Positions 1 to 64,000 of a stretch of DNA of 64,000 nt are shown in pieces. How positions within the stretch are numbered: position 1 is the stretch's first letter; every line of letters begins with the position of its first letter. The notes under the pieces were generated by a model. That model ran no database searches. It had not been told where the DNA came from and saw nothing but the letters and a program-made list of their open reading frames with translations. Source of the DNA: Escherichia phage EC150; the sequence record ON210137.1; one strand, written 5' to 3'. A program made the position numbers and the translations under genes.

Positions 1-38
1 GCACGATGCTGACCAGACTTTAATTCAATGGGTAAGGT

Positions 39-464
39 TTGATAACACTGGCGGCGGCAAGTATCGCTACTATGGCGATGAGCGATTCACCACTAAATTC
101 TATAAGGTACTCGACCATGGCTCATGTTAAAGACGAAGTGTTGTTTGGCGCAGAGATTAAGAAACGTGTCAGAGAAATGGCAGGAGAAGAAATAATGAAG
201 CCGCTGCGAAAAGGTTTTGATCACATCAATGGCGTATCCGGCACGAAGGAGATGGGCGTGTTGGTAAAAGACATCCGCATTGGCGATGTCATGGTCATCG
301 ACCGACAAGCACGAGTCGTTATCCAGGTGCAACCGAACGATGGTGAAGGTTGCGTCCTATTGAAGCTGAAGAAGCTTTCATCCAGCCCAGCAAAGGCCGT
401 CATCAAGAAGGTATGGCCCGAAGGATTACGCAAACTCATTCGTCGACCTGTGGAGAATGTGTGA
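39..464 (+). CDS. hypothetical early protein (141 aa)
   Basis: Long ORF at window edge, first of a tightly packed same-strand array; stop overlaps next start; no recognisable motif. Confidence 0.45.
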   Translation: MITLAAASIATMAMSDSPLNSIRYSTMAHVKDEVLFGAEIKKRVREMAGEEIMKPLRKGFDHINGVSGTKEMGVLVKDIRIGDVMVIDRQARVVIQVQPNDGEGCVLLKLKKLSSSPAKAVIKKVWPEGLRKLIRRPVENV

Positions 465-700
465 TGGAAGATTATATCAACGCCATGTATATGGCATTCT
501 ATGTCGTGCAACTTCCCAATGGCGCGGTATTCTATGGCGAGTATACCTTTGACGTTCAATATGACGTTTCAGAGCGTACAGTGTTAACAAGGGAGTTGAT
601 TGCGGACCTTAAGGACGACATCAAGCGCGTCGCGCGGCAGCAGTTCAATTTGGATGACACCGTCATCGTTCGAATTACCGGAATAACAGAGGTGCAGTGA
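464..700 (+). CDS. hypothetical protein (78 aa)
   Basis: Start adjusted to internal ATG that overlaps the upstream stop (TGATG); same-strand array. Confidence 0.45.
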   Translation: MEDYINAMYMAFYVVQLPNGAVFYGEYTFDVQYDVSERTVLTRELIADLKDDIKRVARQQFNLDDTVIVRITGITEVQ

Positions 701-1029
701 TGACCCGTGATCAGATACTCGCCGCGCATGAGCGTGAAAAGGTTAAAGAGATTTGGAAAAGGCACAACTACTTTGCCGAATCCTATTATTTCTTAAAGAA
801 GTGCATAAAGGAAAATGCAAAGATGGACAGTACAACATTAACATTTCGTTTATCTCCACATATAGCAAAGCTTAATGCGATATGCGCTTGTCGACTAGCA
901 AGTATGAAGTTCGATAGAGGAAATGACGGAGAGTTGACCATCTATCGATTCTCCCACCGGACCGGAGACACGAAGATAACAAGGACGCGTGAAGAGCTGG
1001 AGATTGACCTACTCCACTATGTAAAATGA
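700..1029 (+). CDS. hypothetical protein (109 aa)
   Basis: ATG 7 nt after GAGGTG, overlapping upstream stop; followed by hairpin plus U-tract. Confidence 0.5.
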   Translation: MTRDQILAAHEREKVKEIWKRHNYFAESYYFLKKCIKENAKMDSTTLTFRLSPHIAKLNAICACRLASMKFDRGNDGELTIYRFSHRTGDTKITRTREELEIDLLHYVK

Positions 1030-1038
1030 ATATCAAAA

Positions 1039-1068
1039 AGGTGAGCTAAATGCTTGCCTTTTCTTTTA
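1039..1068 (+). terminator. rho-independent terminator, copy 1 of a duplicated terminator-promoter element
   Basis: 8-bp stem AGGTGAGC/GCTTGCCT (two G-U pairs, so it folds only in plus-strand RNA), 5-nt loop TAAAT, then TTTCTTTTA. Confidence 0.5.
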
Positions 1069-1114
1069 TCAATACTTATACTCTTTTCATCAAGACTAAC
1101 AAGCGAGGTGAATT

Positions 1115-1363
1115 ATGGAACGTTATATAGATGCAGAGTGCTTGATAAGTGCAGGTTTGAATGAGGCTGTAGAAGGAAGTAAATATGCCATCTGTCAATC
1201 TGATTATCCGTACAAAGATACTTTTTGGATTGAATTTGGATCAAAAGGGAGTAAGCACCACGCCACTTATGACGTTTGGAAAGCACCAAGCGGACTTTTT
1301 TACATTTTAAAACGTCATTGCCAGCCAGAGTCAGGCGTATTGGCTGTCTTCAAGGAGGTGTGA
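1115..1363 (+). CDS. hypothetical protein (82 aa)
   Basis: GAGGTG ribosome-binding site a few nt upstream of ATG. Confidence 0.5.
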   Translation: MERYIDAECLISAGLNEAVEGSKYAICQSDYPYKDTFWIEFGSKGSKHHATYDVWKAPSGLFYILKRHCQPESGVLAVFKEV

Positions 1364-1365
1364 TT

Positions 1366-1683
1366 GTGATTTACTTAGGCATCGACCAGGAACAAGACGA
1401 GCGGTTAGGAAGCGTGTTAAACGTAGACTTGAACACAGCTGTACACATCAAGCCTTGGCCAGAGGACCACGGCGACGTAGTTGTACCCGTTGCGCCTTGG
1501 ACGCGTTACGTTGCCATTGACAATAACGGCCTTGTTCATTGTTACTCAGAAAGGCCAACGTATTTCGAGATGTACCGCGAATGGCTGATGACTAGTTGGG
1601 CAAAGGTGCGCTGTTGCGGCGAAGTCGGCCTGGAGGGGTGGAGCTTCGAGGCTAGTGAATCGTGTGTCGAGGTGAAATTATGA
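1366..1683 (+). CDS. hypothetical protein (105 aa, GTG start)
   Basis: GTG 7 nt downstream of AGGAGG, directly after upstream stop; Trp/Cys-rich product. Confidence 0.4.
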   Translation: MIYLGIDQEQDERLGSVLNVDLNTAVHIKPWPEDHGDVVVPVAPWTRYVAIDNNGLVHCYSERPTYFEMYREWLMTSWAKVRCCGEVGLEGWSFEASESCVEVKL

Positions 1684-1898
1684 ATGCCGTGCTGGGTAAG
1701 CTGTCTTTCAACAAGCGCAATGAGTTGCGCATGGTGTCTCGTTTTCAATTTTTATTAAATGCTATGTCAAGCGTTGCCATAGCAATGCTTCGCGCTGATT
1801 GCCCTGCTGAAAAGCGTGAGACTTTATTCAAGCGTCACCAACAATTACGAAATGCTGCTTATAAACTGCAGCAATATGCTATGGAGTATGCAAAATGA
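1680..1898 (+). CDS. hypothetical protein (72 aa)
   Basis: Start adjusted to internal ATG overlapping upstream stop (ATGA). Confidence 0.45.
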   Translation: MNAVLGKLSFNKRNELRMVSRFQFLLNAMSSVAIAMLRADCPAEKRETLFKRHQQLRNAAYKLQQYAMEYAK

Positions 1899-2287
1899 GA
1901 ATGAAGCGTTGCCCTTACTGCCACGATGTAATGCATCTTCCACATGAAGAGTTTGTGCAGCACATGACTAATTGTGATAAGAATCCTAAGAGCGAAAGCC
2001 AGCTTGAAGAAAGAATGTTTCTGGTGTCGTTTAAAGCTTCTGCCTATGGCGTGAAACTGGCTTATGGCGCGAGCGGCGCACCAAGTGCTATCAACTGCCC
2101 AACGACATTGAGAAGTGAAATCGACTCGATGCAGCTTGCGGCTTGGATTAACGTCAAGGAAGGCCTCACGCCGCACTTCATCGCGCGCATCCAGTCCCAG
2201 ATTCTTCAAATCAAGCGCGAATACAACCGCGACGTTACTGAAGTGAAGGTCTTGTCCATCACGCCGATGAATAAGGAGCTGGCTTGA
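1895..2287 (+). CDS. hypothetical protein, possibly zinc-binding (130 aa)
   Basis: CPYCHD...H...C Cys/His cluster near N-terminus; ATGA overlap with upstream gene. Confidence 0.5.
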   Translation: MRMKRCPYCHDVMHLPHEEFVQHMTNCDKNPKSESQLEERMFLVSFKASAYGVKLAYGASGAPSAINCPTTLRSEIDSMQLAAWINVKEGLTPHFIARIQSQILQIKREYNRDVTEVKVLSITPMNKELA

Positions 2288-2544
2288 ATAAGGGACCGAT
2301 GGCGCCACTGGCCCTTGCCGCGCGGAAGCTTCGACAGGCCGTTAATGGGTCGCGGCCCGTGGTGTTAACACTAGACGATGCAAAGGCACTGGTAGAGCTA
2401 CTCGACGAGAACAACCGACGCAAGAATAGAGAGAACACATTAAAGTACCGCGTCACGCCAGCCGGACGCGAGTGTGAAAAGAAAGCTTACTTGCGGCGTA
2501 AGTTAAGGTCAGTCGGTCTACACGAAGAAGCCGACCAGATTTAA
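2284..2544 (+). CDS. hypothetical protein (86 aa)
   Basis: ORF in same-strand array with start overlapping upstream stop; followed by terminator copy 2. Confidence 0.45.
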   Translation: MNKGPMAPLALAARKLRQAVNGSRPVVLTLDDAKALVELLDENNRRKNRENTLKYRVTPAGRECEKKAYLRRKLRSVGLHEEADQI

Positions 2545-2551
2545 TTCGAAA

Positions 2552-2580
2552 AGGTGAGCTAAATGCTTGCCTTTTTATTT
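2552..2580 (+). terminator. rho-independent terminator, copy 2 of the duplicated element
   Basis: Same stem-loop as 1039-1059 (AGGTGAGC TAAAT GCTTGCCT) followed by TTTTTATTT. Confidence 0.5.
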
Positions 2581-2622
2581 GTCTGTATTATACTTACTTC
2601 ATCAAGCAAAGGAGAGGTTATT

Positions 2623-2928
2623 ATGAGTACCGAAGCTATGAAGAGCAAGTTGTTTGAGGTGATGCAGCCCGCTGTCGAGTGCGGAGCTATTCAGGAGTTC
2701 AAAGAGACGCAAGAAGGCGGTGAGCCAGTATTCTTCTTCAAGAACAAGAAAGGTGCGGCGGCTGCGGTGATGCTCTTGAAGAACAGCGACACGACCTTTA
2801 TCCTTTGCGCAGGCGGTTATGACCTTGTTGCCGATGATGCCTACATCACCTGTGCGACGGGTCTTAATCCTATGTTAACGTTTGAGCGTCGCGGCATTCG
2901 TGTTGCGACGTTTGGAGGCGGTTTATGA
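2623..2928 (+). CDS. hypothetical protein (101 aa)
   Basis: Start adjusted to internal ATG 5 nt after AAGGAGAGG. Confidence 0.5.
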   Translation: MSTEAMKSKLFEVMQPAVECGAIQEFKETQEGGEPVFFFKNKKGAAAAVMLLKNSDTTFILCAGGYDLVADDAYITCATGLNPMLTFERRGIRVATFGGGL

Positions 2929-3110
2929 GCACCGAAGTCCATAACGCATCAGCACTGGTAAGCTTTTACCGAAACAAAGGCGTGTCGCTAGTTAAAACGC
3001 CGCAAGGCATGCTGTTCTTTGGCACGCGATTCCTTAAGGCTTCGGAGCGTGAAACGCTGTCTAAATTCGACCAGAAGACATTACACGCAGTTTGGAGAAG
3101 ACAGCAATGA
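2925..3110 (+). CDS. hypothetical protein (61 aa)
   Basis: Short ORF with start/stop overlaps on both sides. Confidence 0.35.
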   Translation: MSTEVHNASALVSFYRNKGVSLVKTPQGMLFFGTRFLKASERETLSKFDQKTLHAVWRRQQ

Positions 3111-3307
3111 CATCAAATCTTAAGGCCCGTTTATTATTCATCAAGCCGCATGTGCCGTATAAGATTAGTAAGCGCACCTGGATTAACATTTACAACCGCA
3201 GCGGCGACCGTTGTTTGTACAAGGCAAAGCGGCGCAAGAAGGTATATTTAAAGGCTGTGATGTCGCAACCCGTCGATGCATTCAACATCGGCGAAAATGA
3301 ACTGTAA
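3107..3307 (+). CDS. hypothetical basic protein (66 aa)
   Basis: Internal ATG overlapping upstream stop (ATGA); track ORF begins with TTG at 3092. Confidence 0.4.
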   Translation: MTSNLKARLLFIKPHVPYKISKRTWINIYNRSGDRCLYKAKRRKKVYLKAVMSQPVDAFNIGENEL

Positions 3308-3339
3308 ATCGGCTATCAAATTGAACTCGGAGTAAAGAA

Positions 3340-3849
3340 ATGAAAATCGAACAACTCGAAGCAGTATTGGAAATGGCTGTAAAGGCAGGCGCAATCAGAA
3401 GCTATAGCCGCGAGAAGTCGGATGACGCTGCGCACTTTTGTCGCAACTTCTATATCGTCGGCAACCTTAATGACCACTACACCATCGAGTGGTATACTAA
3501 TATGATGGCTCTTAAGTCGCGCACCATGGAGCTTTGGTGTGATGATGTCTGCTTATCCAACACCCATCCATCCTACGACGTTGCGTTAGCATTCTATTAC
3601 GGAAGCCGTCAACCTGTCGCCCACATCGGTGAGAAGTATGAGCACCTTAAGGCGCGACCAGAGGAATCAATGGACGGTTGGATTTATTGGGCTGGCGTCA
3701 ACAATCCTGTTCCTGGTAAGAAGGTCATGTTTAAATTGCGCTTCGGCTATGAATCTAAATCACCTGCTCTTTCAGATGATTTGAGATGGGAGATTGTTGA
3801 CGATGCTTATGCAACTGACATCATTGCTTATCGAGTCATGGAGGAATAA
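3340..3849 (+). CDS. hypothetical protein (169 aa) sharing a C-terminal domain with 5004-5429
   Basis: C-terminal ~58 aa (W.G.NPVPGK.V.F.L..GY.SK...SD.L.W...AYRV) is paralogous to the C-terminus of the 5004-5429 product. Confidence 0.55.
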   Translation: MKIEQLEAVLEMAVKAGAIRSYSREKSDDAAHFCRNFYIVGNLNDHYTIEWYTNMMALKSRTMELWCDDVCLSNTHPSYDVALAFYYGSRQPVAHIGEKYEHLKARPEESMDGWIYWAGVNNPVPGKKVMFKLRFGYESKSPALSDDLRWEIVDDAYATDIIAYRVMEE

Positions 3850-4190
3850 TGGAAGAGCAAGAAGGCCGTGAGCTAACGTTCGACGAGCAAATGCAAGAGC
3901 TTCAGCGCACATCGTCGCTGCGCGGTAAGGTTGTTGACATCGAGGCGAGCGAATCCAACCTCACCCAGTGGCGGCTCAAGTGCACCAGCACAAGCAAGGA
4001 TATGTTAAGCTTCAAAGTCGGTCAGACTTATTTGCTTTATGAGGCAAAAGGACTTATTATTGATGGAAGGCAAATTGTCTTCACGGTAGTCAGCGGAATG
4101 CATTGGTTCGTGAAGCGTGATGTCGAGGGCCGTGACATGTTTGTCGCAGGATTTCCAGAAACAAGATTCCAATTGGAGAAGGTTAAATGA
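3849..4190 (+). CDS. hypothetical protein (113 aa)
   Basis: ORF in same-strand array; start abuts upstream stop. Confidence 0.5.
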   Translation: MEEQEGRELTFDEQMQELQRTSSLRGKVVDIEASESNLTQWRLKCTSTSKDMLSFKVGQTYLLYEAKGLIIDGRQIVFTVVSGMHWFVKRDVEGRDMFVAGFPETRFQLEKVK

Positions 4191-4519
4191 AATTGAAATG
4201 GTACGTGGACCCTGAGACGACAGGCTCATACAGGTCATTCCAACGTCGCGGCTGGCCGATTTGTTACAGCGGCAATCCCGATAAAGAAGACTGCGAGATG
4301 CTCGCCGCGATAGTAAGTCTTAATCATGACGGCTATGAAGGCCACTACGCGAGAGCAACCAACCTTCGGCTCAAGGTGCGCATCCATTTCAAGGTCGCAG
4401 GCGAGGACCGCACCGGACTCTCCAAAGAAGAGTTCAGCAGCATTGCCGAAGCAAAGGCATGGCTAAAGGCGTTCTACAAGGCCAATCCTAAATTTTATCC
4501 AACTAAGGGTGCATCATGA
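4187..4519 (+). CDS. hypothetical protein (110 aa)
   Basis: ORF in same-strand array; ATGA overlap. Confidence 0.5.
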   Translation: MKLKWYVDPETTGSYRSFQRRGWPICYSGNPDKEDCEMLAAIVSLNHDGYEGHYARATNLRLKVRIHFKVAGEDRTGLSKEEFSSIAEAKAWLKAFYKANPKFYPTKGAS

Positions 4520-5007
4520 CTAACAAAACGCAACGCATCAATTTTGAAGGTAAAGAATACGAAATAGACGCTCGTGCAAGATTCGTTGCGCGCGATTCTA
4601 ACGGAACCATCTGGGCGTATGAGGGAAAGCCTGCATGGAACGATTGGTGCGGCCAGTGGGGATATGCAATTGGCGATTCACTTTGGTGTAAGCAAATTGG
4701 TGATGGAAAGATGTTCAAAGAGAATAAACCATCATCACGTGATTCATTGAAGGAAGTCGAATCAATCAAAATCCAAGACCAAGCGCCATCGACAGATAAC
4801 CAATACGCAGTCGGGCAACGTGACATCGAGCAACTCGACGAGGGCGGCTATTATACGCGCCACATCTATGCCATGACGCATGAAGGACTTTGCAGCAAGT
4901 CGGACATCGCCGCTGAACTGGCCCATCGTGACTTACAAATCGACCTTCTCAAGATAGAAGTGCAGAACTTACGAAACACCCTGTTAAATACTTGGAGCTT
5001 AAAATGA
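4516..5007 (+). CDS. hypothetical protein (163 aa)
   Basis: ORF in same-strand array; ATGA overlap. Confidence 0.5.
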   Translation: MTNKTQRINFEGKEYEIDARARFVARDSNGTIWAYEGKPAWNDWCGQWGYAIGDSLWCKQIGDGKMFKENKPSSRDSLKEVESIKIQDQAPSTDNQYAVGQRDIEQLDEGGYYTRHIYAMTHEGLCSKSDIAAELAHRDLQIDLLKIEVQNLRNTLLNTWSLK

Positions 5008-5429
5008 TACAACGTTACGACCTGACATATGATGTGGTATCAGAAGATTGCTCCATCACTCCCGTTCCAGAGAGTCATGAAGGACGTTTTGTTGCATATG
5101 AGGACTATGCCGCGCTGGAAGCGAAATACAGTGAAGCGCAACGCGAGTTGGTTGCATTACGCTCACAGGTCCGTGATGCATCGGTGCTTGTTAAGCAGTT
5201 GCACGACGTTGTTGCTACTATAGGCGTGGATGATGATGCGCCGAAGGAGGAAGCGTGGACCGTGTGGCTTGGTGGCGCGAATCCGGTGCCTGGGAAGATG
5301 GTTGAGTTTGAATTACTCAACGGTTATAAATCAAAAGAGGCCGTCCCTTCGGATAATTTGAACTGGGGTGCAGTGGCAAGCCCGACTGGCGCAAAGATTG
5401 TTGCTTATCGGGTCGTTAAGGAGGGGTGA
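5004..5429 (+). CDS. hypothetical protein (141 aa) sharing a C-terminal domain with 3340-3849
   Basis: Internal ATG overlapping upstream stop, GGAG 6 nt upstream; C-terminal ~58 aa paralogous to 3340-3849 product. Confidence 0.55.
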   Translation: MIQRYDLTYDVVSEDCSITPVPESHEGRFVAYEDYAALEAKYSEAQRELVALRSQVRDASVLVKQLHDVVATIGVDDDAPKEEAWTVWLGGANPVPGKMVEFELLNGYKSKEAVPSDNLNWGAVASPTGAKIVAYRVVKEG

Positions 5430-5962
5430 TGGGCGGCTTTTGGCGTAAAGCTAAATACTCTAAAGACTTGCATTACTTCTTGGATAATGAAGGCATAAGT
5501 ATATGTGGTAGGTACAGAAGGGATAATGAATCAGCGTCGCAAAGTAATAAGGCTGAATGGTTACTCAAGGAAGAATGCAAAGTTTGCCGCAAACGTTTTT
5601 GTGACAAAACTAGCATAACTGATTACATAAAGGAGCTTAGAAAAAGATGTAAAAGCCCGCAAGAGTTTGCCATAGCTCTTTGGGATGATCACCCTGAGTT
5701 GAGAAGCGAATGGTTAAAGACTGATGCAATCAATTATATCTTCAAATCGAAATACAGGACGACAGCAAGATATAAAATGGATGAAGCAGTAATTCAGAAG
5801 GTATTTTCTTATTGGAGGGATACAGTCGATATTGTGAAAATAAAGAAATACCAAAACGAAGTGCTGCTGGAATTGGAGAGGATTGGCTATAAAGTCACCA
5901 ATAAAATGATAAAAGAAGAAATAAAAAGGAGAACGGAAAAGGGACTGATGCCTAAGATATAG
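5426..5962 (+). CDS. hypothetical basic Cys-containing protein (178 aa)
   Basis: AT-rich coding region whose composition differs from neighbours; no recognisable domain. Confidence 0.45.
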   Translation: MMGGFWRKAKYSKDLHYFLDNEGISICGRYRRDNESASQSNKAEWLLKEECKVCRKRFCDKTSITDYIKELRKRCKSPQEFAIALWDDHPELRSEWLKTDAINYIFKSKYRTTARYKMDEAVIQKVFSYWRDTVDIVKIKKYQNEVLLELERIGYKVTNKMIKEEIKRRTEKGLMPKI

Positions 5963-6209
5963 TGAATAAACGAACACTGTTTACGTGTTTTGAAGAATGG
6001 AATGTGTGCAATGGGTCGCTTTATGCGGCCTTTTGTCGTTTGGGTCGTGTTTTGCGATGGAATAATTATGATGAGGTGTTTTATTTATTGATTGTGCGGA
6101 AATATTTAGAAATATATTTCATAGGTCGTGTCTATTGGTCCGTGGTGTTTGTTAGATTATATCTATGGATTGAAATTTTAGTGTCGTGAAACGTGGTGTT
6201 TGAACACAT

Positions 6210-6575
6210 TTGATACGCCTAAAATACGGCTAAAAATTAAGCGTATCATGGCTGCAGGCCGCGTCGTTCCTGGATTCTTCTTTTTAAAATTGGTACACCC
6301 TTACGTCATGATACGTCATGGTTTTTTATCCGTATCAGTGTACAGCCCTTGCCGCGCCTGGCTTGTACATTAATCTTACGGATGATACGGATAAAACTGG
6401 GCATCGTTATATATAAAACTCCAAAAATAAATAAACTCCATTTTAAAAACATTTATATTAATTTTTTTCATATCCTCATACTTATGTTAATTTATATATT
6501 TAACGTATCATCCGTAAGATATAAGTAAAAACAAAGACTTGCGGCAATACGGATGATACGTCATGATACGCTTCA
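6210..6575. repeat. repeat-flanked AT-rich element, copy A
   Basis: Multiple copies in both orientations of CGTATCATCCGTA / TACGGATGATACG (9-mer unit TCATCCGTA) flanking a ~100-bp AT-rich core (6400-6500); homologous to 22190-22460. Confidence 0.6.
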
Positions 6576-6717
6576 ACCAGCCAGCAGCGGCTAAGTCATT
6601 GATTTGCATAACAAGCGGCGAAAGGGATGGATTTCTTTTATACGTATCAAACAGTACACCACGCACCACGGTCCGCTATTCATTCAGTACTATGATTTGT
6701 GTACGTTTACAGCCAAT

Positions 6718-6746
6718 TTGAACATCAATCTGCACTTGAATATAAT
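6718..6746 (+). promoter_or_regulatory. sigma70-type promoter, near consensus
   Basis: TTGAAC, 17-bp spacer, TATAAT, about 50 bp upstream of the ATG at 6799. Confidence 0.55.
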
Positions 6747-6774
6747 GTTCATTCATTGTATAATTCACACTATT

Positions 6775-7981
6775 AATTTGCACTATGGGATTTGCACTAT
6801 GAGTCAAGATTATGTAGCAATGCCTGAAGACTTTGAAGACCCGCGATTTGCAGAGCATAATCAGGCATTATTCGATGAGTTCATTGACCTTGTTATTCAG
6901 GGCCATGACATGCGCGCAGCTTTTGCACTAGTATTTGGCATGGAGGTTGCGACCGATAACTACACTGGCCAGCGAGTCCTCTGCACGCAACGCAATCCGT
7001 ACTACAAGATGCGCTACAAAAAGCGTATGGAAGAGATGCCATTGAAGGAATTGTGGAGCGTAAAGAGTTCCATCCACAATTTAGTGAAGCTTGTGCGTGA
7101 TCCAGAAGTCGCGGCGTCAGCCAAGCTTAATGCCATTCGTGAACTGAATATCATCTACGGCATCACGATGATTGATGAGAATGGCAATAGTAAAATGGGC
7201 CGTTCCATGGACGATTTCTACAAGGATTTTGGAGAGGCAGCCAAAGAGGGTGAGCAATTCTCCCGCCACTAGCCAATTTGCACTATAAAACGGCCCTAGA
7301 ACACATTTTCTCCACTTCTAGGGCCATCGGTAATACGACGGGGAAGGTTACAACCATAAACGCGTTAGAAAGTGTATTATTATAAGTCATCTTTTAGTCA
7401 CTTTACGTAACAATTTACGACCTTCCGCCGTCCAGTCGAACGACTCCACCAGCAGATTTGCACTATAACCTAAGACGATGCGCCCTTTCTCGTTATCGAC
7501 CCGCCAACAAGTCTCGAATAGCATTCGATTTGCACTATTAACTATCGCCGCAACGCGCGCTGGGTAAGCGCAATTTGCACTATGGTCGTAAAGGGATAAG
7601 GTGCGACCACTTCCGATGGACAACGTAGCGATGAGAATAAGCGTATTCATAAGCCACCAATTTGCACTATGAAAAGCGACCCCGAAGGGCCGCCATTCGA
7701 TTAGATGATCTGGAATGTGTATGACTTGTTGCCGAACTCGAAGTTCAAGCGCCCAGCTTCCTTAAGCTTCATGCGGAAGCGAATGTGCTTGCTATCCGGT
7801 AATCCCAGCGCGATGAAAGCTACGCGGACCGATTTGAACTCGCCTACACCCTCGACCATAACGCCGTTACGGGTGAGACGCTTTTGCGCCACTTCCTTAT
7901 TATCCCAACTTTTTGCAATGCCTTCGCTATTCGAACGGCGATGGGAAGAAGTTCCATTTTGCACTACGCAATTTGCACTAT
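6775..7981 (+). repeat. array of 9 same-orientation copies of an AATTTGCACTAT-like 11-12-mer
   Basis: Copies at 6775, 6790, 7275, 7456, 7528, 7572, 7659, 7956 and 7970; irregular spacing; two copies overlap the start of the 6799 gene. Confidence 0.6.
6799..7272 (+). CDS. hypothetical protein (157 aa), possible regulatory or DNA-binding protein
   Basis: ATG embedded in a motif copy and downstream of the near-consensus promoter; function is inference only. Confidence 0.5.
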   Translation: MSQDYVAMPEDFEDPRFAEHNQALFDEFIDLVIQGHDMRAAFALVFGMEVATDNYTGQRVLCTQRNPYYKMRYKKRMEEMPLKELWSVKSSIHNLVKLVRDPEVAASAKLNAIRELNIIYGITMIDENGNSKMGRSMDDFYKDFGEAAKEGEQFSRH

Positions 7982-8327
7982 CGTTTAGGCCGCTCTTAAC
8001 GAAGGCTTCATACTCTTCGTCGGTCATCGCGTCGAGTTCTTCCTGAGTCGGCTCAGACTTTTTAACGACCGCACGCGCCTTATGCGTTTTTACATCGCTG
8101 GGCACTTCCTCGCGCGGCTTCGCGTCGGGAATGGGCGATTCGTTGGACGGCTCATCGAGCGCGTTCAAGGACTCGATTAACGCGATTACGCGAGTCTCGG
8201 CGGTCCGGCGGTCCGCGAACTTTTTAATCGGCTTCGAACCGGAATTTGCGTTGTAAAATGCAACGAGGTCGGCGGTCTTAGTTGCGATAACGTCGCCGCT
8301 AGTCGAGAAGCGATTTAAGCTAACCAT
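7701..8327 (-). CDS. hypothetical protein (208 aa)
   Basis: AGGAG 6-7 nt upstream of start at 8327; 5' half CpG-rich like the adjacent island; 3' part overlaps two motif copies so extent is uncertain. Confidence 0.5.
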   Translation of the reverse strand: MVSLNRFSTSGDVIATKTADLVAFYNANSGSKPIKKFADRRTAETRVIALIESLNALDEPSNESPIPDAKPREEVPSDVKTHKARAVVKKSEPTQEELDAMTDEEYEAFVKSGLNDSANCVVQNGTSSHRRSNSEGIAKSWDNKEVAQKRLTRNGVMVEGVGEFKSVRVAFIALGLPDSKHIRFRMKLKEAGRLNFEFGNKSYTFQII

Positions 8328-8407
8328 AATAAACTCCTATTTGTTAGGGCGCTAAGCGCGAAAGAATTTTATTAAAGCGCCGCGCACGACGCTCTTAAAA
8401 TCCTCTC

Positions 8408-8692
8408 TTACGCTTCGACGAGGGAGAAGGTTTCAAATTCTTCTTCGCCCATAACGAGTAAAATATTCCCGATTTCGACCGCTTCGAAGAAGTATCCGTT
8501 AACGTTTACTTCGAAGGCTTCGCGGTCCGATTCCGGTAACGCCGCGTAAAGTTTAAAAGCCTCGGCGACCGTTACCCCACCCGCTTCGATAGTTTGGTCT
8601 ACGTTCGCGGCGTAGACTTCGGATAAATTTTGTTTTACGCCGTAGTTCTCGACGATAGCGTTACGGATAGAAGAAACGTTAAGAATAGCCAT
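8408..8692 (-). CDS. small acidic protein (94 aa), paralog of 9326-9616
   Basis: N-terminus and V.(V/I)NG(Y/F)...(V/I)EIG block align with the 9326-9616 product; conserved leader CTCCCAACTAGGAG upstream. Confidence 0.55.
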   Translation of the reverse strand: MAILNVSSIRNAIVENYGVKQNLSEVYAANVDQTIEAGGVTVAEAFKLYAALPESDREAFEVNVNGYFFEAVEIGNILLVMGEEEFETFSLVEA

Positions 8693-8832
8693 TTTAAACT
8701 CCTAGTTGGGAGAGGCGTTAACGACCTATTCGTTAACTCATCCCGTCCCGATATGAGTACATTATAATATAGTGTAGAAAAAAGTAAAGCACTTTTTCGA
8801 TAAAAATGCGATAAATTATTTTATCTTTTTCC

Positions 8833-8860
8833 TTTACTTCTTCGTACACTCGCGTATACT
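8833..8860 (+). promoter_or_regulatory. sigma70-like promoter, duplicated element copy 1
   Basis: TTTACT, 16-bp spacer, TATACT; whole ~45-bp unit (CTTTACTTCTTCGTACACT ... TTTATATCGAGA) repeated at 9229-9272. Confidence 0.4.
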
Positions 8861-8915
8861 TGTTTATATCGAGACGGGCGATGGCCTTCCTTCTACTAGC
8901 ATCGGGAGTTTTATT

Positions 8916-9218
8916 ATGACTACTTTAATCTCTTCTATCCTTACTTACGACGAAGACCGTTTAACCGTTCGTTCTCTTATCGCCGCCGTTAACGCGGAAC
9001 TAGAATCCACCATCATTAAGGTCCGCGCGGTCGCTTTCGTCGGCCTTTCCTTCGACGATATTAAGTATGCCGAACGTAGCGCCATCCGCTTCGCGAAGAC
9101 CGACGACGAAGCCGTTACCCTTATCGAGACGGTTACGCCGCGCGGCGAAGCGTTAATTATCGTCGAGTATATCGACGTAGAGGGCGATAAGGCTTATAAA
9201 TATTTTATCGCAAAATAA
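8916..9218 (+). CDS. small acidic protein (100 aa)
   Basis: ORF with its own copy of the duplicated promoter; CpG-rich codon usage unlike the rest of the window. Confidence 0.5.
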   Translation: MTTLISSILTYDEDRLTVRSLIAAVNAELESTIIKVRAVAFVGLSFDDIKYAERSAIRFAKTDDEAVTLIETVTPRGEALIIVEYIDVEGDKAYKYFIAK

Positions 9219-9229
9219 CGAAAAAGTGC

Positions 9230-9258
9230 TTTACTTCTTCGTACACTAAGACTATAAT
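9230..9258 (+). promoter_or_regulatory. sigma70-like promoter, duplicated element copy 2
   Basis: TTTACT, 17-bp spacer, TATAAT; same unit as 8832-8874. Confidence 0.4.
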
Positions 9259-9325
9259 GTTTTATATCGAGAGGGGAGAGGAAGCGAATAGGTCGCCTTC
9301 CCGCCCTCCCAACTAGGAGAATATT

Positions 9326-9616
9326 ATGATTACTTTATCCGCTATCCGTTCCGCTCGCGTCGAGACTTCCGAAAACTCTAACGTATTTGGCGAAACCTTA
9401 GAGAGCGTTTATCTCTCTAACGTCGACGCGACTATCGAATCTATTTATGAGCCGATCAACTTCCTCGACCTTTACAAGTATCGCGACGAGGACATCGTAT
9501 CATCCCGCGTAACTATCAACGGCTTCGTCTATACGATTACCGAAATCGGCGGCGAATATATCGCGGTCCCGCAACTCGGCGGCGAAGTAACTTATTTTAA
9601 AATCGTCTCCTTATAA
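9326..9616 (+). CDS. small acidic protein (96 aa), paralog of 8408-8692
   Basis: Aligns with the 8408-8692 product; AGGAG RBS inside conserved leader CTCCCAACTAGGAG. Confidence 0.55.
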   Translation: MITLSAIRSARVETSENSNVFGETLESVYLSNVDATIESIYEPINFLDLYKYRDEDIVSSRVTINGFVYTITEIGGEYIAVPQLGGEVTYFKIVSL

Positions 9617-9781
9617 TACCCTTCCGTTACTAATAGGCCGCGCTTAGTCGCGGCTTTTCTTCGTCCCTATCCCGATGCGCGTCTACGCGAAAACTCCTTT
9701 ATCCTTCCCTTCGTCGTCGCATAATCTTCTTCGAGATGCTCCTTAGTTCGCATAACAGGTATTACGTTAAATGGAGAACAT

Positions 9782-9854
9782 CGCGTAAGTCCTTGTTTTA
9801 TATAGACACCTATATCGGACCGTTAGGGCGGGTCGCGTAAGTCGTTGTTTTATA
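9782..9854. repeat. 21-bp direct repeat, 2 copies
   Basis: CGCGTAAGTCCTTGTTTTATA at 9782 and CGCGTAAGTCGTTGTTTTATA at 9834. Confidence 0.4.
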
Positions 9855-9979
9855 AAGGCGCAAAACTTTCCCTTCGTTCCGAACTAAAACGAGAAATGTG
9901 CCGACCCTTCGCCCGAAAATAGTACGTATGCGAAATTACATGCATCTCGAATAATCCCTCCCGATATTATCCTACACGC

Positions 9980-10042
9980 AATCATTCGCTTTCGAATCAT
10001 TATGCTTCATATTGTTATGCGTCGAATCATTCGCTTTCGAAT
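9980..10042. repeat. 18-bp direct repeat, 2 copies
   Basis: AATCATTCGCTTTCGAAT at 9980 and 10025. Confidence 0.4.
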
Positions 10043-10131
10043 TGTAACGCTGGAAACTGTAACGGCGATTGATTATTGCGTTCGTGTGGTTTTTATGGCA
10101 TGGGTCTTTTGGTGCGTTTTGGTACTTGATG

Positions 10132-10244
10132 AAATTTGCAGTACACTAATCAAAATACGACACATTTGGTCCACTAACTTTTCAAAGAAAAAGTCCTAGA
10201 CAGTACCGTACTATTTTGTACCCACAGGAAATTTGCAGTACACT
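10132..10244 (+). repeat. 16-bp direct repeat, 2 copies, related to the AATTTGCA motif family
   Basis: AAATTTGCAGTACACT at 10132 and 10229. Confidence 0.4.
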
Positions 10245-10314
10245 CCTGCGCGGCAGGCAAAACAAAGGGCCGCACTAAGCGACCCACGATTCACGGTTAA
10301 ATCAGCAACACCCA

Positions 10315-10695
10315 CTATTCGCTCTTATGGGCATCACCAAAGCCATCCGCAATCTGGCTGATCAATGATTCAATGGACACAGTTTTACCAATTGATCGAG
10401 CGGTAATAGCAAGCATATTATCAATCAAACCATGATTGGATGCGTATGGTTCAGGTTTTGAATCATCTTCAGGACAACCAAAAAGCTGGTCGCGCAAACT
10501 TTCGAGAGAACGCTCAACATTTTCCAACTTCTCTTCTAAATCGGATTGGCGACGTAAAACCCATGTCAAGTCACGGTTGCCAACTTCCAATCCATCAGAA
10601 TAGCAAGGTGGAGCGTCAATTTTGTTGCTGGAACCAAAAGCAGTGCCGCTGCCTTTAGTATAAGTATGGCTCATAGAATCATTTTTATTTGACAT
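10315..10695 (-). CDS. hypothetical protein (126 aa)
   Basis: Minus-strand ORF in accessory block; no recognisable domain. Confidence 0.45.
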   Translation of the reverse strand: MSNKNDSMSHTYTKGSGTAFGSSNKIDAPPCYSDGLEVGNRDLTWVLRRQSDLEEKLENVERSLESLRDQLFGCPEDDSKPEPYASNHGLIDNMLAITARSIGKTVSIESLISQIADGFGDAHKSE

Positions 10696-10769
10696 ATCAT
10701 TACCTTTAATATTTGGTGATTAACAATAACTATAATAAAGCCGCATAGCGCGGCATTCAAATCGATTTA

Positions 10770-11018
10770 TTAATTGTGACGATTGGATTCATCAATCGAT
10801 ACCAATTGTGCAGGGTTGCCGGATACCGTTGCGCCGATGATTCCCATTTGAGAGAAAAATTCTGAATAAACCTCTTTCCAGTACTTGCGCGCTGCTTTCT
10901 GGGCTTGACCTTTGCGCTTATAACTTTTGCCTTGAAAGATGAAGCGGTCTTTTGGAGCGTAATACTCCACCACACCTTCCAGCCATTGTAAGAATGCTAC
11001 TGATTCATTTTTATTCAT
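10770..11018 (-). CDS. hypothetical basic protein (82 aa)
   Basis: Minus-strand ORF in accessory block. Confidence 0.4.
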   Translation of the reverse strand: MNKNESVAFLQWLEGVVEYYAPKDRFIFQGKSYKRKGQAQKAARKYWKEVYSEFFSQMGIIGATVSGNPAQLVSIDESNRHN

Positions 11019-11025
11019 GTTAACC

Positions 11026-11481
11026 TCAATATTTTAATAAGAAAGCGCCCAACCAACTTTCCTCAATCTCGCGGCCAGTAGCCACACGGTCGGTCTTTGA
11101 TATGGGTCTGGATTCGCCACAGGGCAACCCGTCCTGTAGTTGTGTACTATTGCCAATCCTCACCAGAACCTTTCCATCAGGGTCGATATAAGCGCGACAA
11201 CCCATGATTTCGAGTCGTTGTAGACACTGGCGAATCGTTTTCAGCTTCTCACCGGACCTGATAGAGCGCGGTCGCGACCGCTGACCGTTCTTATTCACTT
11301 TGCGCTTTGCAACCGGAATATCATTGATGCGCTGCGACTTGGGTCGATAATAGGCTTCTTCGCCAGGAGTTGCACCTGGCGTCAGTTCGCGTTTGAGATC
11401 CTTTTCAATATCGATGATCATGATTATGCCGCTGCAGCGTAAACAATTGCATAAGCAATTCCAAACAGCGCAGCAATACAT
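11026..11481 (-). CDS. hypothetical basic protein (about 151 aa)
   Basis: Start set at first ATG (11481); track ORF begins with TTG at 11493; Cys-rich N-terminus, Arg/Lys-rich middle. Confidence 0.4.
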   Translation of the reverse strand: MYCCAVWNCLCNCLRCSGIIMIIDIEKDLKRELTPGATPGEEAYYRPKSQRINDIPVAKRKVNKNGQRSRPRSIRSGEKLKTIRQCLQRLEIMGCRAYIDPDGKVLVRIGNSTQLQDGLPCGESRPISKTDRVATGREIEESWLGAFLLKY

Positions 11482-11522
11482 ACCGTGCCCCAAAATGCAA
11501 AGCGTCGTGACTCTTTATCCAT

Positions 11523-11768
11523 TTATTTATCCCCCAACGTCCATGAATTAAACACTAATTTTGCCATTTCATCTTGTGAAACCACATTATAGTGCTTAGG
11601 CAAATCGCTTTCTGATAATACCTTCTGGGCTTCTTCTTTTGTCTCAAAGAGAGGGATGAAAAAGACCAAGCGGTTATCTTCAGGATCAATGCCGCAGATG
11701 ACGTATTTTGGCAATGCTTTTGCTTTTTGAGTCTTATCAATATCTTCAAATTTCATAATACACCTCAC
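11523..11768 (-). CDS. hypothetical protein (81 aa)
   Basis: ORF immediately downstream of the tail-fibre gene on the same strand. Confidence 0.45.
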   Translation of the reverse strand: MRCIMKFEDIDKTQKAKALPKYVICGIDPEDNRLVFFIPLFETKEEAQKVLSESDLPKHYNVVSQDEMAKLVFNSWTLGDK

Positions 11769-11810
11769 TTGTTAACGTATAATGAGTATAACTTAATCGA
11801 GCATAAAGTA

Positions 11811-11830
11811 AAGGCGCTTTTCAGCGCCTT
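11811..11830 (-). terminator. putative terminator after tail-fibre gene
   Basis: Hairpin AAGGCGC/GCGCCTT with 5-nt loop, then a T-rich stretch on the minus-strand transcript. Confidence 0.4.
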
Positions 11831-11837
11831 GAGTGAA

Positions 11838-14153
11838 TTATTTTGCTGATTTCAGCACGGCTATCTCTGCCTTGAGTTCATCAATCTGATCCATCAATGC
11901 GAGAATAGCCTCGTGGTGCAATGCCGCTGCAACGCCGTAAGTGTCAACTGACTTGATATCTTCGACAACAGTCCCATCCTTGAGTTCCGTGTTTGAATAT
12001 TTCAAAGTTTTTACTGCGTCAGGAAATACACCTTCTACATCTTGAGCTATAAATCCGATGCCATTCGGTTTCTCTGACTTATCAAGGCGCTCCCAAGTCA
12101 CACCCTTGATCAATCTCATCTTTCCTAACGGGTCGGAAATCCTTTGAATATTTGTTTTGACCCTCTCATCAGACGTGCTGACCCAGTTCCCTGCAGTAGC
12201 AGTACCATCAGGCATAAATTTGAAATCTGCTGCAGCGCCTTGCCCATTGTTTATGGATATTTGCGCGTGCATCAAATCAGTTCCAGTACCTCGAACGCCT
12301 CCGAATGTATAGCTGCCAGCATACCAATCCCCTGAAAAATATGATACATACCCAGGCGTTGACTGGTTGAAGTTTATCATCCTCATACCGTTGCTTTCAT
12401 ACGCTGAAACGCCTACTGAATTCAACGGTTGCACAACAAGGTCTTTTGGTCTGAGATATGCATTAACATTCAGCGCCCCGTCTGTCCTTTCCGTACTAAT
12501 TTGATTTATGGAGTTAGGGAAATAAAATGTGCCATCTTGCGCAAACTTCCATTCTTGCACCCCATTAGATATCACAGCACCTTGTTCAGACGTTAATCCA
12601 TCAATCTTACCGTATGCTTGCAAGAATGCTTGATACGCAATGTTGGTGCCAATTTTATATTCAGATTTTACACTGCCGCCACTGACAAGCGTTCCGGTTG
12701 CAGGTTTTACTGCGTCACCATTAATAACGCTCCAAGTCGTATTCGCAGCAGCAAATCCACCCGATGCACGAATCACCCAAACGCCTACAAAGTTACGACC
12801 CATTATTTCACTGTTTGAACGGCCATAAACCGGACTTACTCGCGAAGCATCAAAACTCACCCTAATAACACCATTACCAGTTACCGGTTCTGGTGACAAT
12901 GGTGTTTCTACCTGACCCGGTACAATAGCACCCGTCTGCCCGTAGGCGACGACGCCACCAATATCCCCGTAAATGTTTGGTGCAGCTGAATCAAACACAA
13001 CACCATCAGCGTTGGAGTTTGCGGTGCCATTTCCTGCGCCGTCACCTCGTCCATAAAGAGCGGCTAATGAACCGACTTGAACGCCGTTTTTGTCGGGCAC
13101 ACGGAAAGTCGTTGAGCCATTACCAAGAGAATACTTTCCGCGCTTTGTTGGGTCCGCAAGCCAATCCGCATCAGCAATAGGAGTCAGCATTTGAGCATAT
13201 GCCCAAAGCTCAGGCCAGTCTGCGCGGTTAAGCAATTGCCCGTCTGCAACAACTTCATATGGCTGGATGTAAGCACGGCTATCACGAAGATGAAAATCAC
13301 CAACACCATAGTTCATTACACCGTTCATGTTCGGTCCAACGGTGCCAGTGTTGATAAGGTTTTCAACCCAACGTTTAGTCGCAGCATCATAATCATTCAC
13401 AGGGTCACCAGCAAGCGGAGTTGGGCCTGTCGGTCGAATATTCAACCAAGCCTGCGCATTATCCCCTGATCCTGTGCCGCCCATGGAAGTGGGCACGATA
13501 TTTTGATCAGCGACTTGTCCGAATCCAAAAGCAGACTTCATGCCCTGAATAGTACTCTGCCCTGTGCCACCGTTTGCCACTGGTACTACATCAAGTTCGC
13601 TATAAACCTTTTTCCAAGGTGACCAAAAGTCGCCATTAAATACCCTGTTGTATTCAGGGCCAACCGTTGCTGTGTATTTTTGTGAACAAGCATTTGCTGA
13701 AATTTGGATTACTTCCAATACTCCAGACGATAAGGTTGGGTAGTTCAAAGCAGGTGATGCTGATAGACTGTTCGGCTGGTAATATTGGCCAAACCATGAA
13801 CCAGTCAAAGCATTGAGATTTATTCCGTTAGGAATCTCTCCAAAGTTTCGGACAGTACCCGTCAAAGTCGCAGCAGTAGTTCGAATGGAAAGCATGTCGC
13901 CAGCCGCCCATGCACGCGCTGCAGTTCCTTCCTGTGCACGCTGCACGGTCAGGACGTTTCCAACAACGGCTGTTACTGTGACGATTTCGAATTGGAGGCC
14001 TGTCGCAGCGTCTACGATTGTCGCCACTACACGCTCGTTTGCAGCCAAGGTCGGAAATCCCGACCCTGAGCGAATTGTGATTGTGGTGTCTGAAGTCGTC
14101 GTTGGCTGAGCGAGCGCGACCTCAAAGTTGTTTTTGAATATTAGCCTTGGCAT
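11838..14153 (-). CDS. tail fibre/tailspike with C-terminal intramolecular chaperone (peptidase S74-like) domain
   Basis: 771 aa; DAATKRWVE collar-like motif; Gly/Ser/Thr-rich body; C-terminal SDERVKTNI...ISDPLGK...GVTW...GFIAQDVEGVFPDAV typical of auto-cleaving chaperone domains. Confidence 0.85.
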   Translation of the reverse strand: MPRLIFKNNFEVALAQPTTTSDTTITIRSGSGFPTLAANERVVATIVDAATGLQFEIVTVTAVVGNVLTVQRAQEGTAARAWAAGDMLSIRTTAATLTGTVRNFGEIPNGINLNALTGSWFGQYYQPNSLSASPALNYPTLSSGVLEVIQISANACSQKYTATVGPEYNRVFNGDFWSPWKKVYSELDVVPVANGGTGQSTIQGMKSAFGFGQVADQNIVPTSMGGTGSGDNAQAWLNIRPTGPTPLAGDPVNDYDAATKRWVENLINTGTVGPNMNGVMNYGVGDFHLRDSRAYIQPYEVVADGQLLNRADWPELWAYAQMLTPIADADWLADPTKRGKYSLGNGSTTFRVPDKNGVQVGSLAALYGRGDGAGNGTANSNADGVVFDSAAPNIYGDIGGVVAYGQTGAIVPGQVETPLSPEPVTGNGVIRVSFDASRVSPVYGRSNSEIMGRNFVGVWVIRASGGFAAANTTWSVINGDAVKPATGTLVSGGSVKSEYKIGTNIAYQAFLQAYGKIDGLTSEQGAVISNGVQEWKFAQDGTFYFPNSINQISTERTDGALNVNAYLRPKDLVVQPLNSVGVSAYESNGMRMINFNQSTPGYVSYFSGDWYAGSYTFGGVRGTGTDLMHAQISINNGQGAAADFKFMPDGTATAGNWVSTSDERVKTNIQRISDPLGKMRLIKGVTWERLDKSEKPNGIGFIAQDVEGVFPDAVKTLKYSNTELKDGTVVEDIKSVDTYGVAAALHHEAILALMDQIDELKAEIAVLKSAK

Positions 14154-14191
14154 TTTACGGTCCTCGTTTTGTCGACAACCGTATTATAACC

Positions 14192-14533
14192 TTAATTTCT
14201 TTTGAGAGGAATATGGCGGTTGCTGTCATTATTTGGTTTAATAATGAGCATAAAAACGATTAGAAAGATGATGGCTGATATACTTAATTCAATCAGCGCG
14301 GCTTGAGATATAGATTGATCTTCATGATACTGCTTTTGCATTTCTGCTTTCTTCTGAGCGCAAACTTCAGGTGATATGTAATCGCCTTTTGAGTTGCCAT
14401 AATAAATCTCGCCATTCTCAGAAATAAGCCTGCCGCAAATATCCGTGTCAGCCTTTGCGCTTGACATCATAATAACGGTGCCGATGATAGCGGCAATTGT
14501 CCAGATTAGCAGTTGTGATAAGGTATTATTCAT
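14192..14533 (-). CDS. membrane protein (113 aa)
   Basis: Hydrophobic segments at N-terminus and near C-terminus. Confidence 0.5.
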   Translation of the reverse strand: MNNTLSQLLIWTIAAIIGTVIMMSSAKADTDICGRLISENGEIYYGNSKGDYISPEVCAQKKAEMQKQYHEDQSISQAALIELSISAIIFLIVFMLIIKPNNDSNRHIPLKRN

Positions 14534-14728
14534 GATAACCTCTTTAATTCCCTTCCCATATCGGGAAGGGTGAATATTATTTTACGCGAAAGAATAGGCG
14601 CGTGCCACACAGCGAGTCCCAACGGCCCTCACCATCCCATATCGACCCAACACCAGCGGTGATTGGGCCAGCAGAATTGGCGGCATTGGCCCAGGCTAGA
14701 CGTTTCAACTTCCAACTGCACCAACGAT

Positions 14729-14962
14729 TCACATTTCATCTCCAGATTGCAAAACAAGTCCCGCATAGATGATTGCTAAAGCTAAAGGCGCACCACTTCC
14801 CGCCTCTCTGTTCTCTTTAATCTGAAGAGCATCCTTAAGGAATTGCAACTGAACGTTGAATTCATTTTCAATTCCAAGCACTCCAGACAATCCTTTTACA
14901 GAATCTGCATATGCCTTGTCTAGCACTTCTTTTGGTACTGTTAAAGTCAATTCATTTGCCAT
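14729..14962 (-). CDS. hypothetical protein (about 77 aa)
   Basis: Start adjusted to internal ATG (MANELTL); overlaps upstream gene by a few nt. Confidence 0.35.
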   Translation of the reverse strand: MANELTLTVPKEVLDKAYADSVKGLSGVLGIENEFNVQLQFLKDALQIKENREAGSGAPLALAIIYAGLVLQSGDEM

Positions 14963-15173
14963 TTTCTTTCCACTCCACGAATGTACTGCCACTTGTTTCT
15001 CTATTTAGCAGGTATCTGCCGCGCATTCCATGAAGGCTGAACTCAACCGTCGATGGATTAGATTTTGAAAGCCACATCACTTGACCGTCGAATGGTCCGC
15101 CGATGCATGTGTATTTGGCCTTTGGCTCACTCCTTTTGGGTCGCTTTGCCCGCTCTTTGATTGATAGTCTCAT
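14952..15173 (-). CDS. hypothetical basic protein (73 aa)
   Basis: ORF abutting the stop of 15173-15388. Confidence 0.4.
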   Translation of the reverse strand: MRLSIKERAKRPKRSEPKAKYTCIGGPFDGQVMWLSKSNPSTVEFSLHGMRGRYLLNRETSGSTFVEWKENGK

Positions 15174-15388
15174 CAGTCTTCACCTTGAGATTCAAGACAA
15201 GTAAGGACAAGCCACGTCATCGGAAGAATCAAAACCAGAGAAATAAGTGACCAAATGGACCAACACAAGATGACAGACTTGAATGTGTGAACGTCGCCAA
15301 ACGTAGCAGTGAAACAAAATCCCATTACGAAAGCAATCGCTGTGGAGTGATTATCAATGGCTTTGATGGCGCGGTCGATGAGTTTCAT
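15173..15388 (-). CDS. small membrane protein with two predicted transmembrane segments (holin-like)
   Basis: 71 aa; hydrophobic stretches TAIAFVMGFCFTATFG and VILCWSIWSLISLVLILPMTWLVLTCL; holin role is inference. Confidence 0.4.
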   Translation of the reverse strand: MKLIDRAIKAIDNHSTAIAFVMGFCFTATFGDVHTFKSVILCWSIWSLISLVLILPMTWLVLTCLESQGED

Positions 15389-15566
15389 ATTACCTCCGGT
15401 TTTGAGTTAATATGATTATAATGCAGAATTTCAGAAAGGCAAACTTTTTGTGAATTTAAATTAAAAAAATGGCCAGAAATAATCTGGCCAAAAAGATCAC
15501 CCTTTATCCACTACTAAGCTGGAATCATAATTTTACTTGATATAGCTGTCTCAAGCAAACTATAAT

Positions 15567-17027
15567 ATGAATAAAATATTAACACATAATTGGAAAGTCA
15601 TGTACCAGTTGAATCCTGCTTTAAGAGAAGTCTGGAAGACGAAAGCGCGATACAAAGTCATATACGGCGGTCGTGCATCTTCCAAATCGCACGATGCCGC
15701 TGGTTTTGCTATTTATTTGGCGGCAAACTTCAAATTAAAATTCCTTTGCGTTCGACAATTCCAGAACAAGATTTCTGAATCAGTATATACGCTATTAAAA
15801 GACAAAATAGAAATTTCTGATTTCAAAGACGAGTTCAACTTATTAAAGAACTCTATTGAACACAAAAGAACAAAATCTGAATTCTTATTTTACGGTATCG
15901 CACGCAACGTTGATGAAATCAAATCAACAGAAGGCGTTGATGTTCTTTGGCTTGAAGAAGCGCATGCGCTGACTGAAGAGCAGTGGGACATCATTGAGCC
16001 GACAATTCGTAAGGAAGGGTCCGAAATATGGATCATATTTAACCCTGATGAAGAGGCTGATTTTGTCTACCAGAACTTTGTCATGCGACCGCCGAAGAAT
16101 GCCATCGTTAAGAAGATTAACTGGCAAGACAACCCATTCTTGTCGCAAACAATGCTGGATGTTATCGCTGGCATGTATGAGCGCGACCCGAAAAAGGCAG
16201 AACACGTTTATGGCGGAGTACCGAAGACTGGCGGCGACAAGTCGGTAATCAACCGTGCATTCGTCAAGGCCGCGCTAAACCTCCACAAACACCCTACGCT
16301 GGGATGGAGCTTGTCAGGGTCTAACCGTATAGGCTTTGACGTGGCGGACGACGGCGACGACTTAAACGCCACAGCATTTGTCACTGGCAACGTATTGCGC
16401 GGCATCAAGACATGGGAAGGTCTGGAGGATGAATTGCTTAAGTCCGCAAGCGGAGTCTGGAAAGACGCATTGACATTCGGCGCATCAATCACCTATGACG
16501 CCATCGGTGTTGGTGCATTTGCTGGTTCAAAATTTGATGAGCTTAATGAGTGTGCAATCCATGAAAATCCAACATTCCCAAGAATCGAATTTAATGCGTT
16601 CAACGCGCAAGGTGCTGTTGATGATCCTGATGACGTTTTCCTTGAGTTACCACACGTTGAAATACTCAATAAAGACCATTTCGCAAACATAAAAGCGCAA
16701 AAATGGACTGAGATTGCCGAACGATTCAGAAAGACATATGAGTATGCGACAGGGCAAGCCGTATATCCGACCGATGAGTTGATTTCCATCGACACAGACG
16801 GCATCCCAGAACTTGGTATTCCCGCTTGGTCTGCGGAAGAGATTGAGACGTTTCTTTTTGAGATGTCAGCGCCGCGCAAAGATACGTCTGTTCTTGGTAA
16901 GTTCAAAGTTGAATCGAAAAAAGATATGGCAAAGCGTGGAGTCAAATCGCCTAACAAAGCGGACGCAGCAATCATGGCATTGATGAAACCAATTGTTGCA
17001 GCATCCGGCTTCTTCTCTAACCTTTAA
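15567..17027 (+). CDS. terL: terminase large subunit
   Basis: 486 aa; Walker A-like GGRASSKS; LWLEEAH Walker B-like; C-terminal nuclease-like region with acidic residues. Confidence 0.9.
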   Translation: MNKILTHNWKVMYQLNPALREVWKTKARYKVIYGGRASSKSHDAAGFAIYLAANFKLKFLCVRQFQNKISESVYTLLKDKIEISDFKDEFNLLKNSIEHKRTKSEFLFYGIARNVDEIKSTEGVDVLWLEEAHALTEEQWDIIEPTIRKEGSEIWIIFNPDEEADFVYQNFVMRPPKNAIVKKINWQDNPFLSQTMLDVIAGMYERDPKKAEHVYGGVPKTGGDKSVINRAFVKAALNLHKHPTLGWSLSGSNRIGFDVADDGDDLNATAFVTGNVLRGIKTWEGLEDELLKSASGVWKDALTFGASITYDAIGVGAFAGSKFDELNECAIHENPTFPRIEFNAFNAQGAVDDPDDVFLELPHVEILNKDHFANIKAQKWTEIAERFRKTYEYATGQAVYPTDELISIDTDGIPELGIPAWSAEEIETFLFEMSAPRKDTSVLGKFKVESKKDMAKRGVKSPNKADAAIMALMKPIVAASGFFSNL

Positions 17028-17030
17028 CAA

Positions 17031-17270
17031 TTAAATCATTCCGTGCTGAAGGTCGAGCTTTCTTGCGGCAAACGACCTGGCACGGAATCGCTTACCCGCC
17101 CTTACTGCCTGTCGAATTTTCTTTTGCAAACACTTACGGTCAAAATCGTTGCGGTCGACGGCTTCGAGTAAATCGCGACGCAGTGCACCCAGTGTCGACT
17201 TTTCGGAGACTTCAACGCCCAGCGCGGCTGCAACATCTTTCAAAACATCGAGTTCGGTTAAAGTTCTCAT
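17031..17270 (-). CDS. small HeH/SAP-like domain protein with basic tail (79 aa)
   Basis: LTELDVLKDVAAALGV...STLGALRRDLLEAV resembles Rho-N/HeH motif; C-terminus Lys/Arg-rich; 4-nt overlap with upstream gene. Confidence 0.45.
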   Translation of the reverse strand: MRTLTELDVLKDVAAALGVEVSEKSTLGALRRDLLEAVDRNDFDRKCLQKKIRQAVRAGKRFRARSFAARKLDLQHGMI

Positions 17271-17683
17271 TTGATAATCCCCTTGATGTCTGATTCTGCC
17301 ATAAAGATTGGAGTGCCGCCGCCAGGAACAATAGAGCGCGTGACCTTGTCAAACATATCGTTTTCTTCAACTTGAATACGATAAAATTTATTTTTGGATG
17401 AAGATGGGCACAATCCCATAAATTTTCCGATGCCGCGAACGCATTCATCTTCAAAGTATACTGTTTCACCTTGAATGGAGTCGATGTCGTCTACTGGATA
17501 GACCTTGCGACCCAATAGCCACTCATCCAAAGTCGCCTGCAAGACGTTGCGCGCATCTAAAATCCACGGGTCAATAGTAGCACCTTCATATCGCGCAGCA
17601 GTGGCCTTTGCCAGTTCTTCATATTCGCATACGTTAACGACTTCGCCGTTGTGCAAGACGACAAATACAATTGTTGTGCTCAT
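17267..17683 (-). CDS. hypothetical protein (138 aa)
   Basis: First gene of a two-gene minus-strand cassette inserted between terminase and portal. Confidence 0.5.
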   Translation of the reverse strand: MSTTIVFVVLHNGEVVNVCEYEELAKATAARYEGATIDPWILDARNVLQATLDEWLLGRKVYPVDDIDSIQGETVYFEDECVRGIGKFMGLCPSSSKNKFYRIQVEENDMFDKVTRSIVPGGGTPIFMAESDIKGIIK

Positions 17684-17778
17684 TTCAATCTCCTTTCGTT
17701 TGGTTAACTAAAATATAACTCAAAATGATACAAAAGCAAAATATTTTATGAACTATTTATGATCACCATACATATCAT

Positions 17779-17807
17779 TTGCTTACAAACACATGAATAT
17801 TTATAAT
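17779..17807 (+). promoter_or_regulatory. sigma70-type promoter upstream of portal gene
   Basis: TTGCTT, 17-bp spacer, TATAAT in the AT-rich divergent intergenic region. Confidence 0.5.
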
Positions 17808-17845
17808 ATAGATTGATTCCCTTTCACTGTCAGGTGGCGTTAACA

Positions 17846-20221
17846 ATGAAAATTCTTGGCATAAAACTCTGGGAGAAGACGCAACCAGAAGCCGAACCAG
17901 CGGAGATGCCGCCAGGCGACCCATTGGCACCGTTTGAACGCCTTGAAAGGCGCGGCAGCGGTCAACGCTGGGAAAAGACTGAAAGCAATCGACCGACCTT
18001 TAAAACGGTTGATGACTTCCCTTTATATGAGCCTGATATTAATGGCGATGGTGTTGCAATCATAAAAGGTCGTTCAGTCGATTCCGCAACAGTATCCAAA
18101 AAGGTTATGGATAATGCCTTAAAGAACATCAGTTCAGAAGGGCAAGTCAACCCATACACAGTACCTATTCAACTTCAAAACTGGTATTTGTCACAGTCAT
18201 TCATCGGCTATCAAGCTTGTGCCATCATCGCACAGCATTGGCTGGTGAACAAGGCATGTTCCATGGTAGGCCGCGATGCGGTCCGTAAAGGTTGGGAAGT
18301 CAAATCCAGTTCTGAGTCAGAATTGTCAGTACAGGCAAGCGAACGCCTAAAGCAAATTGATAAAGAATTTAATATCAAAGAGCACTTAGTTGAAGCCGAA
18401 CGATTCAAAAATATTTTTGGTATCCGCGTCATCATATTTGATGTGCGTAGTGATGACCCAGAATATTACAGCAAGCCTTTTAACATTGATGGTGTGACAA
18501 AGGGGTCTTATAAGGGAATCATTCAGGTTGACCCTTATTGGATGATGCCGTTTCTGACGTCTGAAAACACAGCAGACCCTGCATCACAGCACTTCTATGA
18601 CCCAGAATATTGGGTAATCAGCGGACAACGTTATCATCGCAGCCACCTCATAATCTTGCGCAACGATGAGCCAGCTGATATTCTCAAGCCGACTTATATT
18701 TACGGCGGCATTCCTCTGACTCAGCAGATTTATGAACGCATCTATGCCGCTGAACGTACCGCCAACGAAGCGCCATTGCTGGCGATGTCCAAGCGTACAA
18801 CGACGCTGCGGACCGACGTTGACAAGGCTATTGCCAATGAGCGGTCTTTTGCAGAACGTCTGATGATGTGGATCAAGTACCGCGACAACTATGCAGTCAA
18901 AGTGCTTGGCCAAAAAGAAGAGATGGACCAGTTTGACATCAACTTGTCAGACTTCGACAGCATCATCATGAACCAGTACCAGCTTGTGGCCGCAATCGCA
19001 AAAGTTCCGTCGACCAAACTGCTTGGGACTTCGCCAAAAGGCTTTAACGCCACTGGTGAATTCGAGATGGTCAGCTATCACGAAGAGTTGGAAACGTGCC
19101 AGCAGCATGACCTGACAAAAATTCTCGACCGCCATTACAAAATCCTTCTCAAATCAGAAGGGGTGGATGTCGATGTTAAGGTTGCATGGGAACCAGTTGG
19201 CTCACTTACTGCTACTCAACTTGCAGAAATCAATGATAAGCGAGCCAACACTGGCAAAACTCTTATTGATGCTGGCGTCATTTCTCCTGATGAAGAGCGC
19301 GACCGCATCAAAGACGACAAAAACAGCGGCTACAACCGTCTGCCGGAAGACGCAGCAGAAGAAACCCCAGGGATGTCTCCAGAGAATATGGCATTGCTTG
19401 GCAAGTCTGCTGGTGAAGTCCTGCAAGGTAAGGCCGATATTGAACAGGCGAAAGCTGATGTCGTTAAGATGGGCGGCCAGTTCTATAGCGAAACAGGTAT
19501 TATGCCAGAGGGTGCCGCGCGCGGTGAGTTGGCGGAAAACCCTGACAAAGCGCCTGTCGAAATCAACATGGACGATACCGATGATGAATCGAGCCATCAC
19601 ATTGATGTCCTAACGCAGTTGAAAGAAGGGCTGGAGGGTATTGCGGATTACTACCTGAAAGAAGGTCAGGATGTGGATTTTGACCCTCAAAAAGATTCAC
19701 GGTCGGTGCAACCGTCTACCCTTCCAAGCGTTAAAGGACACGTAGTCAACTTACGCCACAACGTGGGTAAAATGGACGCAGCATCATTACCTAAGATGAA
19801 GTTGCACGGAATGATTCTTGGCATTGAGAATCCGCGAAACAGCATTCGTAGAGGAAACAGCATTGACGGTGAATGGGCCGTGAAGATGCCGCACCACTAC
19901 GGATTCATCAAGGGCACCAAGGGCGCAGACGGTGATGAAGTCGACTGCTTTGTGGGTCCAAATCTGAAGTCGCCGAAAGTCTTTATTGTGAACCAAAACG
20001 ATAACTACTCTGGCGAGTTTGATGAACACAAGTGTATGCTTGGATTCGATTCAGCAGAAGAAGCGAAAGAAGCTTATCAAGCATCATTTGGTAACGGTTG
20101 GAACGGCTTCGACTCAATCCACGAATTAGATGTGAACTCATTCAAGGAGTGGTTGAAGGGTGATTGCTCTCAAGCATACGGAGCACTCAATAATCCTACT
20201 AATTCACCGAAGCAAGGTTGA
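17846..20221 (+). CDS. portal protein with C-terminal inorganic-pyrophosphatase-like extension
   Basis: 791 aa from ATG after AGGTGG; position after terminase; C-terminal ~150 aa contains HYGFIKGTKGADGDEVDCFV, matching the family I pyrophosphatase signature as recalled. Confidence 0.8.
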   Translation: MKILGIKLWEKTQPEAEPAEMPPGDPLAPFERLERRGSGQRWEKTESNRPTFKTVDDFPLYEPDINGDGVAIIKGRSVDSATVSKKVMDNALKNISSEGQVNPYTVPIQLQNWYLSQSFIGYQACAIIAQHWLVNKACSMVGRDAVRKGWEVKSSSESELSVQASERLKQIDKEFNIKEHLVEAERFKNIFGIRVIIFDVRSDDPEYYSKPFNIDGVTKGSYKGIIQVDPYWMMPFLTSENTADPASQHFYDPEYWVISGQRYHRSHLIILRNDEPADILKPTYIYGGIPLTQQIYERIYAAERTANEAPLLAMSKRTTTLRTDVDKAIANERSFAERLMMWIKYRDNYAVKVLGQKEEMDQFDINLSDFDSIIMNQYQLVAAIAKVPSTKLLGTSPKGFNATGEFEMVSYHEELETCQQHDLTKILDRHYKILLKSEGVDVDVKVAWEPVGSLTATQLAEINDKRANTGKTLIDAGVISPDEERDRIKDDKNSGYNRLPEDAAEETPGMSPENMALLGKSAGEVLQGKADIEQAKADVVKMGGQFYSETGIMPEGAARGELAENPDKAPVEINMDDTDDESSHHIDVLTQLKEGLEGIADYYLKEGQDVDFDPQKDSRSVQPSTLPSVKGHVVNLRHNVGKMDAASLPKMKLHGMILGIENPRNSIRRGNSIDGEWAVKMPHHYGFIKGTKGADGDEVDCFVGPNLKSPKVFIVNQNDNYSGEFDEHKCMLGFDSAEEAKEAYQASFGNGWNGFDSIHELDVNSFKEWLKGDCSQAYGALNNPTNSPKQG

Positions 20222-20222
20222 T

Positions 20223-21074
20223 ATGGCTTTTAAAGCTTCGAAAAAACGTGAACGCCGCTCACCCGATAGAGTCGGGCGCGGCAGTCCGATAATCCCATCC
20301 AACGCTATTGCGATGGCCTATCGTCGTGAGATGAAAGGTCTTTGCTATGCGATGATTGACGACTATCAAGCAGGAATTGCTGAGTGGCTTGAAAAGAAGC
20401 AGGTTAAAAAGTTCTTTGCGCAAGACTCTGCTGATTCAACTTTTCAGACCTTGATGAAGCGACTGCAACTGAAATGGGCAAAAGCTTTCGCCCGTGTCGG
20501 GTCAAAGATTGCCGCAGATTTCATCAAGTCAGTTGAAAAGGGCGCCACTTCTGCTACATTTGCAAGTCTTAAATCTGCAGGAATAGAAGCGCCAAAAGCC
20601 ACATATAATAAATTCGTTGAGAACACTCTTAAAACAAGCGAGACGTTCAACACGACTTTAGTGACTAAGGTTGGCGAAGATATTCACAACAGGGTGTACG
20701 AAGCGGTGATGCTTTCGCTGACTTCGCCAGACCCAGCACAACAAGGCACGTCAGGCATTCAGGCGGCATTGCGAAACGTAAAACACTTCTCTGCAAAGAG
20801 AGTCGACTTGATCGCTAAAGACCAGACAAGCAAGTTGTATTGCGTTCTAAGCGATGAAAGGATGCGCCAGAATGGAGTCGAAGAATTTGAGTGGGCGCAC
20901 TCAGGAGCAGGAAAGGAGCCGCGAATCTCTCATGAACACGTCGACGGAATGAGATTCAAACTTGATGACAAGCGCCTATGGGAAGTTGGCGGCGAATTGA
21001 AGTTCAAAAAGGGTGACATCGGTCCTCCTGGATGGGCAATACACTGCAAGTGCAGAAAAATACCAATCATTTGA
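20223..21074 (+). CDS. head morphogenesis protein (MuF/SPP1 gp7-like)
   Basis: Start adjusted to internal ATG right after portal stop; position and length typical of minor head protein. Confidence 0.7.
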   Translation: MAFKASKKRERRSPDRVGRGSPIIPSNAIAMAYRREMKGLCYAMIDDYQAGIAEWLEKKQVKKFFAQDSADSTFQTLMKRLQLKWAKAFARVGSKIAADFIKSVEKGATSATFASLKSAGIEAPKATYNKFVENTLKTSETFNTTLVTKVGEDIHNRVYEAVMLSLTSPDPAQQGTSGIQAALRNVKHFSAKRVDLIAKDQTSKLYCVLSDERMRQNGVEEFEWAHSGAGKEPRISHEHVDGMRFKLDDKRLWEVGGELKFKKGDIGPPGWAIHCKCRKIPII

Positions 21075-21081
21075 GGTCATT

Positions 21082-22002
21082 ATGACGATACCAATCAGCA
21101 CGTTTCCTCTATCTGGACAAACGCCAGTATTGCCTGCTGTATATGCTAACGGTTTGGCGATTGTTTCAGAATTTACATCCGATAAAAACCTGATTGTTCC
21201 ATTGAGTCCGCCATTGGCATCTGGATACAATTCAGTTGGTCAATTCTTTATGATCGGTAATGATGGCGATTCTACCAGCAAGCCGAATCTGACACTTTCA
21301 GTTCCCAAAATGAACATAACAGACGTGCAGACTGGTTTAACTGCATCTACAATCACCATCGCTTTTGGAGAAGCAGTGATTATAGGCATGGAGTCTGGAG
21401 GGTCCAAGAATGCTGTCGCCGTTAAGGTAGTCAAATCCAGCGGCAACCAATACACGTTACCAGCGGCAACGGCTTCTGTTCTCGGCGGCGTCAAGATAGG
21501 AAGTGGCATAAGTGTTGCAGGTGACGGTACAATTAGTGTTACTCAATACTCGTTACCGATTGCATCAGCATCAACCTTGGGTGGCGTAAAAGTAGGAACG
21601 ACACTATCAATTGATGGTTCTGGAGTTCTTAATGCTGCTGCAAGCAATGTGCAAAACACAAGCAATAGTGTAAGCAATCCTCCGACAACTCTGGTGAATC
21701 TGGCAACATTAAACCTGCCTGCAGGGAAATGGCTTGTGACAGCAAGTCAGTTGACTGTCGCAACAGAAGGAGTTCAAGCGAATACCGGAATTACAGTAAA
21801 ATTGTCAACAAGTAATTCAGATATTACGGATGATGCATTCACGATGTCTGCTGGCATTCGGGCTGCAGGTCGTTTCGGCGGCAATATTCCAACAAAGATA
21901 ATTACTCTTGCCGCGCCTGGCAACGTGTATCTAAACTATCAATGCACAGACGCATTGACATCTACCGTTTACGGACAGATCACCGCAATTAAGTTGAACT
22001 AA
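21082..22002 (+). CDS. structural protein with fibre-like repeats (possible head fibre or decoration)
   Basis: Repeated ...A(T/S)AS(V/T)LGGVK(I/V)G... units; Gly/Ser/Thr-rich; GAGG RBS. Confidence 0.55.
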   Translation: MTIPISTFPLSGQTPVLPAVYANGLAIVSEFTSDKNLIVPLSPPLASGYNSVGQFFMIGNDGDSTSKPNLTLSVPKMNITDVQTGLTASTITIAFGEAVIIGMESGGSKNAVAVKVVKSSGNQYTLPAATASVLGGVKIGSGISVAGDGTISVTQYSLPIASASTLGGVKVGTTLSIDGSGVLNAAASNVQNTSNSVSNPPTTLVNLATLNLPAGKWLVTASQLTVATEGVQANTGITVKLSTSNSDITDDAFTMSAGIRAAGRFGGNIPTKIITLAAPGNVYLNYQCTDALTSTVYGQITAIKLN

Positions 22003-22012
22003 AGAGGAAGTT

Positions 22013-22150
22013 ATGCAAAAGATTATGCAGTCACGTTACGTTAAAGTGCGAAATATTAATTGCAACTCTTTGCTTTCTTGGAAATGGGCTGTTTACGACT
22101 CGATGCTGATTGGCGTTTTAGTTGCTGGAGTGCTTTTTAATATTCACTGA
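22013..22150 (+). CDS. small hydrophobic peptide (45 aa)
   Basis: ATG 5 nt after AAGAGGAAG; product has hydrophobic C-terminal half; below the size cut-off of the ORF track. Confidence 0.3.
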   Translation: MQKIMQSRYVKVRNINCNSLLSWKWAVYDSMLIGVLVAGVLFNIH

Positions 22151-22189
22151 ATCGCCTGGCAATGGATTGCCGCAGGATTTCACGCGTAT

Positions 22190-22460
22190 AATGACGTATC
22201 ATCCGTATCAAGTAAGTAGTTGTTTTCAAAAGAATCTTACGGATGATACGGATGATACGCGTTGCCGCGATACTTTATAGGAATTCAAATAAATTAATTT
22301 AAAATTATATATCTAATTTAATTTTATTTTTTTATAAACTCTTATATATGAAAAGTATCCGTATCATCCGTATCATCCGTAGCACACCAGTGATAGCGCG
22401 GCTTATACACCGATACGGATAAAAATACGCCTCATTTTATCCGTATCATCCGTATCACAC
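22190..22460. repeat. repeat-flanked AT-rich element, copy B
   Basis: Tandem and inverted copies of TCATCCGTA / CGTATCATCCGTA around an AT-rich core (22280-22350); homologous to 6210-6575. Confidence 0.6.
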
Positions 22461-22574
22461 TAATTAAGGCGCGCGGCTATATCGGTTGTTATACATATTC
22501 AAACCATAATTATTGTTTGCCTAAGTTTTTTTCATTAGATATAATACACAATACTTATTTGAGGGTGGATGCGA

Positions 22575-23987
22575 ATGCAAACGGCACGCGAAATTGACAA
22601 AAATGGATTCTTGACGATTGTGGGTTGTCCCATTTCGTCATTTGGCATTTTTGATTATTCTGCAGGTCAGGTTGGACTTGATGGTGATCCGAATCGCATC
22701 GTAAAAGTTTATCGCCCAGAGTCAGCGGTGAAAGACCCCGAAGCGATAGATTCATTCAAAAATATCCCTTTCATCGACAATCACGAAATGCTTTCTGGAT
22801 TCGAAGGTGATGAGGATAACACAGCACCCGAAGAGTATGGCGTTGATGGCGTTCTAACTGGCAATGTTTATTATGACAAGCCATGGATGCGCGGCGACCT
22901 TAAAGTTTTTAGCCGTCGTCTGAAGAAAGCCATCGATTCTGGAAAGGTTGACTTGTCTTTGGGCTATGACTGTGAATTCATCATACAGTCTGGAGAGTTT
23001 GACGGGCAGCCGTATGAAGTGGTACAGACAACTCTTCGCGGCAACCACATTGCTCTCGTGGACGTTGGTCGAGTACCAGGTGCACGGGTGCTGGATGGTC
23101 GTTGCTTTGACCATCTTTGTTTGACGACTGTAACACCATCCAACGAGGATTTAGACATGCCAAAACCGTTAAAAGGTAAAGCGCGTGATAATGCTGTTGA
23201 ACAGCTGAAGTCGCTGATCCCTGCGCTCGAACAATTTCTGAATGAAGAGAGCACCGAAGCTGCTCATCAGGACGAAGTTGAAGTGAAAGCAGAAGAGAAG
23301 GATTCAACCGAAGAACGTGAAGAAGTGATGGTTGATCCAGAAGTCAAAGCAGAAGCTGAAGAGACTCCAGAAGGTGAAGAGAAGTTTGAAGTTGAAACTG
23401 AATCTCACGCTGGCGGCGAGCTTCCGCAACTGATCAGCCAAATCGAAGCACTTATTGCAAAACTGAAAGGTGGCGCGGTAGGTGATGAAGAAGAAGTTGA
23501 AGCCGAAGTCAAAGACGAAGAAGTTGAAGTCAAGGCTGAAGATGTATCACCTTGCGACAAAGCTGAAGATGTGGTTAGCGGCCTGCAAAACAGCAACGTA
23601 AAGGGGGCTTCGGTCGAAAAAGATGACAAACCGACAAAAGCGGCGAAAGCGTCGCCAGGTCCAGCAAAAGGGGAACACTCAATGGCATCTGATTCAGCAG
23701 TTGCTGCTTTCTACGCTGATTCTGCTCGTAAGAATAGCCTCTACCAGCGCCTGTCTAAAGTTGTTGGTGCCTTTGATCATGCAACTATGGACTCCAAGTC
23801 CGTAGCGAAATATGGCGCTAAAAAGTTAGGCTTGAAGTGCGTTGATGGTGCTGAGTTTGACGTGGTGGATAATTATCTGCGCGGCGTTGAACACGGTCAA
23901 AAACAGCGTGTAGTCGCAAAACAAAAGGCTGCTGCGGATTCTGCAGCAACTGACGAAGCGTTTGAAGCTTGGTTGAAAGGGGAATAA
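22575..23987 (+). CDS. scaffolding protein (possibly with prohead-protease-like N-terminal domain)
   Basis: Position between head morphogenesis and capsid genes; highly acidic Glu/Val/Lys-rich central region; start adjusted to ATG 6 nt after GAGGGTGG. Confidence 0.55.
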   Translation: MQTAREIDKNGFLTIVGCPISSFGIFDYSAGQVGLDGDPNRIVKVYRPESAVKDPEAIDSFKNIPFIDNHEMLSGFEGDEDNTAPEEYGVDGVLTGNVYYDKPWMRGDLKVFSRRLKKAIDSGKVDLSLGYDCEFIIQSGEFDGQPYEVVQTTLRGNHIALVDVGRVPGARVLDGRCFDHLCLTTVTPSNEDLDMPKPLKGKARDNAVEQLKSLIPALEQFLNEESTEAAHQDEVEVKAEEKDSTEEREEVMVDPEVKAEAEETPEGEEKFEVETESHAGGELPQLISQIEALIAKLKGGAVGDEEEVEAEVKDEEVEVKAEDVSPCDKAEDVVSGLQNSNVKGASVEKDDKPTKAAKASPGPAKGEHSMASDSAVAAFYADSARKNSLYQRLSKVVGAFDHATMDSKSVAKYGAKKLGLKCVDGAEFDVVDNYLRGVEHGQKQRVVAKQKAAADSAATDEAFEAWLKGE

Positions 23988-23989
23988 AC

Positions 23990-24607
23990 ATGACTTTCCA
24001 AACTAGTGTAGGCCGTCAATATACAACTGGCTTTCCTGGCGACATCGTTCGCGACGGCCCACAGCGTGGGAAGCCAGGCCGAATTGCCAACGCTAACGAA
24101 GGCGCAAACGTAAACGCCATCAGCCGTGTGTTCGGTTTTAAGACTGACGTATCCTTAATGGGTACTGGTCAAACCAAAACTTTGGGCGCGCAGGACTTTG
24201 AAGTTGAGCTGGGCGGCACTAACTACTACGGCATCCTCGGCAATAGCAAGCGTTACGCGCTGTATGGCAACTCTACTGGCCCTTTGGGTGCCAGCATGGT
24301 TCTGCCTCAATATAGCGAAGGCGAGTTCTATGATATGTGCACGGGCCTCGTAGTTGAAGTATTCAACCCAAGCACCAGTCCGCAGACGCTTAACTATGGC
24401 GACCTGCTTGCTTATGTACCTAAAGGCATTTCCAGCGGTAACAACCCGAACAACTTGCCTATTGGTGCAATTATCGCCTATACTGGCTCATTGCCAACTG
24501 GCATGGTTGCCATCCCAGGCGGTATTGTGATTGACCCGACGACTATTGCCCTTTCCGGCCCAAGCGTCCAGTCTTCCACTTATACCATTGTACAATTGAC
24601 TCGTTAA
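23990..24607 (+). CDS. head protein (about 205 aa)
   Basis: Gly-rich ORF between scaffold and major capsid genes; start adjusted to internal ATG. Confidence 0.5.
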   Translation: MTFQTSVGRQYTTGFPGDIVRDGPQRGKPGRIANANEGANVNAISRVFGFKTDVSLMGTGQTKTLGAQDFEVELGGTNYYGILGNSKRYALYGNSTGPLGASMVLPQYSEGEFYDMCTGLVVEVFNPSTSPQTLNYGDLLAYVPKGISSGNNPNNLPIGAIIAYTGSLPTGMVAIPGGIVIDPTTIALSGPSVQSSTYTIVQLTR

Positions 24608-24621
24608 TAGGCAGGTGAATA

Positions 24622-25761
24622 ATGACTCGCATTAGCCAAACACACTCTCGCCTCCCAGCGAGCAAGGTGCGCCCTTTTGATATGCAATCCGTGACCGACG
24701 CGGCTGTTTCCCAGCTTGCGCGTATCGGTATTGTGTTTGATTCCGCGATTGTGCGTGATCAGATTGAGCACTTAAACCGTGCAGGCGCTTTCCGCGTAGG
24801 TGACGCCGCATTTACTGCGCCGCAGACCACGCCATCAATCCCGACCCCGCTGCAGTTCCTGCAACAGTGGCTGCCTGGCTTCGTCAAAATCATGACCGCT
24901 GCCCGTAAAATTGACGAGCTGGTTGGTATTGATACTGTTGGTCAGTGGGAAGATGCAGAAATCGTTCAGGGCATCGTTGAACCAGCTGGCACCGCAGTTG
25001 AATATGGTGATTTCACCTCTATTCCTCTGGCAAGCTGGAACGTGAACTTTGAACGCCGTTCCATCGTTCGCGGTGAAATGGGCATGGCAGTCGGCATGCT
25101 GGAAGAAGGCCGCGCGTCTGCGATGCGTCTGAACTCTGCAGAGACCAAGCGCCAGCAGGCTGCTGTATCTCTGGAAATCATGCGTAACGCAATCGGCTTC
25201 TATGGTTGGTATAACGGGAACAACCGCACGTTCGGCTTCCTGAATGATCCAAACCTGCCAGCGGCAATGACTTCAAACACCACTTCCGGCTGGGCTACTG
25301 CGACCTTCCAACAGGTGACTGCAGACATCCGTTTGATGGTTCGTCAAATCCGTGTCAACTCTCAGGACCAGATTGATCCAGAGAAGGTTGATATGACTCT
25401 GGCGCTGCCGACCAACTCTATTGATTGGCTGTCAAACACCACCGACTTCGGTATTTCTGTACGTGACTGGATCACCCAGACTTATCCGAAGATGAAGATC
25501 AAATCTGCACCGGAACTCAACGGCGCACTTGGCAGTGACCCGACTTTCCTGAACGTGGCATATCTGTACGCTGATCACATCGATTCCTCAATTGATGGCT
25601 CAAGCGATGATGGTTCCGTATTCAGTCAACTGGTCCAGACTAAGTTTATGACTCTGGGCGTTGAGAAACGCGCTAAGAGCTACGTTGAAGACTACGCAAA
25701 CGCAACAGCAGGCGTTCTGCTCAAGCGTCCTTTCGCAGTCGTCCGTATGACTGGTATCTAA
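24622..25761 (+). CDS. major capsid protein
   Basis: 379 aa; position after scaffold; followed by a stem-loop (25787-25816). Confidence 0.7.
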
Positions 25762-25876
25762 TTGCTGTGATTACACAGTAAAACACATGGGGCGTGGTCG
25801 AAAGGCTTCGCCCCATATCAATAGACCTCAAGGGCTGTAGGGGCTTATCTGAGGCTTATATAAATAGGACTACAAA

Positions 25877-26341
25877 ATGCCAAAATACATCGTTTCAACT
25901 ATGTCTATGTCAGTCAACTACACTTTCTATACGGAAGTGAAAGAAAACCCGAATGCAAAAGCTGGTTCAGGCGCTCTTCCAAATATTCGCAAACAGATTC
26001 TGATCAAGGGCGGTGCTGGTCTTACTTCGGCAACTTCCGGCTTTGGTGAAATGGCAAAAGGCGCTGATGGTGCACCTTTGTGGACTCCTGAAGGAATCGT
26101 CACCGTTGTAAGCGATGCTGATTTTGAACATTTAAAAGATCATCACGTATTCAAGCAGCACCTTGAAAAAGGTCTGGTTAAAGTGGTTAACCACGACATC
26201 GTTGGCAATCATAAAGCTGTCGCTAAAGAAGCGCGCGGCATGTCAGATGACCCGTTCGCACCTATGACGCGTGAGACGGCTGACAAGCGCATCAAGGTTA
26301 AATTGAGCGGCGAACAAGAAGATGATTTGTTCCGCGTTTAA
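25877..26341 (+). CDS. hypothetical head/neck protein (154 aa)
   Basis: ORF in structural operon. Confidence 0.5.
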   Translation: MPKYIVSTMSMSVNYTFYTEVKENPNAKAGSGALPNIRKQILIKGGAGLTSATSGFGEMAKGADGAPLWTPEGIVTVVSDADFEHLKDHHVFKQHLEKGLVKVVNHDIVGNHKAVAKEARGMSDDPFAPMTRETADKRIKVKLSGEQEDDLFRV

Positions 26342-26346
26342 ATAAG

Positions 26347-26811
26347 GTGAATGCCATGTCATTAGATTACGAAAAGTTCAGAATAAAATTTCCACAGTTT
26401 GCTGATCAGGTAAAATTCCCTGACACAACGCTTCAAGTATTCTATGACATGGCATGTGAATTTATTGAATCACAAGACAGTCCTTGTCGTGTTTTAAATG
26501 GCAGTAAATTGGAGCTGGCATTGGAATATATGACGGCTCATCTTTTATGCATAGCCACAGACCAACAGGTGTCTGTGTCTTCTGGTGACGGAGTTGAACA
26601 AGGCGGCTTCGTGACTGGTGCAACAATCGGTGACATCACCGTGAATAAGGTAGCGCCGCCTGCAAGTGATGGTTGGGAATACTGGCTTTCAAGCACTCCT
26701 TATGGCATGGCGCTTTGGGCGCTTCTGCAAGCACTGGCTGTCGGCGGCTTGTCGTTTGGCGGTCTTCCAGAGCGCGAAGGATTTCGTAAAATTGGTGGGG
26801 TATTCTGGTGA
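26347..26811 (+). CDS. head-tail adaptor-like protein
   Basis: Position between capsid and tail genes; 154 aa. Confidence 0.45.
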   Translation: MNAMSLDYEKFRIKFPQFADQVKFPDTTLQVFYDMACEFIESQDSPCRVLNGSKLELALEYMTAHLLCIATDQQVSVSSGDGVEQGGFVTGATIGDITVNKVAPPASDGWEYWLSSTPYGMALWALLQALAVGGLSFGGLPEREGFRKIGGVFW

Positions 26812-27194
26812 GGATTCCTGGCGTAAACTTATATCGAGTTGCGACAAAGGTCATCGGTCGCCAACCGATTCAATATTACATGTACAAGGGGCGCACTCTT
26901 GATAAAATGCGCAACTACGTTACCACTTATGAAGAACCAATCACGCTACTTGCTTCGGTGCAGGCTGTTCTTCGAAATCAATACGTCGAGCTTGGATTGG
27001 AGCTTCAAAAGAACTATGTCAAAATCTGGGTAGACAAAGACATTGTTGACCTTGACCGCGACGCTTCCGGCGACTATTTTGTGTTTGGTGGGAAAACGTA
27101 TAAAATGGAAGATGAAACGACATGGTTTGACCAAGATGGTTGGACGACTTGCCTTGCCGTGGAAATAAAACAAAGCTTTCCAGTGTCTACTTGA
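26808..27194 (+). CDS. neck/head-completion protein (128 aa)
   Basis: ORF in structural operon with overlapping start. Confidence 0.5.
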   Translation: MRIPGVNLYRVATKVIGRQPIQYYMYKGRTLDKMRNYVTTYEEPITLLASVQAVLRNQYVELGLELQKNYVKIWVDKDIVDLDRDASGDYFVFGGKTYKMEDETTWFDQDGWTTCLAVEIKQSFPVST

Positions 27195-27195
27195 G

Positions 27196-27777
27196 GTGTA
27201 TATGACAGATGTCGACCTGATTGACATGCTGGCAACGCGAATTGAAGAAGGTCTGGCGGCGTATAGTCGTGCAGACCTTTCTGCTGTTCCGGTCCAGAAA
27301 AAGTATCAACCGACTCAACAGGGTATTCCGACTGGTGACCAAATTTGGTTTAACCTTTTATTCTCAGTTCCGTTTGGATGGTCCATGAGGAAAAGTGAAT
27401 TTGTCAATGATGAGTCTCAATTTGTAAACGGAAAATTCAAAGATATTGAAGATCAAATATACGCTACACGTTTTCAAATCAGCGGCTTATTTCCAGAAGT
27501 TCCTGGCAATCCAGAAAAGCCTACTGCTAATGACGTATTGACTTATTTGGCAAGATTCATAACTCATAAAGCGAATTTGAGGGATTGGTTCAAAAAGCAT
27601 CAGGCATCAGTATATCGAATCGACATGAATAATAATGAAAAGTTTTATGATGACATGTCGCAATTTGAATCATTCCCTTCTTTTGATTTGGTAATACTTC
27701 ACAGAAACGCAATTTCAATTGATACTCCTGCTGTTGCAAGAGCTGTTAATAATGATTTGGGTGATATTCCGGTGTAA
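27196..27777 (+). CDS. neck/tail-completion protein (193 aa)
   Basis: ORF in structural operon. Confidence 0.5.
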   Translation: MYMTDVDLIDMLATRIEEGLAAYSRADLSAVPVQKKYQPTQQGIPTGDQIWFNLLFSVPFGWSMRKSEFVNDESQFVNGKFKDIEDQIYATRFQISGLFPEVPGNPEKPTANDVLTYLARFITHKANLRDWFKKHQASVYRIDMNNNEKFYDDMSQFESFPSFDLVILHRNAISIDTPAVARAVNNDLGDIPV

Positions 27778-27778
27778 T

Positions 27779-28264
27779 ATGACAAAATCAAAAATGATAG
27801 AAAAACAGATTAAGGCGCTTCAGTCTATGAAGGGTCTTACTGTTGAGGCAGGATGGTTTGATTCTACCAGATACCCTTCAGAAACTGGTGGAGAAGGAAT
27901 ACTGGTGTCAGAAGTCGCGCGACTTAACGAGTTTGGTCACATAGCTGTTTTGAACTTTGGACAAGGCCCAGTCAGGGTAGAAGTGCCACCCAGACCATTC
28001 ATGAGATATGCCTATGAATTATTCGTTAGTGAGCGCAGTGAAATAGAGAATAAAATTGCTAAAAAGATTTTTTCCGGTAAAATAGACGCTAGACAGGCAT
28101 TGGGTCAAATTGGGCTTGCGATGGAAGCAAAGATTGTCGAATCAATTAAAAACGGACCGTGGCAACCAAATGCCAGATATACTGTACGTGTGAAGGGATT
28201 CGACAAGCCTTTGATTCACACTAGCCTCATGTGGCAATCTGTCAGCAGCCAAGTCATTAAATAA
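27779..28264 (+). CDS. hypothetical structural protein (about 161 aa)
   Basis: Start adjusted to internal ATG just after upstream stop. Confidence 0.5.
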   Translation: MTKSKMIEKQIKALQSMKGLTVEAGWFDSTRYPSETGGEGILVSEVARLNEFGHIAVLNFGQGPVRVEVPPRPFMRYAYELFVSERSEIENKIAKKIFSGKIDARQALGQIGLAMEAKIVESIKNGPWQPNARYTVRVKGFDKPLIHTSLMWQSVSSQVIK

Positions 28265-28276
28265 GAGGACACCGAC

Positions 28277-29815
28277 GTGATCAGTCAATCTCGTTATATT
28301 AAAATTGTATCAGGGGTCGGAGCAGGCGCGGCTGTTGCAGTTCGCAAACTGTCGCTTCGCGTCATGACTTCTAATACAGTTCTGCCGCCGGGCATTGTAG
28401 CAGAATTTTCAACGGCTGATGCTGTTGGATCATATTTCGGTTATTCTTCCGAAGAATATAAGCGCGCAGCATTATATTTTGGATTCATCAGCAAGCAAAT
28501 TAACTCGCCTGATTCAATCAGCTTCTCGCGTATTGTTTCAACTGCGATTCCAGCAATGGTCATCGGTGATACTGAGCCTAAAGTGCTTGCTACGTTTCAA
28601 GCATTCACTGGCGCTATTTTAAGCATCACTTATGATGGCACAGACTACCTGACTGACGCAATTAACCTTTCAGCGGCAACAAGTCTGGCGAATGTGGCTG
28701 AACTTCTGGAAACGGCAATCAATACTAAATTTGCAGCAGAAGGTGGCACGTCGGTGCCTGCACTTGCTGATGCAGAAGTGTATTGGAACGCTAATACTCA
28801 GCAGTTCACGCTGGAAGCAGCGCCGTCGACCGCTGGCGCAGGCAACCTGTCTATCAACGTCACAGGCCAACCGACCGACCCGTCTCAAGCATTGGGTTGG
28901 ACCACCACTGGCACCGTAACCGTTGCAGGCCAGGGCGTTTCAAGTCCGGTAGAAGCAATCGCAGCATCTGTGGAAATCTCCAACAACTTCGGCTCATTCC
29001 TTTTTGCTGGGGCTGACCGAACTCTGGAAGAAATTACCGCTGTGGCAGCGTGGAATCATTCGCAGAATAATATGTACATGTATTTATTCTCGACTTCGTT
29101 TGCTAATATCGGGTCATACTACACCGCTCTGAAAGGGTACTCAGGCGTTGGCATGATGATTCGCGCAACTAACCTTGCCAACGATTACATCGACCAAGCA
29201 CCTGCTGAAATCCTCGCGGCAACAAACTATAATACTGTGAATGCGACTCAAAACTACATGTATTATCAGTTTGATACTCGCAACGTGACTGTTTCAACTG
29301 ACTCTCGCGCAGATACTGCTGATCAAAACCGTGCGAACTACATCGGCGCTACTCAGCAGGCCGGACAAACCTTGGCATTCTTCCAGCGCGGCGTATTGAT
29401 GGGCGGGTCAACAGCAGCAGTTGATATGAACACTTATGCCAACGAAATGTGGCTCAAGTCTGCTATTACATCTCAGCTGTTCAGCATGTTCTTGAATCTT
29501 GGTCGCGTCCCTGCTAACGAAGAAGGGAAAGCGACTGTGCAAGCCATGATTCAGGTTGCTGTGGATAACGCAAAAGTGAACGGCACCATCTCTGTTGGCA
29601 AGGCGCTGACTGAGATTCAGAAACAATACATCACGCAAACTTCCGGTGACAACACTGCTTGGCGGCAGGTTGAAACTATCGGTTACTGGCTGACTGTAGA
29701 TTTTGATACTGAAACCACTTCCGATGGGCGCACCGAATACTATGCAACATACACGCTAATCTACTCTAAAGATGATGCTGTGCGTCGCGTTGAAGGTCGT
29801 GACGTTCTTATCTAA
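28277..29815 (+). CDS. tail sheath protein
   Basis: 512 aa; immediately upstream of tube genes; Gly/Ala/Thr-rich. Confidence 0.7.
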   Translation: MISQSRYIKIVSGVGAGAAVAVRKLSLRVMTSNTVLPPGIVAEFSTADAVGSYFGYSSEEYKRAALYFGFISKQINSPDSISFSRIVSTAIPAMVIGDTEPKVLATFQAFTGAILSITYDGTDYLTDAINLSAATSLANVAELLETAINTKFAAEGGTSVPALADAEVYWNANTQQFTLEAAPSTAGAGNLSINVTGQPTDPSQALGWTTTGTVTVAGQGVSSPVEAIAASVEISNNFGSFLFAGADRTLEEITAVAAWNHSQNNMYMYLFSTSFANIGSYYTALKGYSGVGMMIRATNLANDYIDQAPAEILAATNYNTVNATQNYMYYQFDTRNVTVSTDSRADTADQNRANYIGATQQAGQTLAFFQRGVLMGGSTAAVDMNTYANEMWLKSAITSQLFSMFLNLGRVPANEEGKATVQAMIQVAVDNAKVNGTISVGKALTEIQKQYITQTSGDNTAWRQVETIGYWLTVDFDTETTSDGRTEYYATYTLIYSKDDAVRRVEGRDVLI

Positions 29816-29862
29816 ATAATTGCCGCCGTAACTGGCGGCCATCTCTCTGAGAGGAATCTGTA

Positions 29863-30330
29863 ATGATTAACGTTTCCGGTTTTGGCGCTTCGATTCGTTT
29901 AGTGGCATCAAACACTTTTCCAAATGGTGTAACCCTTTCTGATTTCGCAGATGATGCTGATCCGATTGACGCGCCTGATCTTCAAATCTCTGAAGCCGCA
30001 ATGGGGCTTAACGGTGACCTGGTAGTCTGGAACCGTGCCAACCCTCTTGAAGTAGGCGTCAACATCATCCCTACTTCTGAAAGCGATGTAAACTTAGATG
30101 TTCTGGCAGCGGCTAACCGTGTAGGCAAGCGCAAGAACTCTGCGAAAGACGTGATCACCCTTATTCTGACCTACCCTTCTGGCATGGTCATTACACTGAA
30201 CAAGGGCACTTTGACGACTGGTTCAGTAATTCCTGGCATCCAGTCTCAGGGTCGTGTAAAAACACGTCAATATCGCTTTAAGTTTGAGAACGTAGTCAAA
30301 ACTGGCGTGAGCAACCAAGAGATTTTATAA
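29863..30330 (+). CDS. tail tube protein
   Basis: 155 aa directly after sheath; N-terminus MINVSGFGASIRLVA; paralog at 31281-31778. Confidence 0.65.
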   Translation: MINVSGFGASIRLVASNTFPNGVTLSDFADDADPIDAPDLQISEAAMGLNGDLVVWNRANPLEVGVNIIPTSESDVNLDVLAAANRVGKRKNSAKDVITLILTYPSGMVITLNKGTLTTGSVIPGIQSQGRVKTRQYRFKFENVVKTGVSNQEIL

Positions 30331-30659
30331 TGTATCAAATACCACTTGACAGCGTACCTAACCAGAATATCAGCTTTAACGTTGACGGGGCTTATTGGCA
30401 GCTGCACATATTCGCCGCAATTGAGCACATGTGCGCAGATGTTTACCGCAATGGCGAATTGTTGATTCAAGGGGTGCGCTGTTTTGGTGGTATACCAATG
30501 GTGCCTTATAAATATCTCATGATTGGGTACGGCAATTTTATTTTTGACAGCACGCCCGATTATGAGAACTTTAATTCTGGCGGCTGTAATTTATATTACA
30601 TGTCAGAATCTGAGTTGGCTGAATTCCAGAAAACTGCTGAAGCGGAGTTTGCAATTTGA
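30330..30659 (+). CDS. hypothetical tail protein (109 aa)
   Basis: ORF in tail operon. Confidence 0.45.
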   Translation: MYQIPLDSVPNQNISFNVDGAYWQLHIFAAIEHMCADVYRNGELLIQGVRCFGGIPMVPYKYLMIGYGNFIFDSTPDYENFNSGGCNLYYMSESELAEFQKTAEAEFAI

Positions 30660-31012
30660 CAACTCTAACGATTGAAGTTAATGATAACAACGACCTGTTT
30701 CTGCCTGATGGAAGAAATTTGAATATTCTGTCAGGAGAAAAGGCCATGGTACAAGTTATCAAGGCAGCGCATCAAATGCGACTTGGTGAAGACTTGTACG
30801 ATGTTGAAAACGGAGTCGATTATTTAGGCACTGTTTTCAAATCGCCCGTTGATGAAGACGGTGCGAGAAAGTCGATTGCAGATGCTATTCTGAAGAAAGC
30901 AGACGTTGCCGGAATCGACTCATTGACTGTCACCATCCAAAACGGTATTCTTGGATTCACCGCTGAAGTGGTGACTATTTATGGCGAACGTATAAAGGTG
31001 AGTAATCAATAA
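30656..31012 (+). CDS. hypothetical tail protein (118 aa)
   Basis: ORF in tail operon. Confidence 0.45.
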   Translation: MTTLTIEVNDNNDLFLPDGRNLNILSGEKAMVQVIKAAHQMRLGEDLYDVENGVDYLGTVFKSPVDEDGARKSIADAILKKADVAGIDSLTVTIQNGILGFTAEVVTIYGERIKVSNQ

Positions 31013-31278
31013 TGGCACAAGTAATTCATTTTGCTAATGGCGTCATGAAATTTGGCGAAAAATTTGAAGACGCATCTGAATTATTTAACAAGACTTCAAA
31101 GCCTGTTGTGGAGAAGAAAGAACAGGTTGAAGAGAAGGCAGTAGAATCGAAAGTTGATTTTGATTCGATGAGCGTCTCTGAATTGAAGGCTTATGCAAAG
31201 GAACATGAGATTGACATCAAAGGTCTTTCTTATAAGGATGAAATTCTTGCAGCAGTTAAATCTGCATCTGCGGAGTAA
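31012..31278 (+). CDS. small protein with C-terminal HeH/SAP-like motif (88 aa)
   Basis: MSVSELKAYAKEHEIDIKGLSYKDEILAAV resembles Rho-N/HeH DNA-binding motif. Confidence 0.45.
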   Translation: MAQVIHFANGVMKFGEKFEDASELFNKTSKPVVEKKEQVEEKAVESKVDFDSMSVSELKAYAKEHEIDIKGLSYKDEILAAVKSASAE

Positions 31279-31280
31279 AC

Positions 31281-31778
31281 ATGGTCAATATTAGTGGATT
31301 TGGCACAAGCATTAGAATTGTCGCTCTCCAATCTTTTCCTGTTGGGCTGAATATCAGTTCTTTGTCTGATGACCAGGATTCGCTAATTATTGAGGAAGTT
31401 GAATCAGTAGGCTATCAACTTACTTATGACGGCGGCATTTGTATTTATGACAAGGCCGCCGTCGTTCGCGTATCCATTGCGGTGATCCCAAACACTGAAG
31501 ATGACATAAACCTAAAGCTTTTGCTTTCCGCTCGTAAAGGCGGATTCAAGTGGCTTCCTATACAGGATGTCACGTCAATGCTTATTACATATCCTGATGG
31601 CGGCAGAGTAGCATTTTCGAACGGGACCATAATCAGCGGTCCGCTTGGCGACTCCATTGAGCAATCCGGTCGTCGCAAGACAAACAGATATACATTCGTG
31701 TTTGCCAGCTACGGCGGCGCACAGAGCACATCGCAAATTGCAAAAGGCGTGGTGCAGAGCATATTGGGGTCAATTTAA
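31281..31778 (+). CDS. tail tube protein paralog
   Basis: N-terminus MVNISGFGTSIRIVA and overall pattern align with the 29863-30330 product. Confidence 0.6.
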   Translation: MVNISGFGTSIRIVALQSFPVGLNISSLSDDQDSLIIEEVESVGYQLTYDGGICIYDKAAVVRVSIAVIPNTEDDINLKLLLSARKGGFKWLPIQDVTSMLITYPDGGRVAFSNGTIISGPLGDSIEQSGRRKTNRYTFVFASYGGAQSTSQIAKGVVQSILGSI

Positions 31779-32311
31779 TGGCTATCGATTTATTGTCATA
31801 TAGTCTTTCAAACAGAAGCTTCAAAATAAGAAGCTTCAACCTTGGGGAAGTGTCAACGCTTGGTTGGGCTATTGTTAACGTAAAAATAAGACTCCAAGCA
31901 AAGATATTCAAAAACCAAAGGGAAGACGGAAGCTATATCGTCGATGGCAGAGTCAAAATGCCTAGAATATTGACTGTGACTGTAATAGCACAGACAAAAA
32001 GCGCGTCCGACGCAATCGCAAAGATGTTGCAGAACAGGTCCACGATATACACAATAAATTCTCGTGGGCTAATCTTTGAACGTATGGTACTGCAAAATAA
32101 CAATTTCAGCCAAGATGCTGACAATATAACCTCACAACCCATACAACTAGTCTTCCATGAGATATTAACACAGCAGGATGTGTCTATTCAAACAGCGCAA
32201 GCAGCCGACTCAACTGTCATTGAGCGCGGCATCGCTTACATAAAAGAGACTACTGCCAGCGTCACTGGCGTTGCAACAAAGGTGATGAATGGCATCAAGG
32301 GGATGTTCTGA
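31778..32311 (+). CDS. hypothetical tail protein (177 aa)
   Basis: ORF in tail operon. Confidence 0.45.
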   Translation: MAIDLLSYSLSNRSFKIRSFNLGEVSTLGWAIVNVKIRLQAKIFKNQREDGSYIVDGRVKMPRILTVTVIAQTKSASDAIAKMLQNRSTIYTINSRGLIFERMVLQNNNFSQDADNITSQPIQLVFHEILTQQDVSIQTAQAADSTVIERGIAYIKETTASVTGVATKVMNGIKGMF

Positions 32312-32871
32312 TGGACTTTGTTTCGATTCTGCTTTCTGGTCAATCTCTGACCATAACGAATGAGTCGACAGGGCTTCCTGTCTGGACAAGGCTTTCTCCA
32401 GTGTCTGCAGAAATAACATCACCAGCAGAAACTACTCAATTTCCACTTGCTGGAACGGCGATGCAGGTGGTGGAAGTATCAAGCACATCCTCAGTAAGCA
32501 ATTTACAGGCGGCAAAAGTAATAATGCCAGCGCACATGGCGCTAAACGTAATTTGCAACGACCAATCGACTATTGAAAACATAATTAATACATTCGACAA
32601 TGATGAAGTCACATTTTCAATAGCTTCTCGAAGCATAATTGCAAGTAAAATGTCGATGTCTGATGTCGAAATAACTCAGTCAGAAGAAAACCTGAATGGA
32701 GTCTCAATTGTAATAACATTTGAACAGACGTCATTTAGTATTCAAGGAAGCTTTGACCCTAAACAGTCCGCAGATGAATCGTCAAATGGCGTGGCTATTA
32801 AAGAGCCAGTCAGTTTGACTACAACTGTGAGTTCGTTATATAATAAAATAAAATCAACAGTAGGAATATAA
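32311..32871 (+). CDS. hypothetical tail protein (186 aa)
   Basis: ORF in tail operon upstream of tape measure. Confidence 0.45.
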   Translation: MDFVSILLSGQSLTITNESTGLPVWTRLSPVSAEITSPAETTQFPLAGTAMQVVEVSSTSSVSNLQAAKVIMPAHMALNVICNDQSTIENIINTFDNDEVTFSIASRSIIASKMSMSDVEITQSEENLNGVSIVITFEQTSFSIQGSFDPKQSADESSNGVAIKEPVSLTTTVSSLYNKIKSTVGI

Positions 32872-32872
32872 A

Positions 32873-33289
32873 ATGAAGATCACCAATAAACAAACTGGTC
32901 GTAAAGTAGAAATTAAAATCAGCAAAATGACTGCGATGGAAGGTTGGAACATACAGCGCCGATTTATCGAATTTGCAATGTCAAAAGACCCTGCATTCCG
33001 TTCAGAATACACAATGGAAGTATTAAGCTTTGCAAAGGTTGAACTTGATGTCGGGCAAGAAATTCCGCTGAGCACTGGCGCACTTATTGACAACCATCTT
33101 GGCGACTGGGAAAACTTGAAATTGGTTTTCGAAGCGGTGTTGATGGAAAACGGAATCAACCCAGAGACTCACGCTGAACGTGAAGGATACTGGGAACAAG
33201 CTGGCGGCGAAATGGCTGCAGCATTTATTGGCGAATCGATGCGATTAATCGCGCCATTCCTCAGCGGCGAGACTCCAAACAAGGGGTAA
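32873..33289 (+). CDS. tail assembly chaperone-like protein
   Basis: 138-aa ORF immediately upstream of tape measure gene. Confidence 0.45.
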   Translation: MKITNKQTGRKVEIKISKMTAMEGWNIQRRFIEFAMSKDPAFRSEYTMEVLSFAKVELDVGQEIPLSTGALIDNHLGDWENLKLVFEAVLMENGINPETHAEREGYWEQAGGEMAAAFIGESMRLIAPFLSGETPNKG

Positions 33290-33292
33290 ACT

Positions 33293-35473
33293 GTGTCTGA
33301 CTCATTAGAAAAATTTGTTCTTCAATATACGGTGGACTTGAAAGAGTCCATCAATCGTCTTGAGCAATTGCAAGATAAGGTTGATCGGTTGATCAGACAA
33401 ATAAAGGCCGCTGGTAAGGACTTCACCGGAGCATTCAAAGATGTGTTTGGTGAGCTGAAGCCTCTCACAGCTGAACTGGGGTCCATTGACGGAATCCTTG
33501 CGCGGCTTACTTATCGCTTTGCCGCGCTCGTTCCTGTTGTCGCAGGATTGGCTGTCGTAGTCAAATCCATTGTTGATGTTCGAAAAGAATACGAAGCGCA
33601 AAGGAAGCTGGGTTTTGAAGCAGGACTTTCACCAATTGGCGTGGAGCAACTACAGCGACAATTGAATGAGAGTTCAGGCGGAGTTCTTGGTGCGCAAGGG
33701 TCAAGGGATTTGATCAGCAAGGCTTCTAATCTCGCATTCAACGCATACACCAACCCAGATGTTATGAACAAGGACAACTTGTTACTTAACAAGATGGGAA
33801 CCAGTCCTTTCAACAGTAACGGCGGCATCAAAGACACAAACCGGCTGCTTGATGAAATTGGCACAAAGCTGAGAAGTGTGAATGAGCAAACCGCTCGTGC
33901 TATTGGTGCTCTGGCAGGTTTTACCGCTGATGAAGTCCGTGCGCTTCGTGAGCGAAATCAATCAGTCAAAGAAAGCACCCGTATAAGCGACGAAGAAACC
34001 GCGAAGCTGCAAAGACAGCAGGTCGCACTTGAAACGATACGAAACAGCATGGGCCAAATTCAAGAAGACTGGCGACGCATTGAACTGGTAATCGGCGAGA
34101 ACGTGATGCCGGCATTCTCGACGCTTGTCAGCAAGACTGCCGATACAGTCGAAGGATTCCAGATGATGTTTCAAAGAATGTCTGATGGATGGTCTGAATT
34201 TGTCGACAATTTCATCGCTGACTTGAAACACCCGTTTGATAAACAGGCGGCTGTCAACGAGCGCCACGAGCGTGCCGTTGATAGATGGATCACTCAGATG
34301 GCTGACGGCGATGTGAAACGCCAGAGGAGTCAGGAGCAAAACGCGGCTGAACAACGTTCTGCGCAAGCACTTTTCACTCGCGATATAAACCTGTTTTCAA
34401 GCGCCGTTTCAACCTTTGCTGGTGTTATTGATGAGCGACAAGCGTGGGCTGCATGGGCTGGTGAGATAGGACGAAGCGCAGGCCAATCCGCAATGCCTGG
34501 CACGCCAGCACTAAGCACTGGTGCGACCGTAGGCAACAACTTGGGGTCAGGAAATCCGACTGCATATGACTCAATCTATGAGGAAGCCTCCAAGCGTTAT
34601 GGAATCCCTGTTGCGATGATGAAGGCCGTCACAGAAGTCGAATCTGGATTCAACCCTAATGCCGTAAGCGGAGCAGGCGCGACCGGACTGATGCAAATAA
34701 TGCCTTCCAACTTCAAGGGACTTGGTATCACAGACGGTAATGACCCAAGACAAAACATTATGGGCGGCGCTCAACTTCTCAAGGAATATTTAACTGCTGC
34801 CAATGGCGATTGGAATCTTGCACTGACTATGTATCACGGCGGATATGACCGCAGCGGATGGGGAAAGAACACCCGTGCATACCCTGGCAAGGTGATGGCC
34901 GCTCTCGAACGACAGGCGAATGGAGAATACGCCACGGGAGCGCCGCAAGGTGCACCAGTTACTCCAGTGCTTAGCGGTAGCGGAGTAGAAGCGTCAAAAG
35001 GCAGCTACGCTCCAGTACAGGGCCAATCCCGCCAAACGGTGCAATACAGACAGTTGCAAGAAGCCATTGCAGGATACCTAAACGTGCCAGTTGAGCAGCT
35101 GATGCAAGGACAAGTCAACAAAGGTGATATTGACTTTGCTCAAACTTACCTTAAACTTGGAACGCAAAGGGATTATATTAAAAACATGCAGCTGGCTTCA
35201 ACTCCAGGTGTAAGGCCGAACATTCAGGCCGAAGCCATGAAGAATGCTCGTCTCGCGGCATTCCAGCTTGAAGCATTCCAGAAATACGGCGGCGACCTTT
35301 CCGCGAATAGTCGACCTGGTGGGCGTGATATTACTATGGGTCAGAAAAACGTTGTCATCAACGTCAACGGCGCTCAAGACCCAAGAAGCACGGCGATTGA
35401 GACTAAGCGTGTGCTTGAACAAGATGATATAAACGACATAAACAACCTTACTGCTACACCTTTGAAGTGGTGA
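33293..35473 (+). CDS. tape measure protein with lytic transglycosylase (SLT) domain
   Basis: 726 aa; coiled-coil-rich N-terminus; TEVESGFNPNAVSGAGATGLMQIMPSNF ... YHGG matches SLT catalytic region. Confidence 0.85.
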   Translation: MSDSLEKFVLQYTVDLKESINRLEQLQDKVDRLIRQIKAAGKDFTGAFKDVFGELKPLTAELGSIDGILARLTYRFAALVPVVAGLAVVVKSIVDVRKEYEAQRKLGFEAGLSPIGVEQLQRQLNESSGGVLGAQGSRDLISKASNLAFNAYTNPDVMNKDNLLLNKMGTSPFNSNGGIKDTNRLLDEIGTKLRSVNEQTARAIGALAGFTADEVRALRERNQSVKESTRISDEETAKLQRQQVALETIRNSMGQIQEDWRRIELVIGENVMPAFSTLVSKTADTVEGFQMMFQRMSDGWSEFVDNFIADLKHPFDKQAAVNERHERAVDRWITQMADGDVKRQRSQEQNAAEQRSAQALFTRDINLFSSAVSTFAGVIDERQAWAAWAGEIGRSAGQSAMPGTPALSTGATVGNNLGSGNPTAYDSIYEEASKRYGIPVAMMKAVTEVESGFNPNAVSGAGATGLMQIMPSNFKGLGITDGNDPRQNIMGGAQLLKEYLTAANGDWNLALTMYHGGYDRSGWGKNTRAYPGKVMAALERQANGEYATGAPQGAPVTPVLSGSGVEASKGSYAPVQGQSRQTVQYRQLQEAIAGYLNVPVEQLMQGQVNKGDIDFAQTYLKLGTQRDYIKNMQLASTPGVRPNIQAEAMKNARLAAFQLEAFQKYGGDLSANSRPGGRDITMGQKNVVINVNGAQDPRSTAIETKRVLEQDDINDINNLTATPLKW

Positions 35474-35477
35474 TAAT

Positions 35478-36350
35478 TTGAAAAAGAGAATCCTTAAGGT
35501 CACCTTATCTATGCCGGATGGCACAAGCCAAGTTCTTGATGAAGGATTGATGCTCAGATGCCGAATCAAAAAGGCAGCACTTTCCGTTCAGAATAAGGCC
35601 ACGATTGAAGTCGCAGGATTAACAGGGTACTTGAGAGAGTACCTGCTTTCCAACTTCACGGCATTCAACAAACGTCTGCGTGATCAAGGTCAGTTGGCGG
35701 CGAACTACGTTAATGTGACTATTGAAGCTGGATACAGAGAAGGGAGCGTAATCAGCAGCAACTTGGTATACAAGGGACAGGTGACTACGGTGGAGATAAC
35801 AGCGCCGCCGCCGAATATCGTCATCAGAATCACGTGTTATACAAACCAAATAAACAGAACGAAGTTCATAACTCAAGCCGCGCCATCCAACCCGACTTTC
35901 AAAGAGTTTGTGGAATGGTCTGCAAAGCAAATGGACATTGATACTGTTATTTGCGACACGTCGATTAACAATCAGCGCCTTGTAAACCCAGGAAGAACGA
36001 CATATGTTGCTGCTGCGCTGCTGCTTGAGATCCAGAACTATCAACGCAACTCCATCGCGGCATACATTGATGACGATACGTTAATTGTTAAGGATAAAGA
36101 CAAAATTCTAAATCCAGACCAGATTACGGTCATTGAGGAATTTGTCGGAATACCGATGTGGAACGAGTGGGGTGCAGACTTCACTTGTATGTATAACGCA
36201 GATTTGAAGCTTGCACAAGGTGTTAAATTCAAATCAGTCTTAAACCCAAGCTTGAACGACACCACATTTGTCATCATGCAACTTGAATATGATTTAGCGA
36301 GTCGTGATGACATATTTACGGTGACGGGCGGCGTTGCACCATCGGCATAA
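35478..36350 (+). CDS. baseplate hub-like protein
   Basis: 290 aa directly after tape measure. Confidence 0.45.
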   Translation: MKKRILKVTLSMPDGTSQVLDEGLMLRCRIKKAALSVQNKATIEVAGLTGYLREYLLSNFTAFNKRLRDQGQLAANYVNVTIEAGYREGSVISSNLVYKGQVTTVEITAPPPNIVIRITCYTNQINRTKFITQAAPSNPTFKEFVEWSAKQMDIDTVICDTSINNQRLVNPGRTTYVAAALLLEIQNYQRNSIAAYIDDDTLIVKDKDKILNPDQITVIEEFVGIPMWNEWGADFTCMYNADLKLAQGVKFKSVLNPSLNDTTFVIMQLEYDLASRDDIFTVTGGVAPSA

Positions 36351-36352
36351 AT

Positions 36353-36874
36353 ATGAGAAAGAATAAAATAATCGACTTGTTTGGCGTAACTTATGAAATT
36401 CATCAATTCAGCGCAATAGATGCATTTGAAATGGTCGATGACATAAGTATATTAACCCCACTTGAATTATTGAGTGAATGTTATGTAATAAAATACGACG
36501 GGTCCAAAGTAAGGCTTAATTCTGAAAAAGTAATTAGTGAAGAAGTGAAAAGTATTCCTAATCACTTGCCGCCTAATCTTGTGTTGAAAGTGTTAATGGA
36601 AGCCGTTAAAAAGCACAACTTTGGATTCCTTAGCGATTGGAAAAGCACCAAAATTCCAAATAGATTCTTGGCGGATGCACCGACAGTAGAGCCTAATTAT
36701 CTTGAGCCAATGGTTGCAAGTCTAATAAATAACGGCCTTGCATCTTTAAAGGAGTTGGAAGAATACTATTCACTGCGTGATGCATTTGCTATGTTTGATG
36801 GTTTAATAGCAAAATCACTTAATGAAGCCTACTCAAACGAAGCTGCCATTAAAGAATCAAAGTCAAATCGCTAA
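36353..36874 (+). CDS. hypothetical protein (173 aa)
   Basis: AT-rich ORF inserted between baseplate genes. Confidence 0.45.
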   Translation: MRKNKIIDLFGVTYEIHQFSAIDAFEMVDDISILTPLELLSECYVIKYDGSKVRLNSEKVISEEVKSIPNHLPPNLVLKVLMEAVKKHNFGFLSDWKSTKIPNRFLADAPTVEPNYLEPMVASLINNGLASLKELEEYYSLRDAFAMFDGLIAKSLNEAYSNEAAIKESKSNR

Positions 36875-36934
36875 AATATTGCTTATAGACTCCTTATAGA
36901 TTATAATTTGTTGATCAGATATAAGGAGTCTATG

Positions 36935-37660
36935 ATGGCAGAAAAGTTAACCCAACTTACAAGCCCCAACCAAACTGACAAATCAAGTATGTTTGCCGCG
37001 CTTCAGGGAATGCTGGACCGTGGCAAGTATACCACTGATGGCATGATTCCTGCGCAAGTAATATCTTATGACCGCAAGAAAAATTTAGCAGTCATAAAAC
37101 CTGTTATTCATTTCGTAAGTCTTGATGATAAGCCAGTGGAGCGTCAACCTTTGGTGTCAATTCCGGTACTGGCAATCGGCGGCGGCGGATTCGTGATCAA
37201 CTTCCCTTTGAAGGAAGGCGACTTGGGCTGGATATTCGCTGGCGACCGCGAGTTGTCGACATTCCTTGAAGAATTGAAGCCGGCCGCGCCTACCAATGGC
37301 CGTGTAAAAACTTTCGCTGATGGACTGTTCATACCGGATGTATTCCGAAAATACACCATAAGCGGAGAGGATGCAGGGTCAATGGTAATTCAATCCCTCA
37401 GCGGCGCTGTGAGAATTGCACTAAGCGATGACTCAATAAACATAATTGCGTCTGCTGGAGTAAACGTCAAGACCCCGATAACCACTATCGATCAACAATT
37501 GATAGTAAATGGAAAGGCAACATTCAATGGTGGGATAGAAGGCAAAGAAGGAACGACGGCAACGCTTCCGACTGGCACAACGGTCGGTGGCATTGATGTA
37601 TCCACTCACGGGCATATCGGTAACGGGCCTGGAAACAGAACTGGGAATATGATAGAATGA
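36935..37660 (+). CDS. baseplate spike/central-spike-like protein
   Basis: ATG 6 nt after AAGGAG; Gly-rich VLAIGGGGFVINFPLKEGDLGWIFAGDRE segment. Confidence 0.45.
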   Translation: MAEKLTQLTSPNQTDKSSMFAALQGMLDRGKYTTDGMIPAQVISYDRKKNLAVIKPVIHFVSLDDKPVERQPLVSIPVLAIGGGGFVINFPLKEGDLGWIFAGDRELSTFLEELKPAAPTNGRVKTFADGLFIPDVFRKYTISGEDAGSMVIQSLSGAVRIALSDDSINIIASAGVNVKTPITTIDQQLIVNGKATFNGGIEGKEGTTATLPTGTTVGGIDVSTHGHIGNGPGNRTGNMIE

Positions 37661-38928
37661 GTGCACAATATTCTTACATAGTAAGCACTGGTGTGATCAC
37701 CATTGACACGGCAGATTTATTGGCTGATATTCAAGGTGAATGGATTGAGTCTTTAGGGGTCGGGCTTGATGTTGATGCTTCGACGCCGCAAGGCACGCTA
37801 ATCGCAACAGAGACGTTGGCAAGAACTTCAGTGATGAAGAATAATGCCGAATTGGGAAGTCTCATCAACCCTAACTACTCATATGGAGTATACCTTGATG
37901 CAATAGCGGCGCTTCTTGGCATCGAGCGCACAAAGAATGTAAGCACAATGTTGAAAGGTGTGACTGCAGAGGGAACGCCGCTGCTGGAAATTCCTGCTGG
38001 AAGTCTTCTTACTGATTCAAATGGTACATACTGGTATGTGCTGGAAGACGTTCAAATCACTTCGACTGGCAAGACAAGCAATATGACTCTTGCTTCAAAA
38101 GAGTATGGCTCATTCACTGTTGCGCCTGATGAAGAGTTTACAGTTGTGCAAGGTTATGACGTCATCGGATGGTCAAGAACTTATTCAACATCATCAACGA
38201 CGACCGTGCCAGGCACGCAATACATGGGCGACGGAGCATTAAAGGCCGCTCGCGTTAAGCGTCTTTACCAGCAGGGAATCGCATCGCTTGGTGCCATTCG
38301 CGCTCGCGCCATGTCGGTCGACGGTGTAGAATCTGTGATGGTCGTGGAGAATGACACGGGAGTCCCTGGAACGGTGCGCGGCATTACGTTCTCAACGCCT
38401 AACGGTGTTTGGGTATGTGCAAGCGGAACATTTGACAAGCAGGTGTTTGCGGAGACGATATTCAAGGCGAAGATGGGCGGTCAACCTTGGGACTTTGGTG
38501 CTACTAATCAAGGGAATCCGGTAAACTCGCCTGATGGAATCGAAGTGGTCGATGCAGAATCACAGTTGTCTTATTTCGTCAAATTTAACACTGCAGTGAT
38601 ATATGATTTGTATGTTGACATAACCGTTTCAAGAGGAACGGCGACCGCTGATGCAGAGTCCATTATTGCCGCTGTACTAAATTACGGAAATGGCAATTTT
38701 AACGGTGAGCAGGGATATACAGTAGGCCAATCTCAATCTTCTTTTGAAATTGCTTCGGCAGTATCCTGCGAATATCCAGGACTTTATATCAAAGATTGCA
38801 AAATTGCAGCAGTTAAAAGCGGACAGGCAGCGCCAACTTATCCTTCCGATTATGGCAGCGAGTGGATTGCCAATCCTTGGGACAAGGCCAATACTATGCG
38901 CGGCTTCATCAACGTTAAATTTGTGTGA
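37657..38928 (+). CDS. baseplate J-like protein
   Basis: 423 aa; position after spike and before wedge/fibre genes. Confidence 0.5.
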   Translation: MSAQYSYIVSTGVITIDTADLLADIQGEWIESLGVGLDVDASTPQGTLIATETLARTSVMKNNAELGSLINPNYSYGVYLDAIAALLGIERTKNVSTMLKGVTAEGTPLLEIPAGSLLTDSNGTYWYVLEDVQITSTGKTSNMTLASKEYGSFTVAPDEEFTVVQGYDVIGWSRTYSTSSTTTVPGTQYMGDGALKAARVKRLYQQGIASLGAIRARAMSVDGVESVMVVENDTGVPGTVRGITFSTPNGVWVCASGTFDKQVFAETIFKAKMGGQPWDFGATNQGNPVNSPDGIEVVDAESQLSYFVKFNTAVIYDLYVDITVSRGTATADAESIIAAVLNYGNGNFNGEQGYTVGQSQSSFEIASAVSCEYPGLYIKDCKIAAVKSGQAAPTYPSDYGSEWIANPWDKANTMRGFINVKFV

Positions 38929-38934
38929 GGAACT

Positions 38935-41673
38935 ATGCAAAAGTTTGACACAAACCTGTTGCAAAACCTTAAGTGGATGCAGAACAACGCGCCAAACATC
39001 ACATCTTTGGTTCAGAAGAAGAGTGATTGGTATGAGCGATATCAAGATCAGTTTTGGATTGACTGGTACAAAAACATATTCAACATTGATACTTGTGATG
39101 CAATGGGCATCTATATTTGGTGCGACATCCTATGCATACCAAGAGACTTTGTTGACTTAAGTAACTATGAGCACAACTGGGCATTCGGGCCAACACGCGA
39201 CAACTTTGAAGGGCCGGACAATATCGGCGGCAACTTCTTTGGTGCTGGCGGAAAGGTTGTGAAAAACATTGAAGAAGCGCGCATCCTTCTGAAGCTTCGT
39301 TATCTGACGCTTACAAGTGATGGCCGCATCGAAAGCATCAACCGTATGCTTAAGTGGATTTTTAACCGTGGGGAAGCTTGGGATTACTCTTCATCCCGAT
39401 ACGCATATGTGACAGACAATACTCAAGGCGCGGTGTCTTCTTCTGAATCAACAAACGGTTCATTCCTTCTGTATGACTGGCAGGGGTCGACTGAGATTCA
39501 GCACGATTATAAACAAATTCTTTTGAGTCACGGCAACAACGCAGGACTTACCATAAGTGGGGTGGCAGGGACTGTTTCGCGAATGGCACACCCAGACTGG
39601 TATTCATGGGGTAATGGGTCCGGCGCTGGTATTGTCGGCGGTGATACACGCCAATATGGCGGCCCTGACTATTACGGCCAACTGTGCGGTGATTACCCAG
39701 GAGAGGCCATAGAGAATTTCGCCAACGCAGTACGGGTCATCAAGACTGCTTCCAGCGGCGAGCCTGTGTATTCTTTGGCCAGTAATCCAAGTGCCCAATC
39801 TATTGCGCTTCCTTCTCAGGCTGGTGTCAACGTTTGCTATAGCTTCTACATAAAAGTGCTTTCTGAAAACGTGGCTTCTGTTTCCGTAACAGAGAACAGT
39901 GATGCATCGAGTAATGGAAAACTTTTCGACCCAGTGACTGGGCAGTTCAACCTTGACTCTTCTTTGAGTTATTTCATCACAGGCAAGTTCGACGGTGTGA
40001 GAAGGGAATCAAACCGTGGTGGCATCAAGGCAATCGGCGGCGATTGGTACAGAATCTGGATTGTAGAACAAACTGCGAACGCGACAGCTGGGGTAAACAC
40101 AAGCTTTTCAATTGAGTTGAAAGCAACTGCCGCTGGATCAACCCAGACTCGCGAATTGCCTGAAGGGTCTGATGCACTTCTTTTTGGATACTCCATTTGC
40201 GTTTGCGACCCTGTTCAGAATCCTAATGGGCCTGAGCCTTATTTCTATGGGACTCAAAATCCGCCTGCAGATGGAACAGCAATTTTGTCTGTCACGGCAG
40301 GAACGCTCAACAGCATTTCTTGCGCAAACGGTCCGTTGACGACAAGAAATGGCGTGGTGGGCGAGTCATTTATGCAGCCTGGGTCATCACTTGCGTACTC
40401 TGGTTCAATCGGCGGCTACCCGTACCCAGGAAACGCCACTCTAATCGCAGAAACAGACGGAATCAGACGCTCATGGAACGTTAGCCGATTGGACGGAGTA
40501 CCGCCGCCGCCGACCGCTGACTATTACATGGAATACGTCATCGGGCCTTATTTCGCCAACAACTTGTCTGATAACTTTAAGACGCTAGTTGGTGACAGGA
40601 ATGAAGGATTCTTGCCAGCAAATGCCGGAATACGTTGGCAGCTTTACCAAGAAGTCGCAGACTTATCTGATATTGATTTGACTGTCAGCAACATAACAGA
40701 CACGCGAGTAGGATTCGAAACGGAAGGTGTCGCATGGATTAACACTGACGGCATCATCAGAGTTGGCGGCATTAACGAGTGGCCGTTGAACAACTTCAAA
40801 GGTGTTATACGACAGCTTGAGTCTTTGAAAGGTGTGAACCAAGTTATCGACGGCGCACTTGTCAACGACTATTCAATCTCAAAAGCATCAAGAGATGACT
40901 TTGGTCGTGAAATCCCACGTGCCGCGATCACAAACTACTGGCGATACACACAGCCCAATGACGGCACATCTTTTGGCAACATCGTCAAGGACGGAGACAA
41001 CACGGTAACGGCAACGCCAATAAGCGGTGTGCCCAACCAGTTTCCATCATTCAAGCTTTCCGCTACAATAGGGACTGTGCCAGCGTCCGGCTATGCACGC
41101 GCTGTACTTGCTACTAAATACACTGGCAGCCTGACTGGTCCTTTGTCATTTATCGCAATAGTTAAAAACAACACGGTAAACGGTCAAAAACTTTTCGTAA
41201 CCGTACCGGATGGTATGGGCGGCTATATCCCTAAATTCTACAGCATAGGCGCAGGTGATTTGCAACGTATCGAAATTGACCTTGCCGCTGAGATTGTTGC
41301 AGGAACGACTTGGGATGGTTCGACGGGTGGAGTCAGTATTGGTTTGATATCAGGGAAAGACTTGCCGACCGAAGTTGGTACGACTCTTGAACTTGATATT
41401 TTAAGCTTGATGCTTGTTTCTGGTAATACGATGAATGCGCTTGCGATTTCAACAAGCGAAGATTTTGCAAAGAAAACTGCAACTTCTATATACATCAAAA
41501 ACCCAGGGTCACTGGCGACTGGAGTGCAATTGATAGCTTCGAATGGGGATGTTGTAGCGACAGTAAACTTTCCAAGAAGTGCTGCTGGCGGTTATGTTTC
41601 AAGCATGAATATAACTGACTTAACTGGTGATTGGGCATCAACCCTTTTATCAAAAATTAAATACATCGTGTAG
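38935..41673 (+). CDS. baseplate wedge / tail-fibre-associated structural protein (912 aa)
   Basis: Large Gly/Ser/Thr/Asn-rich protein downstream of baseplate J-like gene. Confidence 0.55.
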   Translation: MQKFDTNLLQNLKWMQNNAPNITSLVQKKSDWYERYQDQFWIDWYKNIFNIDTCDAMGIYIWCDILCIPRDFVDLSNYEHNWAFGPTRDNFEGPDNIGGNFFGAGGKVVKNIEEARILLKLRYLTLTSDGRIESINRMLKWIFNRGEAWDYSSSRYAYVTDNTQGAVSSSESTNGSFLLYDWQGSTEIQHDYKQILLSHGNNAGLTISGVAGTVSRMAHPDWYSWGNGSGAGIVGGDTRQYGGPDYYGQLCGDYPGEAIENFANAVRVIKTASSGEPVYSLASNPSAQSIALPSQAGVNVCYSFYIKVLSENVASVSVTENSDASSNGKLFDPVTGQFNLDSSLSYFITGKFDGVRRESNRGGIKAIGGDWYRIWIVEQTANATAGVNTSFSIELKATAAGSTQTRELPEGSDALLFGYSICVCDPVQNPNGPEPYFYGTQNPPADGTAILSVTAGTLNSISCANGPLTTRNGVVGESFMQPGSSLAYSGSIGGYPYPGNATLIAETDGIRRSWNVSRLDGVPPPPTADYYMEYVIGPYFANNLSDNFKTLVGDRNEGFLPANAGIRWQLYQEVADLSDIDLTVSNITDTRVGFETEGVAWINTDGIIRVGGINEWPLNNFKGVIRQLESLKGVNQVIDGALVNDYSISKASRDDFGREIPRAAITNYWRYTQPNDGTSFGNIVKDGDNTVTATPISGVPNQFPSFKLSATIGTVPASGYARAVLATKYTGSLTGPLSFIAIVKNNTVNGQKLFVTVPDGMGGYIPKFYSIGAGDLQRIEIDLAAEIVAGTTWDGSTGGVSIGLISGKDLPTEVGTTLELDILSLMLVSGNTMNALAISTSEDFAKKTATSIYIKNPGSLATGVQLIASNGDVVATVNFPRSAAGGYVSSMNITDLTGDWASTLLSKIKYIV

Positions 41674-41683
41674 AGGAACGGCA

Positions 41684-43471
41684 ATGCCAACACTTATTAA
41701 CAGACCTTTCGCGCAAAGCGGTGATGTATCCGTGGTGCCGGATGCAAGCCCAAGCGGTTATGTGAACTTCCAGCGCGGCTACACCCCTGACTATGCACTT
41801 GCCCTGGAGGCTGGAAACGTCGCCGCGAAAGCTGTTGAGCGCGAATCAATGAACTGGTTGCTGAATTTGATTACAGACAACCTTATGTTTATTCAAGATC
41901 ATGGCGCTCAACAATATTTCTCTTCTGACTTGAAGCCGGATGGATACCCGAAAAACGCCATCGTAGTAAGCAACTCTGGAACGCCTTCAGCGCCTGAGTG
42001 GCGCATCTTTCAAAGCGTGGTCGACGGCAACACAAGCGCCGTACCAGCTAACGGAGAAACGGAATCTTGGCAGGAATTAACGTTGCCCAGCGAAGCGCGA
42101 AAATACATTCCGATGCCTGCTGGCGGCGATGCGCAAAACCCGTACTTTGTTCGCGGATTGATTTCAAGTTTTGTGGACTTCGATAATATTACGACTTCCA
42201 CCACTATTGTAATTCAATCCGATTCCGTCGCTGCTCTGTGCTCTAACATCCCGAATGCGGTTGGCGCAACGAAGGTTGCAGGTCGGCTGCAGGTCTGCGC
42301 TTGGCAGGTCGATGCACAAACATTTGCCTTGCAGCAATATACATCAATGAATGGCTATTTGTTTACTCGCTCTTACACTTCTGGTGCTTGGAGTGCTTGG
42401 ATTCAAAATGCCACTGTTCAAGACGTGCAAATCGGAACTCCAAACCTTGCATCTGGTAAAGGCGCGCAAGATATAATCCTCACCGTTCCAGCAGGGTATT
42501 CATGGCCACCTTCTGCGGGTAGTCGTTTGACCATCGTCAATGACGTGACTACTACCGGACCTGTCACCGTGACCATTGGTGTAAACAAAGTTGCCGTTCT
42601 TGGATTCGACGGCGGCGAGTTACCAGCTGGCGCTATCGTAGGCTTGTTGCCATTCACCATCATTTATGACGGCGCTGTTTGGCGTCTCCTTCAGGCATTT
42701 GGCGCGGCGCAAATCGGCGTTGATGCTACTGAGCCGCAACAGTTTGTTACAAAGCGCCAACTCGATGCTTTGGCTGCGAAGTTGATCACTATGGGTGATG
42801 TATTCGAAGTAGGTGAGACTCGATTCCTCACCAACGGGACCAACCCAAACACTAAACTGGGCGCTTACGGTCAGGTATGGACACGACTTCCTGATAACAT
42901 GGTCATCAGAACATCTGGCACGGCGCGAAACGGTCTTGCCACTGGCGGCGCGGACTCTGTTACTCTTACCGCCGCCATGCTTCCTCTCCACAATCACAGC
43001 GTCAACATAACAACGCGCCAGAGCGGACCATGGTCCAATACAACTGGAGACGCAGGTAACCATAACCACACAGGCGATACAAGCCAAAACGGCGCTCACG
43101 TCCACGGTATGGATGCAGCAGGGAATCACCATCACGACAGCGGTTGGGGAGAGTCAAACGTTCAAGATGCAAGGTACGGCGTTTATGATGGAACGCAAAA
43201 CAACTTCGGAAGTCGAAAGGGCGGCGACTGGGATAACTACAAATACAATACTTCAACTAATGGCAACCATGTCCATAATATTCAATCTTCTGGATCACAC
43301 ACCCATGGTTTGAATATAAATTACGCTGGTAATCATAGCCATGGCTATACACTTCCCGCTCACACTCACGATGTGGTCGGGAATACTGGCGATGCAGGAC
43401 AGTTGGTGCCAACGGCTGTTGCGACTTTGCCGCGATACGTTGTTTTGAATGGCTGGTACAGAAGCGCATAA
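41684..43471 (+). CDS. tail fibre with His-rich repeated C-terminal region
   Basis: 595 aa from ATG after GAGGAA; C-terminal HNH...NHNHTGD...HVHG...NHHHD...NHVHN...SHTHG...NHSHG...HTHD repeats. Confidence 0.7.
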   Translation: MPTLINRPFAQSGDVSVVPDASPSGYVNFQRGYTPDYALALEAGNVAAKAVERESMNWLLNLITDNLMFIQDHGAQQYFSSDLKPDGYPKNAIVVSNSGTPSAPEWRIFQSVVDGNTSAVPANGETESWQELTLPSEARKYIPMPAGGDAQNPYFVRGLISSFVDFDNITTSTTIVIQSDSVAALCSNIPNAVGATKVAGRLQVCAWQVDAQTFALQQYTSMNGYLFTRSYTSGAWSAWIQNATVQDVQIGTPNLASGKGAQDIILTVPAGYSWPPSAGSRLTIVNDVTTTGPVTVTIGVNKVAVLGFDGGELPAGAIVGLLPFTIIYDGAVWRLLQAFGAAQIGVDATEPQQFVTKRQLDALAAKLITMGDVFEVGETRFLTNGTNPNTKLGAYGQVWTRLPDNMVIRTSGTARNGLATGGADSVTLTAAMLPLHNHSVNITTRQSGPWSNTTGDAGNHNHTGDTSQNGAHVHGMDAAGNHHHDSGWGESNVQDARYGVYDGTQNNFGSRKGGDWDNYKYNTSTNGNHVHNIQSSGSHTHGLNINYAGNHSHGYTLPAHTHDVVGNTGDAGQLVPTAVATLPRYVVLNGWYRSA

Positions 43472-43479
43472 GGTGATTT

Positions 43480-44124
43480 ATGATTAATGCAAACGTAATA
43501 TCTAAAGGGACCGGATGCAGCATGGATGTTGCAGAGAAATGGGTGGACCCTTTCAAGCAGGCTTGTGAGCACTACGGAATCAAAAGCAAGAATGCCATCG
43601 CGGCATTCCTTGCAAACGTAGGAGTAGAGACGGGCAGCTTGAAGACCTTTGTGGAAAATCTCAACTACTCTGCTCAAGGTCTTGCCAATACATGGCCTAG
43701 TCGTTACAGCGTCAGCGGTCGCTCTGGAAGTGCCCCGAACTCATTGGCCCTGTCGATTGCCCGTAAACCTGTGGAAATCGCCAATAATACATATGCAAAC
43801 CGCATGGGCAACGGTTCAGTAGCATCTGGCGACGGTTGGAAGTACCGTGGCCGTGGTGCCATTCAGCTGACTGGAAAGGCCAACTATGCGGAATATACGC
43901 GTCAATCAGGCTATGATGCATTGAACAATCCTGATATTCTGACTGAACCAAAATACATTGCTGACAGCGCGGCATGGTTCTTTAAGAATAGCGGCTGTAT
44001 TCCTCTTGCGGATGCAGGAAATTTTGATTCAACCGTTAAGCGGATTAACGGGGCCGCGCCGAACGCAGCAAACCACGGTGAGTTGCGAAGAAAGCGTTAC
44101 AAAGATGCACTAGCAGTTATGTAA
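43480..44124 (+). CDS. endolysin, glycoside hydrolase family 19-like
   Basis: AIAAFLANVGVETG and GDGWKYRGRGAIQLTGKANY motifs typical of GH19 lysins; no signal peptide. Confidence 0.8.
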   Translation: MINANVISKGTGCSMDVAEKWVDPFKQACEHYGIKSKNAIAAFLANVGVETGSLKTFVENLNYSAQGLANTWPSRYSVSGRSGSAPNSLALSIARKPVEIANNTYANRMGNGSVASGDGWKYRGRGAIQLTGKANYAEYTRQSGYDALNNPDILTEPKYIADSAAWFFKNSGCIPLADAGNFDSTVKRINGAAPNAANHGELRRKRYKDALAVM

Positions 44125-44150
44125 GAAAAAGGCCCATATGGGCCTTTGTT
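44125..44150. terminator. bidirectional rho-independent terminator
   Basis: Palindrome GGCCCATATGGGCC flanked by an A-run upstream and T-run downstream, between convergent endolysin and minus-strand genes. Confidence 0.6.
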
Positions 44151-44380
44151 TATTTTACGGCTTCAACTTGGACGGGCGGAGCGGAACTTGTATCAATGTC
44201 TGGTAAGTCGAAATAATACCCCGCCATACCAATTGCACCCACAATCGCGGCCCGTGCCACCTTGCTGCTAATTGACTCCCCAATAAGCTTTACCAACAGG
44301 GATAAGATTTGAGACATCAAAGCCTTTTTCAGCCTTTTGTTTTCTTCCAAATCTTTCTGCATAACTACCACCCATGTCAA
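44150..44380 (-). CDS. hypothetical protein (76 aa)
   Basis: Last gene of the minus-strand block; contains hydrophobic AAIVGAIGMAGYYF segment. Confidence 0.35.
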   Translation of the reverse strand: MTWVVVMQKDLEENKRLKKALMSQILSLLVKLIGESISSKVARAAIVGAIGMAGYYFDLPDIDTSSAPPVQVEAVK

Positions 44381-44919
44381 CGCACTTCCTGTGTCTTAAC
44401 ATTACCTGAAGCATCTCTCAAGGGCAGTGGATAGTAGGCCATTTGGTAGTCTGATACGCCTTCAATGTGATAAAACACGATTACGTCTTTGCTGTTGATG
44501 AGCATGTTAACGATATCTGATTTATCTTCTGGAGTGAGTATTAGTGCGCCGCCTGTCCTGCTGTCTACTGCAACAGGGTATGTCTTGTCGACAAGGCCGC
44601 TGTCCAATGTATTATACCTGACAACGATTTCAGGGGCATCAACTTTTTCCATTGACATTCCGAACACAAACGACACGACCTGCCGACCGCGATCATTCAT
44701 TACGCACATCTTTTCTTTGTCAAATCTTTCTTTTATTGCGTCGTATTTATTCCAGCAAAACTCAAATGACTGCCCATTGTTGAAATATCTTGTCAAAACT
44801 TTTGCACTTCCATTCGGCGGCGTAAACATATTTTCAGCCGATGCAGTCTTGGTGAAGAATATAACTGTCAGCACAGCCATGATGATGATCAAAACAATCT
44901 TTAACTTGTTCGCTTTCAT
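44377..44919 (-). CDS. secreted/periplasmic protein (180 aa)
   Basis: N-terminal signal-peptide-like sequence MKANKLKIVLIIIMAVLTVIFFTKTASA. Confidence 0.5.
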   Translation of the reverse strand: MKANKLKIVLIIIMAVLTVIFFTKTASAENMFTPPNGSAKVLTRYFNNGQSFEFCWNKYDAIKERFDKEKMCVMNDRGRQVVSFVFGMSMEKVDAPEIVVRYNTLDSGLVDKTYPVAVDSRTGGALILTPEDKSDIVNMLINSKDVIVFYHIEGVSDYQMAYYPLPLRDASGNVKTQEVR

Positions 44920-45003
44920 TATAATTCACCTTTTGATTATGAATATTAATAGTATAGGCTCAAGGTTTTGAAAGTAAATACGCCGAAAGTAAATAAAAGA
45001 AAA

Positions 45004-45022
45004 GCCGGAAATTTCCGGCTTT
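45004..45022 (-). terminator. rho-independent terminator after ligase gene
   Basis: Palindrome GCCGGAAATTTCCGGC flanked by A- and T-runs. Confidence 0.55.
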
Positions 45023-45094
45023 ATGTATACACTGTATATTAAATTCTAGAAAACGGCGCGATAGATTATACGCACCAATTATTTATCCAGTGTG

Positions 45095-46072
45095 TTAAAA
45101 ATACTCCATATCGGTAATATCACGGAAGCATTTATACAAGGCAGAGCGCGGCACGTCAACGATGCCAAAGTTGAAGAATTTATATGTCAGATACTTGTTG
45201 CGATAATTCTCGCGATTCTCCCAAAGCATTTTTCTCTCTGCCATAGGCATTGAACCAGCGGATACGCGGAAAGGAATCATTTCACCTTTCTCATCAACAT
45301 ATTTTGGATTGACAACCACAAATGATCCAAGGTATCCTTTTGCAACTAAGCCTTCAGCCTCTTTCGAACGCTTAGTGCGACCCAACTCATCAATGAATGC
45401 TTCGTTGTTATTCTCCATCATCTCAACGAAGTCTATGATCAGACCTTCTTCATCGGTCCACGGCTTGTCCTTCCACACATCACGTGACTTTGGCGTCGCG
45501 CGGCCATGCTTGTATTTGCCCGTCCAAGACTTGCCATACAAGCCTTCATAGCCAAGCTGGTCTGCTTCGATTTGCATCGCCGCGTACTGTTCCATATTTT
45601 CGATGTTTCGATATTCGAGAGCGCGAAGGAATGGGCGTCGACCATGGTTGAGGAGGTGCTGATTGACTTCAGCAACTCTAGCGCGATAGTTTGCATAACG
45701 CTTTTCAAAAGGCAAATCAGGGTCGCTGAAGTCATCAAACACCCACCATGTAAAGTTAGTGATTGCATCAGTGTTCATGCATGCAGTATAGGCCTGTTGC
45801 ATGACGTTCTTGTCGTTCGGATTACCGTCAATTAGCTCTCCATCAAGTCCGTGAATCAATTCACCCAAGAATAGGAACTCTTTTTTGATTTGAATATTGC
45901 GCAGCGCCATGCCGGACGTGCCCATTGGCAAGTTGTCATACGCCATCGCGCGTATGCCATCGACCTTGAAGGATAATCCGCAAGGCAGCGGCACATCTTC
46001 GCCGCGCTCGATGATTTGTTTACGCTGACAGCCTTTCATTGGTTTTAATGCTTTGATTTCTCCTGCCATCAC
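45095..46072 (-). CDS. ATP-dependent DNA ligase (nucleotidyltransferase superfamily)
   Basis: 325 aa; adenylation motif I KxDGxR present as SFKVDGIRA. Confidence 0.65.
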   Translation of the reverse strand: MMAGEIKALKPMKGCQRKQIIERGEDVPLPCGLSFKVDGIRAMAYDNLPMGTSGMALRNIQIKKEFLFLGELIHGLDGELIDGNPNDKNVMQQAYTACMNTDAITNFTWWVFDDFSDPDLPFEKRYANYRARVAEVNQHLLNHGRRPFLRALEYRNIENMEQYAAMQIEADQLGYEGLYGKSWTGKYKHGRATPKSRDVWKDKPWTDEEGLIIDFVEMMENNNEAFIDELGRTKRSKEAEGLVAKGYLGSFVVVNPKYVDEKGEMIPFRVSAGSMPMAERKMLWENRENYRNKYLTYKFFNFGIVDVPRSALYKCFRDITDMEYF

Positions 46073-46662
46073 TCAAACTCCTTATTCATCACTTGTTCCA
46101 GCGCATAGGCATAAGCCTGATCAGTCGATTTGATAAACGTTCCGTTGTACATCACACCTTTACGGTCCTTGATGTCTTCATAGGCGGCTTGAGCGCAATC
46201 AGACAGTCGAAGTCCATAATCATGTGCTACGCCGGAAAGATAATCGACTGCGCCCATGATGGTGACATCAATATCCATACTTTGATTTTTAGCAATGGCG
46301 TCACCAAGCCGTCCAAGAGTCTTTGCCAAGCGAAGGATAAACGAGTGAGGGTGAGCGCCTTTGTCAGCGCAACCGCCGCCGTTGATGTCTTCGATTTTTG
46401 CACCGTTTTGCGCGGCAAGAATAGTTAACACAACAAGGCAATCGCCGATGTCATCCTTGATTGCGGATTGTAAATCACAGATGGCCTGCTCTGTATATCC
46501 GATTTCAGGGTCAAAGAACACAAGGTCATGTAATTGATCAACGTGGTCGGTCAACTCCCCAAACTCGCTAATAAGCTTCGGGTATTGGTCCTTAAGGTCG
46601 CAGCCTTGGATGATGTTACGTTCAGAAGCCCACTGGCGAATGTTTGCATAAATCTGGTTCAT
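46069..46662 (-). CDS. mazG: MazG-like nucleoside triphosphate pyrophosphohydrolase
   Basis: KLISEFGELTDHV and DIGDCLVVL motifs of the all-alpha NTP-PPase fold. Confidence 0.7.
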   Translation of the reverse strand: MNQIYANIRQWASERNIIQGCDLKDQYPKLISEFGELTDHVDQLHDLVFFDPEIGYTEQAICDLQSAIKDDIGDCLVVLTILAAQNGAKIEDINGGGCADKGAHPHSFILRLAKTLGRLGDAIAKNQSMDIDVTIMGAVDYLSGVAHDYGLRLSDCAQAAYEDIKDRKGVMYNGTFIKSTDQAYAYALEQVMNKEFE

Positions 46663-47177
46663 TTATTTTCCTTTGATGCGTTGAATTGATCGATTTTAAT
46701 TTTAGCCTGATTATAAGTATCAATCAAGCTATTAACCTTCTCTTTTAATCGGTTTGTTTCTGCGGCGAACTGAACAAGAAATCTGACATCGTCTTCTGAT
46801 AGTCCACAGTTTCCTTCTGGGATAGAGAGGCGTCCAGTGGTCGCAGAGTCGGGCACACTCCTGAGTAACTCACGGGAGCAGCTGAGTTGCTCGCGCAGCT
46901 TGATATTCCCAGACTTGTAACGAGCAATAGTGTCATCAGCAACCAGTTGCGCTTCCTGGCGACCCTTCTCATATGCCGATGCCGATTCAACCTGTAAAGA
47001 TGCAATTTGCTCTTCGAGTGCATTTATCTTGTCCTTACGCTCATTAAGCGATGTCAGATATTGATTATCCTTTGCCAGTGATGCGTTGGTTTGCTGCAGG
47101 TCTTCAACGTATGATCCAGCGGCAAACGCGCCAACAAGGGCAAGAATCTTCAGGAGCGGTACAATTCTTTCTATCAT
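46659..47177 (-). CDS. Rz-like inner-membrane spanin (i-spanin) candidate
   Basis: 172 aa; N-terminal transmembrane segment IVPLLKILALVGAFAAGSYV then coiled-coil-like domain with Cys residues; o-spanin-like ORF embedded in +1 frame. Confidence 0.45.
   Translation of the reverse strand: MIERIVPLLKILALVGAFAAGSYVEDLQQTNASLAKDNQYLTSLNERKDKINALEEQIASLQVESASAYEKGRQEAQLVADDTIARYKSGNIKLREQLSCSRELLRSVPDSATTGRLSIPEGNCGLSEDDVRFLVQFAAETNRLKEKVNSLIDTYNQAKIKIDQFNASKENK
46745..46972 (-). CDS. embedded Rz1-like outer-membrane lipoprotein spanin (o-spanin) candidate
   Basis: Alternative frame inside 46659-47177; MRRVARKRNWLLMTLLLVTSLGISSC gives basic n-region, hydrophobic core and lipobox-like ISSC; short Pro/Cys-containing mature part. 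Confidence 0.35.
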   Translation of the reverse strand: MRRVARKRNWLLMTLLLVTSLGISSCASNSAAPVSYSGVCPTLRPLDASLSQKETVDYQKTMSDFLFSSPQKQTD

Positions 47178-47234
47178 GATGCACCAGATAAATAAAAGGC
47201 CGCCAATCGGCAGCCTTGTTGATTTGATTGTCGA

Positions 47235-48095
47235 TTAAAACTCTTCTGCGTCGGTCGGAGTTTCATTGACAGGACCAGCGGCACCGCTTGCTTCTTCCTG
47301 CTTGCTGCGGTCAATGTTAACGTTGCCGCCAACTACGTCGTTGTGGAATGCTTTGGCGACTTCGTACAAACCTTTGTCCTGCACCAGACCTTCCAGCTCA
47401 AACTTCAGAACTGACCATGTGTTGCCGTCTTTGGACTGGGATGCAGTACCCATGCGAACGATGTTCATAAAGGTCGGCGGCGTTTTCAGACCCTGCGGAG
47501 TCTGAACTTTCTTCTGCTGCAGAGCGGTCATCAGCATGCGAGACGGCTTGATCATGGAAGAAGTCAGAGACAGCATTGCGCTACCAAATTCACCAGTTTC
47601 TTCGTTCAACAGAATCACAAAGTGGTTGCGTGTATCTGCGTAGTAAGGCGATTTCTTCTCGTGCACCTTGCCGTTTTCGTCCGGCACGAATACCTTACCG
47701 TTGATCTCAACAGCGCGGCCTGCCGCGACTTCTGCATCAACGTGCTCTTTGGTGAATTCACCTTTAAAGCCTTTATCGTCGGACTCGCGACCGCCCCAAA
47801 GGATGAAGGTGCGTTTGAATGCGCAAGGGATGATCTGCACGCCTTTCTTACCGTCATACAACTCACCAGTAACGGTGTTGTAAAGCATTCCGGCTTTTGC
47901 GCCAGGAACGTGTTTTGGATCATCTTCGTCGACCATAGGAGACATCTTCTGCAGGACGACGATAAAAGGAATGGCATACGCATCGGCATCGGCACCTTCA
48001 AAACCAGCGCCAAAATCGGTCATGTCGACAAAATCAGCCATAGCGGACATCTGGGTGTTTTTCACTGCAACTTCGGTAGTTTCTTTCTTAGACAT
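47235..48095 (-). CDS. hypothetical protein with acidic C-terminal tail, possible ssDNA-binding protein
   Basis: 286-aa ORF is solid; C-terminus ...TDAEEF is an acidic tail ending in Phe as in some phage SSBs; function is inference. Confidence 0.35.
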   Translation of the reverse strand: MSKKETTEVAVKNTQMSAMADFVDMTDFGAGFEGADADAYAIPFIVVLQKMSPMVDEDDPKHVPGAKAGMLYNTVTGELYDGKKGVQIIPCAFKRTFILWGGRESDDKGFKGEFTKEHVDAEVAAGRAVEINGKVFVPDENGKVHEKKSPYYADTRNHFVILLNEETGEFGSAMLSLTSSMIKPSRMLMTALQQKKVQTPQGLKTPPTFMNIVRMGTASQSKDGNTWSVLKFELEGLVQDKGLYEVAKAFHNDVVGGNVNIDRSKQEEASGAAGPVNETPTDAEEF

Positions 48096-48154
48096 TTGAT
48101 ATTTTCCTATAGTATCAAGTTTCGTGGCAACCTGATTTCAAGATAAAGGTTAAA

Positions 48155-48712
48155 TTACTTTTTGCTTTTAGGCAAGGTTATTTTAGCTTCTTTGTATTCA
48201 AAAACGCTAATATCTTCACTAACTGGATTGCCTGCTTCCAGCTGTTCTTTTACAAATGACTTCAGTGTAGCAGAATGAACGCCTTGTTTCAAGGTGGCTT
48301 CAACACCATCTTCACGCAGCGCGGCAACAATCTCTTGCGCCTGTTCGATTTCTTCGCGACCAAACTCAGCCGTGACGCTGGACTTGATCAGGCCGCCGTA
48401 ACCGTTGTTTACAAGCCAATCGAAAACTTTTAATTCGTTTTCTTTCTTGATTGAAGCGTTCACCTTGGACTCGACCTTGATTTTGGTCTTGTCCTCAAGC
48501 TTGATTTCGGACACGCCAAGCTCATCCATAACGCCAGGAAGCAAAACAGTTTTGATTTCACTGATACGCTGCTTTTGCATATCAGCTTCATCTTCAAGCT
48601 CTGTCAAAGCTTCTTGGCGTTCTGCCAGTTCAGATACTAAGCGCGCAAGGCGCTCTTGAATGCTCTCAGGAGCAACCTGCGGCAAATCATCTTCCCAATT
48701 AATATTGCTCAT
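48155..48712 (-). CDS. hypothetical acidic protein (185 aa)
   Basis: ORF in replication block; coiled-coil-like N-terminus. Confidence 0.5.
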   Translation of the reverse strand: MSNINWEDDLPQVAPESIQERLARLVSELAERQEALTELEDEADMQKQRISEIKTVLLPGVMDELGVSEIKLEDKTKIKVESKVNASIKKENELKVFDWLVNNGYGGLIKSSVTAEFGREEIEQAQEIVAALREDGVEATLKQGVHSATLKSFVKEQLEAGNPVSEDISVFEYKEAKITLPKSKK

Positions 48713-48972
48713 ATTTTACCTTCTTGCATTAGCCCTTCAACACGGGTCATTTGATAACGTTCAGGTTTCCAAGCCGCCAAAGCCTTCTCAGCGCCTTTTA
48801 AGGTTTTATACGCCTTGATGCCAGGCGTGATAACAGTATTCACCCCAGCACCGTTGCCATAATCAAACTCTTTAACAACGCGAAACATTCCGTCAATTTC
48901 TTTGACCAAAAGACGTTTGAAAGCGATTGCGCCAGTAGCTTCATTTTTGTAACGTTCAAGGATGCGTACCAT
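48709..48972 (-). CDS. hypothetical protein (87 aa)
   Basis: ORF with 4-nt overlap to downstream gene. Confidence 0.45.
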   Translation of the reverse strand: MVRILERYKNEATGAIAFKRLLVKEIDGMFRVVKEFDYGNGAGVNTVITPGIKAYKTLKGAEKALAAWKPERYQMTRVEGLMQEGKI

Positions 48973-49046
48973 TTTGTATTCCTCTGTTTCGTTTCGATGA
49001 AGTAATTATGACTCATCTTCCATGACAAGTCAAATTATTTTTGATA

Positions 49047-50570
49047 TTAATTCATCTTTTTGCCGTCGAGGATGTGATCAGCAAGCATAGATTTCATGCT
49101 CAGTGAACGCTGAATTTCTTCGTCGATGGTATCAACGCCAATAAAATCAACATACAACACGCTTGATTTGGTGCCGATGCGGTGATTTCGGTCTTCGGAT
49201 TGTTTGCGCAGCTCGTTGTCGTAGTTGCAAGAATAATAAATTGCCAAGTCAGCGGCGGTAAGCGTGATTCCGATGCCTGCCGCTGCAGCGTGACAAACCA
49301 AGACTTGCGTTCCACCGTTCTCGACTGTGTTTTTCTGGAAGTCATCAATCAAGAACTCGCGCTGCTCTTTTGACGTCTCACCGTTATATACACCAGTGAC
49401 CACGCCTTCAGACTCAAGCCAATCCTTAATCTGGTTCATCTCTTCCTTAAAGATGGCCCAAACGATGAATTTGCGCTCTGGGTCGTCTTCCAGCACCCCT
49501 TCCACATAATCCTTAAAGGCCGTGAATCGTGGGTTGTCTTCCATGTAAACCATCTCATCATACACCTTAACAAAGCCTGATGTCACCTGCTTCATCTTAG
49601 TGCGCGACGCGATCATCTCAAACTTGACGTTTTCTTCTTCGCCCTTGTATTCCATCAAATAGTTGTACTCATTCTTGAGTTCATCGTAAACATCACGTTG
49701 TTTAGGCGACAACTCGAAGTCAATAAACTTGTACACCTTCTCTGGAAGGTCAGGCAAGTATTCTGCTTTTGTTGCACGAAAATAGTGCGGTTCCATCAGC
49801 CGGATAAGCTTGTCAAGGTTTTTGTACATCGGTCGGCCAAACTGGTCTTTGCGCGGCACTTGCGGAATCCCATAGCCATTGCCGCCGATTTTCTTGAGGA
49901 TGGCTTGCATCTCTGGGTCGTGCGCTTCAAGCAGCACTGTAAATTCAGAGTTAAAGGCACGGAATGATTTAGTGCCGAGCAATCCTGCTTCAAGGAAGTG
50001 GTATTGCATGTAAATATCCGCAGGCGAGCGCGGCAACGGCGTGCCAGAAAGGATTCGACGGGCCTTTGCCAGCCGTCCCAATTCCACAACCTTGATGGAG
50101 CGTTTGGCTGTGTTATTCTTGATGCGCGTTGATTCGTCGATGATCATCAGGCAGCGGTACTTCTTCAAGACCGACTCGATGTGTTGATAACCGACTGGTG
50201 TGTTGACAGTGTCGATGTTGAATGAGAAGATGCGCGCAGGCACTTCGCCTTCGGGGTAGTGATCAGCAAACATCTTCTCCCAAAGCGCCTTGCCCTTTTT
50301 AGTTTTCATCTTATCGTTGCCGCGCCAGTAGTGTCCAATCCACTTGATGGAAAGGTGCTCTGGTGCTTCACGACGAATCCAGTTTGAGTGGACACCGTTT
50401 GGAGCGATGACGACCATGGCATCGAACGCGCCAGCGGCGAAGTGCTTTTCAAACTCTGCCAAAGCGGTCCAAGTTTTACCAAGACCCTGTTCCATGAAAT
50501 AGGCAAAGTATTTTCTGCGGCCTGCTTTATCAAGCGCCAGAAGCTGGTGGCGCATCCCTTGTGTTTTCAT
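49047..50570 (-). CDS. SNF2/RAD54-family helicase
   Basis: Walker A GLGKT, DExx box IIDESTRIKN, C-terminal helicase domain. Confidence 0.8.
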   Translation of the reverse strand: MKTQGMRHQLLALDKAGRRKYFAYFMEQGLGKTWTALAEFEKHFAAGAFDAMVVIAPNGVHSNWIRREAPEHLSIKWIGHYWRGNDKMKTKKGKALWEKMFADHYPEGEVPARIFSFNIDTVNTPVGYQHIESVLKKYRCLMIIDESTRIKNNTAKRSIKVVELGRLAKARRILSGTPLPRSPADIYMQYHFLEAGLLGTKSFRAFNSEFTVLLEAHDPEMQAILKKIGGNGYGIPQVPRKDQFGRPMYKNLDKLIRLMEPHYFRATKAEYLPDLPEKVYKFIDFELSPKQRDVYDELKNEYNYLMEYKGEEENVKFEMIASRTKMKQVTSGFVKVYDEMVYMEDNPRFTAFKDYVEGVLEDDPERKFIVWAIFKEEMNQIKDWLESEGVVTGVYNGETSKEQREFLIDDFQKNTVENGGTQVLVCHAAAAGIGITLTAADLAIYYSCNYDNELRKQSEDRNHRIGTKSSVLYVDFIGVDTIDEEIQRSLSMKSMLADHILDGKKMN

Positions 50571-50989
50571 GACAATTCCTCTAAATACTTGATGATGTGG
50601 TGAATAGTTCCCTTCACGATTATCTCACGTTGAACGTCTGCAATATTATAACGCTTTAATTCAATCGAAGGGTGGACTAAATAAAACATCTTCTCAGAAT
50701 CGACTTTAAGCAAAACAAATGATGGGTATTTCCAATCATTCCACGAAGAAAGAAAGCTGCACTGACCTTTCTCAAATGCATTTCTGAAAGGTGCAGTGGT
50801 GGCCCTTGCAGGCCACGATTCAAAGAACTTCATTTCAAGCCAAAAGCCGCGCCCTTTCCGGTTGGTGCCGATTACATCCGGCACACCATCACCCGTCATG
50901 GATTCGATTCTTTGAAGCTTCAATGCTGATTCTGAATGCTTCTTCAGGGGCACAAAAATGTATTTTTGTTCACGGTTGTTTGTTGCCAT
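50567..50989 (-). CDS. VRR-NUC domain nuclease
   Basis: GVPDVIG...GFWLEMK matches PD-(D/E)xK VRR-NUC pattern; start adjusted to internal ATG (MATNN). Confidence 0.6.
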   Translation of the reverse strand: MATNNREQKYIFVPLKKHSESALKLQRIESMTGDGVPDVIGTNRKGRGFWLEMKFFESWPARATTAPFRNAFEKGQCSFLSSWNDWKYPSFVLLKVDSEKMFYLVHPSIELKRYNIADVQREIIVKGTIHHIIKYLEELS

Positions 50990-53873
50990 CTGGATACACC
51001 TGTTTGATAACGTCGACGATGAACATATCAATGCCTTCAAGCTTGCGGCCTTTCATCAGGAAGAATGCACCGTTCCCGACGTACTCTGCAATGTACTTCC
51101 CGTATTTCTGGAACTTCTCTGGGCGAATCCTGAAGCGCATTGGCGAGTCGGTCGAATCGTCCTTGCACATAAGGTCGATGAATTGAGTTTCAAGCTTGTT
51201 TCCATACTGGTCAAATTCTGCGTAGCGGCCATCGGCCTGAAGACCCTTTTTAAGCTTGCCGTGCTTTGTATAAATGCCGCGCTCAAGACGTTTACGGATG
51301 CGTGTTGCTTCGTTCTCGTCTGCCAGCACTTTCTTGGTCAGCTTGCCGATTACTATTGCACGCTCATCATCGCCTACTTCCTTCATCTGGCGTATTGAAG
51401 CGCCGGAAGTGACGCCAATCAGATATGGGTCATTATATGCCCAGCCGAACTTGGTGTGCATCTCTGTAAGGTCGCCGTATTTAACTTCAGCATTGGCCAA
51501 TGCATCCTTCTGCTTTTGCGTTAAGGTTCCGGCTTCACGTGCTTCGATGTACTTCATCGCCTTCACCATTCCGTACCCTTTAGCGTTCATGATGCCGCCG
51601 ATTAGCTTTCCGTTAGCGATGGTCCAGTTCATTGAAGAGTGATCAGGGTCGATTGGCACATAATCCACGCCTTCCTTCGCAAGTTCACGTAATATCGCAA
51701 TCGTCTGGTCTTCGTCCTTAGCAGCGCGTAAGCAAGCAGCGGCAAATTCCAACGGGTAGTGTCGTTTAAGCCACAAGGTCCAGTAGGTTACGACCGCGTA
51801 TGACACGGAGTGTGACTTGTTAAAGCCCCATGACCCGAACGTCGCCATCGCCTGCCAAAGCTTTCTTGCATCCGCTTCCGGTACGCCGTTATTTATTGCG
51901 CCTGCAACGAAGTCTTCGCCAAGCTTGTTAAAGTATTCCTCGCCCTTACGACCTGACATCGCCTTACGCACGGCTGATGTTTTCGCCCAGTCGAATGAAC
52001 CAATCTCTTTAACCACGGCCATGATTTGCTCTTGGTAAAGAAACACGCCGTAAGTCTCTTTTAAGTACGGCTCAAGCTGCGGCACGTCGTACTCAATCGG
52101 CGCACGCCCTGCCGCGCGTTCAATGTATTTCTGGGCCATACCGGATGACAACGGGCCAGGTCGACCAAGTGCTGTCAGGTTATCGATTTTGTTGAAGTTG
52201 TCAACGTGCACAAAGTTGGTTACTGAGCGCACAGCGTCACCTTCAAACTGAAAGATTCCTGACATCTTGTTTTCGTTAAGGATATCAAGGACGCTTTGGT
52301 CATCAAGCTTGATTCCGTATAGCGTTTCAGCATCTATCACGCCAGTATCAGAAATGATTCCGAGGGTGCGAAGACCCAACGCATCAAGCTTCAAAAGGTT
52401 AAGGTATTCGCTGTCAGGCTTATCAATTTGCGCAATCCCTTCCGCCGTTACCGTACAGTAATCAGAGATTGGGTCATTACACACGATGATTCCCGCTGCG
52501 TGAACGCCAGTGTGGGAAGGGTGAATCTCAAGGTCACCCATGCATCGCGCGGCGTCAGGATATTTCGCCACGAACTCTTGGCCCGTGGTCGTTGTTGCAA
52601 AAGTATCCTCCAGGCCGTGACCATAACGGGCGTCACCGGATGAGTATTCAAGCAATGCGTTTTTAATGTTGGCCGTTTCGTGATATCCAATGTTGAACTT
52701 CTTACCAACCTGAGCCATTACTGAGTTGGCCTTAAGCGTGTTGATGTTGCCAAGCTTTGCAACGTTCATTTCGCCATATTTTTCTTTAAGGTAATCAAAC
52801 ACCATATAACGTTTGGTGTCCTCAAAGTCAATATCAATATCAGGGAGGTCGGCGCGGCTTACGTCGATGAATCGGGCAAATAGCAGCTTATACGGGATTG
52901 GGTCAACTTCCGTGATGCCGAGGCAATAACAAACCAGTGAACCAGCCGATGAGCCGCGTGCAGGACCGACAAGCATTTTTGTTTTTGCGAATCGTACAAG
53001 GTCCGCTACTACCAGAAAGTATGAGTCGAAATCTTTCAACTGAATCTGGTGAATTTCTTCGTTGAAGCGGTCCTCATATTCCTGAGTCCATTCTTTGATG
53101 TGACCTGCTTTGAGACGGTACTCCATCCCCTCACGCGCAAGCTTTACCATATCACCAGCAAGGTGAATAATCGGTGCCTTGCGTAATTTCAGGTCAAGTC
53201 CGACTATGCCGTTTGCTATGTCAACAGCATTGGCCGTTGCCTGATTCAGCTCATCTTCCGTCAAGATGCCTTTAAGCTGTTTGCGCAAGTCTTCCGCGTC
53301 AACGATGCAGTGCGGCTTGACCGTGTCGCGCACTTCCCAAGCATAAGCAAAGTCAACGTGCTCAGGTGAAGGCATGTGGTTGTATCCGGTTAAAACCAGC
53401 GGCCTTCCGTTGCTGCGGTGAGCCAACACCTGGCGCTTAGCCAAAAGGAACGATGATGGGTTGACGTCTATATAATCGTAGTCCTCTGGCCGCAGCAGCT
53501 CAACGGCACCGCCACAGAATTTAACGACGCCATCAAGCGCACCGAACTCTTCACGGGTAAGCCCACCGCGCTGCGTTGAAAGTGTTGTAGCGTTGTAAAA
53601 AGATTTTAAGTCAAGGGACAGTATCCAAGCCTTCGGTTTGAATCCCTTTTTCGGGTCCGCATCAGGGTCGATGATTGGAATCTCCATCCCAAACATAGGC
53701 TTAATATCATTTTTCTGGCATTCCTTTTCCCAGCGGACGTGACCCCATGTGTTGTTATCAACTAATGCCGCGACTTCGCAGCCCAACTCTTTGAGCCGTG
53801 CTATAATTTCAGGATGCCGTCCATAAACTTCTTTGAACGTGTAACCGCTGCGAACTCTCAATTGTGGAAACAT
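50970..53873 (-). CDS. dnaE: DNA polymerase III alpha-type (DnaE-like) replicative polymerase
   Basis: 967 aa; GPARGSSAGSLVCYCLGIT, PDIDIDF and YQEQIM motifs; N-terminal PHP-like region lacks the usual His pairs (LRVRS). Confidence 0.9.
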   Translation of the reverse strand: MFPQLRVRSGYTFKEVYGRHPEIIARLKELGCEVAALVDNNTWGHVRWEKECQKNDIKPMFGMEIPIIDPDADPKKGFKPKAWILSLDLKSFYNATTLSTQRGGLTREEFGALDGVVKFCGGAVELLRPEDYDYIDVNPSSFLLAKRQVLAHRSNGRPLVLTGYNHMPSPEHVDFAYAWEVRDTVKPHCIVDAEDLRKQLKGILTEDELNQATANAVDIANGIVGLDLKLRKAPIIHLAGDMVKLAREGMEYRLKAGHIKEWTQEYEDRFNEEIHQIQLKDFDSYFLVVADLVRFAKTKMLVGPARGSSAGSLVCYCLGITEVDPIPYKLLFARFIDVSRADLPDIDIDFEDTKRYMVFDYLKEKYGEMNVAKLGNINTLKANSVMAQVGKKFNIGYHETANIKNALLEYSSGDARYGHGLEDTFATTTTGQEFVAKYPDAARCMGDLEIHPSHTGVHAAGIIVCNDPISDYCTVTAEGIAQIDKPDSEYLNLLKLDALGLRTLGIISDTGVIDAETLYGIKLDDQSVLDILNENKMSGIFQFEGDAVRSVTNFVHVDNFNKIDNLTALGRPGPLSSGMAQKYIERAAGRAPIEYDVPQLEPYLKETYGVFLYQEQIMAVVKEIGSFDWAKTSAVRKAMSGRKGEEYFNKLGEDFVAGAINNGVPEADARKLWQAMATFGSWGFNKSHSVSYAVVTYWTLWLKRHYPLEFAAACLRAAKDEDQTIAILRELAKEGVDYVPIDPDHSSMNWTIANGKLIGGIMNAKGYGMVKAMKYIEAREAGTLTQKQKDALANAEVKYGDLTEMHTKFGWAYNDPYLIGVTSGASIRQMKEVGDDERAIVIGKLTKKVLADENEATRIRKRLERGIYTKHGKLKKGLQADGRYAEFDQYGNKLETQFIDLMCKDDSTDSPMRFRIRPEKFQKYGKYIAEYVGNGAFFLMKGRKLEGIDMFIVDVIKQVYPDGNKQP

Positions 53874-54415
53874 TATTTACTCCAGATGTCATATACGCCA
53901 ATTTGTTGGCAGACTTTGTGCAGTAATATTACGTCGTCTAATGCACGGTGCTTCTGTTCATATTTTCCGAAATATAATTCATACAGCTCTTGAAGCTTAA
54001 CTCTTCGGCCAAAAATAGGCAAGGTTTGCTCAACTGTACATATGTTTATTTCTGGAAAATTAACATCATCAAGCGTAAGTCCTTCGCGCTGTAGTGCATA
54101 ATCAAGAATGTTTTTATCGAACGCATGGTTGTGCGCGATAGTTGCATCAGTCTTCTTGAAGATTTCTTTTAGCTGCGGGACGAAATTGATGAACGGTGGA
54201 TTGCACTCAAGGTCTTCATTAGTTAATCCGGTAATCTTTGTGATGATTTCTTCAATCACAATTTCAGGATTAATTATGAATTCAAACGTTTCAAGAATCT
54301 CTTTGCCGTCTGTCAACAGACCTGCAAATTCAATAGGACGCGGCTGCATCCCAAGCGGCGCTTTCGGGTGCACGGTCAATCCGGTTGTTTCGAAGTCATA
54401 AGGGAGAAATAACAC
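53873..54415 (-). CDS. DnaQ-like 3'-5' exonuclease (DEDDh)
   Basis: Exo motifs YDFETTGL, AHNHAFD and HRALDD. Confidence 0.8.
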   Translation of the reverse strand: MLFLPYDFETTGLTVHPKAPLGMQPRPIEFAGLLTDGKEILETFEFIINPEIVIEEIITKITGLTNEDLECNPPFINFVPQLKEIFKKTDATIAHNHAFDKNILDYALQREGLTLDDVNFPEINICTVEQTLPIFGRRVKLQELYELYFGKYEQKHRALDDVILLHKVCQQIGVYDIWSK

Positions 54416-54426
54416 ATTAGCCTCCT

Positions 54427-54453
54427 ACAAAAAGGCCGCCCATTAGGACGGCC
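54427..54453 (-). terminator. putative terminator after accessory operon
   Basis: Imperfect hairpin GGCCGCC/GGACGGCC preceded on the plus strand by an A-run (U-run in the minus transcript). Confidence 0.35.
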
Positions 54454-54469
54454 ACAGATTCACGATTCG

Positions 54470-55021
54470 TTATACGGTGTACGGAGTACCGTCTTGATTC
54501 AAGCGCACGATAAACTTAAGGTCGACGCCAATAATATCACGCGTGTCAAAGATCACATAGTTGTAGCGACGTTGACCAGCAATGTTAGGATTGGTGTGGG
54601 AGTCGGTGATGACTTCCTGCGCAACCTGAATATGTTCGTTCTTAAAGAACTCACGCCATTCGGCAAGTTCTGCGGCAGTCACGTGCATGCCAAGGTGGCT
54701 AACCTGATTATCGTGCGCATCGATGTATTCAATGTTTTCGTTAATCCAGTTGCAGCCCTTTGTGTAGTCAAGGATTTCAAGCTCAAGAGGCTTACCAGCG
54801 CTGCCATCAGTTCCGTTTCCAGCTTGATAGTTGAAGCGTAAATCAGCTTCGTTGGTGCAATCGCCGCGCTGGCCTTTAAAGTCATCAGATTCAAATACGC
54901 GACCAGTAGCAACAACGTGATCATGGAACCATTCTGTCAGGCCGATTTTAGCCAGGAAATTCTGTGCGCGCTGAGCACCTGGGATTGACAGGGCGATTTG
55001 TTCAATTTTAAAATGTGGCAT
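54470..55021 (-). CDS. VOC/glyoxalase-fold protein
   Basis: FKIEQIALSIPGAQRAQNFLAKIGL and VSHLGMHV fit the two-module pattern of glyoxalase-like proteins. Confidence 0.4.
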   Translation of the reverse strand: MPHFKIEQIALSIPGAQRAQNFLAKIGLTEWFHDHVVATGRVFESDDFKGQRGDCTNEADLRFNYQAGNGTDGSAGKPLELEILDYTKGCNWINENIEYIDAHDNQVSHLGMHVTAAELAEWREFFKNEHIQVAQEVITDSHTNPNIAGQRRYNYVIFDTRDIIGVDLKFIVRLNQDGTPYTV

Positions 55022-55117
55022 TTTGTTTCCTTAATTAAATATTATTGATTAATTACTGTGTTATCTTCGTCCTGTTTCTTTTCAGGAGCGGGTGTGACAA
55101 CTTCAAATGTTCGTGAT

Positions 55118-55801
55118 TTATTTCCCAAATGGAATATCAGTACCAGACATAAAGCGCCATGCGCCCGTAATTAAGATATGGCGAATGAAGTCAGCAATTA
55201 CTTGCGGCTCAGTCTCCAATCCATTCATCAGTGCCTTTTTCTGGTATTCAGCAGCATACTCAGGAGTCCAGCCGCGAGTCGCGCAAACAGCATCTTCAAT
55301 CTGTTTGGACATGCCAGTACCACGTAGCTTGTTAGGACTAATAGAGAATACCGTGATGCCGTATTTAGGCGTAAGCTCGTGAGCCATCTGCTTGCTAATC
55401 ATAAGCGCAGCAGCCTTGGATGCATTATAACACAAGCTGGACGTCATAGGAATGTGCGCAGCGTTAGAAACGATATTGATCACAAAACCTTTGTTGTCGA
55501 TAAGACTTTTCAGCGCGGCTTGAGTCGTGTTAACGAAAGAGAATGCGTTGGTGTGCATAACGCGATTGAACTCTTCGTAGTTAACATCTTCGAACCAGTT
55601 GTTGGAGTTGACGCCAGCGCAGTTGATCAAGCCTTCTACATCATATGGGCTTAAAATTTCTTTCATCTGTTTAGCGTCGCGGACGTCATATCCGTATGCT
55701 GAATCGATGCCAAGCACGTTATGACCGTAAGCGCCAAGGGTGTCAAAAATAGATTTACCAAGACCGGAATTGGAACCTGTTACAACAATTACTTTTTTCA
55801 T
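55118..55801 (-). CDS. short-chain dehydrogenase/reductase (classical SDR)
   Basis: TGSNSGLGK cofactor-binding motif, NCAG, catalytic YNASK. Confidence 0.8.
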   Translation of the reverse strand: MKKVIVVTGSNSGLGKSIFDTLGAYGHNVLGIDSAYGYDVRDAKQMKEILSPYDVEGLINCAGVNSNNWFEDVNYEEFNRVMHTNAFSFVNTTQAALKSLIDNKGFVINIVSNAAHIPMTSSLCYNASKAAALMISKQMAHELTPKYGITVFSISPNKLRGTGMSKQIEDAVCATRGWTPEYAAEYQKKALMNGLETEPQVIADFIRHILITGAWRFMSGTDIPFGK

Positions 55802-55866
55802 TTATTTATCCTTTTTGGACTTCGTTTCGATGAGATAAATATAACTCATCGAAACGCACAAGTAAA

Positions 55867-56739
55867 CTATTTATTGAAATTAATATTATGGGTGTTGACA
55901 AGACGTTCACACATGGCGCTGTAAACACCATCGTCGTGTATTGAGTCTTCGTGCTTCAGGCCGCTGATTGCGAAGCGTGTAAGCTTGACAATCTTAAGCT
56001 CGAACAGATGCCACATGTGGTAGTCTTCCGGCGTTTTCAACGTTACGCCATTAGGGAAAAGCACCTGCATAACCTGGCCTACCATCACAGCGTTATCGCC
56101 ATAGACAGCGTTGCGCTCACGAAAGGTTGCTGCCATTGCATCAAGAATATCGGCGGCAGTTGCCGGAGATTGTTCAACTTCCACAGCCTTAGTCTCTTCT
56201 TGCCCTGTTGCGCTTGGATCAATTGCTAATTGTTGCACCACTTCACCTGCCTTGCAAAGATTAAATGTAAAAGCGATTTTATTTTGAGCAACGGAATTAT
56301 AATACAATGCTTCATCTTGCATCCGCGCGAGTACGTCTTGTCGGTCGTCGAATACGTTGATGATTCGATAATCGCCGTGGCGCAATGCGTGCGATAGCCA
56401 TGCAGATTTCATAATAGTTGATGGACGTTTGTCGCCATAGTCTCTCATCTTGATTGTAAATTCATCAAAAGGAAAAACATTGTCCAGACGTTCAAAAGTC
56501 ACTTGTCTGTATTTTTCTGGCCTTGCAGTCCAATATTCAACCGCCTCACCGCGAAGAGATGCCGACTCTACTGCTGATGCAATGTGAGGATAGAACTGAT
56601 CATAACCAATACCGCTATGATAGTCATCATAGTCTGACAACGGACCTGCCACCTTGATGCGGTCTAAGCGCCAACGGTCATCAAACAGCGTTCCGTCAAG
56701 GTCGAATACGTTTAAGATTTCGCTGTTTTTAATGCTCAT
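55867..56739 (-). CDS. HAD-superfamily phosphatase (T4 Pnk phosphatase-like) fused to an uncharacterised C-terminal domain
   Basis: VFDLDGTLF motif I; later DDRQDVLARM resembles the Pnk phosphatase domain; C-terminal ~140 aa unassigned; 4-nt overlap with upstream ThyX-like gene. Confidence 0.65.
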   Translation of the reverse strand: MSIKNSEILNVFDLDGTLFDDRWRLDRIKVAGPLSDYDDYHSGIGYDQFYPHIASAVESASLRGEAVEYWTARPEKYRQVTFERLDNVFPFDEFTIKMRDYGDKRPSTIMKSAWLSHALRHGDYRIINVFDDRQDVLARMQDEALYYNSVAQNKIAFTFNLCKAGEVVQQLAIDPSATGQEETKAVEVEQSPATAADILDAMAATFRERNAVYGDNAVMVGQVMQVLFPNGVTLKTPEDYHMWHLFELKIVKLTRFAISGLKHEDSIHDDGVYSAMCERLVNTHNINFNK

Positions 56740-57539
56740 CCTTTTGATACTCCATCTTTAGCAACTGGATTGTTGGTGATTGGCATCGCACTCCAAAACT
56801 GGATGCGCAACTCTTCTTGCTGTGACGTGGTATCCATCCAATCACGATACCAAGGGCAATGGGCTTTGCCATGACGAGGAAACGCGCATTTACCCATACC
56901 GATGCATTGCGGCTGTAATAATGGATTTGCCCACGGGTGCACCTTGAGGACTTCCGCAACCATTGCGCGGAATACTTCTTGATACTCGCCTTGAGTGCGC
57001 GTGCACAAGCGGTTTGACGCCATCTGCTGCAGCGTGCGCAAGTTGAACTTTGCCATGATATGCGTTTGCATATTAGAAGGCAACACGGCACGTGCATCTT
57101 GAATCTCTGCGCCAGCCGCGCGAAGCTCTTGATACAAAGCATCGATAGTCGCCATCGCATCATCCCACTTCTCTGCCAGTTCAGCGGCCTTCTCGTCATG
57201 ACGAGTCCATCCCTTTGGATCATCCTCTGGGTAAGTGAATTTAGCAGGACGAATCGCATCAAATGCAGACGACTCCTGAGCGCGGCTGGTGCGTTCTTGA
57301 TATGCGCCTGTGCGTGTGCGTACCATCTGATGGGTCATGTTCTTTGATACATCTGTGATATCAAAGATATAGTCCACAAAGTCAAAAGGCGACTTGATTG
57401 TATCAAGCATGTAGCGCCAATGCTCTTGCTTCTCTGATTCCGTCATCTCAGAGACAGGCTTACCAGTCATGCGCGTGTTCTTTGTTTCCAGCAAAAGGTC
57501 AAGTGCATCTTGGGTGTATCGAATTAATTCAACTTTCAT
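56736..57539 (-). CDS. thyX: flavin-dependent thymidylate synthase (ThyX)-like protein, divergent
   Basis: 267 aa; QMVRTRTGAYQERTSR aligns with the ThyX signature region but His of RHR is Thr; C-terminal TRTQGEYQ...HPW resembles the ThyX SHAQ.E...CPW region. Confidence 0.65.
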   Translation of the reverse strand: MKVELIRYTQDALDLLLETKNTRMTGKPVSEMTESEKQEHWRYMLDTIKSPFDFVDYIFDITDVSKNMTHQMVRTRTGAYQERTSRAQESSAFDAIRPAKFTYPEDDPKGWTRHDEKAAELAEKWDDAMATIDALYQELRAAGAEIQDARAVLPSNMQTHIMAKFNLRTLQQMASNRLCTRTQGEYQEVFRAMVAEVLKVHPWANPLLQPQCIGMGKCAFPRHGKAHCPWYRDWMDTTSQQEELRIQFWSAMPITNNPVAKDGVSKG

Positions 57540-57552
57540 TTTAATTATCCTA

Positions 57553-57999
57553 TTAACGGTAATTCACTAGTTGCTGATCACCAGAGAAGGTGCAATGATA
57601 AACGAATTGTGCGTTATAAAGCAACTGAAAACTTTTCTTTGGTTCATTATTAGAACTCATCGATGTAAAGATTTCTGCACCAGAACGGTTTTCACCAATC
57701 AGATTAATAAAGCCGCCAGTTGAACGAGGCTGGACGAAAGTGAAACGTTGCATCCACGGAGTACGGTTGGCACCTTTCCCTGTGAATCCCTGAATCTGAA
57801 TATTCAGACCTTCTTGCTCGTTCACACCGATGTAAGTGGTAATCTTCGCACCAGTCGTTGCTGCGGTCTTACCGTCCATCGCTTCGCAATCGTAAACAGC
57901 GATTGAATCGGAAGTACGGATGGCAGCTTCAGTCGCTTCCATATACATGGTGCCGAGAATAGCAGTTGCGGCAAGCGCGATTCCAGTGATTCGTTTCAT
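57553..57999 (-). CDS. secreted protein of unknown function (148 aa)
   Basis: Signal-peptide-like N-terminus MKRITGIALAATAILGTMYMEATEA; two Cys in mature part. Confidence 0.5.
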   Translation of the reverse strand: MKRITGIALAATAILGTMYMEATEAAIRTSDSIAVYDCEAMDGKTAATTGAKITTYIGVNEQEGLNIQIQGFTGKGANRTPWMQRFTFVQPRSTGGFINLIGENRSGAEIFTSMSSNNEPKKSFQLLYNAQFVYHCTFSGDQQLVNYR

Positions 58000-58064
58000 T
58001 TCCGTTTCCTCTATGAGTTCTGCTTCAATGATTAAAGTATACGCCCATTGAAGCAGAAAGCAAA

Positions 58065-59060
58065 TTATTTATTAGCAATATAAGCAAATTTTTGATAGTT
58101 ATTTGCTTTGATGAGTTTTTCAACTTCAACAAGGTCATGAGCGACGTCATCAAGCAAAATGTTGCGCCAGGTAGCAAATCGACCGACACTAAACACGTTC
58201 AAATCCATGGTCAGCTGCAGGAGTAGGGCGTGTCGCAAGTCTTTCGGAATGTCGACAATCTTGCCATATTTCTGGTCGACCTTTTCAACTTCTTCAAGAG
58301 CAATGTCACTCCATGAGAGGCCAAAAGCTGTCAACACTTCGTCGACTTCTGCGCGCAGCTTGATGTCACGGTAACGAGTGATGCCGCCAGCGGCTTCAAC
58401 TGCAGCTTCACTCACGCTGACCAAAGGAATTGTTTCAATGATCAGTGTGTCGCCAGTGATTGATGCGCGGTAAGTTCTGACGGAGTAGTCAGGGAAGTAA
58501 ATTGTTTGATACAAATCACACTTACGTTTAATCTTAAAGCGGTAAACGCGAATGTTTGCTTTATCAAATGAGAAATCAAGCTTTTGATCAATCCCAGCCA
58601 GCTTCATCATGACTGGCAGCGGCGACGTGTTGATGATTGGCGTCTCGCTATAGCCGCAAAGAGTATCAACCGGAGTATTAAAGAATATGCGGTCACCCAG
58701 TTTGTCGACAAGCTGATCATAAAAGTCATCAGGCGCAATATAACGTGTTGCAGTCTTAAGCTTCATGATTGAACGGCTGCCAAACTGATTGGTGACCTTC
58801 ATGGAATACATATTGGCAAGGTTGATTGGGCAATGGTCGTGGTAGTAGTTGCCGCGAAAATACACAGCCTTGTCAACTGTCACGGCCTTGAAAGGGATTC
58901 CGGTAATACGGCTTACTTCTTCGCCGCGAAAGCGTAGAAGCGCCTTGTGCTGTTGCGCTCGTTCCCCTGCTTCGTACACAATAGAGTTCGGGAAGTGACA
59001 CGCTGTGATAAGTCCTGCCAGTCCGCCGCCGATAATCATTACAGGTTGTTTCATGTTCAT
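58065..59060 (-). CDS. FAD/NAD(P)-binding oxidoreductase
   Basis: N-terminal Rossmann dinucleotide-binding motif VMIIGGGLAGL; 331 aa. Confidence 0.65.
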   Translation of the reverse strand: MNMKQPVMIIGGGLAGLITACHFPNSIVYEAGERAQQHKALLRFRGEEVSRITGIPFKAVTVDKAVYFRGNYYHDHCPINLANMYSMKVTNQFGSRSIMKLKTATRYIAPDDFYDQLVDKLGDRIFFNTPVDTLCGYSETPIINTSPLPVMMKLAGIDQKLDFSFDKANIRVYRFKIKRKCDLYQTIYFPDYSVRTYRASITGDTLIIETIPLVSVSEAAVEAAGGITRYRDIKLRAEVDEVLTAFGLSWSDIALEEVEKVDQKYGKIVDIPKDLRHALLLQLTMDLNVFSVGRFATWRNILLDDVAHDLVEVEKLIKANNYQKFAYIANK

Positions 59061-59137
59061 TTGTCCTTTGTGGGTGATATGAGAAGTATAATAGCTAAAT
59101 TATTTTACAGCAACAAGTCATTTTATTTAGTACAGAT

Positions 59138-59165
59138 GAAAAAAGACCCACAACAAGTGTGGGTC
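59138..59165 (-). terminator. rho-independent terminator after Lys/Ala/Glu-rich gene
   Basis: 8-bp stem GACCCACA/TGTGGGTC, 5-nt loop, U-run in the minus-strand transcript. Confidence 0.5.
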
Positions 59166-59192
59166 AATTACCGCTGCATAACCGTCCTAAGG

Positions 59193-60038
59193 TTATTCCG
59201 CTTGATCACCGTCTTCGGCATCTTCGTTGGATTCAACATCGACAAACTCGATGTGACCCATCTCTTCCAGCTTGCTCAGGTAGGAGCGAACTGAAGCGCC
59301 AAACAGTTGATCTTTAACTTTTTCGCCCAGCTCATCGATAGACTGTGCCACGCCAACTTCGCCTTCTTTGATCGCCGCCAGAACGCGTCCACGGGTGGAA
59401 TGCTCTTGCGGCTGACTCAGGCCATTGCCAGTGTAGATGAAGTGAGTAGCTTTTGCACGACGCTGACCATTGGCCTTTTTGGCAGCCTTACGTTCTGCGA
59501 TGGCTTTGCGACGTTCTTCAGCTTCTTGCTTACGCTGTTCTTTCTGCTGTTCTGCAGCTTCTTTCGCCGCAATCTTAGCAGCTTCACGCTCTGCCTTGCG
59601 TTTCGCTTTGGCTTCTTCTTTGGCCTTCTCTTTTTCGGCCTTCGCTGCAGCACGGGCTTGATCACGCTCTGCTTTCTTAGCAGCAGCTTGTTCAGCTTTC
59701 AGGCGCTTGGCTTCTTCTTTAGCCTTTGCCTTTTCGATTTCTTTCGCTGCTTTAGCGGCTTCACGCTCTGCTTTCTTAGCAGCAGCCTTTTCTGCACGCT
59801 CTTTGGCCTTCTTGGCTGCTTCTTCAGCACGCTTCTGAGCCTTCTCATCAGCAGCCTGCTTGCGTTTCAGGGCAGCTTCTTCACGCTTGGCTTGTTTTTC
59901 CTGCTCACGCTTCTGGCGTTTTTCTTCGGCTTCTTTCTTTTTAGCCAGACGTTTTTCTTCAGCCACGCGACGACGTTCTGCTGCAGCTGCTTGTTTTTCT
60001 TCTTTAGATAATACTTTGATTGCTTCGGCCATGTTCAC
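59193..60038 (-). CDS. Lys/Ala/Glu-rich low-complexity protein with acidic C-terminal domain
   Basis: About 190 aa of charged helical repeat (EEKR..KAK.EA...) then a ~90-aa C-terminal domain ending in an acidic tail. Confidence 0.6.
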   Translation of the reverse strand: MNMAEAIKVLSKEEKQAAAAERRRVAEEKRLAKKKEAEEKRQKREQEKQAKREEAALKRKQAADEKAQKRAEEAAKKAKERAEKAAAKKAEREAAKAAKEIEKAKAKEEAKRLKAEQAAAKKAERDQARAAAKAEKEKAKEEAKAKRKAEREAAKIAAKEAAEQQKEQRKQEAEERRKAIAERKAAKKANGQRRAKATHFIYTGNGLSQPQEHSTRGRVLAAIKEGEVGVAQSIDELGEKVKDQLFGASVRSYLSKLEEMGHIEFVDVESNEDAEDGDQAE

Positions 60039-60191
60039 AGTCCTTAAATAAATTAGTTTATTTTATATTCCCCGTTTGGGATAACTTAATTATGCCTTCA
60101 GTCGCCGCCAGTAGCAACTAAAAACTCTGGCAGCAATGCCACTTTAATTAAACTGATTTTCAGTTTTATTTTTCGTAAATTTACGTCAACA

Positions 60192-61376
60192 TTAACGCGC
60201 TTTCAAATCACGGTACACGGTCAGATTCTTTTTAGCGCGGGTAATAGCGGTGTACATCATCTTTGCATACGGAACGCCGCGCAGGATTTCTTCCAACACG
60301 CACACATTGTCCCACTCGCTGCCTTGCGATTTGTGCACCGTTATGACATAGCCATAGTCCATGCCTCCAACGGCTCGTTGGGCCTCTTTGCGCACTTCCT
60401 GATCAGTAGAGAAGGAAAGAGGATTTATCTTCACCTTTATATCTTTGCCATCGGTAAGCGAGCGCAAGTTGACATACATGATTTCATTAGACTCGTCTTC
60501 ATCCCTTTCAAAGTCCGGCACTGGCTCATAACTAATAACAATCCCTTGCTCGCCATTACAGAATCCTGGACCGTGTTGGTTGAATGTGCAAATAACTTTC
60601 TCTCCGATTCCTGGCATCGGCGTTATACGTCCGCTCACTTGCCGCAATAATGAATTCCATTTATCTTTGGTGCTATTATATGAGCAAATAATTTGATCAT
60701 CTTCGCCCATGAATTTCTTCAACGCAGTAACGCGCGGCGATTCAGCCAACACCTTGACATCATCGTATTCACGCGGAGGAAGTCGGTTGCCCTGTCGCAC
60801 GAAGAAGGAAGCGCGGATGATGTTGGACTCTTTCCCTTGCCGCATGATTTCGGTTAACAGTACGTCAACGGCATCTTCAGTAAAGTAGGCGGCGGCTTTT
60901 ACCGGAGGGACTTGTCCAATGTCGCCTAATGCCAGAACAGGGATGCGGTGATCAAGAAGGCGCTCTGCGTCCCACTCGCCAACCATTGAAGCTTCATCAA
61001 GGACGACAAGATGCGGCCTTTCATCAAGCGTTGACTTCCTTGCAAAGATTGGTTCATTGTCATCGTTAACGCCGCGCACGTTATAGATGAACTGGTGAAG
61101 GGTCTTAGCGCCACGACACCCTTTCTGCTTCAATCGGCTGGCGGCCTTTCCGGTCGGCGCAATATAAATGGCACCGTACTCACCGACACAACGGCGCACA
61201 ATCTCACGCGCAATAGAGGTTTTACCTGTTCCTGCATAGCCAGCGATGAAAAACACGCGCTTCGTTGTTTTGCCGTCCTGCAATCGCTTGTACCATGCAA
61301 CGGCCTTTTCGATGGCGTCAATCTGTTGCGCGTTAAACTGAATCACTGGCTCATCATTAAATTCTGGAATGTTCAT
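60192..61376 (-). CDS. SF1 helicase (Dda/RecD-like)
   Basis: Walker A GYAGTGKTS, Walker B VVLDEASMV, C-terminal HKSQGSEWD motif. Confidence 0.8.
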   Translation of the reverse strand: MNIPEFNDEPVIQFNAQQIDAIEKAVAWYKRLQDGKTTKRVFFIAGYAGTGKTSIAREIVRRCVGEYGAIYIAPTGKAASRLKQKGCRGAKTLHQFIYNVRGVNDDNEPIFARKSTLDERPHLVVLDEASMVGEWDAERLLDHRIPVLALGDIGQVPPVKAAAYFTEDAVDVLLTEIMRQGKESNIIRASFFVRQGNRLPPREYDDVKVLAESPRVTALKKFMGEDDQIICSYNSTKDKWNSLLRQVSGRITPMPGIGEKVICTFNQHGPGFCNGEQGIVISYEPVPDFERDEDESNEIMYVNLRSLTDGKDIKVKINPLSFSTDQEVRKEAQRAVGGMDYGYVITVHKSQGSEWDNVCVLEEILRGVPYAKMMYTAITRAKKNLTVYRDLKAR

Positions 61377-61702
61377 TATAACTCCACTACGCTTTCAAGG
61401 TCCAGATATACTGGAATAAAATGGCAATCTTCTTTTCGTTCAAACATCTCACCGTCAACATGACTGAAGAAAACAGTTGTGTTTGGTATCTTCCACCCTT
61501 GCTCGCCGCGCACTAGGTATGCCATGGATTCAACAGGGATGTAAAGCGATACCGGATTTGCGGCAAAGATGAATTTGATTCTGTCTGGTTGACCAAGGAA
61601 TCGCATAATTGTAAGACTTGAATTCAGTCTTGTATTAAGGAAGGACTCAACGATGCCGACGTGTGTTGCACGTTCGCGTTGCTTCGTATCTTTTTCGTTC
61701 AT
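61376..61702 (-). CDS. hypothetical protein (108 aa)
   Basis: First gene of the minus-strand replication block. Confidence 0.45.
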   Translation of the reverse strand: MNEKDTKQRERATHVGIVESFLNTRLNSSLTIMRFLGQPDRIKFIFAANPVSLYIPVESMAYLVRGEQGWKIPNTTVFFSHVDGEMFERKEDCHFIPVYLDLESVVEL

Positions 61703-61862
61703 TTCAGGCGACCTTTGTTAGTGCGGAAATATTTTCTGATAGTATAATTGCAGATATAGTATAAAGCAAAGTAAATCGAAATTGTGAACTAAATGGTAAA
61801 TATTGTTGACTTTGTATCACTCAATATTATACTGCAGGTATTGATCACCGAAGGAAAGAAAG

Positions 61863-62945
61863 ATGGCTAGTTTAAGAGAAGAAGCAAAAATAATCGAAGA
61901 GTTTTTGACAGAACTCCAAAGAGGCATTCCAGAAGATGAACGCGTCATGACCGTGTTTGCGCCTGAAGCAACGGTGCAGACCGACGAGCGCGGCAAAAAG
62001 ATTAACAGCAGCTTCTGGCCTAAGCCTTGGAAGCTTGGCAAGCCGCTGATGCAACATCAGAACGGTTACGCCTGCATAAGTTCAATGCGTAAGTCTCCCA
62101 ACCCAAAGACAGGCGAGATGCGATACTGGCGCACGGAATCGGCTTTCGGTCATGGCATGGCGATGATGGTCGACGACATCGGTCACGGTAAAGGGTCCAA
62201 AGGCGATTTAGATTTAGAGTTCTTTTTCGAGCGTCTGAAGCCAACCGTCATTGTTGAGACTTCACCGAACAACCACCAGCTGTGGTATTTCTTTAAAGAC
62301 CCGATTGACCATCTTATCCAGTTCAAAGCATTCCTTGGGTCTTTCGTAAACATGGTACTCAAGAAGGGCGGCGACAACACGATTAAAGACGTGACGCGCG
62401 TGGGCCGTGTTCCTGGTTGCATCAACAACAAGCGTGTGACTCACGACGGCCCTTACAAATATGTCGATGAGAACGGCGACCCGTTCCGCTGCCGACTTGT
62501 CCATGCAGACTATTCTTTGCGATACACAATCGAAGAGATTTGCCAAGCCTTCGGTTTCCACGTCGTTATGCCGCAAAAGCGTGAAATTCAAATTGACGTT
62601 GACGAATACAAATATGATGCTGTTTGGTATAAAATAGCCCAGCAAATCCTTTCGCGCAATAAGATGGGTGAAGGGTCCGATGGCGATGTTGTTGAAAACA
62701 TGTCAGGTAAATGCCGCATCATCTGCCCTTGGGGTGAAGAGCACACCAACGGCGACCCATATGGCGCTTACTTTCGCGGCCCAATCCCTGGCGCTGAACA
62801 TGAATTCGTTTTCGGTTGCGCTCACGACTGTCACCGGAAAGGTGAAGGTAAGAAAGGCTGGACAGCTTTTGTTGAAGCAGTAGTCATGCCTTATATTGAG
62901 AATCAACTTGATATGATAAATCGTCGCGCAGGTGGCATAAAATAG
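61863..62945 (+). CDS. primase-like / replication initiation protein with zinc-binding region
   Basis: 360 aa; MMVDDIGHG acidic motif; Cys/His cluster CRIICPWGEEH...FGCAHDCH; assignment is tentative. Confidence 0.4.
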   Translation: MASLREEAKIIEEFLTELQRGIPEDERVMTVFAPEATVQTDERGKKINSSFWPKPWKLGKPLMQHQNGYACISSMRKSPNPKTGEMRYWRTESAFGHGMAMMVDDIGHGKGSKGDLDLEFFFERLKPTVIVETSPNNHQLWYFFKDPIDHLIQFKAFLGSFVNMVLKKGGDNTIKDVTRVGRVPGCINNKRVTHDGPYKYVDENGDPFRCRLVHADYSLRYTIEEICQAFGFHVVMPQKREIQIDVDEYKYDAVWYKIAQQILSRNKMGEGSDGDVVENMSGKCRIICPWGEEHTNGDPYGAYFRGPIPGAEHEFVFGCAHDCHRKGEGKKGWTAFVEAVVMPYIENQLDMINRRAGGIK

Positions 62946-63003
62946 TTTGCTTTTATTTTTCTAGCAACTATAATCATTTTATGAACTGAAGCAGAGGTGA
63001 TTT

Positions 63004-63150
63004 ATGAAAAGCGAAGAATTGAATATCGAGCTTGAAGGTCTGTTAAAGTCGTTAGAACCTAAGCCCGTAGAGCTTCCCACCCTTGAAGGTGTCATGGCTC
63101 ACCACCAATCGGCTGCGGCCAAACACTACTATGAATTTATTAAGGAATAA
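63004..63150 (+). CDS. small protein (48 aa)
   Basis: ATG after GAGGTGA; stop 2 nt before the next gene; below ORF-track size cut-off. Confidence 0.3.
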   Translation: MKSEELNIELEGLLKSLEPKPVELPTLEGVMAHHQSAAAKHYYEFIKE

Positions 63151-63152
63151 AA

Positions 63153-63443
63153 ATGAACGAACCAAAAATGATGACTGTTGAAGAAGCGCAAAAGCTTCGT
63201 GTTGAAAACGAGCTTAAGCTTGTCAACCAGATTCTTCCCTTGTTTGCAGGCTACGCAGTTGAGGAAGTTGTTGGTGCAATCCTTAACGTATCCACGCACG
63301 TAGCGATGAATCTTCAGGCCGAGCGATTCAACACGCTGCTGACTATTAAAAATCTTACGGTCAGTGCAACGTTCACCGTTGAGCCAGTCAATTTTGACGA
63401 AGCTTCAGCCGCGATTCAACAGCAAAGAGATCAAGAGGTGTAG
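63153..63443 (+). CDS. hypothetical protein (96 aa)
   Basis: ORF with AAGGAATAA upstream. Confidence 0.45.
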   Translation: MNEPKMMTVEEAQKLRVENELKLVNQILPLFAGYAVEEVVGAILNVSTHVAMNLQAERFNTLLTIKNLTVSATFTVEPVNFDEASAAIQQQRDQEV

Positions 63444-63444
63444 C

Positions 63445-63708
63445 ATGGGCGCTTTCCGTAACGAGTTCATCTGGAACGTTACTAGCAATCTCTCGACTTG
63501 TCCTAACTGTGCGAGCGATGTGATCAAGGTGCGGCAGCATCGCAACGCAGAGGAAGGTGCCTGGGAGGACGGCGACCTTGTAGAGTGCCAGTGCTGCTCT
63601 CACGAAGGCGTGGTGGAGCTTTACGCAGGAGAAGGTTGTCCACCAGCAGAACGTTCAGCACGCGTTGAATGGGATGCGACAGACTCCATCGGTGATCCTC
63701 AACAGTAA
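63445..63708 (+). CDS. small zinc-ribbon protein (87 aa)
   Basis: CPNC...CQCC Cys pairs; start adjusted to internal ATG right after upstream stop. Confidence 0.45.
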   Translation: MGAFRNEFIWNVTSNLSTCPNCASDVIKVRQHRNAEEGAWEDGDLVECQCCSHEGVVELYAGEGCPPAERSARVEWDATDSIGDPQQ

Positions 63709-63726
63709 ATTTAGGTATAGATACAT

Positions 63727-63831
63727 ATGAAAGCCGTAAAGAAATACACATTAATCATTTCCCTTGTTATCATCCTGGGGCTATTATATGTATTGGATAT
63801 GGCATATTATTTGGCAGGGGTGAGTAAGTGA
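63727..63831 (+). CDS. small hydrophobic peptide (34 aa)
   Basis: Single hydrophobic segment; overlaps the start of the next ORF. Confidence 0.25.
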   Translation: MKAVKKYTLIISLVIILGLLYVLDMAYYLAGVSK

Positions 63832-64000
63832 ATATTGTAATTCTTTATGGTGAGAATATCAGCGATGACGACATCGAAGTTGCCGTTGATGTTTACGGTA
63901 TCGATGAGGTGAAACGTGTTGAAGAAATTAATGGCGCAAATCTTAACGAGATTGTCAAAGAAGCTGGTTGCCCTTCGGAAGAGATTCTGGTGGTTACTAA
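63828..64000 (+). CDS. hypothetical protein, 5' part only (runs off window)
   Basis: Open frame from GTG 63828 to window end. Confidence 0.3.
   Translation, partial: MNIVILYGENISDDDIEVAVDVYGIDEVKRVEEINGANLNEIVKEAGCPSEEILVVT

Follow-up and report, generated by a model that had tools for sequence, protein, structure and literature searches.

Our analysis of a 64,000-nucleotide (nt) window of Escherichia phage EC150, an E. coli myovirus of the genus Wifcevirus, shows that five of six co-oriented genes beside its replicative polymerase belong to an ancient colinear block, and we judge with moderate confidence that the block's proteins (P1, ThyXv, HAD, DUF6378L, SDR and VOC; Table 1) build a sugar-type hypermodified thymidine in phage DNA. 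The block is the best candidate maker of the sugar-decorated thymine of Pbunavirus, its relatives that infect Pseudomonas. Its gene content, folds, synteny and conservation are established here and the Pbunavirus modification in the literature; from these we infer the assignment of the modification to the cassette genes and each enzymatic step.

The first-pass annotation had described a terminator-bounded, six-gene accessory operon. All six minus-strand open reading frames (ORFs) were found, the 4-nt overlap between the ThyX and phosphatase genes was reproduced, and the block does adjoin a DEDDh exonuclease (Exo; RNase_T in Pfam, 9.6e-22) and a 967-aa DnaE polymerase, annotated in phage Mansfield as Pol III epsilon and alpha, with a hairpin/U-tract terminator at either end. 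The description itself has to be revised. The genes are not accessory, since VOC and SDR exceed DnaE in conservation within the same loci and Exo–DnaE is syntenic with the block throughout; a six-gene unit is not supported, since the gene for the signal-peptide protein is an insert confined to Wifcevirus, in a slot whose content varies; nor is a terminator-bounded unit, since the downstream terminator leaves no space for a separate promoter of Exo and DnaE, and the VOC and exonuclease genes abut or overlap in other lineages. Pfam confirmed the ThyX, HAD_PNKP and SDR calls, whereas VOC is supported indirectly and the signal peptide by inspection.

Table 1 Features of the block and its surroundings in the window.
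Feature	Coordinates	Strand	Description
P1	58065..59060	-	331 aa; FAD-binding two-domain flavoprotein, UGM/PPO/amine-oxidase-type fold
P2	57553..57999	-	148 aa; small protein, predicted Sec-type signal peptide
P3 (ThyXv)	56736..57539	-	267 aa; variant flavin-dependent thymidylate-synthase fold
P4, whole ORF	55867..56739	-	290 aa; HAD phosphatase + DUF6378L
P4, N-terminal domain	56230..56739	-	PNKP-type HAD phosphatase
P4, C-terminal domain	55867..56172	-	DUF6378/Nmad1-like four-helix bundle (DUF6378L)
P5	55118..55801	-	227 aa; classical SDR
P6	54470..55021	-	183 aa; VOC superfamily candidate (glyoxalase/dioxygenase/epimerase)
Exo + DnaE	50970..54415	-	DEDDh exonuclease 53873-54415; DnaE-type polymerase 50970-53873
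Upstream intrinsic terminator	59138..59165	-	ends transcript of preceding Lys/Ala/Glu-rich gene
Downstream intrinsic terminator	54427..54453	-	directly before exonuclease ribosome-binding site
Sigma-70-like promoter candidate	59085..59113	-	TTGCTG, 17-nt spacer, TATACT; in terminator-to-P1 gap
P1–P2 intergenic stem-loop	58018..58058	-	13-14 bp, 100% complementary, without U tract
P4–P5 intergenic stem-loop	55823..55856	-	without U tract

The linkage, raised earlier as something to look for in related phages, proved very strongly conserved. Across 80 viral contigs, picked through VOC similarity alone, the block runs UGM/PPO-fold flavoprotein, variant ThyX, PNKP-type HAD, DUF6378/Nmad1-like protein, SDR, VOC, exonuclease, DnaE. 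Among the 37 loci with at least 7 kb upstream, P1 is present in 36 and ThyX, HAD, DUF6378L and SDR in all, in identical order in 36; every locus with enough downstream flank (56/56) continues from VOC into Exo and DnaE. Compared with the window, VOC, the block's most conserved protein, has a median identity of 54.5% over the 80 loci, SDR 48% and ThyX 45.7%; DnaE and Exo reach 38.7% and 38.3%. The conserved genes are co-inherited, and probably co-transcribed, with the Exo–DnaE replicase. SDR and VOC occur in Wifcevirus, Myosmarvirus, Carpasinavirus and many uncultured lineages, are absent from Pbunavirus, and are kept or lost jointly. An ORF for a DenV-like pyrimidine DNA glycosylase lies between ThyX and HAD in 24 of the 80 loci; the single one scanned against Pfam scored 24.7 bits (cut-off 23). 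Among very distant viruses, Microbacterium phage Sparcetus carries flavoprotein, HAD, SDR, VOC and DUF6378L immediately upstream of DnaE, with a glycosyltransferase and a ThyX-like gene downstream; the flavoprotein and ThyX genes of phage DannyDe overlap by 4 nt; and Asgard viruses have a block of dUTPase, ThyX and Nmad1.

ThyXv is divergent. It matches Thy1 in Pfam (1.3e-30) and phrog_85 ‘thymidylate synthase’ (4.8e-38), and its 83.1 bits against TIGR02170 fall under the cut-off of 87.9. The arginine and glutamine positions, of which the arginines bind dUMP/FAD, are invariant in variant and canonical sequences alike, whereas in ThyXv I, F and T take the places of H53, H59 and H79 of Thermotoga ThyX, which canonical viral ThyX retains. 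This signature of histidine loss is found in 49 of 50 distinct cassette ThyX sequences. The H53 position was taken from the 4gtf mutant sequence; in Thermotoga ThyX this histidine stacks on the pterin of folate. The C terminus of ThyXv has a C-x5-C...C cluster.

The N-terminal domain of P4 matches HAD_PNKP (5.4e-8; 33.5 bits versus a Pfam cut-off of 27.6), with a DLDGT motif, invariant D13 and D15, and no kinase domain. The remainder, previously listed as an unknown domain, is a DUF6378-like four-helix bundle; its assignment as a MazG-like pyrophosphatase failed, as no pyrophosphatase relationship was found. Of 73 related loci, 25 carry HAD and DUF6378L as a fusion and 48 as separate ORFs, a Rosetta-stone link between the two.

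P1 belongs to a large family without a Pfam model, and its actinophage counterpart is present in 126 records. P2, whose N terminus reads MKRITGIALAATAILGT..., gave no match to Pfam, PHROG or NCBIfam profiles; the 28 records that tblastn recovered are all from Wifcevirus, at 95.9% identity or more, and relatives hold other small ORFs in its slot. P2 is therefore a genus-specific insert outside the conserved cassette. P5 matches adh_short (Pfam, 2.6e-31), reaches no NCBIfam cut-off and finds generic FabG as its best PDB matches (1e-12); from its TGSNSGLG and YNASK motifs and an Asp closing beta-2, seen by inspection, it is predicted to prefer NAD(H). P6 is a candidate VOC protein: the window protein has no Pfam match, but 8 of 26 homologs match Glyoxalase_4 (best 6.7e-6), the Mansfield counterpart carries an InterPro VOC superfamily annotation, and 47 columns are invariant, including Q8, E80, E82, H109, H113, H142 and D167. 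Mass spectrometry has detected P5 in ECML-117 lysate and P6 in vB_Eco4M-7.

Pbunavirus phages have the flavoprotein, ThyX and HAD/DUF6378 core, which in F8 and 14-1 sits beside Exo–DnaE. In F8 and 14-1 DNA, a 2025 preprint reports thymidine derivatives of 362 U and 390 U, with about a quarter of T replaced, at TG; its authors read these as a tetrose sugar-alcohol derivative and a cyclised aldopentose derivative, and describe Pbunavirus as lacking known hypermodification genes. By mass arithmetic, 5-hmdU (258) plus a pentose (150) or tetritol (122), minus water, gives the observed masses. The F8 modification is TG-specific and complete, which implies an enzyme that reads sequence at the DNA level; none is recognizable in the Wifcevirus or Pbunavirus cassette, and the 1–50 kb annotation of ManiWeber contains no glycosyltransferase, 5-hmdU DNA kinase or aGPT-Pplase. 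In the BASEL study, Wifcevirus was resistant to nearly all tested restriction systems, a protection without known basis, and insensitive to all tested defence systems; the window retains 12 EcoRI, 8 EcoRV and 5 EcoKI sites. F8 is cut by EcoRI, whereas Wifcevirus resists both EcoRI and EcoRV. Modification at a TG motif would leave EcoRI (GAATTC) and EcoRV (GATATC) sites unprotected, so Wifcevirus would need a different motif or another mechanism. Phage vB_Eco4M-7 is reported to reboot from in vitro assembled DNA, so modification would be dispensable for infectivity as such.

Nucleotide-pool remodelling, DNA-base modification and a small-molecule pathway had all been put forward at the outset; DNA-base modification now leads, and the initial interpretation as a whole is partly supported. 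ThyXv would bind dUMP, FAD and methylene-tetrahydrofolate as ThyX does and, with its three histidines lost, would yield a product with a C5-hydroxymethyl or C5-methylene group, either in place of dTMP or alongside it; the oxidized C5 carbon would come from ThyXv here, in contrast to the ThyA-type dUMP hydroxymethylases of other phages. P1, with its UGM fold, would handle the sugar donor. In UGM-type chemistry, the flavin N5 opens or activates the sugar at its anomeric carbon. The PNKP-type HAD and DUF6378-like domain may strip phosphate from a sugar phosphate adduct or a nucleotide intermediate, the NAD-type SDR and VOC could oxidize, reduce, epimerize or isomerize the sugar to give a lineage-specific adduct, and this adduct would shield the DNA from restriction.

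Against this reading, ThyX models give ThyXv good scores, and its product may just be dTMP. It is possible, if rather unlikely, that ThyXv is a normal synthase boosting dTTP for very fast replication, with HAD and DUF6378L balancing or cleaning the pool and P1, SDR and VOC in auxiliary metabolic roles (redox, for example) that leave DNA composition unaffected. Such supply fits its Thy1 and phrog_85 matches, the retention of all dUMP-binding arginines, the resemblance of actinophage HAD counterparts to NT5C deoxy-pyrimidine 5′-nucleotidases (E 1.6e-4), the dUTPase, RNR, dCMP deaminase or MazG near the block in some relatives, the Asgard-virus authors' interpretation of their block as dTMP supply, the reported Wifcevirus latent period of 3–5 min and the reported reboot from unmodified assembled DNA. 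However, it gives the flavoprotein, SDR and VOC no role despite their fixed-order linkage in essentially all loci, leaves the uniform loss of three histidines unexplained, makes the phosphatase counter-productive, and must contend with hypermodified T in Pbunavirus, where other candidate genes are not known. We consider it improbable that the genes instead break down or convert a host molecule derived from a nucleotide (candidates being an immune signal, a damaged dNTP or a chain-terminating nucleotide analogue) in an anti-defence or housekeeping pathway that protects replication and leaves phage DNA unchanged. Phosphatase, NAD-dependent dehydrogenase, VOC and oxidase do resemble a short catabolic route, and in aromatic catabolism a diol dehydrogenase likewise precedes an extradiol dioxygenase, matching the SDR-then-VOC order; P5 has DhbA-type dehydrogenases among its better NCBIfam matches, and the insensitivity of Wifcevirus to defence systems would also fit. 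But there is no homology with known anti-defence enzymes, Pbunavirus keeps the rest without SDR and VOC, and the fixed adjacency to ThyX and DnaE, with translational coupling of flavoprotein and ThyX in several lineages, points to deoxypyrimidine metabolism.

Strict synteny could also come with the replication module, needing no single pathway. That the genes are unrelated passengers frozen by vertical inheritance of this compact module seems to us a shade less probable again: the 80 loci were retrieved through similarity to a single protein and have homologous Exo, DnaE and helicase genes in common, so their shared order is explained by common descent, and the variable slots between P1, ThyX and HAD take unrelated small ORFs; yet the genes persist although DnaE has diverged to about 39% identity, HAD and DUF6378L alternate between fused and separate forms, actinophages re-assort the same families in a different order, and SDR and VOC come and go as a pair. 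Least probable in our view is a cofactor-supply role, in which ThyXv uses a pterin, folate or flavin that the phosphatase pair, SDR, VOC and flavoprotein synthesize or recycle, on the model of dephosphorylation of dihydroneopterin triphosphate, epimerization and SDR reduction to tetrahydromonapterin. A FolX/FolM-type pathway maps formally onto pyrophosphatase-plus-phosphatase, epimerase-like and SDR activities, and ThyXv lacks the pterin-stacking histidine of Thermotoga ThyX; however, the beta-2 Asp of P5 and its Gly motif without a basic residue predict NAD, whereas pteridine reductases use NADPH, FolM/PTR1 are not among its best NCBIfam matches, DUF6378L shows no pyrophosphatase relationship, there is no GTP cyclohydrolase, and the same ThyXv occurs in Pbunavirus, where SDR and VOC are missing.

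The bracketing terminators are the two best terminator-like matches in 50000–64000; the 16 such sites found there do not exceed the 15.8 expected by chance, so support rests on rank, position and conservation. Both are the same or almost the same across Wifcevirus genomes, and GenBank records annotate both as terminators. The upstream hairpin (59165–59145 plus T6; 8-bp stem, five G–C pairs; −14.5 kcal/mol, z −3.0) is unchanged in four Wifcevirus genomes and annotated as a terminator in GenBank for Mansfield, WFH and WFC. The downstream one (54453–54434 plus T5), earlier called weaker, in fact has seven G–C pairs of eight and a lower free energy (−18.6 kcal/mol, z −2.45), and is conserved across the genus. 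It is followed by ...UUUUUGUAGGAGGCUAAUGUG and the GTG start of the exonuclease at 54415; since it abuts the exonuclease ribosome-binding site, it cannot serve as an insulator between the block and the polymerase genes, and is probably leaky. Upstream of P1, the promoter candidate is the one match in the window (0.01 expected) and is invariant among Wifcevirus genomes; its putative function is suggested by sequence, with a −35 hexamer matching at only three of six positions. Of the intergenic stem-loops, that between P1 and P2 (−19.1 kcal/mol, z −4.87) is 100% conserved in six Wifcevirus genomes, and that between P4 and P5 (−22.1 kcal/mol, z −5.74) is conserved across the genus, with one variant changing G–C to G–U.

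Of the six minus-strand genes of this locus, which the first-pass annotation called an accessory operon, five instead belong to a conserved cassette that invariably adjoins the DEDDh exonuclease and DnaE polymerase genes (Exo-DnaE); the signal-peptide gene does not. The six encode a flavoprotein (P1), a signal-peptide protein (P2), a variant flavin-dependent thymidylate-synthase-fold enzyme (ThyXv, P3), an HAD phosphatase fused to a DUF6378/Nmad1-like helical domain (HAD-DUF6378L, P4), a classical SDR (P5) and a candidate VOC protein (P6). An ORF scan recovered all six at the positions originally proposed, together with the 4-nt overlap between the ThyX and phosphatase genes, and 28 Wifcevirus genomes, among them vB_EcoM_WFH, ECML-117, FEC19, Mansfield and BASEL Bas98-101, match the interval 54400-59200 at 93-97% identity. 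Concatenated tblastn searches found everything except P2 in Serratia, Xylella and Xanthomonas phages, and the trio of P1, ThyX and HAD fusion in roughly 290 genomes of Pbunavirus and one Rhizobium phage, with Exo-DnaE always adjoining the arrangement. P2 itself belongs to no family, was not found outside Wifcevirus by tblastn, and has an N-terminus whose sequence looks like a Sec signal peptide.

Conservation of the linkage, which had been suggested as a check, was borne out in 80 viral contigs chosen via the VOC protein alone and scanned with profiles built from our own alignments. ThyX, HAD, DUF6378L and SDR each occur in all 37 loci with at least 7 kb upstream of VOC, P1 occurs in 36, and the gene order is identical in 36 of the 37; downstream, Exo and then DnaE follow in every locus with at least 4 kb of flank (56/56). 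HAD and DUF6378L are fused in 25 loci and separate in 48. Median identities to the window are higher for VOC (54.5%), SDR (48%) and ThyX (45.7%) than for DnaE (38.7%), Exo (38.3%) and P1 (37.4%), so that the first three are under tighter constraint than the accompanying replicase. The feature is real, ancient and widespread, and present annotation of its genes goes no further than hypothetical, ‘thymidylate synthase’, ‘PNK’ or ‘FabG-like’. Two insertions are seen among relatives. Of the 80 loci, 24 have a DenV-like ORF inserted between the ThyX and HAD genes, which the window and Pbunavirus, Xylella and Serratia phages lack; the single copy scanned exceeds the Pfam cut-off of 23 bits for Pyr_excise (pyrimidine-dimer DNA glycosylase), at 24.7 bits. 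The gap between SDR and VOC is an insertion hot spot, where Mansfield, ManiWeber and Serratia WR01 have an additional ORF of 56-71 aa that the window lacks.

Both flanking terminators proposed earlier stand, as the two top-ranked terminator-like sites at 50-64 kb. They are invariant or nearly so in Wifcevirus and are annotated as such in three GenBank records; the region holds 16 terminator-like sites against 15.8 in shuffles, which is no excess, so their credibility comes from rank, position and conservation. The downstream terminator, previously described as the weaker, has the stronger hairpin (see table). Its U tract runs directly into an AGGAGG ribosome-binding site and the GTG start of the exonuclease gene, leaving no space for a promoter, and a same-strand scan inside P6 found no promoter either; from this we infer that Exo and DnaE are transcribed through the terminator, and read-through appears to be required for their expression. 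A genus-invariant sigma-70-like element (TTGCTG, 17-nt spacer, TATACT) lies in the interval from the upstream terminator to P1. Two further stem-loops occupy the two 65-nt gaps of the block, are 97-100% conserved across the genus, above the flanking coding DNA, and may be sites of RNA processing, stability or attenuation. Upstream of the block is a gene for a 281-aa Lys/Ala/Glu-rich protein, called ‘TolA’ in relatives (phrog_4765, function unknown), which accounts for the local AT skew of -0.36; a protein of similar size likewise precedes P1 in Pbunavirus, Xylella and Serratia phages.

Coordinates of the features discussed, in the window or in loci of related viruses (L-numbers).
Feature	Sequence	Coordinates	Strand	Folding energy (kcal/mol)	z
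Genes P1-P6	window	54470-59060	-		
Exo-DnaE	window	50970-54415	-		
Upstream terminator	window	59138-59165	-	-14.5	
Downstream terminator	window	54427-54453	-	-18.6	
U tract, ribosome-binding site and exonuclease start	window	54415-54470			
Intergenic stem-loop, no U tract	window	58018-58058		-19.1	-4.9
Intergenic stem-loop, no U tract	window	55823-55856		-22.1	-5.7
SDR-VOC gap	window	55022-55117			
SDR-VOC gap	L001	6643-6858			
SDR-VOC gap	L004	39460-39630			
C-terminal Cys cluster of ThyXv (also L012 gp81, L002, L003)	window	56736-56900			
Lys/Ala/Glu-rich protein	window	59193-60038			
MazG-like pyrophosphatase	window	46072-46662	-		
DenV-like ORF (23 others among L016-L095)	L008	5754-6239			

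P3 is, as first read, a divergent ThyX-fold protein. It matches Pfam Thy1 clearly, over profile positions 2-191 of 191 (1.3e-30; 107.1 bits, cut-off 24.8), yet scores 83.1 bits against the NCBI equivalog model TIGR02170, below the cut-off of 87.9, and so does not reach the level at which the same function is expected. The ThyX motif RHRxxxxxxxS and the N-terminal GH-S--EH histidines are absent from P3, where the window reads RTRTGAYQERTS and TIKSPFDF. Thermotoga residues H53, H59 and H79 are replaced by Ile, Phe and Thr (RHR becoming RTR) and S88 by Thr, the position of H53 being confirmed via the mutant sequence of 4gtf. Ile, Phe and Thr occupy the three positions in 49 of 50 distinct cassette ThyX sequences and His in none of the 50; the histidines are kept in canonical SRV, Bacillus-phage and Thermotoga ThyX. 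By contrast with this loss in the variant, the dUMP- and FAD-binding residues Q71, R74, R76, R86, R150 and R177 are invariant in variant and canonical sequences, and P3 shares fold and family with Thermotoga maritima TM0449, keeping equivalents of its Q75, R78, R80, R90, R147 and R174. It also differs from canonical ThyX in a C-terminal Cys-rich extension and in that the cassette gene is always paired with a dedicated flavoprotein. The Cys cluster of this extension (C-x5-C-x8-9-C, with His residues nearby) is present in 22 of the 50 cassette sequences and in actinophage versions, which hints at a metal or Fe-S site not shared by canonical ThyX. Histidine loss extends to the ThyX-like proteins of phages Lambo and Sienna.

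The partner flavoprotein P1 has a UGM-type two-domain FAD fold, with no match in Pfam (including GLF) or NCBIfam; phmmer and profile searches of the PDB returned no UGM, and among solved flavoproteins nothing alike beyond the Rossmann motif. At about 330 aa it is shorter than the matched structures (365-470 aa; UGM/Glf and protoporphyrinogen/amine oxidases) and, unlike these, has no GG motif after beta-2. Its family is compact and well separated, comprises 1140 clusters at 50% identity, contains many invariant Arg, Lys and Tyr residues, and has no Pfam model.

The reading of P4 as a Pnk-type HAD phosphatase fused to a further domain holds: it matches HAD_PNKP at 33.5 bits (cut-off 27.6) and contains DLDGT with D13 and D15 invariant (the DxDxT nucleophile motif) and a DDR motif. 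GenBank and PHROGs annotate it as a polynucleotide kinase-phosphatase, and Pfam finds no P-loop kinase domain in it. The C-terminal half is a strongly conserved four-helix bundle of 100 residues in the predicted structure (pLDDT 91.8). The window domain gives no profile match to DUF6378 (PF19905) or DUF1599; 13 of 17 homologs match the DUF6378 profile, a weak relation (best 1e-4), and a stand-alone ortholog in L008 scores 24.2 bits, below the cut-off of 27.1. Foldseek searches with the model returned DUF6378 proteins and one Nmad1 protein (E 0.06-0.2, probability 0.93-1.00), a PDB profile search with the domain returned nothing, and single-sequence and profile searches of the PDB with P4 gave nothing useful. 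We also considered a MazG/NTP-pyrophosphatase identity on account of the RNxxYGD and KLxRF motifs, and rejected it, there being no profile or structural similarity; hhalign gave 1% against the phage’s own MazG and 7% against Lambo gp70. The phage’s own MazG-like pyrophosphatase gene, a homolog of Bas99_0036, lies beside the DNA ligase gene and is unrelated to the P4 C-terminus.

P5 is the classical SDR it was taken for (adh_short, 109 bits), with TGSNSGLG and YNASK corresponding to the TGxxxGxG and YxxxK motifs, and its sequence suggests a preference for NAD over NADP. Its annotation as FabG is not sustained, since even the best FabG models give 59-75 bits where 222-298 would be needed, and PDB FabG matches reach no better than 1e-12; for a substrate, NCBIfam and PDB comparisons gave generic FabG-level similarity only. 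P6 matches no Pfam or VOC profile itself, and searches of the PDB with it, single-sequence and profile, gave nothing useful, the profile search being empty. Glyoxalase_4 is matched by 8 of 26 homologs (best 6.7e-6), InterPro assigns the counterpart in phage Mansfield to the VOC superfamily, and P6 has dense invariant polar residues; of the 697 proteins in the family, most have no Pfam call. Both the SDR and the VOC protein have been seen by mass spectrometry, the former in an ECML-117 lysate and the latter in vB_Eco4M-7.

Two published puzzles, the genes behind the Pbunavirus adducts and the restriction resistance of Wifcevirus, meet at this block, and both are directly testable. Pbunaviruses are widely used therapy phages, and in two of them, F8 and 14-1, Yee et al. 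(bioRxiv 2025.03.31.646159) found novel thymidine derivatives, of 362 U and 390 U, in virion DNA. The derivatives replace about a quarter of T, at TG, and were read by the discoverers as a tetrose sugar-alcohol derivative and a cyclised aldopentose derivative; according to the same authors Pbunavirus has no known hypermodification gene, and they assigned no biosynthetic genes (bioRxiv 2025.03.31.646159). The words thymidylate and ThyX are absent from that paper, and later papers citing this END-nuclease preprint make no gene assignment. By mass arithmetic, 390 equals 5-hmdU (258) plus a pentose (150) minus water (18), and 362 equals 5-hmdU (258) plus a tetritol (122) minus 18. In F8 and in 14-1, P1, ThyXv and HAD-DUF6378L lie beside Exo-DnaE in the order seen in the window; Pbunavirus is a recognised distant relative of Wifcevirus and has the core cassette in common with it. 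The sugar-like nature of the Pbunavirus modification fits a UGM-fold flavoprotein and a phosphatase, and this common core, with the SDR and VOC genes added in Wifcevirus, serves as a candidate gene list; SDR and VOC are missing from Pbunavirus, so any Wifcevirus adduct should differ. Between F8 and 14-1, whose adducts differ, P1, ThyXv, Exo, DnaE and Dda are 94-99% identical, whereas HAD-DUF6378L (80.8%, its linker differing by a 16-residue acidic-repeat indel) and the small ORFs (78-89%, four of six at 78-83%) are the most divergent proteins of the region, which we treat as a lead and not as evidence.

Wifcevirus resists nearly all restriction systems tested in BASEL, with the exception of EcoP1_I, and was described there as having no known genome protection mechanism. 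Site avoidance was rejected as the cause because EcoRI, EcoRV and EcoKI sites are reduced yet present (12, 8 and 5 in the window). The F8 modification is TG-specific and its EcoRI sites are still cleaved, whereas in vivo Wifcevirus withstands both EcoRI and EcoRV, and modification at TG cannot account for either resistance. No restriction digests or nucleoside data for Wifcevirus turned up in a literature search. Other sites also deviate over 1-64000: GATC occurs 104 times against 256 expected (first-order Markov, z -10.6), BamHI sites are absent against 9.4 expected, EcoRI sites are halved, and HindIII, CAGCAG and GAAGA are enriched.

We regard it as an even call that the block is a sugar-type thymidine hypermodification pathway, every step of which we infer, and place at the same level the broader proposition that thymidine hypermodification is built here from enzyme families other than those known. 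In such a pathway, ThyXv would transfer the CH2-THF methylene to dUMP C5 via flavin, as in ThyX, and its product would be a hydroxymethyl or otherwise trapped methylene, not dTMP alone, making it the putative counterpart of the ThyA-type hydroxymethylases of ViI- or M6-type pathways. The UGM-fold flavoprotein could open or activate a sugar donor. Relatives of the PNKP-type phosphatase act on nucleic-acid-linked phosphates, and this enzyme and its DUF6378-like partner might dephosphorylate an appended sugar phosphate or a nucleotide intermediate. SDR and VOC, where encoded, would remodel the sugar, and the tight DnaE/Exo linkage would reflect a common need to handle an altered nucleotide. Weak points are that the cassette contains no recognisable TG-reading DNA enzyme, that modification at TG fails to cover EcoRI and EcoRV, and that vB_Eco4M-7 was reportedly rebooted from assembled unmodified DNA. 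A more specific version is tentative and, on balance, somewhat doubtful: the His-less ThyX would hydroxymethylate dUMP at C5 in a flavin-dependent manner, or pass a methylene to an oxygen nucleophile, and with the UGM-fold flavoprotein, PNKP-type phosphatase, DUF6378, SDR and VOC would form an undescribed route to sugar-decorated, base-J-like thymidines, co-evolved with the DnaE/DEDDh replicase in about a thousand phage lineages (coliphages, therapeutic Pseudomonas phages, marine phages and actinophages). If true, this would be the first ThyX-fold enzyme with a physiological product other than methyl.

Known systems resemble parts of this scheme. In kinetoplastids, JBP dioxygenases hydroxylate T within DNA and a glycosyltransferase then completes base J (glucosyl-hydroxymethyluracil); T4, with its ThyA-fold hydroxymethylase, dCTPase and UDP-glucose transferases, likewise joins a C5 one-carbon transferase to nucleotide-pool hydrolases. 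The pentosyl-5-hmdU suggested by the 390 U mass would be a base-J-like nucleoside; homologs of neither system are annotated in the cassette. Thymidine hypermodification pathways are described for ViI, M6, PaMx11, SP10 and PhiW-14, with a flavoprotein involved in PaMx11 and nuclease protection as the function (Lee et al. 2021, PMC8989533). As in our proposal, these pathways put a methylene-THF one-carbon unit onto dUMP C5 at the nucleotide stage and decorate it afterwards. They do so, however, with a ThyA-type dUMP hydroxymethylase in place of a ThyX fold, a P-loop 5-hmdU DNA kinase and aGPT-Pplase/amino-acid:DNA transferases (PMC8989533), and their adducts are amino acids or polyamines, whereas those in relatives are sugars. 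None of these enzymes is found among the cassette proteins or annotated in ManiWeber 1-50 kb.

The first-pass interpretation, which left nucleotide-pool remodelling, DNA-base modification and a small-molecule pathway side by side, is partly supported, and the observation beneath it is confirmed with the corrections described. Ordinary dTMP or dNTP supply alongside unrelated auxiliary genes would account for the ThyX and perhaps the phosphatase; it leaves unexplained the fixed flavoprotein-SDR-VOC partnership, the histidine losses and the Pbunavirus chemistry, and we consider it unlikely. A small-molecule route with an anti-defence or sanitising role is improbable. Since the loci have a homologous replication module in common, their common order comes partly from descent; frozen synteny and nothing more is quite improbable. 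Supply of a pterin or folate cofactor to ThyXv was considered for the likeness of its phosphatase, epimerase-like and SDR steps to the tetrahydromonapterin route; an SDR that looks NAD-dependent, and the retention of ThyXv in Pbunavirus, where SDR and VOC are missing, make it very improbable. A radical-free ribonucleotide-to-deoxyribonucleotide route through SDR, VOC and flavoprotein found no support and was dropped. Confirmation of the hypermodification pathway would extend DNA hypermodification by a ThyX-based, flavin-rich route, assign functions to the P1 family, the DUF6378-like domain and the VOC family, which are now unnamed or generically annotated, and supply a reason why block enzymes exceed the accompanying polymerase in conservation. 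It would also provide markers for modified genomes, and hence for END-nuclease sensitivity and restriction resistance, in therapeutic phages.

Related gene sets occur in more distant viruses. Asgard-archaeal wyrdviruses have a dUTPase, ThyX and Nmad1 (DUF1599) block that its authors read as plain dTMP supply (bioRxiv 2021.07.29.453957). It resembles the cassette in placing ThyX beside a small helical ‘nucleotide modification associated’ protein, with the Nmad1-named viral protein matched by the P4 C-terminal model as a parallel, but it includes a dUTPase and lacks flavoprotein, HAD, SDR and VOC. Directly upstream of DnaE, Microbacterium phage Sparcetus encodes a Rossmann flavoprotein, an HAD phosphatase, an SDR (35% identical to P5), a VOC protein (34% to P6) and DUF6378L (49% over 63 residues); a glycosyltransferase gene just follows DnaE, and a ThyX-like gene is also downstream, 8 kb away. 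In its congener DannyDe, flavoprotein and ThyX genes overlap by 4 nt and are followed by a hypothetical protein, a MazG-like gene and DnaE. Homology of the actinophage ‘oxidoreductase’ (126 records) to P1 is no more than suggestive (hhalign probability 44%, E 2.4e-4). Gordonia phage Lambo combines a flavoprotein, an NT5C-like HAD, an RKNADYGD helical protein, a methyltransferase, an SDR, DnaE and MazG with the same ThyX variant. Krampusvirus thus has two alternative pre-DnaE modules within one genus, that of Sparcetus (L007/L097) and that of DannyDe (L096).

Follow-up and report, generated by a model that had tools for sequence, protein, structure and literature searches.

Two perfect inverted repeats in the accessory gene run of Escherichia phage EC150 (record ON210137.1), at sites that we call A and B, each straddle the -10 hexamer of a sigma-70-like promoter, a feature that a preliminary description of the same DNA had missed. 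We consider it probable (about 0.6) that both are RNA hairpins of the PeSL type (promoter-early stem-loop) built around internal sigma-70-type promoters, and that they act as a barrier on read-through RNA. The two sites comprise the following features, with positions given in the window, that is, in the whole stretch of 64,000 nucleotides that was analysed:

58018-58058, minus strand: site A hairpin, with 5' arm 58058-58046 (TTCTGCTTCAATG), loop 58045-58031 and 3' arm 58030-58018 (CATTGAAGCAGAA)
58036-58064, minus strand: site A sigma-70-like promoter, with -35 TTTGCT (58064-58059), 17-nt spacer and -10 TATACT (58041-58036)
58012-57997, minus strand: Shine-Dalgarno (SD) AGAGGA (58012-58007) and ATG (57999-57997) of the 148-aa gene, outside the site A hairpin
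55823-55856, minus strand: site B hairpin, with 5' arm 55856-55845 (CGTTTCGATGAG), loop TTATATTTAT and 3' arm 55834-55823 (CTCATCGAAACG)
55838-55866, minus strand: site B sigma-70-like promoter, with -35 TTTACT (55866-55861), 17-nt spacer and -10 TATATT (55843-55838)
55813-55799, minus strand: SD AAGGA (55813-55809) and ATG (55801-55799) of the SDR/FabG-like gene, outside the site B hairpin

The hairpins of sites A and B are real and non-random. Both inverted repeats reported in the preliminary description were recovered at these positions: the site A arms (58018-58030 and 58046-58058) are 13 nt long and 100% complementary around a 15-nt loop, and the site B arms (55823-55834 and 55845-55856) form 12 perfect pairs (15 nt at 93% if the stem is lengthened) and leave a loop of either 10 or 4 nt. 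Across the 64-kb window, stems that were perfect over 12 bp or more and had loops of 3-35 nt occurred seven times (at 6 distinct places), versus 0.09 expected from 100 first-order Markov simulations in which dinucleotide frequencies were preserved in expectation. The minus-strand RNA folded with -17.8 kcal/mol at site A (z -5.9) and -17.4 kcal/mol at site B (z -6.8), and none of 200 dinucleotide shuffles folded as well as either site (0/200). The intercistronic placement that had been described also held, since both repeats fall in gaps of 65 nt that separate co-directional genes of the minus strand (the 331-aa gene from the 148-aa gene at site A, and the HAD/PNK-like gene from the SDR gene at site B), and so did the position just upstream of the RBS, with 6-9 nt from the hairpin end to the SD.

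No U-tract follows the hairpin of site A or B on either strand, as the preliminary description had stated for the minus-strand transcript (the bases beyond the stem are CUCAUAGAGG and AAGUCCAAAA, respectively). Canonical intrinsic termination is therefore unlikely, and the earlier view that these elements are not terminators stands in that sense. A Rho-independent terminator (G/C-rich stem, 3-8-nt loop, U-tract) was rejected for both sites, and neither appeared in the list of our terminator scan, although the scan catches canonical terminators nearby. The covariance models of Rfam 15, run over positions 54000-60000 with E-values up to 1, gave no match at site A or B. The terminators that were found, and the promoter that follows the first of them, are:

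59145-59165, minus strand: canonical intrinsic terminator that precedes the gene run; the WFH and Mansfield records also mark it as a terminator
about 59113-59085, minus strand: predicted promoter TTGCTG-N17-TATACT, after the terminator at 59145-59165
54434-54453, minus strand: canonical intrinsic terminator at the end of the gene run, after the SDR and 183-aa genes

According to the terminator scan, these two terminators (59165-59145 and 54453-54434) bound the gene run, and the promoter at about 59113-59085 would supply read-through RNA across site A. The product of the 148-aa gene carries an N-terminal signal-like sequence (MKRITGIALAATAILGTMYMEA), from which secretion is predicted; this ORFan had no match among Pfam or PHROG families.

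The geometry of the embedded promoters is the same at both sites, with the -10 in the loop, the -35 abutting the 5' side of the left arm and a spacing of 17 nt. The predicted transcription starts, at about 58029 (site A) and about 55831 (site B), would both fall within the 3' arm. The site B promoter was picked independently by a generic promoter scan and by a family pattern, (TTTRCY or TTGMYW)-N16-18-TATAHT, which was composed after inspection of the intergenic regions and has 21 distinct sites in the window versus 0.88 expected. The site A promoter is a member of this family too. Most of these sites lie in the intergenic 7% of the window, on the correct strand and 25-55 nt 5' of an SD and start codon. 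A long repeat across the -10 (13-15 pairs) was found in only 3 out of about 24 promoters, namely those of sites A and B and of a sister site, C, described below, whereas the others had 4-7 pairs and the control TATAHT sites (n=98) had a mean straddling repeat of 5.1. All three hairpin promoters are internal and occupy co-directional gaps of 57-65 nt without a terminator in the gap. Since most promoters of the phage have no such hairpin, the hairpin appears dispensable for promoter function. Because the hairpin encloses the -10 and adjoins the -35, the genes downstream of sites A and B are probably transcribed from their own starts; a transcript from the embedded promoter would begin in the 3' arm and so could not form the hairpin, which read-through RNA alone could form.

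We also identified a paralogue of the site B cassette:

48973-49046, minus strand: TTGACT-N17-CATAAT followed by CTTCATCGAAACGAAAC, with only a degenerate 5-7-bp repeat

The two share CATCGAAAC, whose only exact copies are those at site B and at 48991. This sequence was not enriched as a genome-wide motif, with 19 matches versus 20.4 expected when one mismatch was allowed.

Translational control, one of the roles that the preliminary description had proposed, found no support in its direct form at sites A and B. The predicted accessibility of the translation initiation region (TIR) was 0.56 with and 0.58 without the 5' arm at site A; the corresponding values for site B were 0.64 and 0.70. The predicted unpaired probability of the SD was about 0.6 in both the long and the short transcript isoforms. 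Masking of the RBS at these two sites was rejected after the predicted folds of the long and short isoforms had been compared. A different outcome was obtained at site C, which precedes the baseplate-spike gene:

36879-36937, plus strand: site C, with TTGCTT (36879-36884), 17-nt spacer and TATAAT (36902-36907)
36885-36898 and 36920-36933, plus strand: the 14-bp arms of site C
36923-36928 and 36932, plus strand: SD AAGGAG and first ATG, both held in the 3' arm
36935, plus strand: ATG of the baseplate-spike gene as annotated in relatives

Site C folds with -20.9 kcal/mol, and the predicted accessibility of its TIR rises from 0.15 in the long to 0.53 in the short isoform. Sequestration of the TIR was thus found only at site C and its counterparts in relatives, and not at sites A and B. 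All three sites have the -10 in the loop and a predicted start in the 3' arm, so that the locally initiated transcript would be free of the 5' strand.

We then compared the sites with those of related phages. The window belongs to a Wifcevirus, an E. coli myophage related to ECML-117 and to WFH, with which it shares 96.6% identity. In 12 Wifcevirus genomes site A is invariant in its -35, its two arms and its -10, and so is site B, where one loop base is variable; perfect stems of 12-14 bp are kept in every Wifcevirus genome examined, and the order of the genes around sites A and B does not change within the genus. Since the flanks are nearly as conserved as the elements, conservation within the genus says little and offers no covariation. 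No relatives at intermediate distance had alignable intergenic DNA, and the next ones beyond the genus are about 70% identical, in coding DNA only. A single-protein locus search for the 331-aa gene returned close relatives only, and an alignment-based search was used instead.

Pantoea phage Kyle, Myosmarvirus and metagenomic relatives also have a promoter at the slot A junction, after the 331-aa gene. Stems with unrelated arm sequences straddle the -10 there in the relatives L067 (14 bp), L069 (= L008; 12 bp), L076 (12 bp) and L088 (9 bp), and spacer stem-loops were found in Kyle, Myosmarvirus and L081. The slot A counterparts leave the SD free, the genes that follow them differ among relatives, and the slot A of L088 resembles the site B cassette. 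The slot B promoter persists in Serratia Myosmarviruses as TTGACT-N17-GATAAT, where the stem-loop has no more than 5 bp. The slot C counterparts in Kyle, Myosmarvirus (two variants) and L042 share the design of site C but not its arm sequences: the TIR falls within the 3' arm, and the -10 is either in the loop or adjacent to it. A stem in L012 that spans TATAAT is G/C-rich and has a U-tract. In the slot A comparison, 8 out of 12 promoter-bearing junctions had a fold z of -3.9 or lower. The spacer stem-loop cassettes showed compensatory changes in 3 out of 6 pairs, and their cells were 94% paired, versus 17-33% when the partners were slid. Finally, the sense RNA was more stable than the antisense in 14 out of 19 elements (p about 0.01), and the sense strand of these elements had more G.U pairs. 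Promoter and stem-loop composites at the same three junctions in distant relatives, with unrelated arms, argue for selection on structure.

The design of a promoter within a hairpin is already known from T4-type phages and is seen here in a different phage lineage. PeSLs are composite promoter/terminator cassettes described in the T4-type phages RB49 and phi1 (PMC2839356, PMC4122927), and both their promoter and their attenuator activities were demonstrated in the reporter experiments presented in PMC2839356. Sites A and B share with them a short intergenic cassette with an upstream stop codon in an A/T-rich stretch, sigma-70-like -35 and -10 hexamers (here in a 65-nt gap) followed by an SD and ATG, and a stable stem-loop that overlaps the promoter; it spans the -10 here, as in one described PeSL subclass. 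The sequences GCTAATAAATAATTTGCT (site A) and TTCAATAAATAGTTTACT (site B) present a further feature of PeSLs. The stems of relatives lie in the spacer, over the -10, over the -35 or downstream, as they do in PeSLs. Cassette paralogues occur at different junctions and slot A precedes variable ORFan genes, which may be a parallel to the repeated PeSL family, concentrated in hyperplastic regions next to ORFans and mediating gene shuffling. The lineage, however, is that of Wifcevirus, Myosmarvirus and PB1-like relatives and not T4-type; the stems are long, perfect and A/U-rich, whereas those of PeSLs are commonly G/C-rich with polyG/polyC; and stems accompany 3 out of about 24 promoters here, without a dense repeat family. 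Because the window belongs to a Wifcevirus and not to a T4-type phage, we classify the elements as predicted to work like PeSL cassettes and not as homologues of the T4-type PeSLs.

Other systems resemble the sites in part. The T4 genes e, soc, 49 and I-TevI are described as having inhibitory TIR hairpins with a promoter inside the structure (PMC3014915). There, as here, the promoter is placed so that its transcripts miss the 5' strand of the hairpin formed on read-through RNA, and the SD and/or the AUG is held in the helix in the same manner at site C and in the corresponding elements of Kyle, Myosmarvirus and L042; at sites A and B, in contrast, the SD and AUG lie outside the helix and no masking is predicted, and the embedded promoters of our study are sigma-70-like whereas those of T4 are late (gp55). 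Phage 14-1, of the same wider phage group, depends on the host RNA polymerase and has 50 mapped start sites (52% sigma-70-like), several promoters active in E. coli and about half of its genes in at least two transcription units (PMC10914365). The hairpins of sites A and B also share with REP and puf hairpins and with T7 RNase III sites that they are stable, intercistronic and without a U-tract, but neither of those encloses a promoter. Stabiliser hairpins, such as REP in malE-malF and those of the puf operon, can set the differential stability of operon segments. The T7 RNase III sites have about 20 bp with internal loops, compared with 12-13 perfect bp at sites A and B.

We propose the following mechanism for the PeSL-type hairpins of sites A and B. 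The arms would make use of the 17-nt spacer and the first transcribed bases, the sole parts of the promoter that are free in sequence, and the -10 hexamer consequently falls in the loop. Host RNA polymerase coming from the upstream promoter (about 59100) would transcribe both arms, so that the polycistronic RNA would bear a stable intercistronic hairpin, while polymerase initiating at the embedded promoter would start inside the 3' arm and produce hairpin-free RNA. On read-through RNA the hairpin may serve as a structural barrier, stabiliser or attenuator: the upstream message would either gain protection at its 3' end or be partly attenuated or uncoupled, and the embedded promoter would re-supply transcription of the downstream segment. 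A role in the stability or processing of read-through RNA, which the preliminary description had also suggested, is plausible. At site C, the same design would mask the SD and AUG of the baseplate-spike gene, and hence only locally initiated RNA should be well translated.

The alternative to which we give most weight, though we regard it as unlikely, is that the hairpins terminate or attenuate upstream transcription, as part of terminator-promoter pairs that insulate neighbouring transcription units. A PeSL stem-loop cut lacZ expression as strongly as rrnB T1 in the reporter experiments of PMC2839356, and the stem across TATAAT in L012 is G/C-rich with a U-tract; nevertheless, there is no U-tract at site A, at site B or in the straddling counterparts L067, L069, L076 and L088, the loops have 10-15 nt, the stems are A/U-rich, and the phage uses canonical terminators elsewhere. 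A somewhat less probable reading takes the hairpins, as the preliminary description did, for intercistronic RNA elements (processing, stability, translational control) in one operon; on this view they would be RNA-only elements and the promoter-like hexamers incidental. It agrees with stable hairpins between cistrons without a U-tract, and the stabilisation of upstream segments by intercistronic hairpins is well known, but it leaves unaccounted for the position of the -10 in the loop and of the -35 against the stem, which all three sites share, and the persistence of consensus hexamers with 16-18-nt spacing at the same junctions when the intergenic DNA of distant relatives is otherwise unalignable; the TIR accessibility, moreover, is unaffected at sites A and B. 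It is quite improbable that sites A and B are translational masks of the T4 gene e type, from which the 148-aa and SDR genes would be translated poorly on read-through RNA and well on promoter-initiated RNA. The SD and AUG are outside the stems, the predicted accessibility is alike in both isoforms and the slot A counterparts leave the SD free, even though the design is that of site C and of the T4 genes e, soc, 49 and I-TevI as described in PMC3014915, and the base of the hairpin, at -19 and -22 from the AUG, could lower ribosome standby binding.

An effect at the DNA level, either by cruciform extrusion or by an operator for a dimeric protein that modulates the promoter, seems very improbable. 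The repeat is centred on the -10, and supercoil-driven cruciform extrusion that controls a promoter has been demonstrated in engineered systems. The arms of site A (TTCTGCTTCAATG), site B (CGTTTCGATGAG) and site C (ATAGACTCCTTATA), however, are unrelated, and since no arm sequence is common to the three sites a shared binding protein is excluded; a common operator for a dimeric regulator was accordingly rejected for lack of a shared half-site. Perfect half-sites of 12-14 bp with 10-21-bp spacers are unlike operators, the sense RNA is favoured over the antisense, with G.U pairs, and at site C, as in the corresponding elements of relatives, the position of the 3' arm follows that of the SD and AUG, which is an RNA logic. 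The least probable of the explanations is that the hairpins are functionless by-products of recombination or duplication of promoter cassettes. Both the paralogue at 48973-49046 and the slot A of L088 resemble site B, and most promoters have no hairpin, as this would predict; against it, perfect 12-14-bp stems are kept in all the genomes of the genus that were examined, stems of different sequence have arisen anew at these slots in distant relatives, and there are compensatory changes.

Beyond the PeSL-type reading of sites A and B, we tentatively suggest, at somewhat less than even odds, that hairpin-nested promoters of the host type are a conserved 'transcript-origin discriminator' of a large myophage clade (Wifcevirus, Myosmarvirus, Pantoea phage Kyle and PB1-like relatives), present at no fewer than three syntenic junctions despite complete turnover of the arms. 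The fate of an mRNA of a given gene would then depend on whether it came from read-through or from local initiation: translation gating would make the difference for the baseplate-spike gene, and an RNA-level effect that is neither termination nor RBS masking would do so at sites A and B.

For annotation, these elements are a warning that hairpins without a U-tract in phage operons may mark internal promoters. Wifceviruses are already in use for O157 detection and biocontrol, and the cassettes could provide compact, naturally tested parts for phage engineering, with a promoter plus an insulator or mask in 65 nt. Provided that the embedded promoters are active, three nested transcription units would make up the 'accessory operon', and the SDR/FabG-like gene and the putatively secreted ORFan would be self-started, as expected of moron-like genes. 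PeSL-like cassettes and the design of T4 gene e would thereby extend past the T4-type phages, to a lineage that depends wholly on the host RNA polymerase.

The window belongs to Wifcevirus, a group of E. coli myophages with genomes of about 68-72 kb. Its 54000-60000 interval showed 96.6% identity to phage vB_EcoM_WFH, and was covered by 28 phage records at 93% identity or more. The hairpins at sites A and B lie inside one minus-strand gene run, delimited by canonical intrinsic terminators that were recovered by terminator scan and are also annotated in the records of relatives. In transcription order, the run comprises:

59165-59145, terminator at one boundary
331-aa gene, minus strand, PHROG 4828 (one relative's annotation: similar to UDP-galactopyranose mutase)
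58018-58058, minus strand, site A
148-aa ORFan, minus strand, signal-like N-terminus
thyX, minus strand
HAD/PNK-like phosphatase gene, minus strand
55823-55856, minus strand, site B
SDR/FabG-like reductase gene, minus strand
183-aa gene, minus strand
54453-54434, terminator at the other boundary

Gene content differs among Wifceviruses at 55022-55117: where the window has a 96-nt gap separating the SDR gene from the 183-aa gene, one or two additional small ORFs are present in Mansfield, Bas98 and ECO71P1; this variable spot is thus separate from both hairpins.

Both repeats were confirmed, with 13 perfect pairs and a 15-nt loop at site A (arms 58018-58030 and 58046-58058) and 12 perfect pairs and a 10-nt loop at site B (arms 55823-55834 and 55845-55856). 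The window holds 7 perfect stems of 12 bp or more (loops of 3-35 nt) against 0.09 expected, and the minus-strand RNA folded at -17.8 kcal/mol (z -5.9) for site A and -17.4 kcal/mol (z -6.8) for site B. As the preliminary description had stated, both hairpins lie just upstream of an RBS; in both 65-nt gaps the 3' arm is followed by the SD and then the ATG. No U-tract follows either hairpin on either strand, which speaks against a terminator or attenuator.

Other repeats were also found in the window. The 12-mer GTATCATCCGTA had 10 copies (0.18 expected), direct and inverted, clustered at 6377-6559 and at 21825-22454, just 5' of the point (22569) where the long run of plus-strand structural genes starts; inverted repeats of 13-16 bp (6503-6561 and 22195-22259) belong to the clusters, and the copies could bind a regulator or serve as a signal in replication or packaging. 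At 7292-7325, between convergent genes, lies a perfect 10-bp inverted repeat, GGCCCTAGAA-N14-TTCTAGGGCC, with no obvious U-tract, and the 385 nt at 9617-10001, without a called gene, hold the direct repeat CGCGTAAGTC(C/G)TTGTTTTATA(T/A)AG.

What the preliminary description overlooked were promoter hexamers, with a -35 before the 5' arm and a -10 between the arms. On the coding strand, each gap begins with an A/T-rich stretch that holds the stop codon, followed in order by -35, 5' arm, -10, 3' arm, SD and ATG:

58018-58058 region, minus strand, site A gap: aaTAAtTTTGCT-TTCTGCTTCAATG-ggcgTATACTttaat-CATTGAAGCAGAA-ctcatAGAGGAaacggaaATG
55823-55856 region, minus strand, site B gap: aaTAGTTTACTtgtg-CGTTTCGATGAG-tTATATTtat-CTCATCGAAACG-aagtccaaAAGGAtaaataaATG

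The pattern (TTTRCY or TTGMYW)-N16-18-TATAHT occurred at 21 distinct sites in the window against 0.88 expected, a significance somewhat inflated since the pattern was composed after the gaps were read, though the excess remains more than 20-fold. Most of these sites fall in the intergenic 7% of the window, 25-55 nt 5' of an SD and start codon and on the correct strand, and site B was also listed independently by a generic sigma-70 scan. The hexamers of both sites fit the promoter style of the phage itself. Phages of the same wider group use the host RNA polymerase and have many internal sigma-70-like starts, with promoters active in E. coli (PMC10914365). Elsewhere, conserved and long 5'-leader hairpins rich in G/C come after the early-region promoters at 8693-9325 (TTTACT-N16-17-TATAAT or TATACT, of which two are divergent) and end in CCCAACTAGGAG right before the start codons.

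A long repeat straddled the -10 in only 3 of about 24 promoter-like sites, namely A, B and site C, a hairpin before the baseplate-spike gene; the remaining sites had 4-7 pairs, and 98 control TATAHT sites had a mean of 5.1. Each of the three is an internal promoter, set in a short, terminator-free gap between co-directional genes. The predicted start, about 7 nt past the -10, falls inside the 3' arm, so both arms would be present only in RNA reading through from upstream. A promoter leaves the sequence free only in its spacer and its first transcribed bases; a hairpin within the same 65 nt would therefore have to straddle the -10, which we infer explains the geometry. Leaders were folded in their long (read-through) and short (promoter-initiated) forms.

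Straddling repeats, with predicted accessibility of the translation initiation region (TIR) and unpaired AUG, long/short form
Site A: 13 pairs; TIR 0.56/0.58; AUG 0.62/0.58
Site B: 14 of 15 pairs; TIR 0.64/0.70; AUG 0.85/0.81
Site C, 36885-36933, plus strand: 14-15 pairs; TIR 0.15/0.53; AUG 0.04/0.60

The promoter-in-hairpin at site C (36879-36937, plus strand; TTGCTT-N17-TATAAT, 14-bp arms) includes in its 3' arm the SD AAGGAG, the first ATG and the start region of the spike gene, and is predicted to mask translation solely on read-through RNA. A mask of the T4 gene e type therefore suits site C, but does not suit A and B, where the TIR is equally open in both forms. The preliminary description thus stands in part: without a U-tract the hairpins are not canonical terminators, but direct translational control, one of the roles it proposed, is not supported by folding.

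The equivalent gene junctions of distant relatives were taken from IMG/VR and GenBank. In these relatives the product of the 331-aa gene is 43-53% identical, and at the junction after that gene (slot A) the -10 was straddled by stems with unrelated arms:

L067: TTGCCG, GTTTTTCTGTCTGA-ggagTAATATcacct-TCAGACAGAAAAAC, 14 bp
L069 (=L008): TTGACG-N17-GATAAT, 12 bp
L076: TTTACT, GGATGGATTGAT...ATCAATCCATCC, 12 bp
L088: 9 bp, homologous to the site B cassette

None of these straddlers had a U-tract or masked the SD. Pantoea phage Kyle, Serratia Myosmarviruses and L081 had short G/C-rich stem-loops within the spacer, L059 a stem over the -35, and L096 and L101 a stem 3' of the -10; z was -3.9 or lower against dinucleotide shuffles in 8 of the 12 promoter-bearing slot A junctions. 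The metagenomic relative L012 has, upstream of the 331-aa homologue, a TATAAT straddled by a canonical terminator hairpin (936-979; 9-bp G/C-rich stem and U-tract). Before the SDR gene (slot B), Myosmarviruses kept TTGACT-N17-GATAAT with a 5-bp spacer stem-loop, and the gap was absent altogether in more distant relatives. Before the spike gene (slot C), Kyle had TTTACT-N17-TATAAT with arms ACCTCTTACAGTA / TACTGTAAGAGGT and the SD in the 3' arm (0.00 unpaired), and in Myosmarvirus the stems were 16-17 bp long, the 5' arm containing the -10 and the 3' arm the AUG (0.00 unpaired); L042 followed the same logic, and the design is common to these and site C with different arms. The spacer stem-loop cassettes shared an AGGA loop with different stems, and among three sequences showed compensatory changes at 3 of 6 pairs and 94% of cells paired, against 17-33% with slid partners. 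Within the genus (12 genomes), elements A, B and C were invariant apart from one base between SD and ATG at A, one loop base and the A-run length at B, and one loop base at C, which is little informative because the flanks are nearly as conserved; none of the intermediate-distance relatives retains the intergenic DNA.

A composite internal promoter/stem-loop cassette is the best-supported reading of A and B. A pure RNA element with no promoter has the folding energies on its side, but for the promoter part there is good support from the pattern family and from hexamer conservation across genera. Against a DNA cruciform or operator, sense RNA was stabler than antisense in 14 of 19 elements (mean difference -1.5 kcal/mol, Wilcoxon p about 0.01), with G.U pairs commoner in the sense strand, which gives an RNA-level role modest support because some of the elements are related to each other. 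The rivals of a standby-site effect on translation and of a non-functional by-product are to be set beside the equally open TIRs and the recurrence of stems at slot A, respectively. Under the composite cassette, the hairpin would form solely on read-through RNA and act as a structural barrier: it would protect the upstream segment's 3' end or define it, or else partially attenuate or uncouple that segment, and the embedded promoter would re-supply transcription downstream. We infer the barrier role because the hairpin is limited to read-through RNA, is not a canonical terminator and leaves the RBS unmasked.

The closest described counterparts are the promoter-early stem-loop (PeSL) cassettes of the T4-type phages RB49 and phi1, which form five positional subclasses, with an A/T-rich stop-codon region upstream and SD and ATG at the 3' end, and for which reporter assays demonstrated activity both as promoters and as attenuators (PMC2839356; PMC4122927). 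The range of stem positions at slot A mirrors those subclasses. However, the lineage here is not T4-type, the stems are perfect and A/U-rich rather than polyG/polyC, and copies per genome are few. Site C matches the design of T4 e/soc/49/I-TevI (PMC3014915), but with a sigma-70-like promoter instead of a T4 late promoter. A degenerate paralogue of the site B cassette (…GATGAGT, -10, …CTCATCGAAACGAA) lies upstream of a 507-aa gene at 48973-49046 (minus strand), and a clearer homologue is that of L088, a distant metagenomic phage, at another junction, which hints that cassettes may be transferred from one junction to another, a mobility also proposed for PeSLs. We did not find such elements described in the Wifcevirus literature. 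Sites A and B are best read as PeSL-like promoter-in-hairpin cassettes in a different phage lineage, and their most interesting point is that deeply diverged phages keep the design at the same junctions despite a complete turnover of the arm sequences.

Follow-up and report, generated by a model that had tools for sequence, protein, structure and literature searches.

A HAD phosphatase with a four-helix partner domain in Wifcevirus, and a candidate phage gene cassette for thymidine hypermodification

What a phosphatase of the polynucleotide kinase type might do when its gene begins within the stop codon of a gene for a ThyX-like enzyme is the question raised by one locus of Escherichia phage EC150 (ON210137.1), of which 64,000 nucleotides, called the window here, have been analysed. 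The genome that carries the gene is that of a Wifcevirus, a myovirus of E. coli. An earlier note on the same DNA had seen a Pnk-type HAD phosphatase, fused to a C-terminal part without an assignable motif and coupled to the ThyX-like gene, and had suggested a dedicated nucleotide-processing step. The open reading frame at 55867..56739 on the minus strand is confirmed, it starts with ATG, encodes 290 amino acids and comprises a HAD phosphatase and a C-terminal four-helix domain (Table 1). The coupling, a translational one, also holds, the start of the gene overlapping the stop of the ThyX-like frame in the ATGA at 56739-56736.

Table 1. Features of the 290-aa protein and of the genes and hairpins around it (window coordinates)
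Feature	Position	Strand	Basis or remark
Terminator-like hairpin upstream of the cassette	59145..59165	-	8-bp stem then T-run
FAD-type Rossmann flavoprotein, first cassette gene	58065..59060	-	phrog_4828, E 7.5e-150; N-terminal GGGLAG
ThyX-like flavin-dependent thymidylate synthase homologue, atypical subfamily	56736..57539	-	Pfam Thy1, E 1.3e-30
HAD phosphatase domain, T4 Pnkp type, residues 1-175	56215..56739	-	Pfam PF25109 and fold
HAD motif I, D13-L-D15-G-T17	56689..56703	-	read from sequence; predicted Asp nucleophile and Asp general acid
HAD motif IV, D131-D132-R133-Q-D135	56335..56349	-	aligns with T4 Pnkp D277-D278-R279
Inter-domain linker, residues 176-195	56155..56214	-	pLDDT 55-76 (AF2); gapped and variable in alignment
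Four-helix domain, DUF6378/Nmad1-like, residues 196-285	55885..56154	-	AF2 pLDDT 92.6, four helices
Short-chain dehydrogenase/reductase (SDR), directly downstream of the 290-aa gene	55118..55801	-	Pfam adh_short, E 2.6e-31
183-aa VOC-like protein, last cassette gene	54470..55021	-	'glyoxalase family' in the Mansfield record (InterPro IPR029068)
Terminator-like hairpin downstream of the cassette, before DnaQ	54434..54453	-	8-bp stem, 7 GC pairs, then TTTTT

The gene and its phosphatase domain

The gene is real, well beyond chance, as the whole protein has 217 homologues at E<=1e-3 and the C-terminal domain by itself has 1616 cluster representatives. Wifcevirus records hold a protein that is 97-100% identical, and the protein matches phrog_4889 (E 8e-122). 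Both PHROG 4889 and RefSeq carry the label of a bifunctional polynucleotide 5'-kinase/3'-phosphatase, whilst relatives in GenBank are named 'polynucleotide kinase/phosphorylase' or 'phosphatase'. Judged by its sequence, 'polynucleotide kinase' is a mislabel and the protein is a predicted two-module phosphohydrolase. The absence of a kinase P-loop, as the earlier note had it, is upheld by a regular-expression search that finds no Walker A motif (GxxxxGK[ST]) and by the lack of any kinase family match in Pfam, NCBIfam or PHROGs, apart from the PHROG family name. A widespread mis-annotation would thereby be corrected.

The Pnk-type assignment is borne out by Pfam, in which residues 11-142 match PF25109 (HAD_PNKP) at 33.5 bits against a gathering score of 27.6 (E 5.4e-8). 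F-D-L-D-G-T is found at 56706-56689, exactly where the note had put its DLDGT motif, and the DDRQDV block that it had also pointed out is formed by residues 131-136 (56349-56332). D13 and D15 are invariant across 58 homologues, T71, K111 and D131-D132 are likewise invariant among homologues and represent motifs II, III and IV, aligned to S211, K258 and D277-D278 of T4 Pnkp, and no fewer than 90% of homologue sequences retain R133 and D135. Conserved counterparts are present for T4 Pnkp Asp187, Arg213, Arg246 and Lys258, with a conserved Ser instead at the position of T4 Asp254. The fold is Rossmann-like, has no cap domain and superposes on the phosphatase of T4 Pnkp, with residues 151-175 appearing in the AF2 model as a confident beta-hairpin that is part of the HAD fold. 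The N-terminal module is thus shown, at the level of conserved residues and fold, to be a complete Mg-dependent cap-less HAD phosphatase that is predicted to be catalytically intact; Asp13 would serve as the nucleophile and Asp15 as the acid/base, and Thr71, Lys111 and Asp131/132 make up the remaining motifs. The linker that follows varies in length and composition among relatives, taking the form of a low-complexity AED repeat in Pbunavirus F8.

A cap-less architecture is typical of HADs with macromolecular substrates. One explanation is that of end healing, with the Pnkp-type HAD removing 3'-phosphates or 2',3'-cyclic phosphates from damaged DNA or RNA ends for the DnaQ/DnaE replicase or a host ligase, and the helical domain binding nucleic acid or oligomerising. 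The absence of a cap, the conserved counterparts of the T4 residues (Asp277/278 included), a sequence and fold nearest to the phosphatase domains of T4 Pnkp and Capnocytophaga Pnkp1 and a gene position within the replication region all speak for it, and the helical domain could, we infer, contact a DNA backbone with its conserved R/K/Y/N face. It is nevertheless unlikely, as the protein has no 5'-kinase domain, RNA or DNA ligase is absent from the WFH genome annotation and a conserved Ser has replaced T4 Asp254; the partner domain and the neighbouring genes, described below, argue against it as well.

The four-helix domain and its partner

That the C-terminal part is unassignable stands, with no match in Pfam or NCBIfam even at E<=10, although its size is about 90 aa (residues 196-285) and not the ~140 aa first proposed. 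The note had held that a known kinase or unrelated enzyme in this half might make the fusion an ordinary end-healing enzyme; the domain search that it called for has been run and finds neither a known kinase nor another known enzyme. A known enzyme was rejected on the grounds of the missing Pfam and NCBIfam matches at E<=10, the missing P-loop and the lack of any sequence match in the PDB, whether a single sequence or a profile was used. An HD-type metal site made up of H244, H263 and H268 was likewise discarded, these histidines being unconserved in the Pbunavirus homologues, and the 'phosphofructokinase' labels that PHROGs gives to some four-helix relatives are uninformative as names.

The domain is autonomous, and on sequence and modelled structure it appears to be a divergent relative, distantly related, of the DUF6378/Nmad1 families. 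The window's own domain has no match to PF19905 or PF07659 in Pfam at E<=10. PF19905 is matched nearly full length at E<=0.01 by 42 of 113 relatives, the best at E 2.1e-5 and all of them sub-threshold, with scores of at most ~24 bits against a gathering score of 27.1. Foldseek searches of BFVD return several DUF6378 proteins and one Nmad1 protein, mostly with probability 0.82-1.00, E 0.01-0.7 and TM 0.49-0.67 (normalised by query length), the weakest being a DUF6378 protein with probability 0.51 and TM 0.38. Neither family yielded a solved structure, and the literature on DUF6378, DUF1599 and Nmad1 gave no functional account. The residues conserved in the domain are R209, Y213, N216, P229, G231, K252, R255, D265, S266, D269 and Y273. 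In a single-sequence scan its only cellular homologues lie on two tiny, 100%-identical contigs of a Xanthomonas pisi assembly, which are probably phage contamination.

It is apparent that the domain keeps constant company. HAD and four-helix domain are fused in 26 of 85 loci and encoded by separate, adjacent and co-directional genes in another 54, which gives 80 of the 85, and in some of the split loci the stop and start codons overlap. Among 113 cluster representatives the HAD is the sole recurrent fusion partner, and no other was seen. Rhizobium phage RHph_TM39 has the domain joined to another kind of small HAD, which matches phrog_1238 and is not hit by the Pnkp-family profile; this is an independent fusion, and to an unrelated HAD subfamily. 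That the two parts are fused or adjacent in 80 of 85 loci, and that the domain has also been joined to an unrelated HAD, indicates that they work together, and a helical domain that fuses to a non-Pnkp HAD is not what end healing would lead one to expect.

The domain also appears to be the most conserved component of its gene neighbourhood, with a median identity to the window of 66% against 32% for the HAD, 45% for ThyX and 40% for DnaE, although the 80 metagenomic loci were chosen by similarity to the helical domain, so that its apparent conservation is inflated.

The cassette and a possible route to modified thymidine

Six genes, for the flavoprotein, a 148-aa protein, the ThyX-like protein, the HAD-helical fusion, the SDR and the VOC-like protein, make up a block at 54470-59060 that is bounded by two terminator-like hairpins, and terminators are annotated at places equivalent to both in the WFH and Mansfield records. 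Across loci the order is collinear, running flavoprotein, ThyX-like, HAD, helical domain, SDR, VOC-like, DnaQ, DnaE. Beside the four-helix domain the SDR is found in 83/85 loci, the VOC-like gene in 79/85, ThyX in 77/85 and the flavoprotein in 67/85, many of the loci being incomplete contigs. The processing step proposed by the earlier note is compatible with this evidence but is drawn too narrowly, as the gene belongs to a larger conserved cassette. In the WFH annotation the cassette genes are, besides a MazG-like gene, the only recognisable small-molecule enzymes, and such constant neighbours (flavoprotein, ThyX-like, SDR, VOC-like) count further against end healing. In phage Kyle a MazG-like gene adjoins the HAD/four-helix fusion.

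The flavoprotein has no Pfam domain, and 120 homologues offer no informative name, whilst its counterpart in phage Mansfield was called 'UDP-galactopyranose mutase' by the depositors. Neither it nor the VOC-like protein has sequence relatives in the PDB, and the latter has no match in Pfam; the SDR, when compared with solved structures, is generic and FabG-like. Of 50,697 phage records, 363 have the helical domain and 361 the flavoprotein, and the counts by genus are identical. The ThyX-like protein reaches 83.1 bits against TIGR02170, whose cut-off is 87.9, it has R-T-R...T-S-R in place of the canonical RHRxxSxxxxSxR motif and a Phe at the position of His53 in T. maritima ThyX. Both changes, RTR and Phe, are shared by 53-60 of the 61 homologues from cassettes, and the family, as far as its sequences tell, differs systematically from canonical ThyX. 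As a counterpoint to any pathway reading, the ThyX-like enzyme could simply make dTMP.

Pbunavirus, the sister genus, has the core of the cassette without the SDR and VOC-like genes, and in a Microbacterium phage the FAD protein, HAD, SDR, VOC-like protein and helical domain adjoin DnaE and ThyX is absent, so the cassette is not uniform. Nearly all loci come from one broad lineage of DnaE-encoding phages, and the synteny may therefore reflect common descent and not a shared pathway. It could be held that the protein is an ordinary housekeeping phosphatase whose tail is structural or regulatory, in a neighbourhood conserved by chance that was inherited with the DnaE module and serves no common pathway; both the single lineage and the variable gene content at the edges would fit. 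This is the least probable explanation, and a distant one, as conservation is higher in the helical domain than in the polymerase (with the above reservation on the choice of loci), the HAD-helical pair survives fission, fusion and replacement of a partner, and the flavoprotein accompanies the helical domain even in the unrelated Rhizobium phages.

A further possibility is that the protein acts on the nucleotide pool as a two-step (d)NTP/(d)NMP hydrolase, with a pyrophosphohydrolase-like or nucleotide-binding helical domain and the HAD as a nucleotidase, which either supplies dUMP to ThyX or clears dTMP/dTTP or dUTP. Thymine-excluding Bacillus phages clear thymine nucleotides in this way, with a dTMP nucleotidase and a dTTPase. 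Such a role is doubtful, if somewhat less so than end healing, and published data on Pbunavirus point, by analogy, to hypermodification of thymidine in DNA over simple dNMP turnover.

The DNA of Pbunavirus F8 and 14-1 contains thymidine derivatives of 362 and 390 U at TG sites, adducts that were read as sugar-alcohol and cyclised-pentose without assignment to genes (2025 preprint, PMC12191111). The masses fit simple arithmetic, with 362.3 equal to dU + pentose - H2O + H2 and 390.3 to dU + hexose - H2O. As the modification is TG-specific at least one step must act on DNA, and no DNA-recognition component has been identified in the cassette. Native Nanopore sequencing of Pbunavirus genomes fails, which has been put down to modified bases, and Wifceviruses resist most restriction systems. 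When F8 and 14-1 are compared, a single pair with different adducts, the gene for the HAD and helical domain shows 80% identity over its whole length (88% in the HAD, 86% in the helical domain), whilst its larger neighbours are 94-99% identical, which makes it the most divergent larger gene of the region.

Taken together, literature and genomics lead us to the view that the 290-aa protein is the phosphate-removing enzyme of a new pathway of thymidine modification and not one that heals nucleic-acid ends, and to this view we give a probability of roughly 0.45. More tentatively still, and at somewhat less than even odds, the six-gene block may be a previously unrecognised pathway for a sugar- or alditol-type hypermodified thymidine, one that Pbunavirus, Wifcevirus, Kylevirus and many uncultured phages with a DnaE gene would have in common, though in varying form. 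By analogy the cassette is the best candidate for making the sugar-decorated thymidine of Pbunavirus. In this proposed pathway the ThyX-like enzyme and the UGM-like flavoprotein would couple a carbon unit derived from a sugar, by flavin-iminium chemistry, to the C5 position of a uracil or thymine nucleotide. The HAD-helical pair would provide the phosphate-removal step, stripping the phosphate carried over from the sugar-phosphate donor, either on the nucleotide or on DNA, and a cap-less Pnkp-type HAD would be suited to a macromolecular substrate. The helical module may bind the substrate through its conserved face (R209/Y213/N216, K252/R255, D265/S266/D269/Y273), and might close the open active site of the HAD or deliver a phosphorylated intermediate to it; as the inter-domain geometry of the AF2 model is uncertain (pTM 0.65), a 'cap in trans' is conjecture. 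In Wifcevirus the SDR and VOC-like protein would be tailoring enzymes, and the predicted hypermodification would account for the resistance to restriction.

The cassette thus offers a concrete candidate gene set for both Pbunavirus modification and Wifcevirus restriction resistance. Pbunaviruses are among the phages most used therapeutically against Pseudomonas aeruginosa. If the thymidine-modification pathway is true, genes would be assigned to the Pbunavirus modification, Wifcevirus DNA would be predicted to be hypermodified and a DUF6378/Nmad1-type domain would receive its first function, giving a family with over 1600 cluster representatives from viral metagenomes its first functional context. 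Confirmation would also establish that DNA can be hypermodified by a ThyX-based route, and that HAD phosphatases can be paired in a new way with a partner domain which need not be fused to them.

Comparison with known systems

The phosphatase domains closest to that of the window, in sequence and fold, are those of T4 Pnkp (PDB 1ltq, 5uj0) and Capnocytophaga Pnkp1 (4xrp). T4 Pnkp has a P-loop kinase and a C-terminal phosphatase, whereas the window protein has its phosphatase at the N-terminus and no kinase domain. The four-helix partner, whether joined to the phosphatase or encoded beside it, is lacking in the Pnkp enzymes, whose genomic partners are an RNA ligase or Hen1, in place of the metabolic enzymes seen here. 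The similarity to class B/C acid phosphatases (VSP1 4fyp, AphA 1z5g, class C 2i33) is weaker than that to Pnkp and, unlike them, the window protein has no signal peptide, periplasmic context or alpha-helical cap insertion.

DUF6378 (PF19905) and Nmad1/DUF1599 (PF07659) are, like the window domain, small all-alpha domains of ~80-90 aa from phages and bacteria. A K-x-x-R motif in helix 3 is common to all of them, and a D-S-x-x-D motif in helix 4 is one that we take to be common to the window domain and DUF6378 sequences. The obligatory pairing with a HAD phosphatase and a ThyX/flavoprotein cassette is specific to the window subfamily. MazG-type NTP pyrophosphohydrolases are also small four-helix bundles from nucleotide-metabolism regions of phages, but no relation in sequence, profile or fold to the window domain was detected, and their acidic ExxE/ExxD metal motifs are absent here.

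Known phage hypermodification of thymidine proceeds from 5-hmdU through the 5-HMUDK kinase to aGPT-Pplase and tailoring enzymes. No match to the 5-HMUDK, aGPT-Pplase or glycosyltransferase families was found among the six cassette proteins scanned. If the proposed pathway is true, the two would end alike, with virion DNA in which a bulky group on the C5-methyl of thymidine blocks restriction, and both would share an enzyme of the thymidylate synthase family and a phosphorylated intermediate. The thymidylate synthase homologue is of the ThyX type in the window cassette, however, and ThyA in the known pathways, and whilst the adducts of the latter are amino-acid- or polyamine-like, those of Pbunavirus are sugar- or alditol-like and are confined to thymidines at TG.

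HAD-ct and the pairing of its two halves

The window is the genome of a Wifcevirus, an E. coli myovirus of the WFH/ECML-117/FEC19 group, and between 55000 and 58000 it shares 93-97% identity with 28 phage records. The gene under study encodes HAD-ct, a Pnkp-type HAD phosphatase fused to a helical domain, and its start codon (ATG, 56739-56737) overlaps the stop codon (TGA, 56738-56736) of the ThyX-like ORF as read from the sequence. Relatives of HAD-ct are named in GenBank and RefSeq as 'hypothetical', 'phosphatase', 'polynucleotide kinase/phosphorylase' or "3'-phosphatase, 5'-polynucleotide kinase". The earlier note had seen no kinase in the protein and a Walker-A motif is indeed absent, judged by its sequence the name 'polynucleotide kinase' is wrong for this family. 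The PHROG names are apparently misleading, phrog_4889, which HAD-ct matches (E 8e-122), is named 'polynucleotide kinase/phosphorylase' without having a kinase domain, and phrog_474 and phrog_1167, matched by relatives of the helical domain, bear the label 'phosphofructokinase'.

Features of the window and of two related phages
Feature	Record	Position	Strand	Length
Terminator-like hairpin, downstream end of six-gene block	window	54453-54434
Spacer stem-loop	window	55823-55856	-
HAD-ct ORF	window	55867-56739	-	290 aa
DDRQDV block	window	56349-56332
FDLDGT motif	window	56706-56689
ThyX-like ORF	window	56736-57539	-
ORF between flavoprotein and ThyX-like gene	window	57553-57999	-	148 aa
Flavoprotein	window	58065-59060	-	331 aa
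Terminator-like hairpin, upstream end of six-gene block	window	59165-59145
Protein upstream of cassette	window	59193-60038	-	281 aa
MazG-like gene	Pantoea phage Kyle	4868-5158	+	96 aa
HAD gene	PP358256.1	6469-7155	+
'Hypothetical protein'	PP358256.1	6430-6921	-

The two halves of HAD-ct were followed through 80 viral-contig loci collected via the helical domain and five phage records, with all ORFs of these 85 loci searched with profiles of both. HAD and helical domain are fused in 26 loci and in 54 they are separate, adjacent and co-directional with the HAD first; in some of these the stop codon abuts or overlaps the next start. The five exceptions include one contig end and one ORF-calling overlap, in locus L036 the HAD lies elsewhere, ~2.3 kb upstream, and in a Microbacterium phage it is found three genes upstream of the helical domain. 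In the last, Rhizobium phage RHph_TM39, the fusion partner of the helical domain is another kind of HAD, smaller in size, with the motifs DFDG, NTCRG and YIDDR, which matches phrog_1238 and, weakly, Pfam Hydrolase_6, and to which a Pnkp-family profile gave no match. As fusion, fission and partner replacement are repeated, there is a strong case that the helical domain would work physically with a HAD phosphatase. In Ralstonia phage PY059YO380 (PP358256.1) the HAD gene is unannotated (profile E 3e-41), the same DNA being annotated on the minus strand, probably a mis-call.

The helical domain

The C-terminal part had been left unassigned at about 140 aa, it does remain without a Pfam or NCBIfam match (its 99 aa have none even at E<=10), and its size comes down to about 90 residues (196-285). 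AlphaFold2, run on an alignment of 58 homologues, gave a model (pLDDT 90) in which the HAD fold reaches about residue 175, residues 176-195 are a poorly predicted linker, and the helical domain is a confident four-helix bundle (pLDDT 92.6). A PDB sequence search with the C-terminal part found no relative. Exhaustive phmmer of residues 183-290 against 1.84 billion cluster representatives gave 1616 proteins at E<=1e-3, of which 800 reach E<=1e-10; stand-alone (100-175 aa) and HAD-fused forms are both numerous. HAD_PNKP is matched in 44 of 113 representatives, with no second recurring partner domain among them, and 42 match Pfam DUF6378 at E<=0.01 (best 2.1e-5), the DUF6378 matches from stand-alone relatives being sub-threshold and nearly full-length. 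With Foldseek against viral predicted structures the domain's own family ranks first; after it come several proteins labelled 'DUF6378 domain-containing' and a single one labelled 'Nucleotide modification associated domain 1', mostly at probability 0.82-1.0 with one weak DUF6378 match at 0.51 (TM 0.38-0.67). From these sub-threshold and structural matches we place the helical domain as a probable divergent relative of DUF6378/Nmad1, a MazG or kinase identity being rejected.

All subgroups, Pbunavirus among them, conserve R209, Y213, N216, P229, G231, K252, R255, D265, S266, D269 and Y273. By helical periodicity these residues would share one face of helices 1, 3 and 4, a pattern that suggests a ligand-binding or catalytic pocket and not a purely structural role. 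Two contigs (637 and 381 bp) in the draft assembly of the bacterium Xanthomonas pisi DSM 18956 encode fragments that match the window's C-terminal domain at 100% identity; the assembly is most likely contaminated with Wifcevirus-like DNA.

The cassette and its proposed link to thymidine modification

Searching the window's neighbouring proteins against the collected loci with phmmer gave a collinear order of flavoprotein (phrog_4828, 'unknown function'), ThyX-like protein, HAD, helical domain, SDR, a 183-aa protein, DnaQ-like exonuclease and DNA polymerase III alpha. The 183-aa, VOC-like protein is glyoxalase-family according to the depositors of phage Mansfield, and the labels 'glyoxalase-like' and 'UGM-like' are depositors' annotations. 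Two hairpins bracket the six genes from flavoprotein to VOC-like protein, with terminators annotated likewise in WFH and Mansfield. The 65-nt spacer from the HAD-ct stop to the SDR start holds a perfect 12-bp stem-loop (-22.1 kcal/mol, z -5.5, 0 of 200 shuffles equally stable), which was rejected as a standard terminator as the U-tract is absent, it may be an element of RNA processing, stability or attenuation.

Pbunavirus, one Salmonella phage and one Ralstonia phage have the flavoprotein, ThyX-like protein, HAD and helical domain without SDR and VOC-like protein, and the Microbacterium phage has a FAD-Rossmann protein, HAD, SDR, VOC-like protein and helical domain adjoining DnaE without ThyX. 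Of 50,697 phage records, 363 carry the helical domain and 361 the flavoprotein; the counts per genus agree, and they extend to Rhizobium phages of an unrelated family (9 and 8 respectively). The helical domain is the best-conserved cassette member, with a median identity to the window of 66% against 32% for HAD, 45% for ThyX and 40% for the polymerase, in loci that were picked by similarity to the helical domain and are mostly of one phage lineage. By annotation, the cassette genes and a MazG-like gene are the only recognisable small-molecule enzymes of a Wifcevirus genome. It is improbable that the cassette genes have no common pathway. The Wifcevirus MazG-like gene is ~9 kb off, adjoining a spanin gene; in Pantoea phage Kyle (Kylevirus) a MazG-like NTP pyrophosphohydrolase lies between the ThyX-like gene and HAD-ct.

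The ThyX-like proteins form a distinct subfamily, in which 53 of 61 cassette homologues read RTR for the canonical RHR and 60 have T or S as its middle residue; 60 also carry Phe at the site equivalent to His53 of T. maritima ThyX. The window's protein falls below the TIGR02170 equivalog cut-off and may not be an ordinary dUMP methylase. A nucleotide-pool role for the HAD-helical pair, in a thymidylate branch, is rather unlikely. The flavoprotein bears GGGLAG, a Rossmann motif of the FAD type, at its N-terminus and has no match in Pfam and PDB sequence searches. It has 1954 homologues at E<=1e-3, the best 120 of which have no Pfam domain, and those among them with a stated source are from phages or metagenomes; some depositors name the protein UDP-galactopyranose mutase. 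The ORF that follows the flavoprotein resembles a signal peptide at its N-terminus (MKRITGIALAATAILG...), was detected in the five Wifcevirus loci only and has no family match. Just upstream of the cassette the first ~200 residues of the 281-aa protein are extremely K/A/E-rich, low-complexity and histone-H1-like, and its C-terminus is globular. Pbunavirus, Kylevirus and the Salmonella phage have a gene of like size in this place, and the protein could be a candidate DNA-binding component.

In the sister genus Pbunavirus, DNA of F8 and 14-1 has new nucleosides of 362 and 390 U in place of about a quarter of thymidines, F8 DNA resists every tested enzyme with TG in its site, and the absence of known modification genes is stressed (Yee et al., bioRxiv 2025.03.31.646159). 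The TG specificity implies that some step takes place at the DNA level. Native Nanopore sequencing fails on Pbunavirus, which is put down to modified bases (2026 preprint), and a literature search for the genes behind the modification found no assignment. By mass arithmetic 362.3 is dU + pentose - H2O + H2 = dT + tetrose, and 390.3 is dU + hexose - H2O = dT + pentose - H2, the published masses agree with sugar-on-thymidine formulas as a matter of arithmetic consistency, not proof. Sites in Bas98 number 36 for EcoRI, 6 for EcoRV, 93 for EcoCFT_II and 82 for EcoP1_I (S2 table), and the window has 12 EcoRI and 8 EcoRV sites. It is predicted that Wifcevirus DNA is modified.

Between F8 and 14-1, HAD-ct is the most divergent larger gene of a 16-kb region, at 80% identity overall (HAD 88%, helical domain 86%) against 96% for DnaE, 98% for DnaQ, 94% for ThyX, 97% for the flavoprotein and 99% for Dda. 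This divergence stands beside differing adducts, in one pair of phages it is only suggestive. The linker in Pbunavirus is a variable acidic low-complexity stretch, with an AEDA repeat (AEDAAEDAAEDAAEDAAE) in F8 only, hence the differing lengths of HAD-ct (354 aa in F8 gp057, 338 aa in 14-1 gp58). Small ORFs flanking ThyX (F8 gp58, gp60, gp61) have just 78-82% identity between the two phages.

The enzyme types of the cassette fit sugar-on-thymidine chemistry, for which the pathway would have a pyrimidine-C5 enzyme of the ThyX family, a flavoprotein related by depositors to a sugar mutase, and a phosphatase, reductase and VOC-fold enzyme as further members. In this thymidine-modification pathway dephosphorylation would fall to the HAD-helical pair, whose helical half would bind substrate or cap the HAD, the inter-domain geometry of the model being uncertain (pTM 0.65). 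We hold this reading as a whole tentatively, at a probability of about 0.45.

The phosphatase domain and T4 Pnkp

Residues 11-142 of HAD-ct score above the Pfam HAD_PNKP gathering threshold (33.5 vs 27.6 bits), and among solved structures a profile of the family ranks Capnocytophaga Pnkp1 best (E 4e-8), followed by the T4 Pnkp phosphatase (E 1.3e-7 and 1.2e-6). Pnkp-like end healing is nevertheless unlikely, there being no kinase domain in HAD-ct and no RNA or DNA ligase annotated in the WFH genome, and the helical domain being also fused to a non-Pnkp HAD; dephosphorylation in thymidine modification remains the preferred reading.

The DLDGT motif and DDRQDV block recognised by the earlier note are both encoded, and across 58 aligned full-length homologues (36-90% identity) D13, D15, R24, Y40, D47, T71, R99, K111, D131 and D132 are invariant. 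In alignment with T4 Pnkp, D187, R246 and K258 of the T4 enzyme correspond to D47, R99 and K111, S211-G-R213 is aligned with T71-A-R73 and D277-D278-R279 is paired with D131-D132-R133, whereas T4 D254 is replaced by a conserved Ser. R24 is probably the counterpart of T4 R176, both being 11 residues past the nucleophile. These T4 residues are reportedly important according to mutagenesis by the Shuman laboratory. The invariant motifs, the Pnkp profile matches and the alignment with T4 therefore confirm the identification as a Pnk-type HAD phosphatase, one that has the T4 phosphatase motifs and no kinase.
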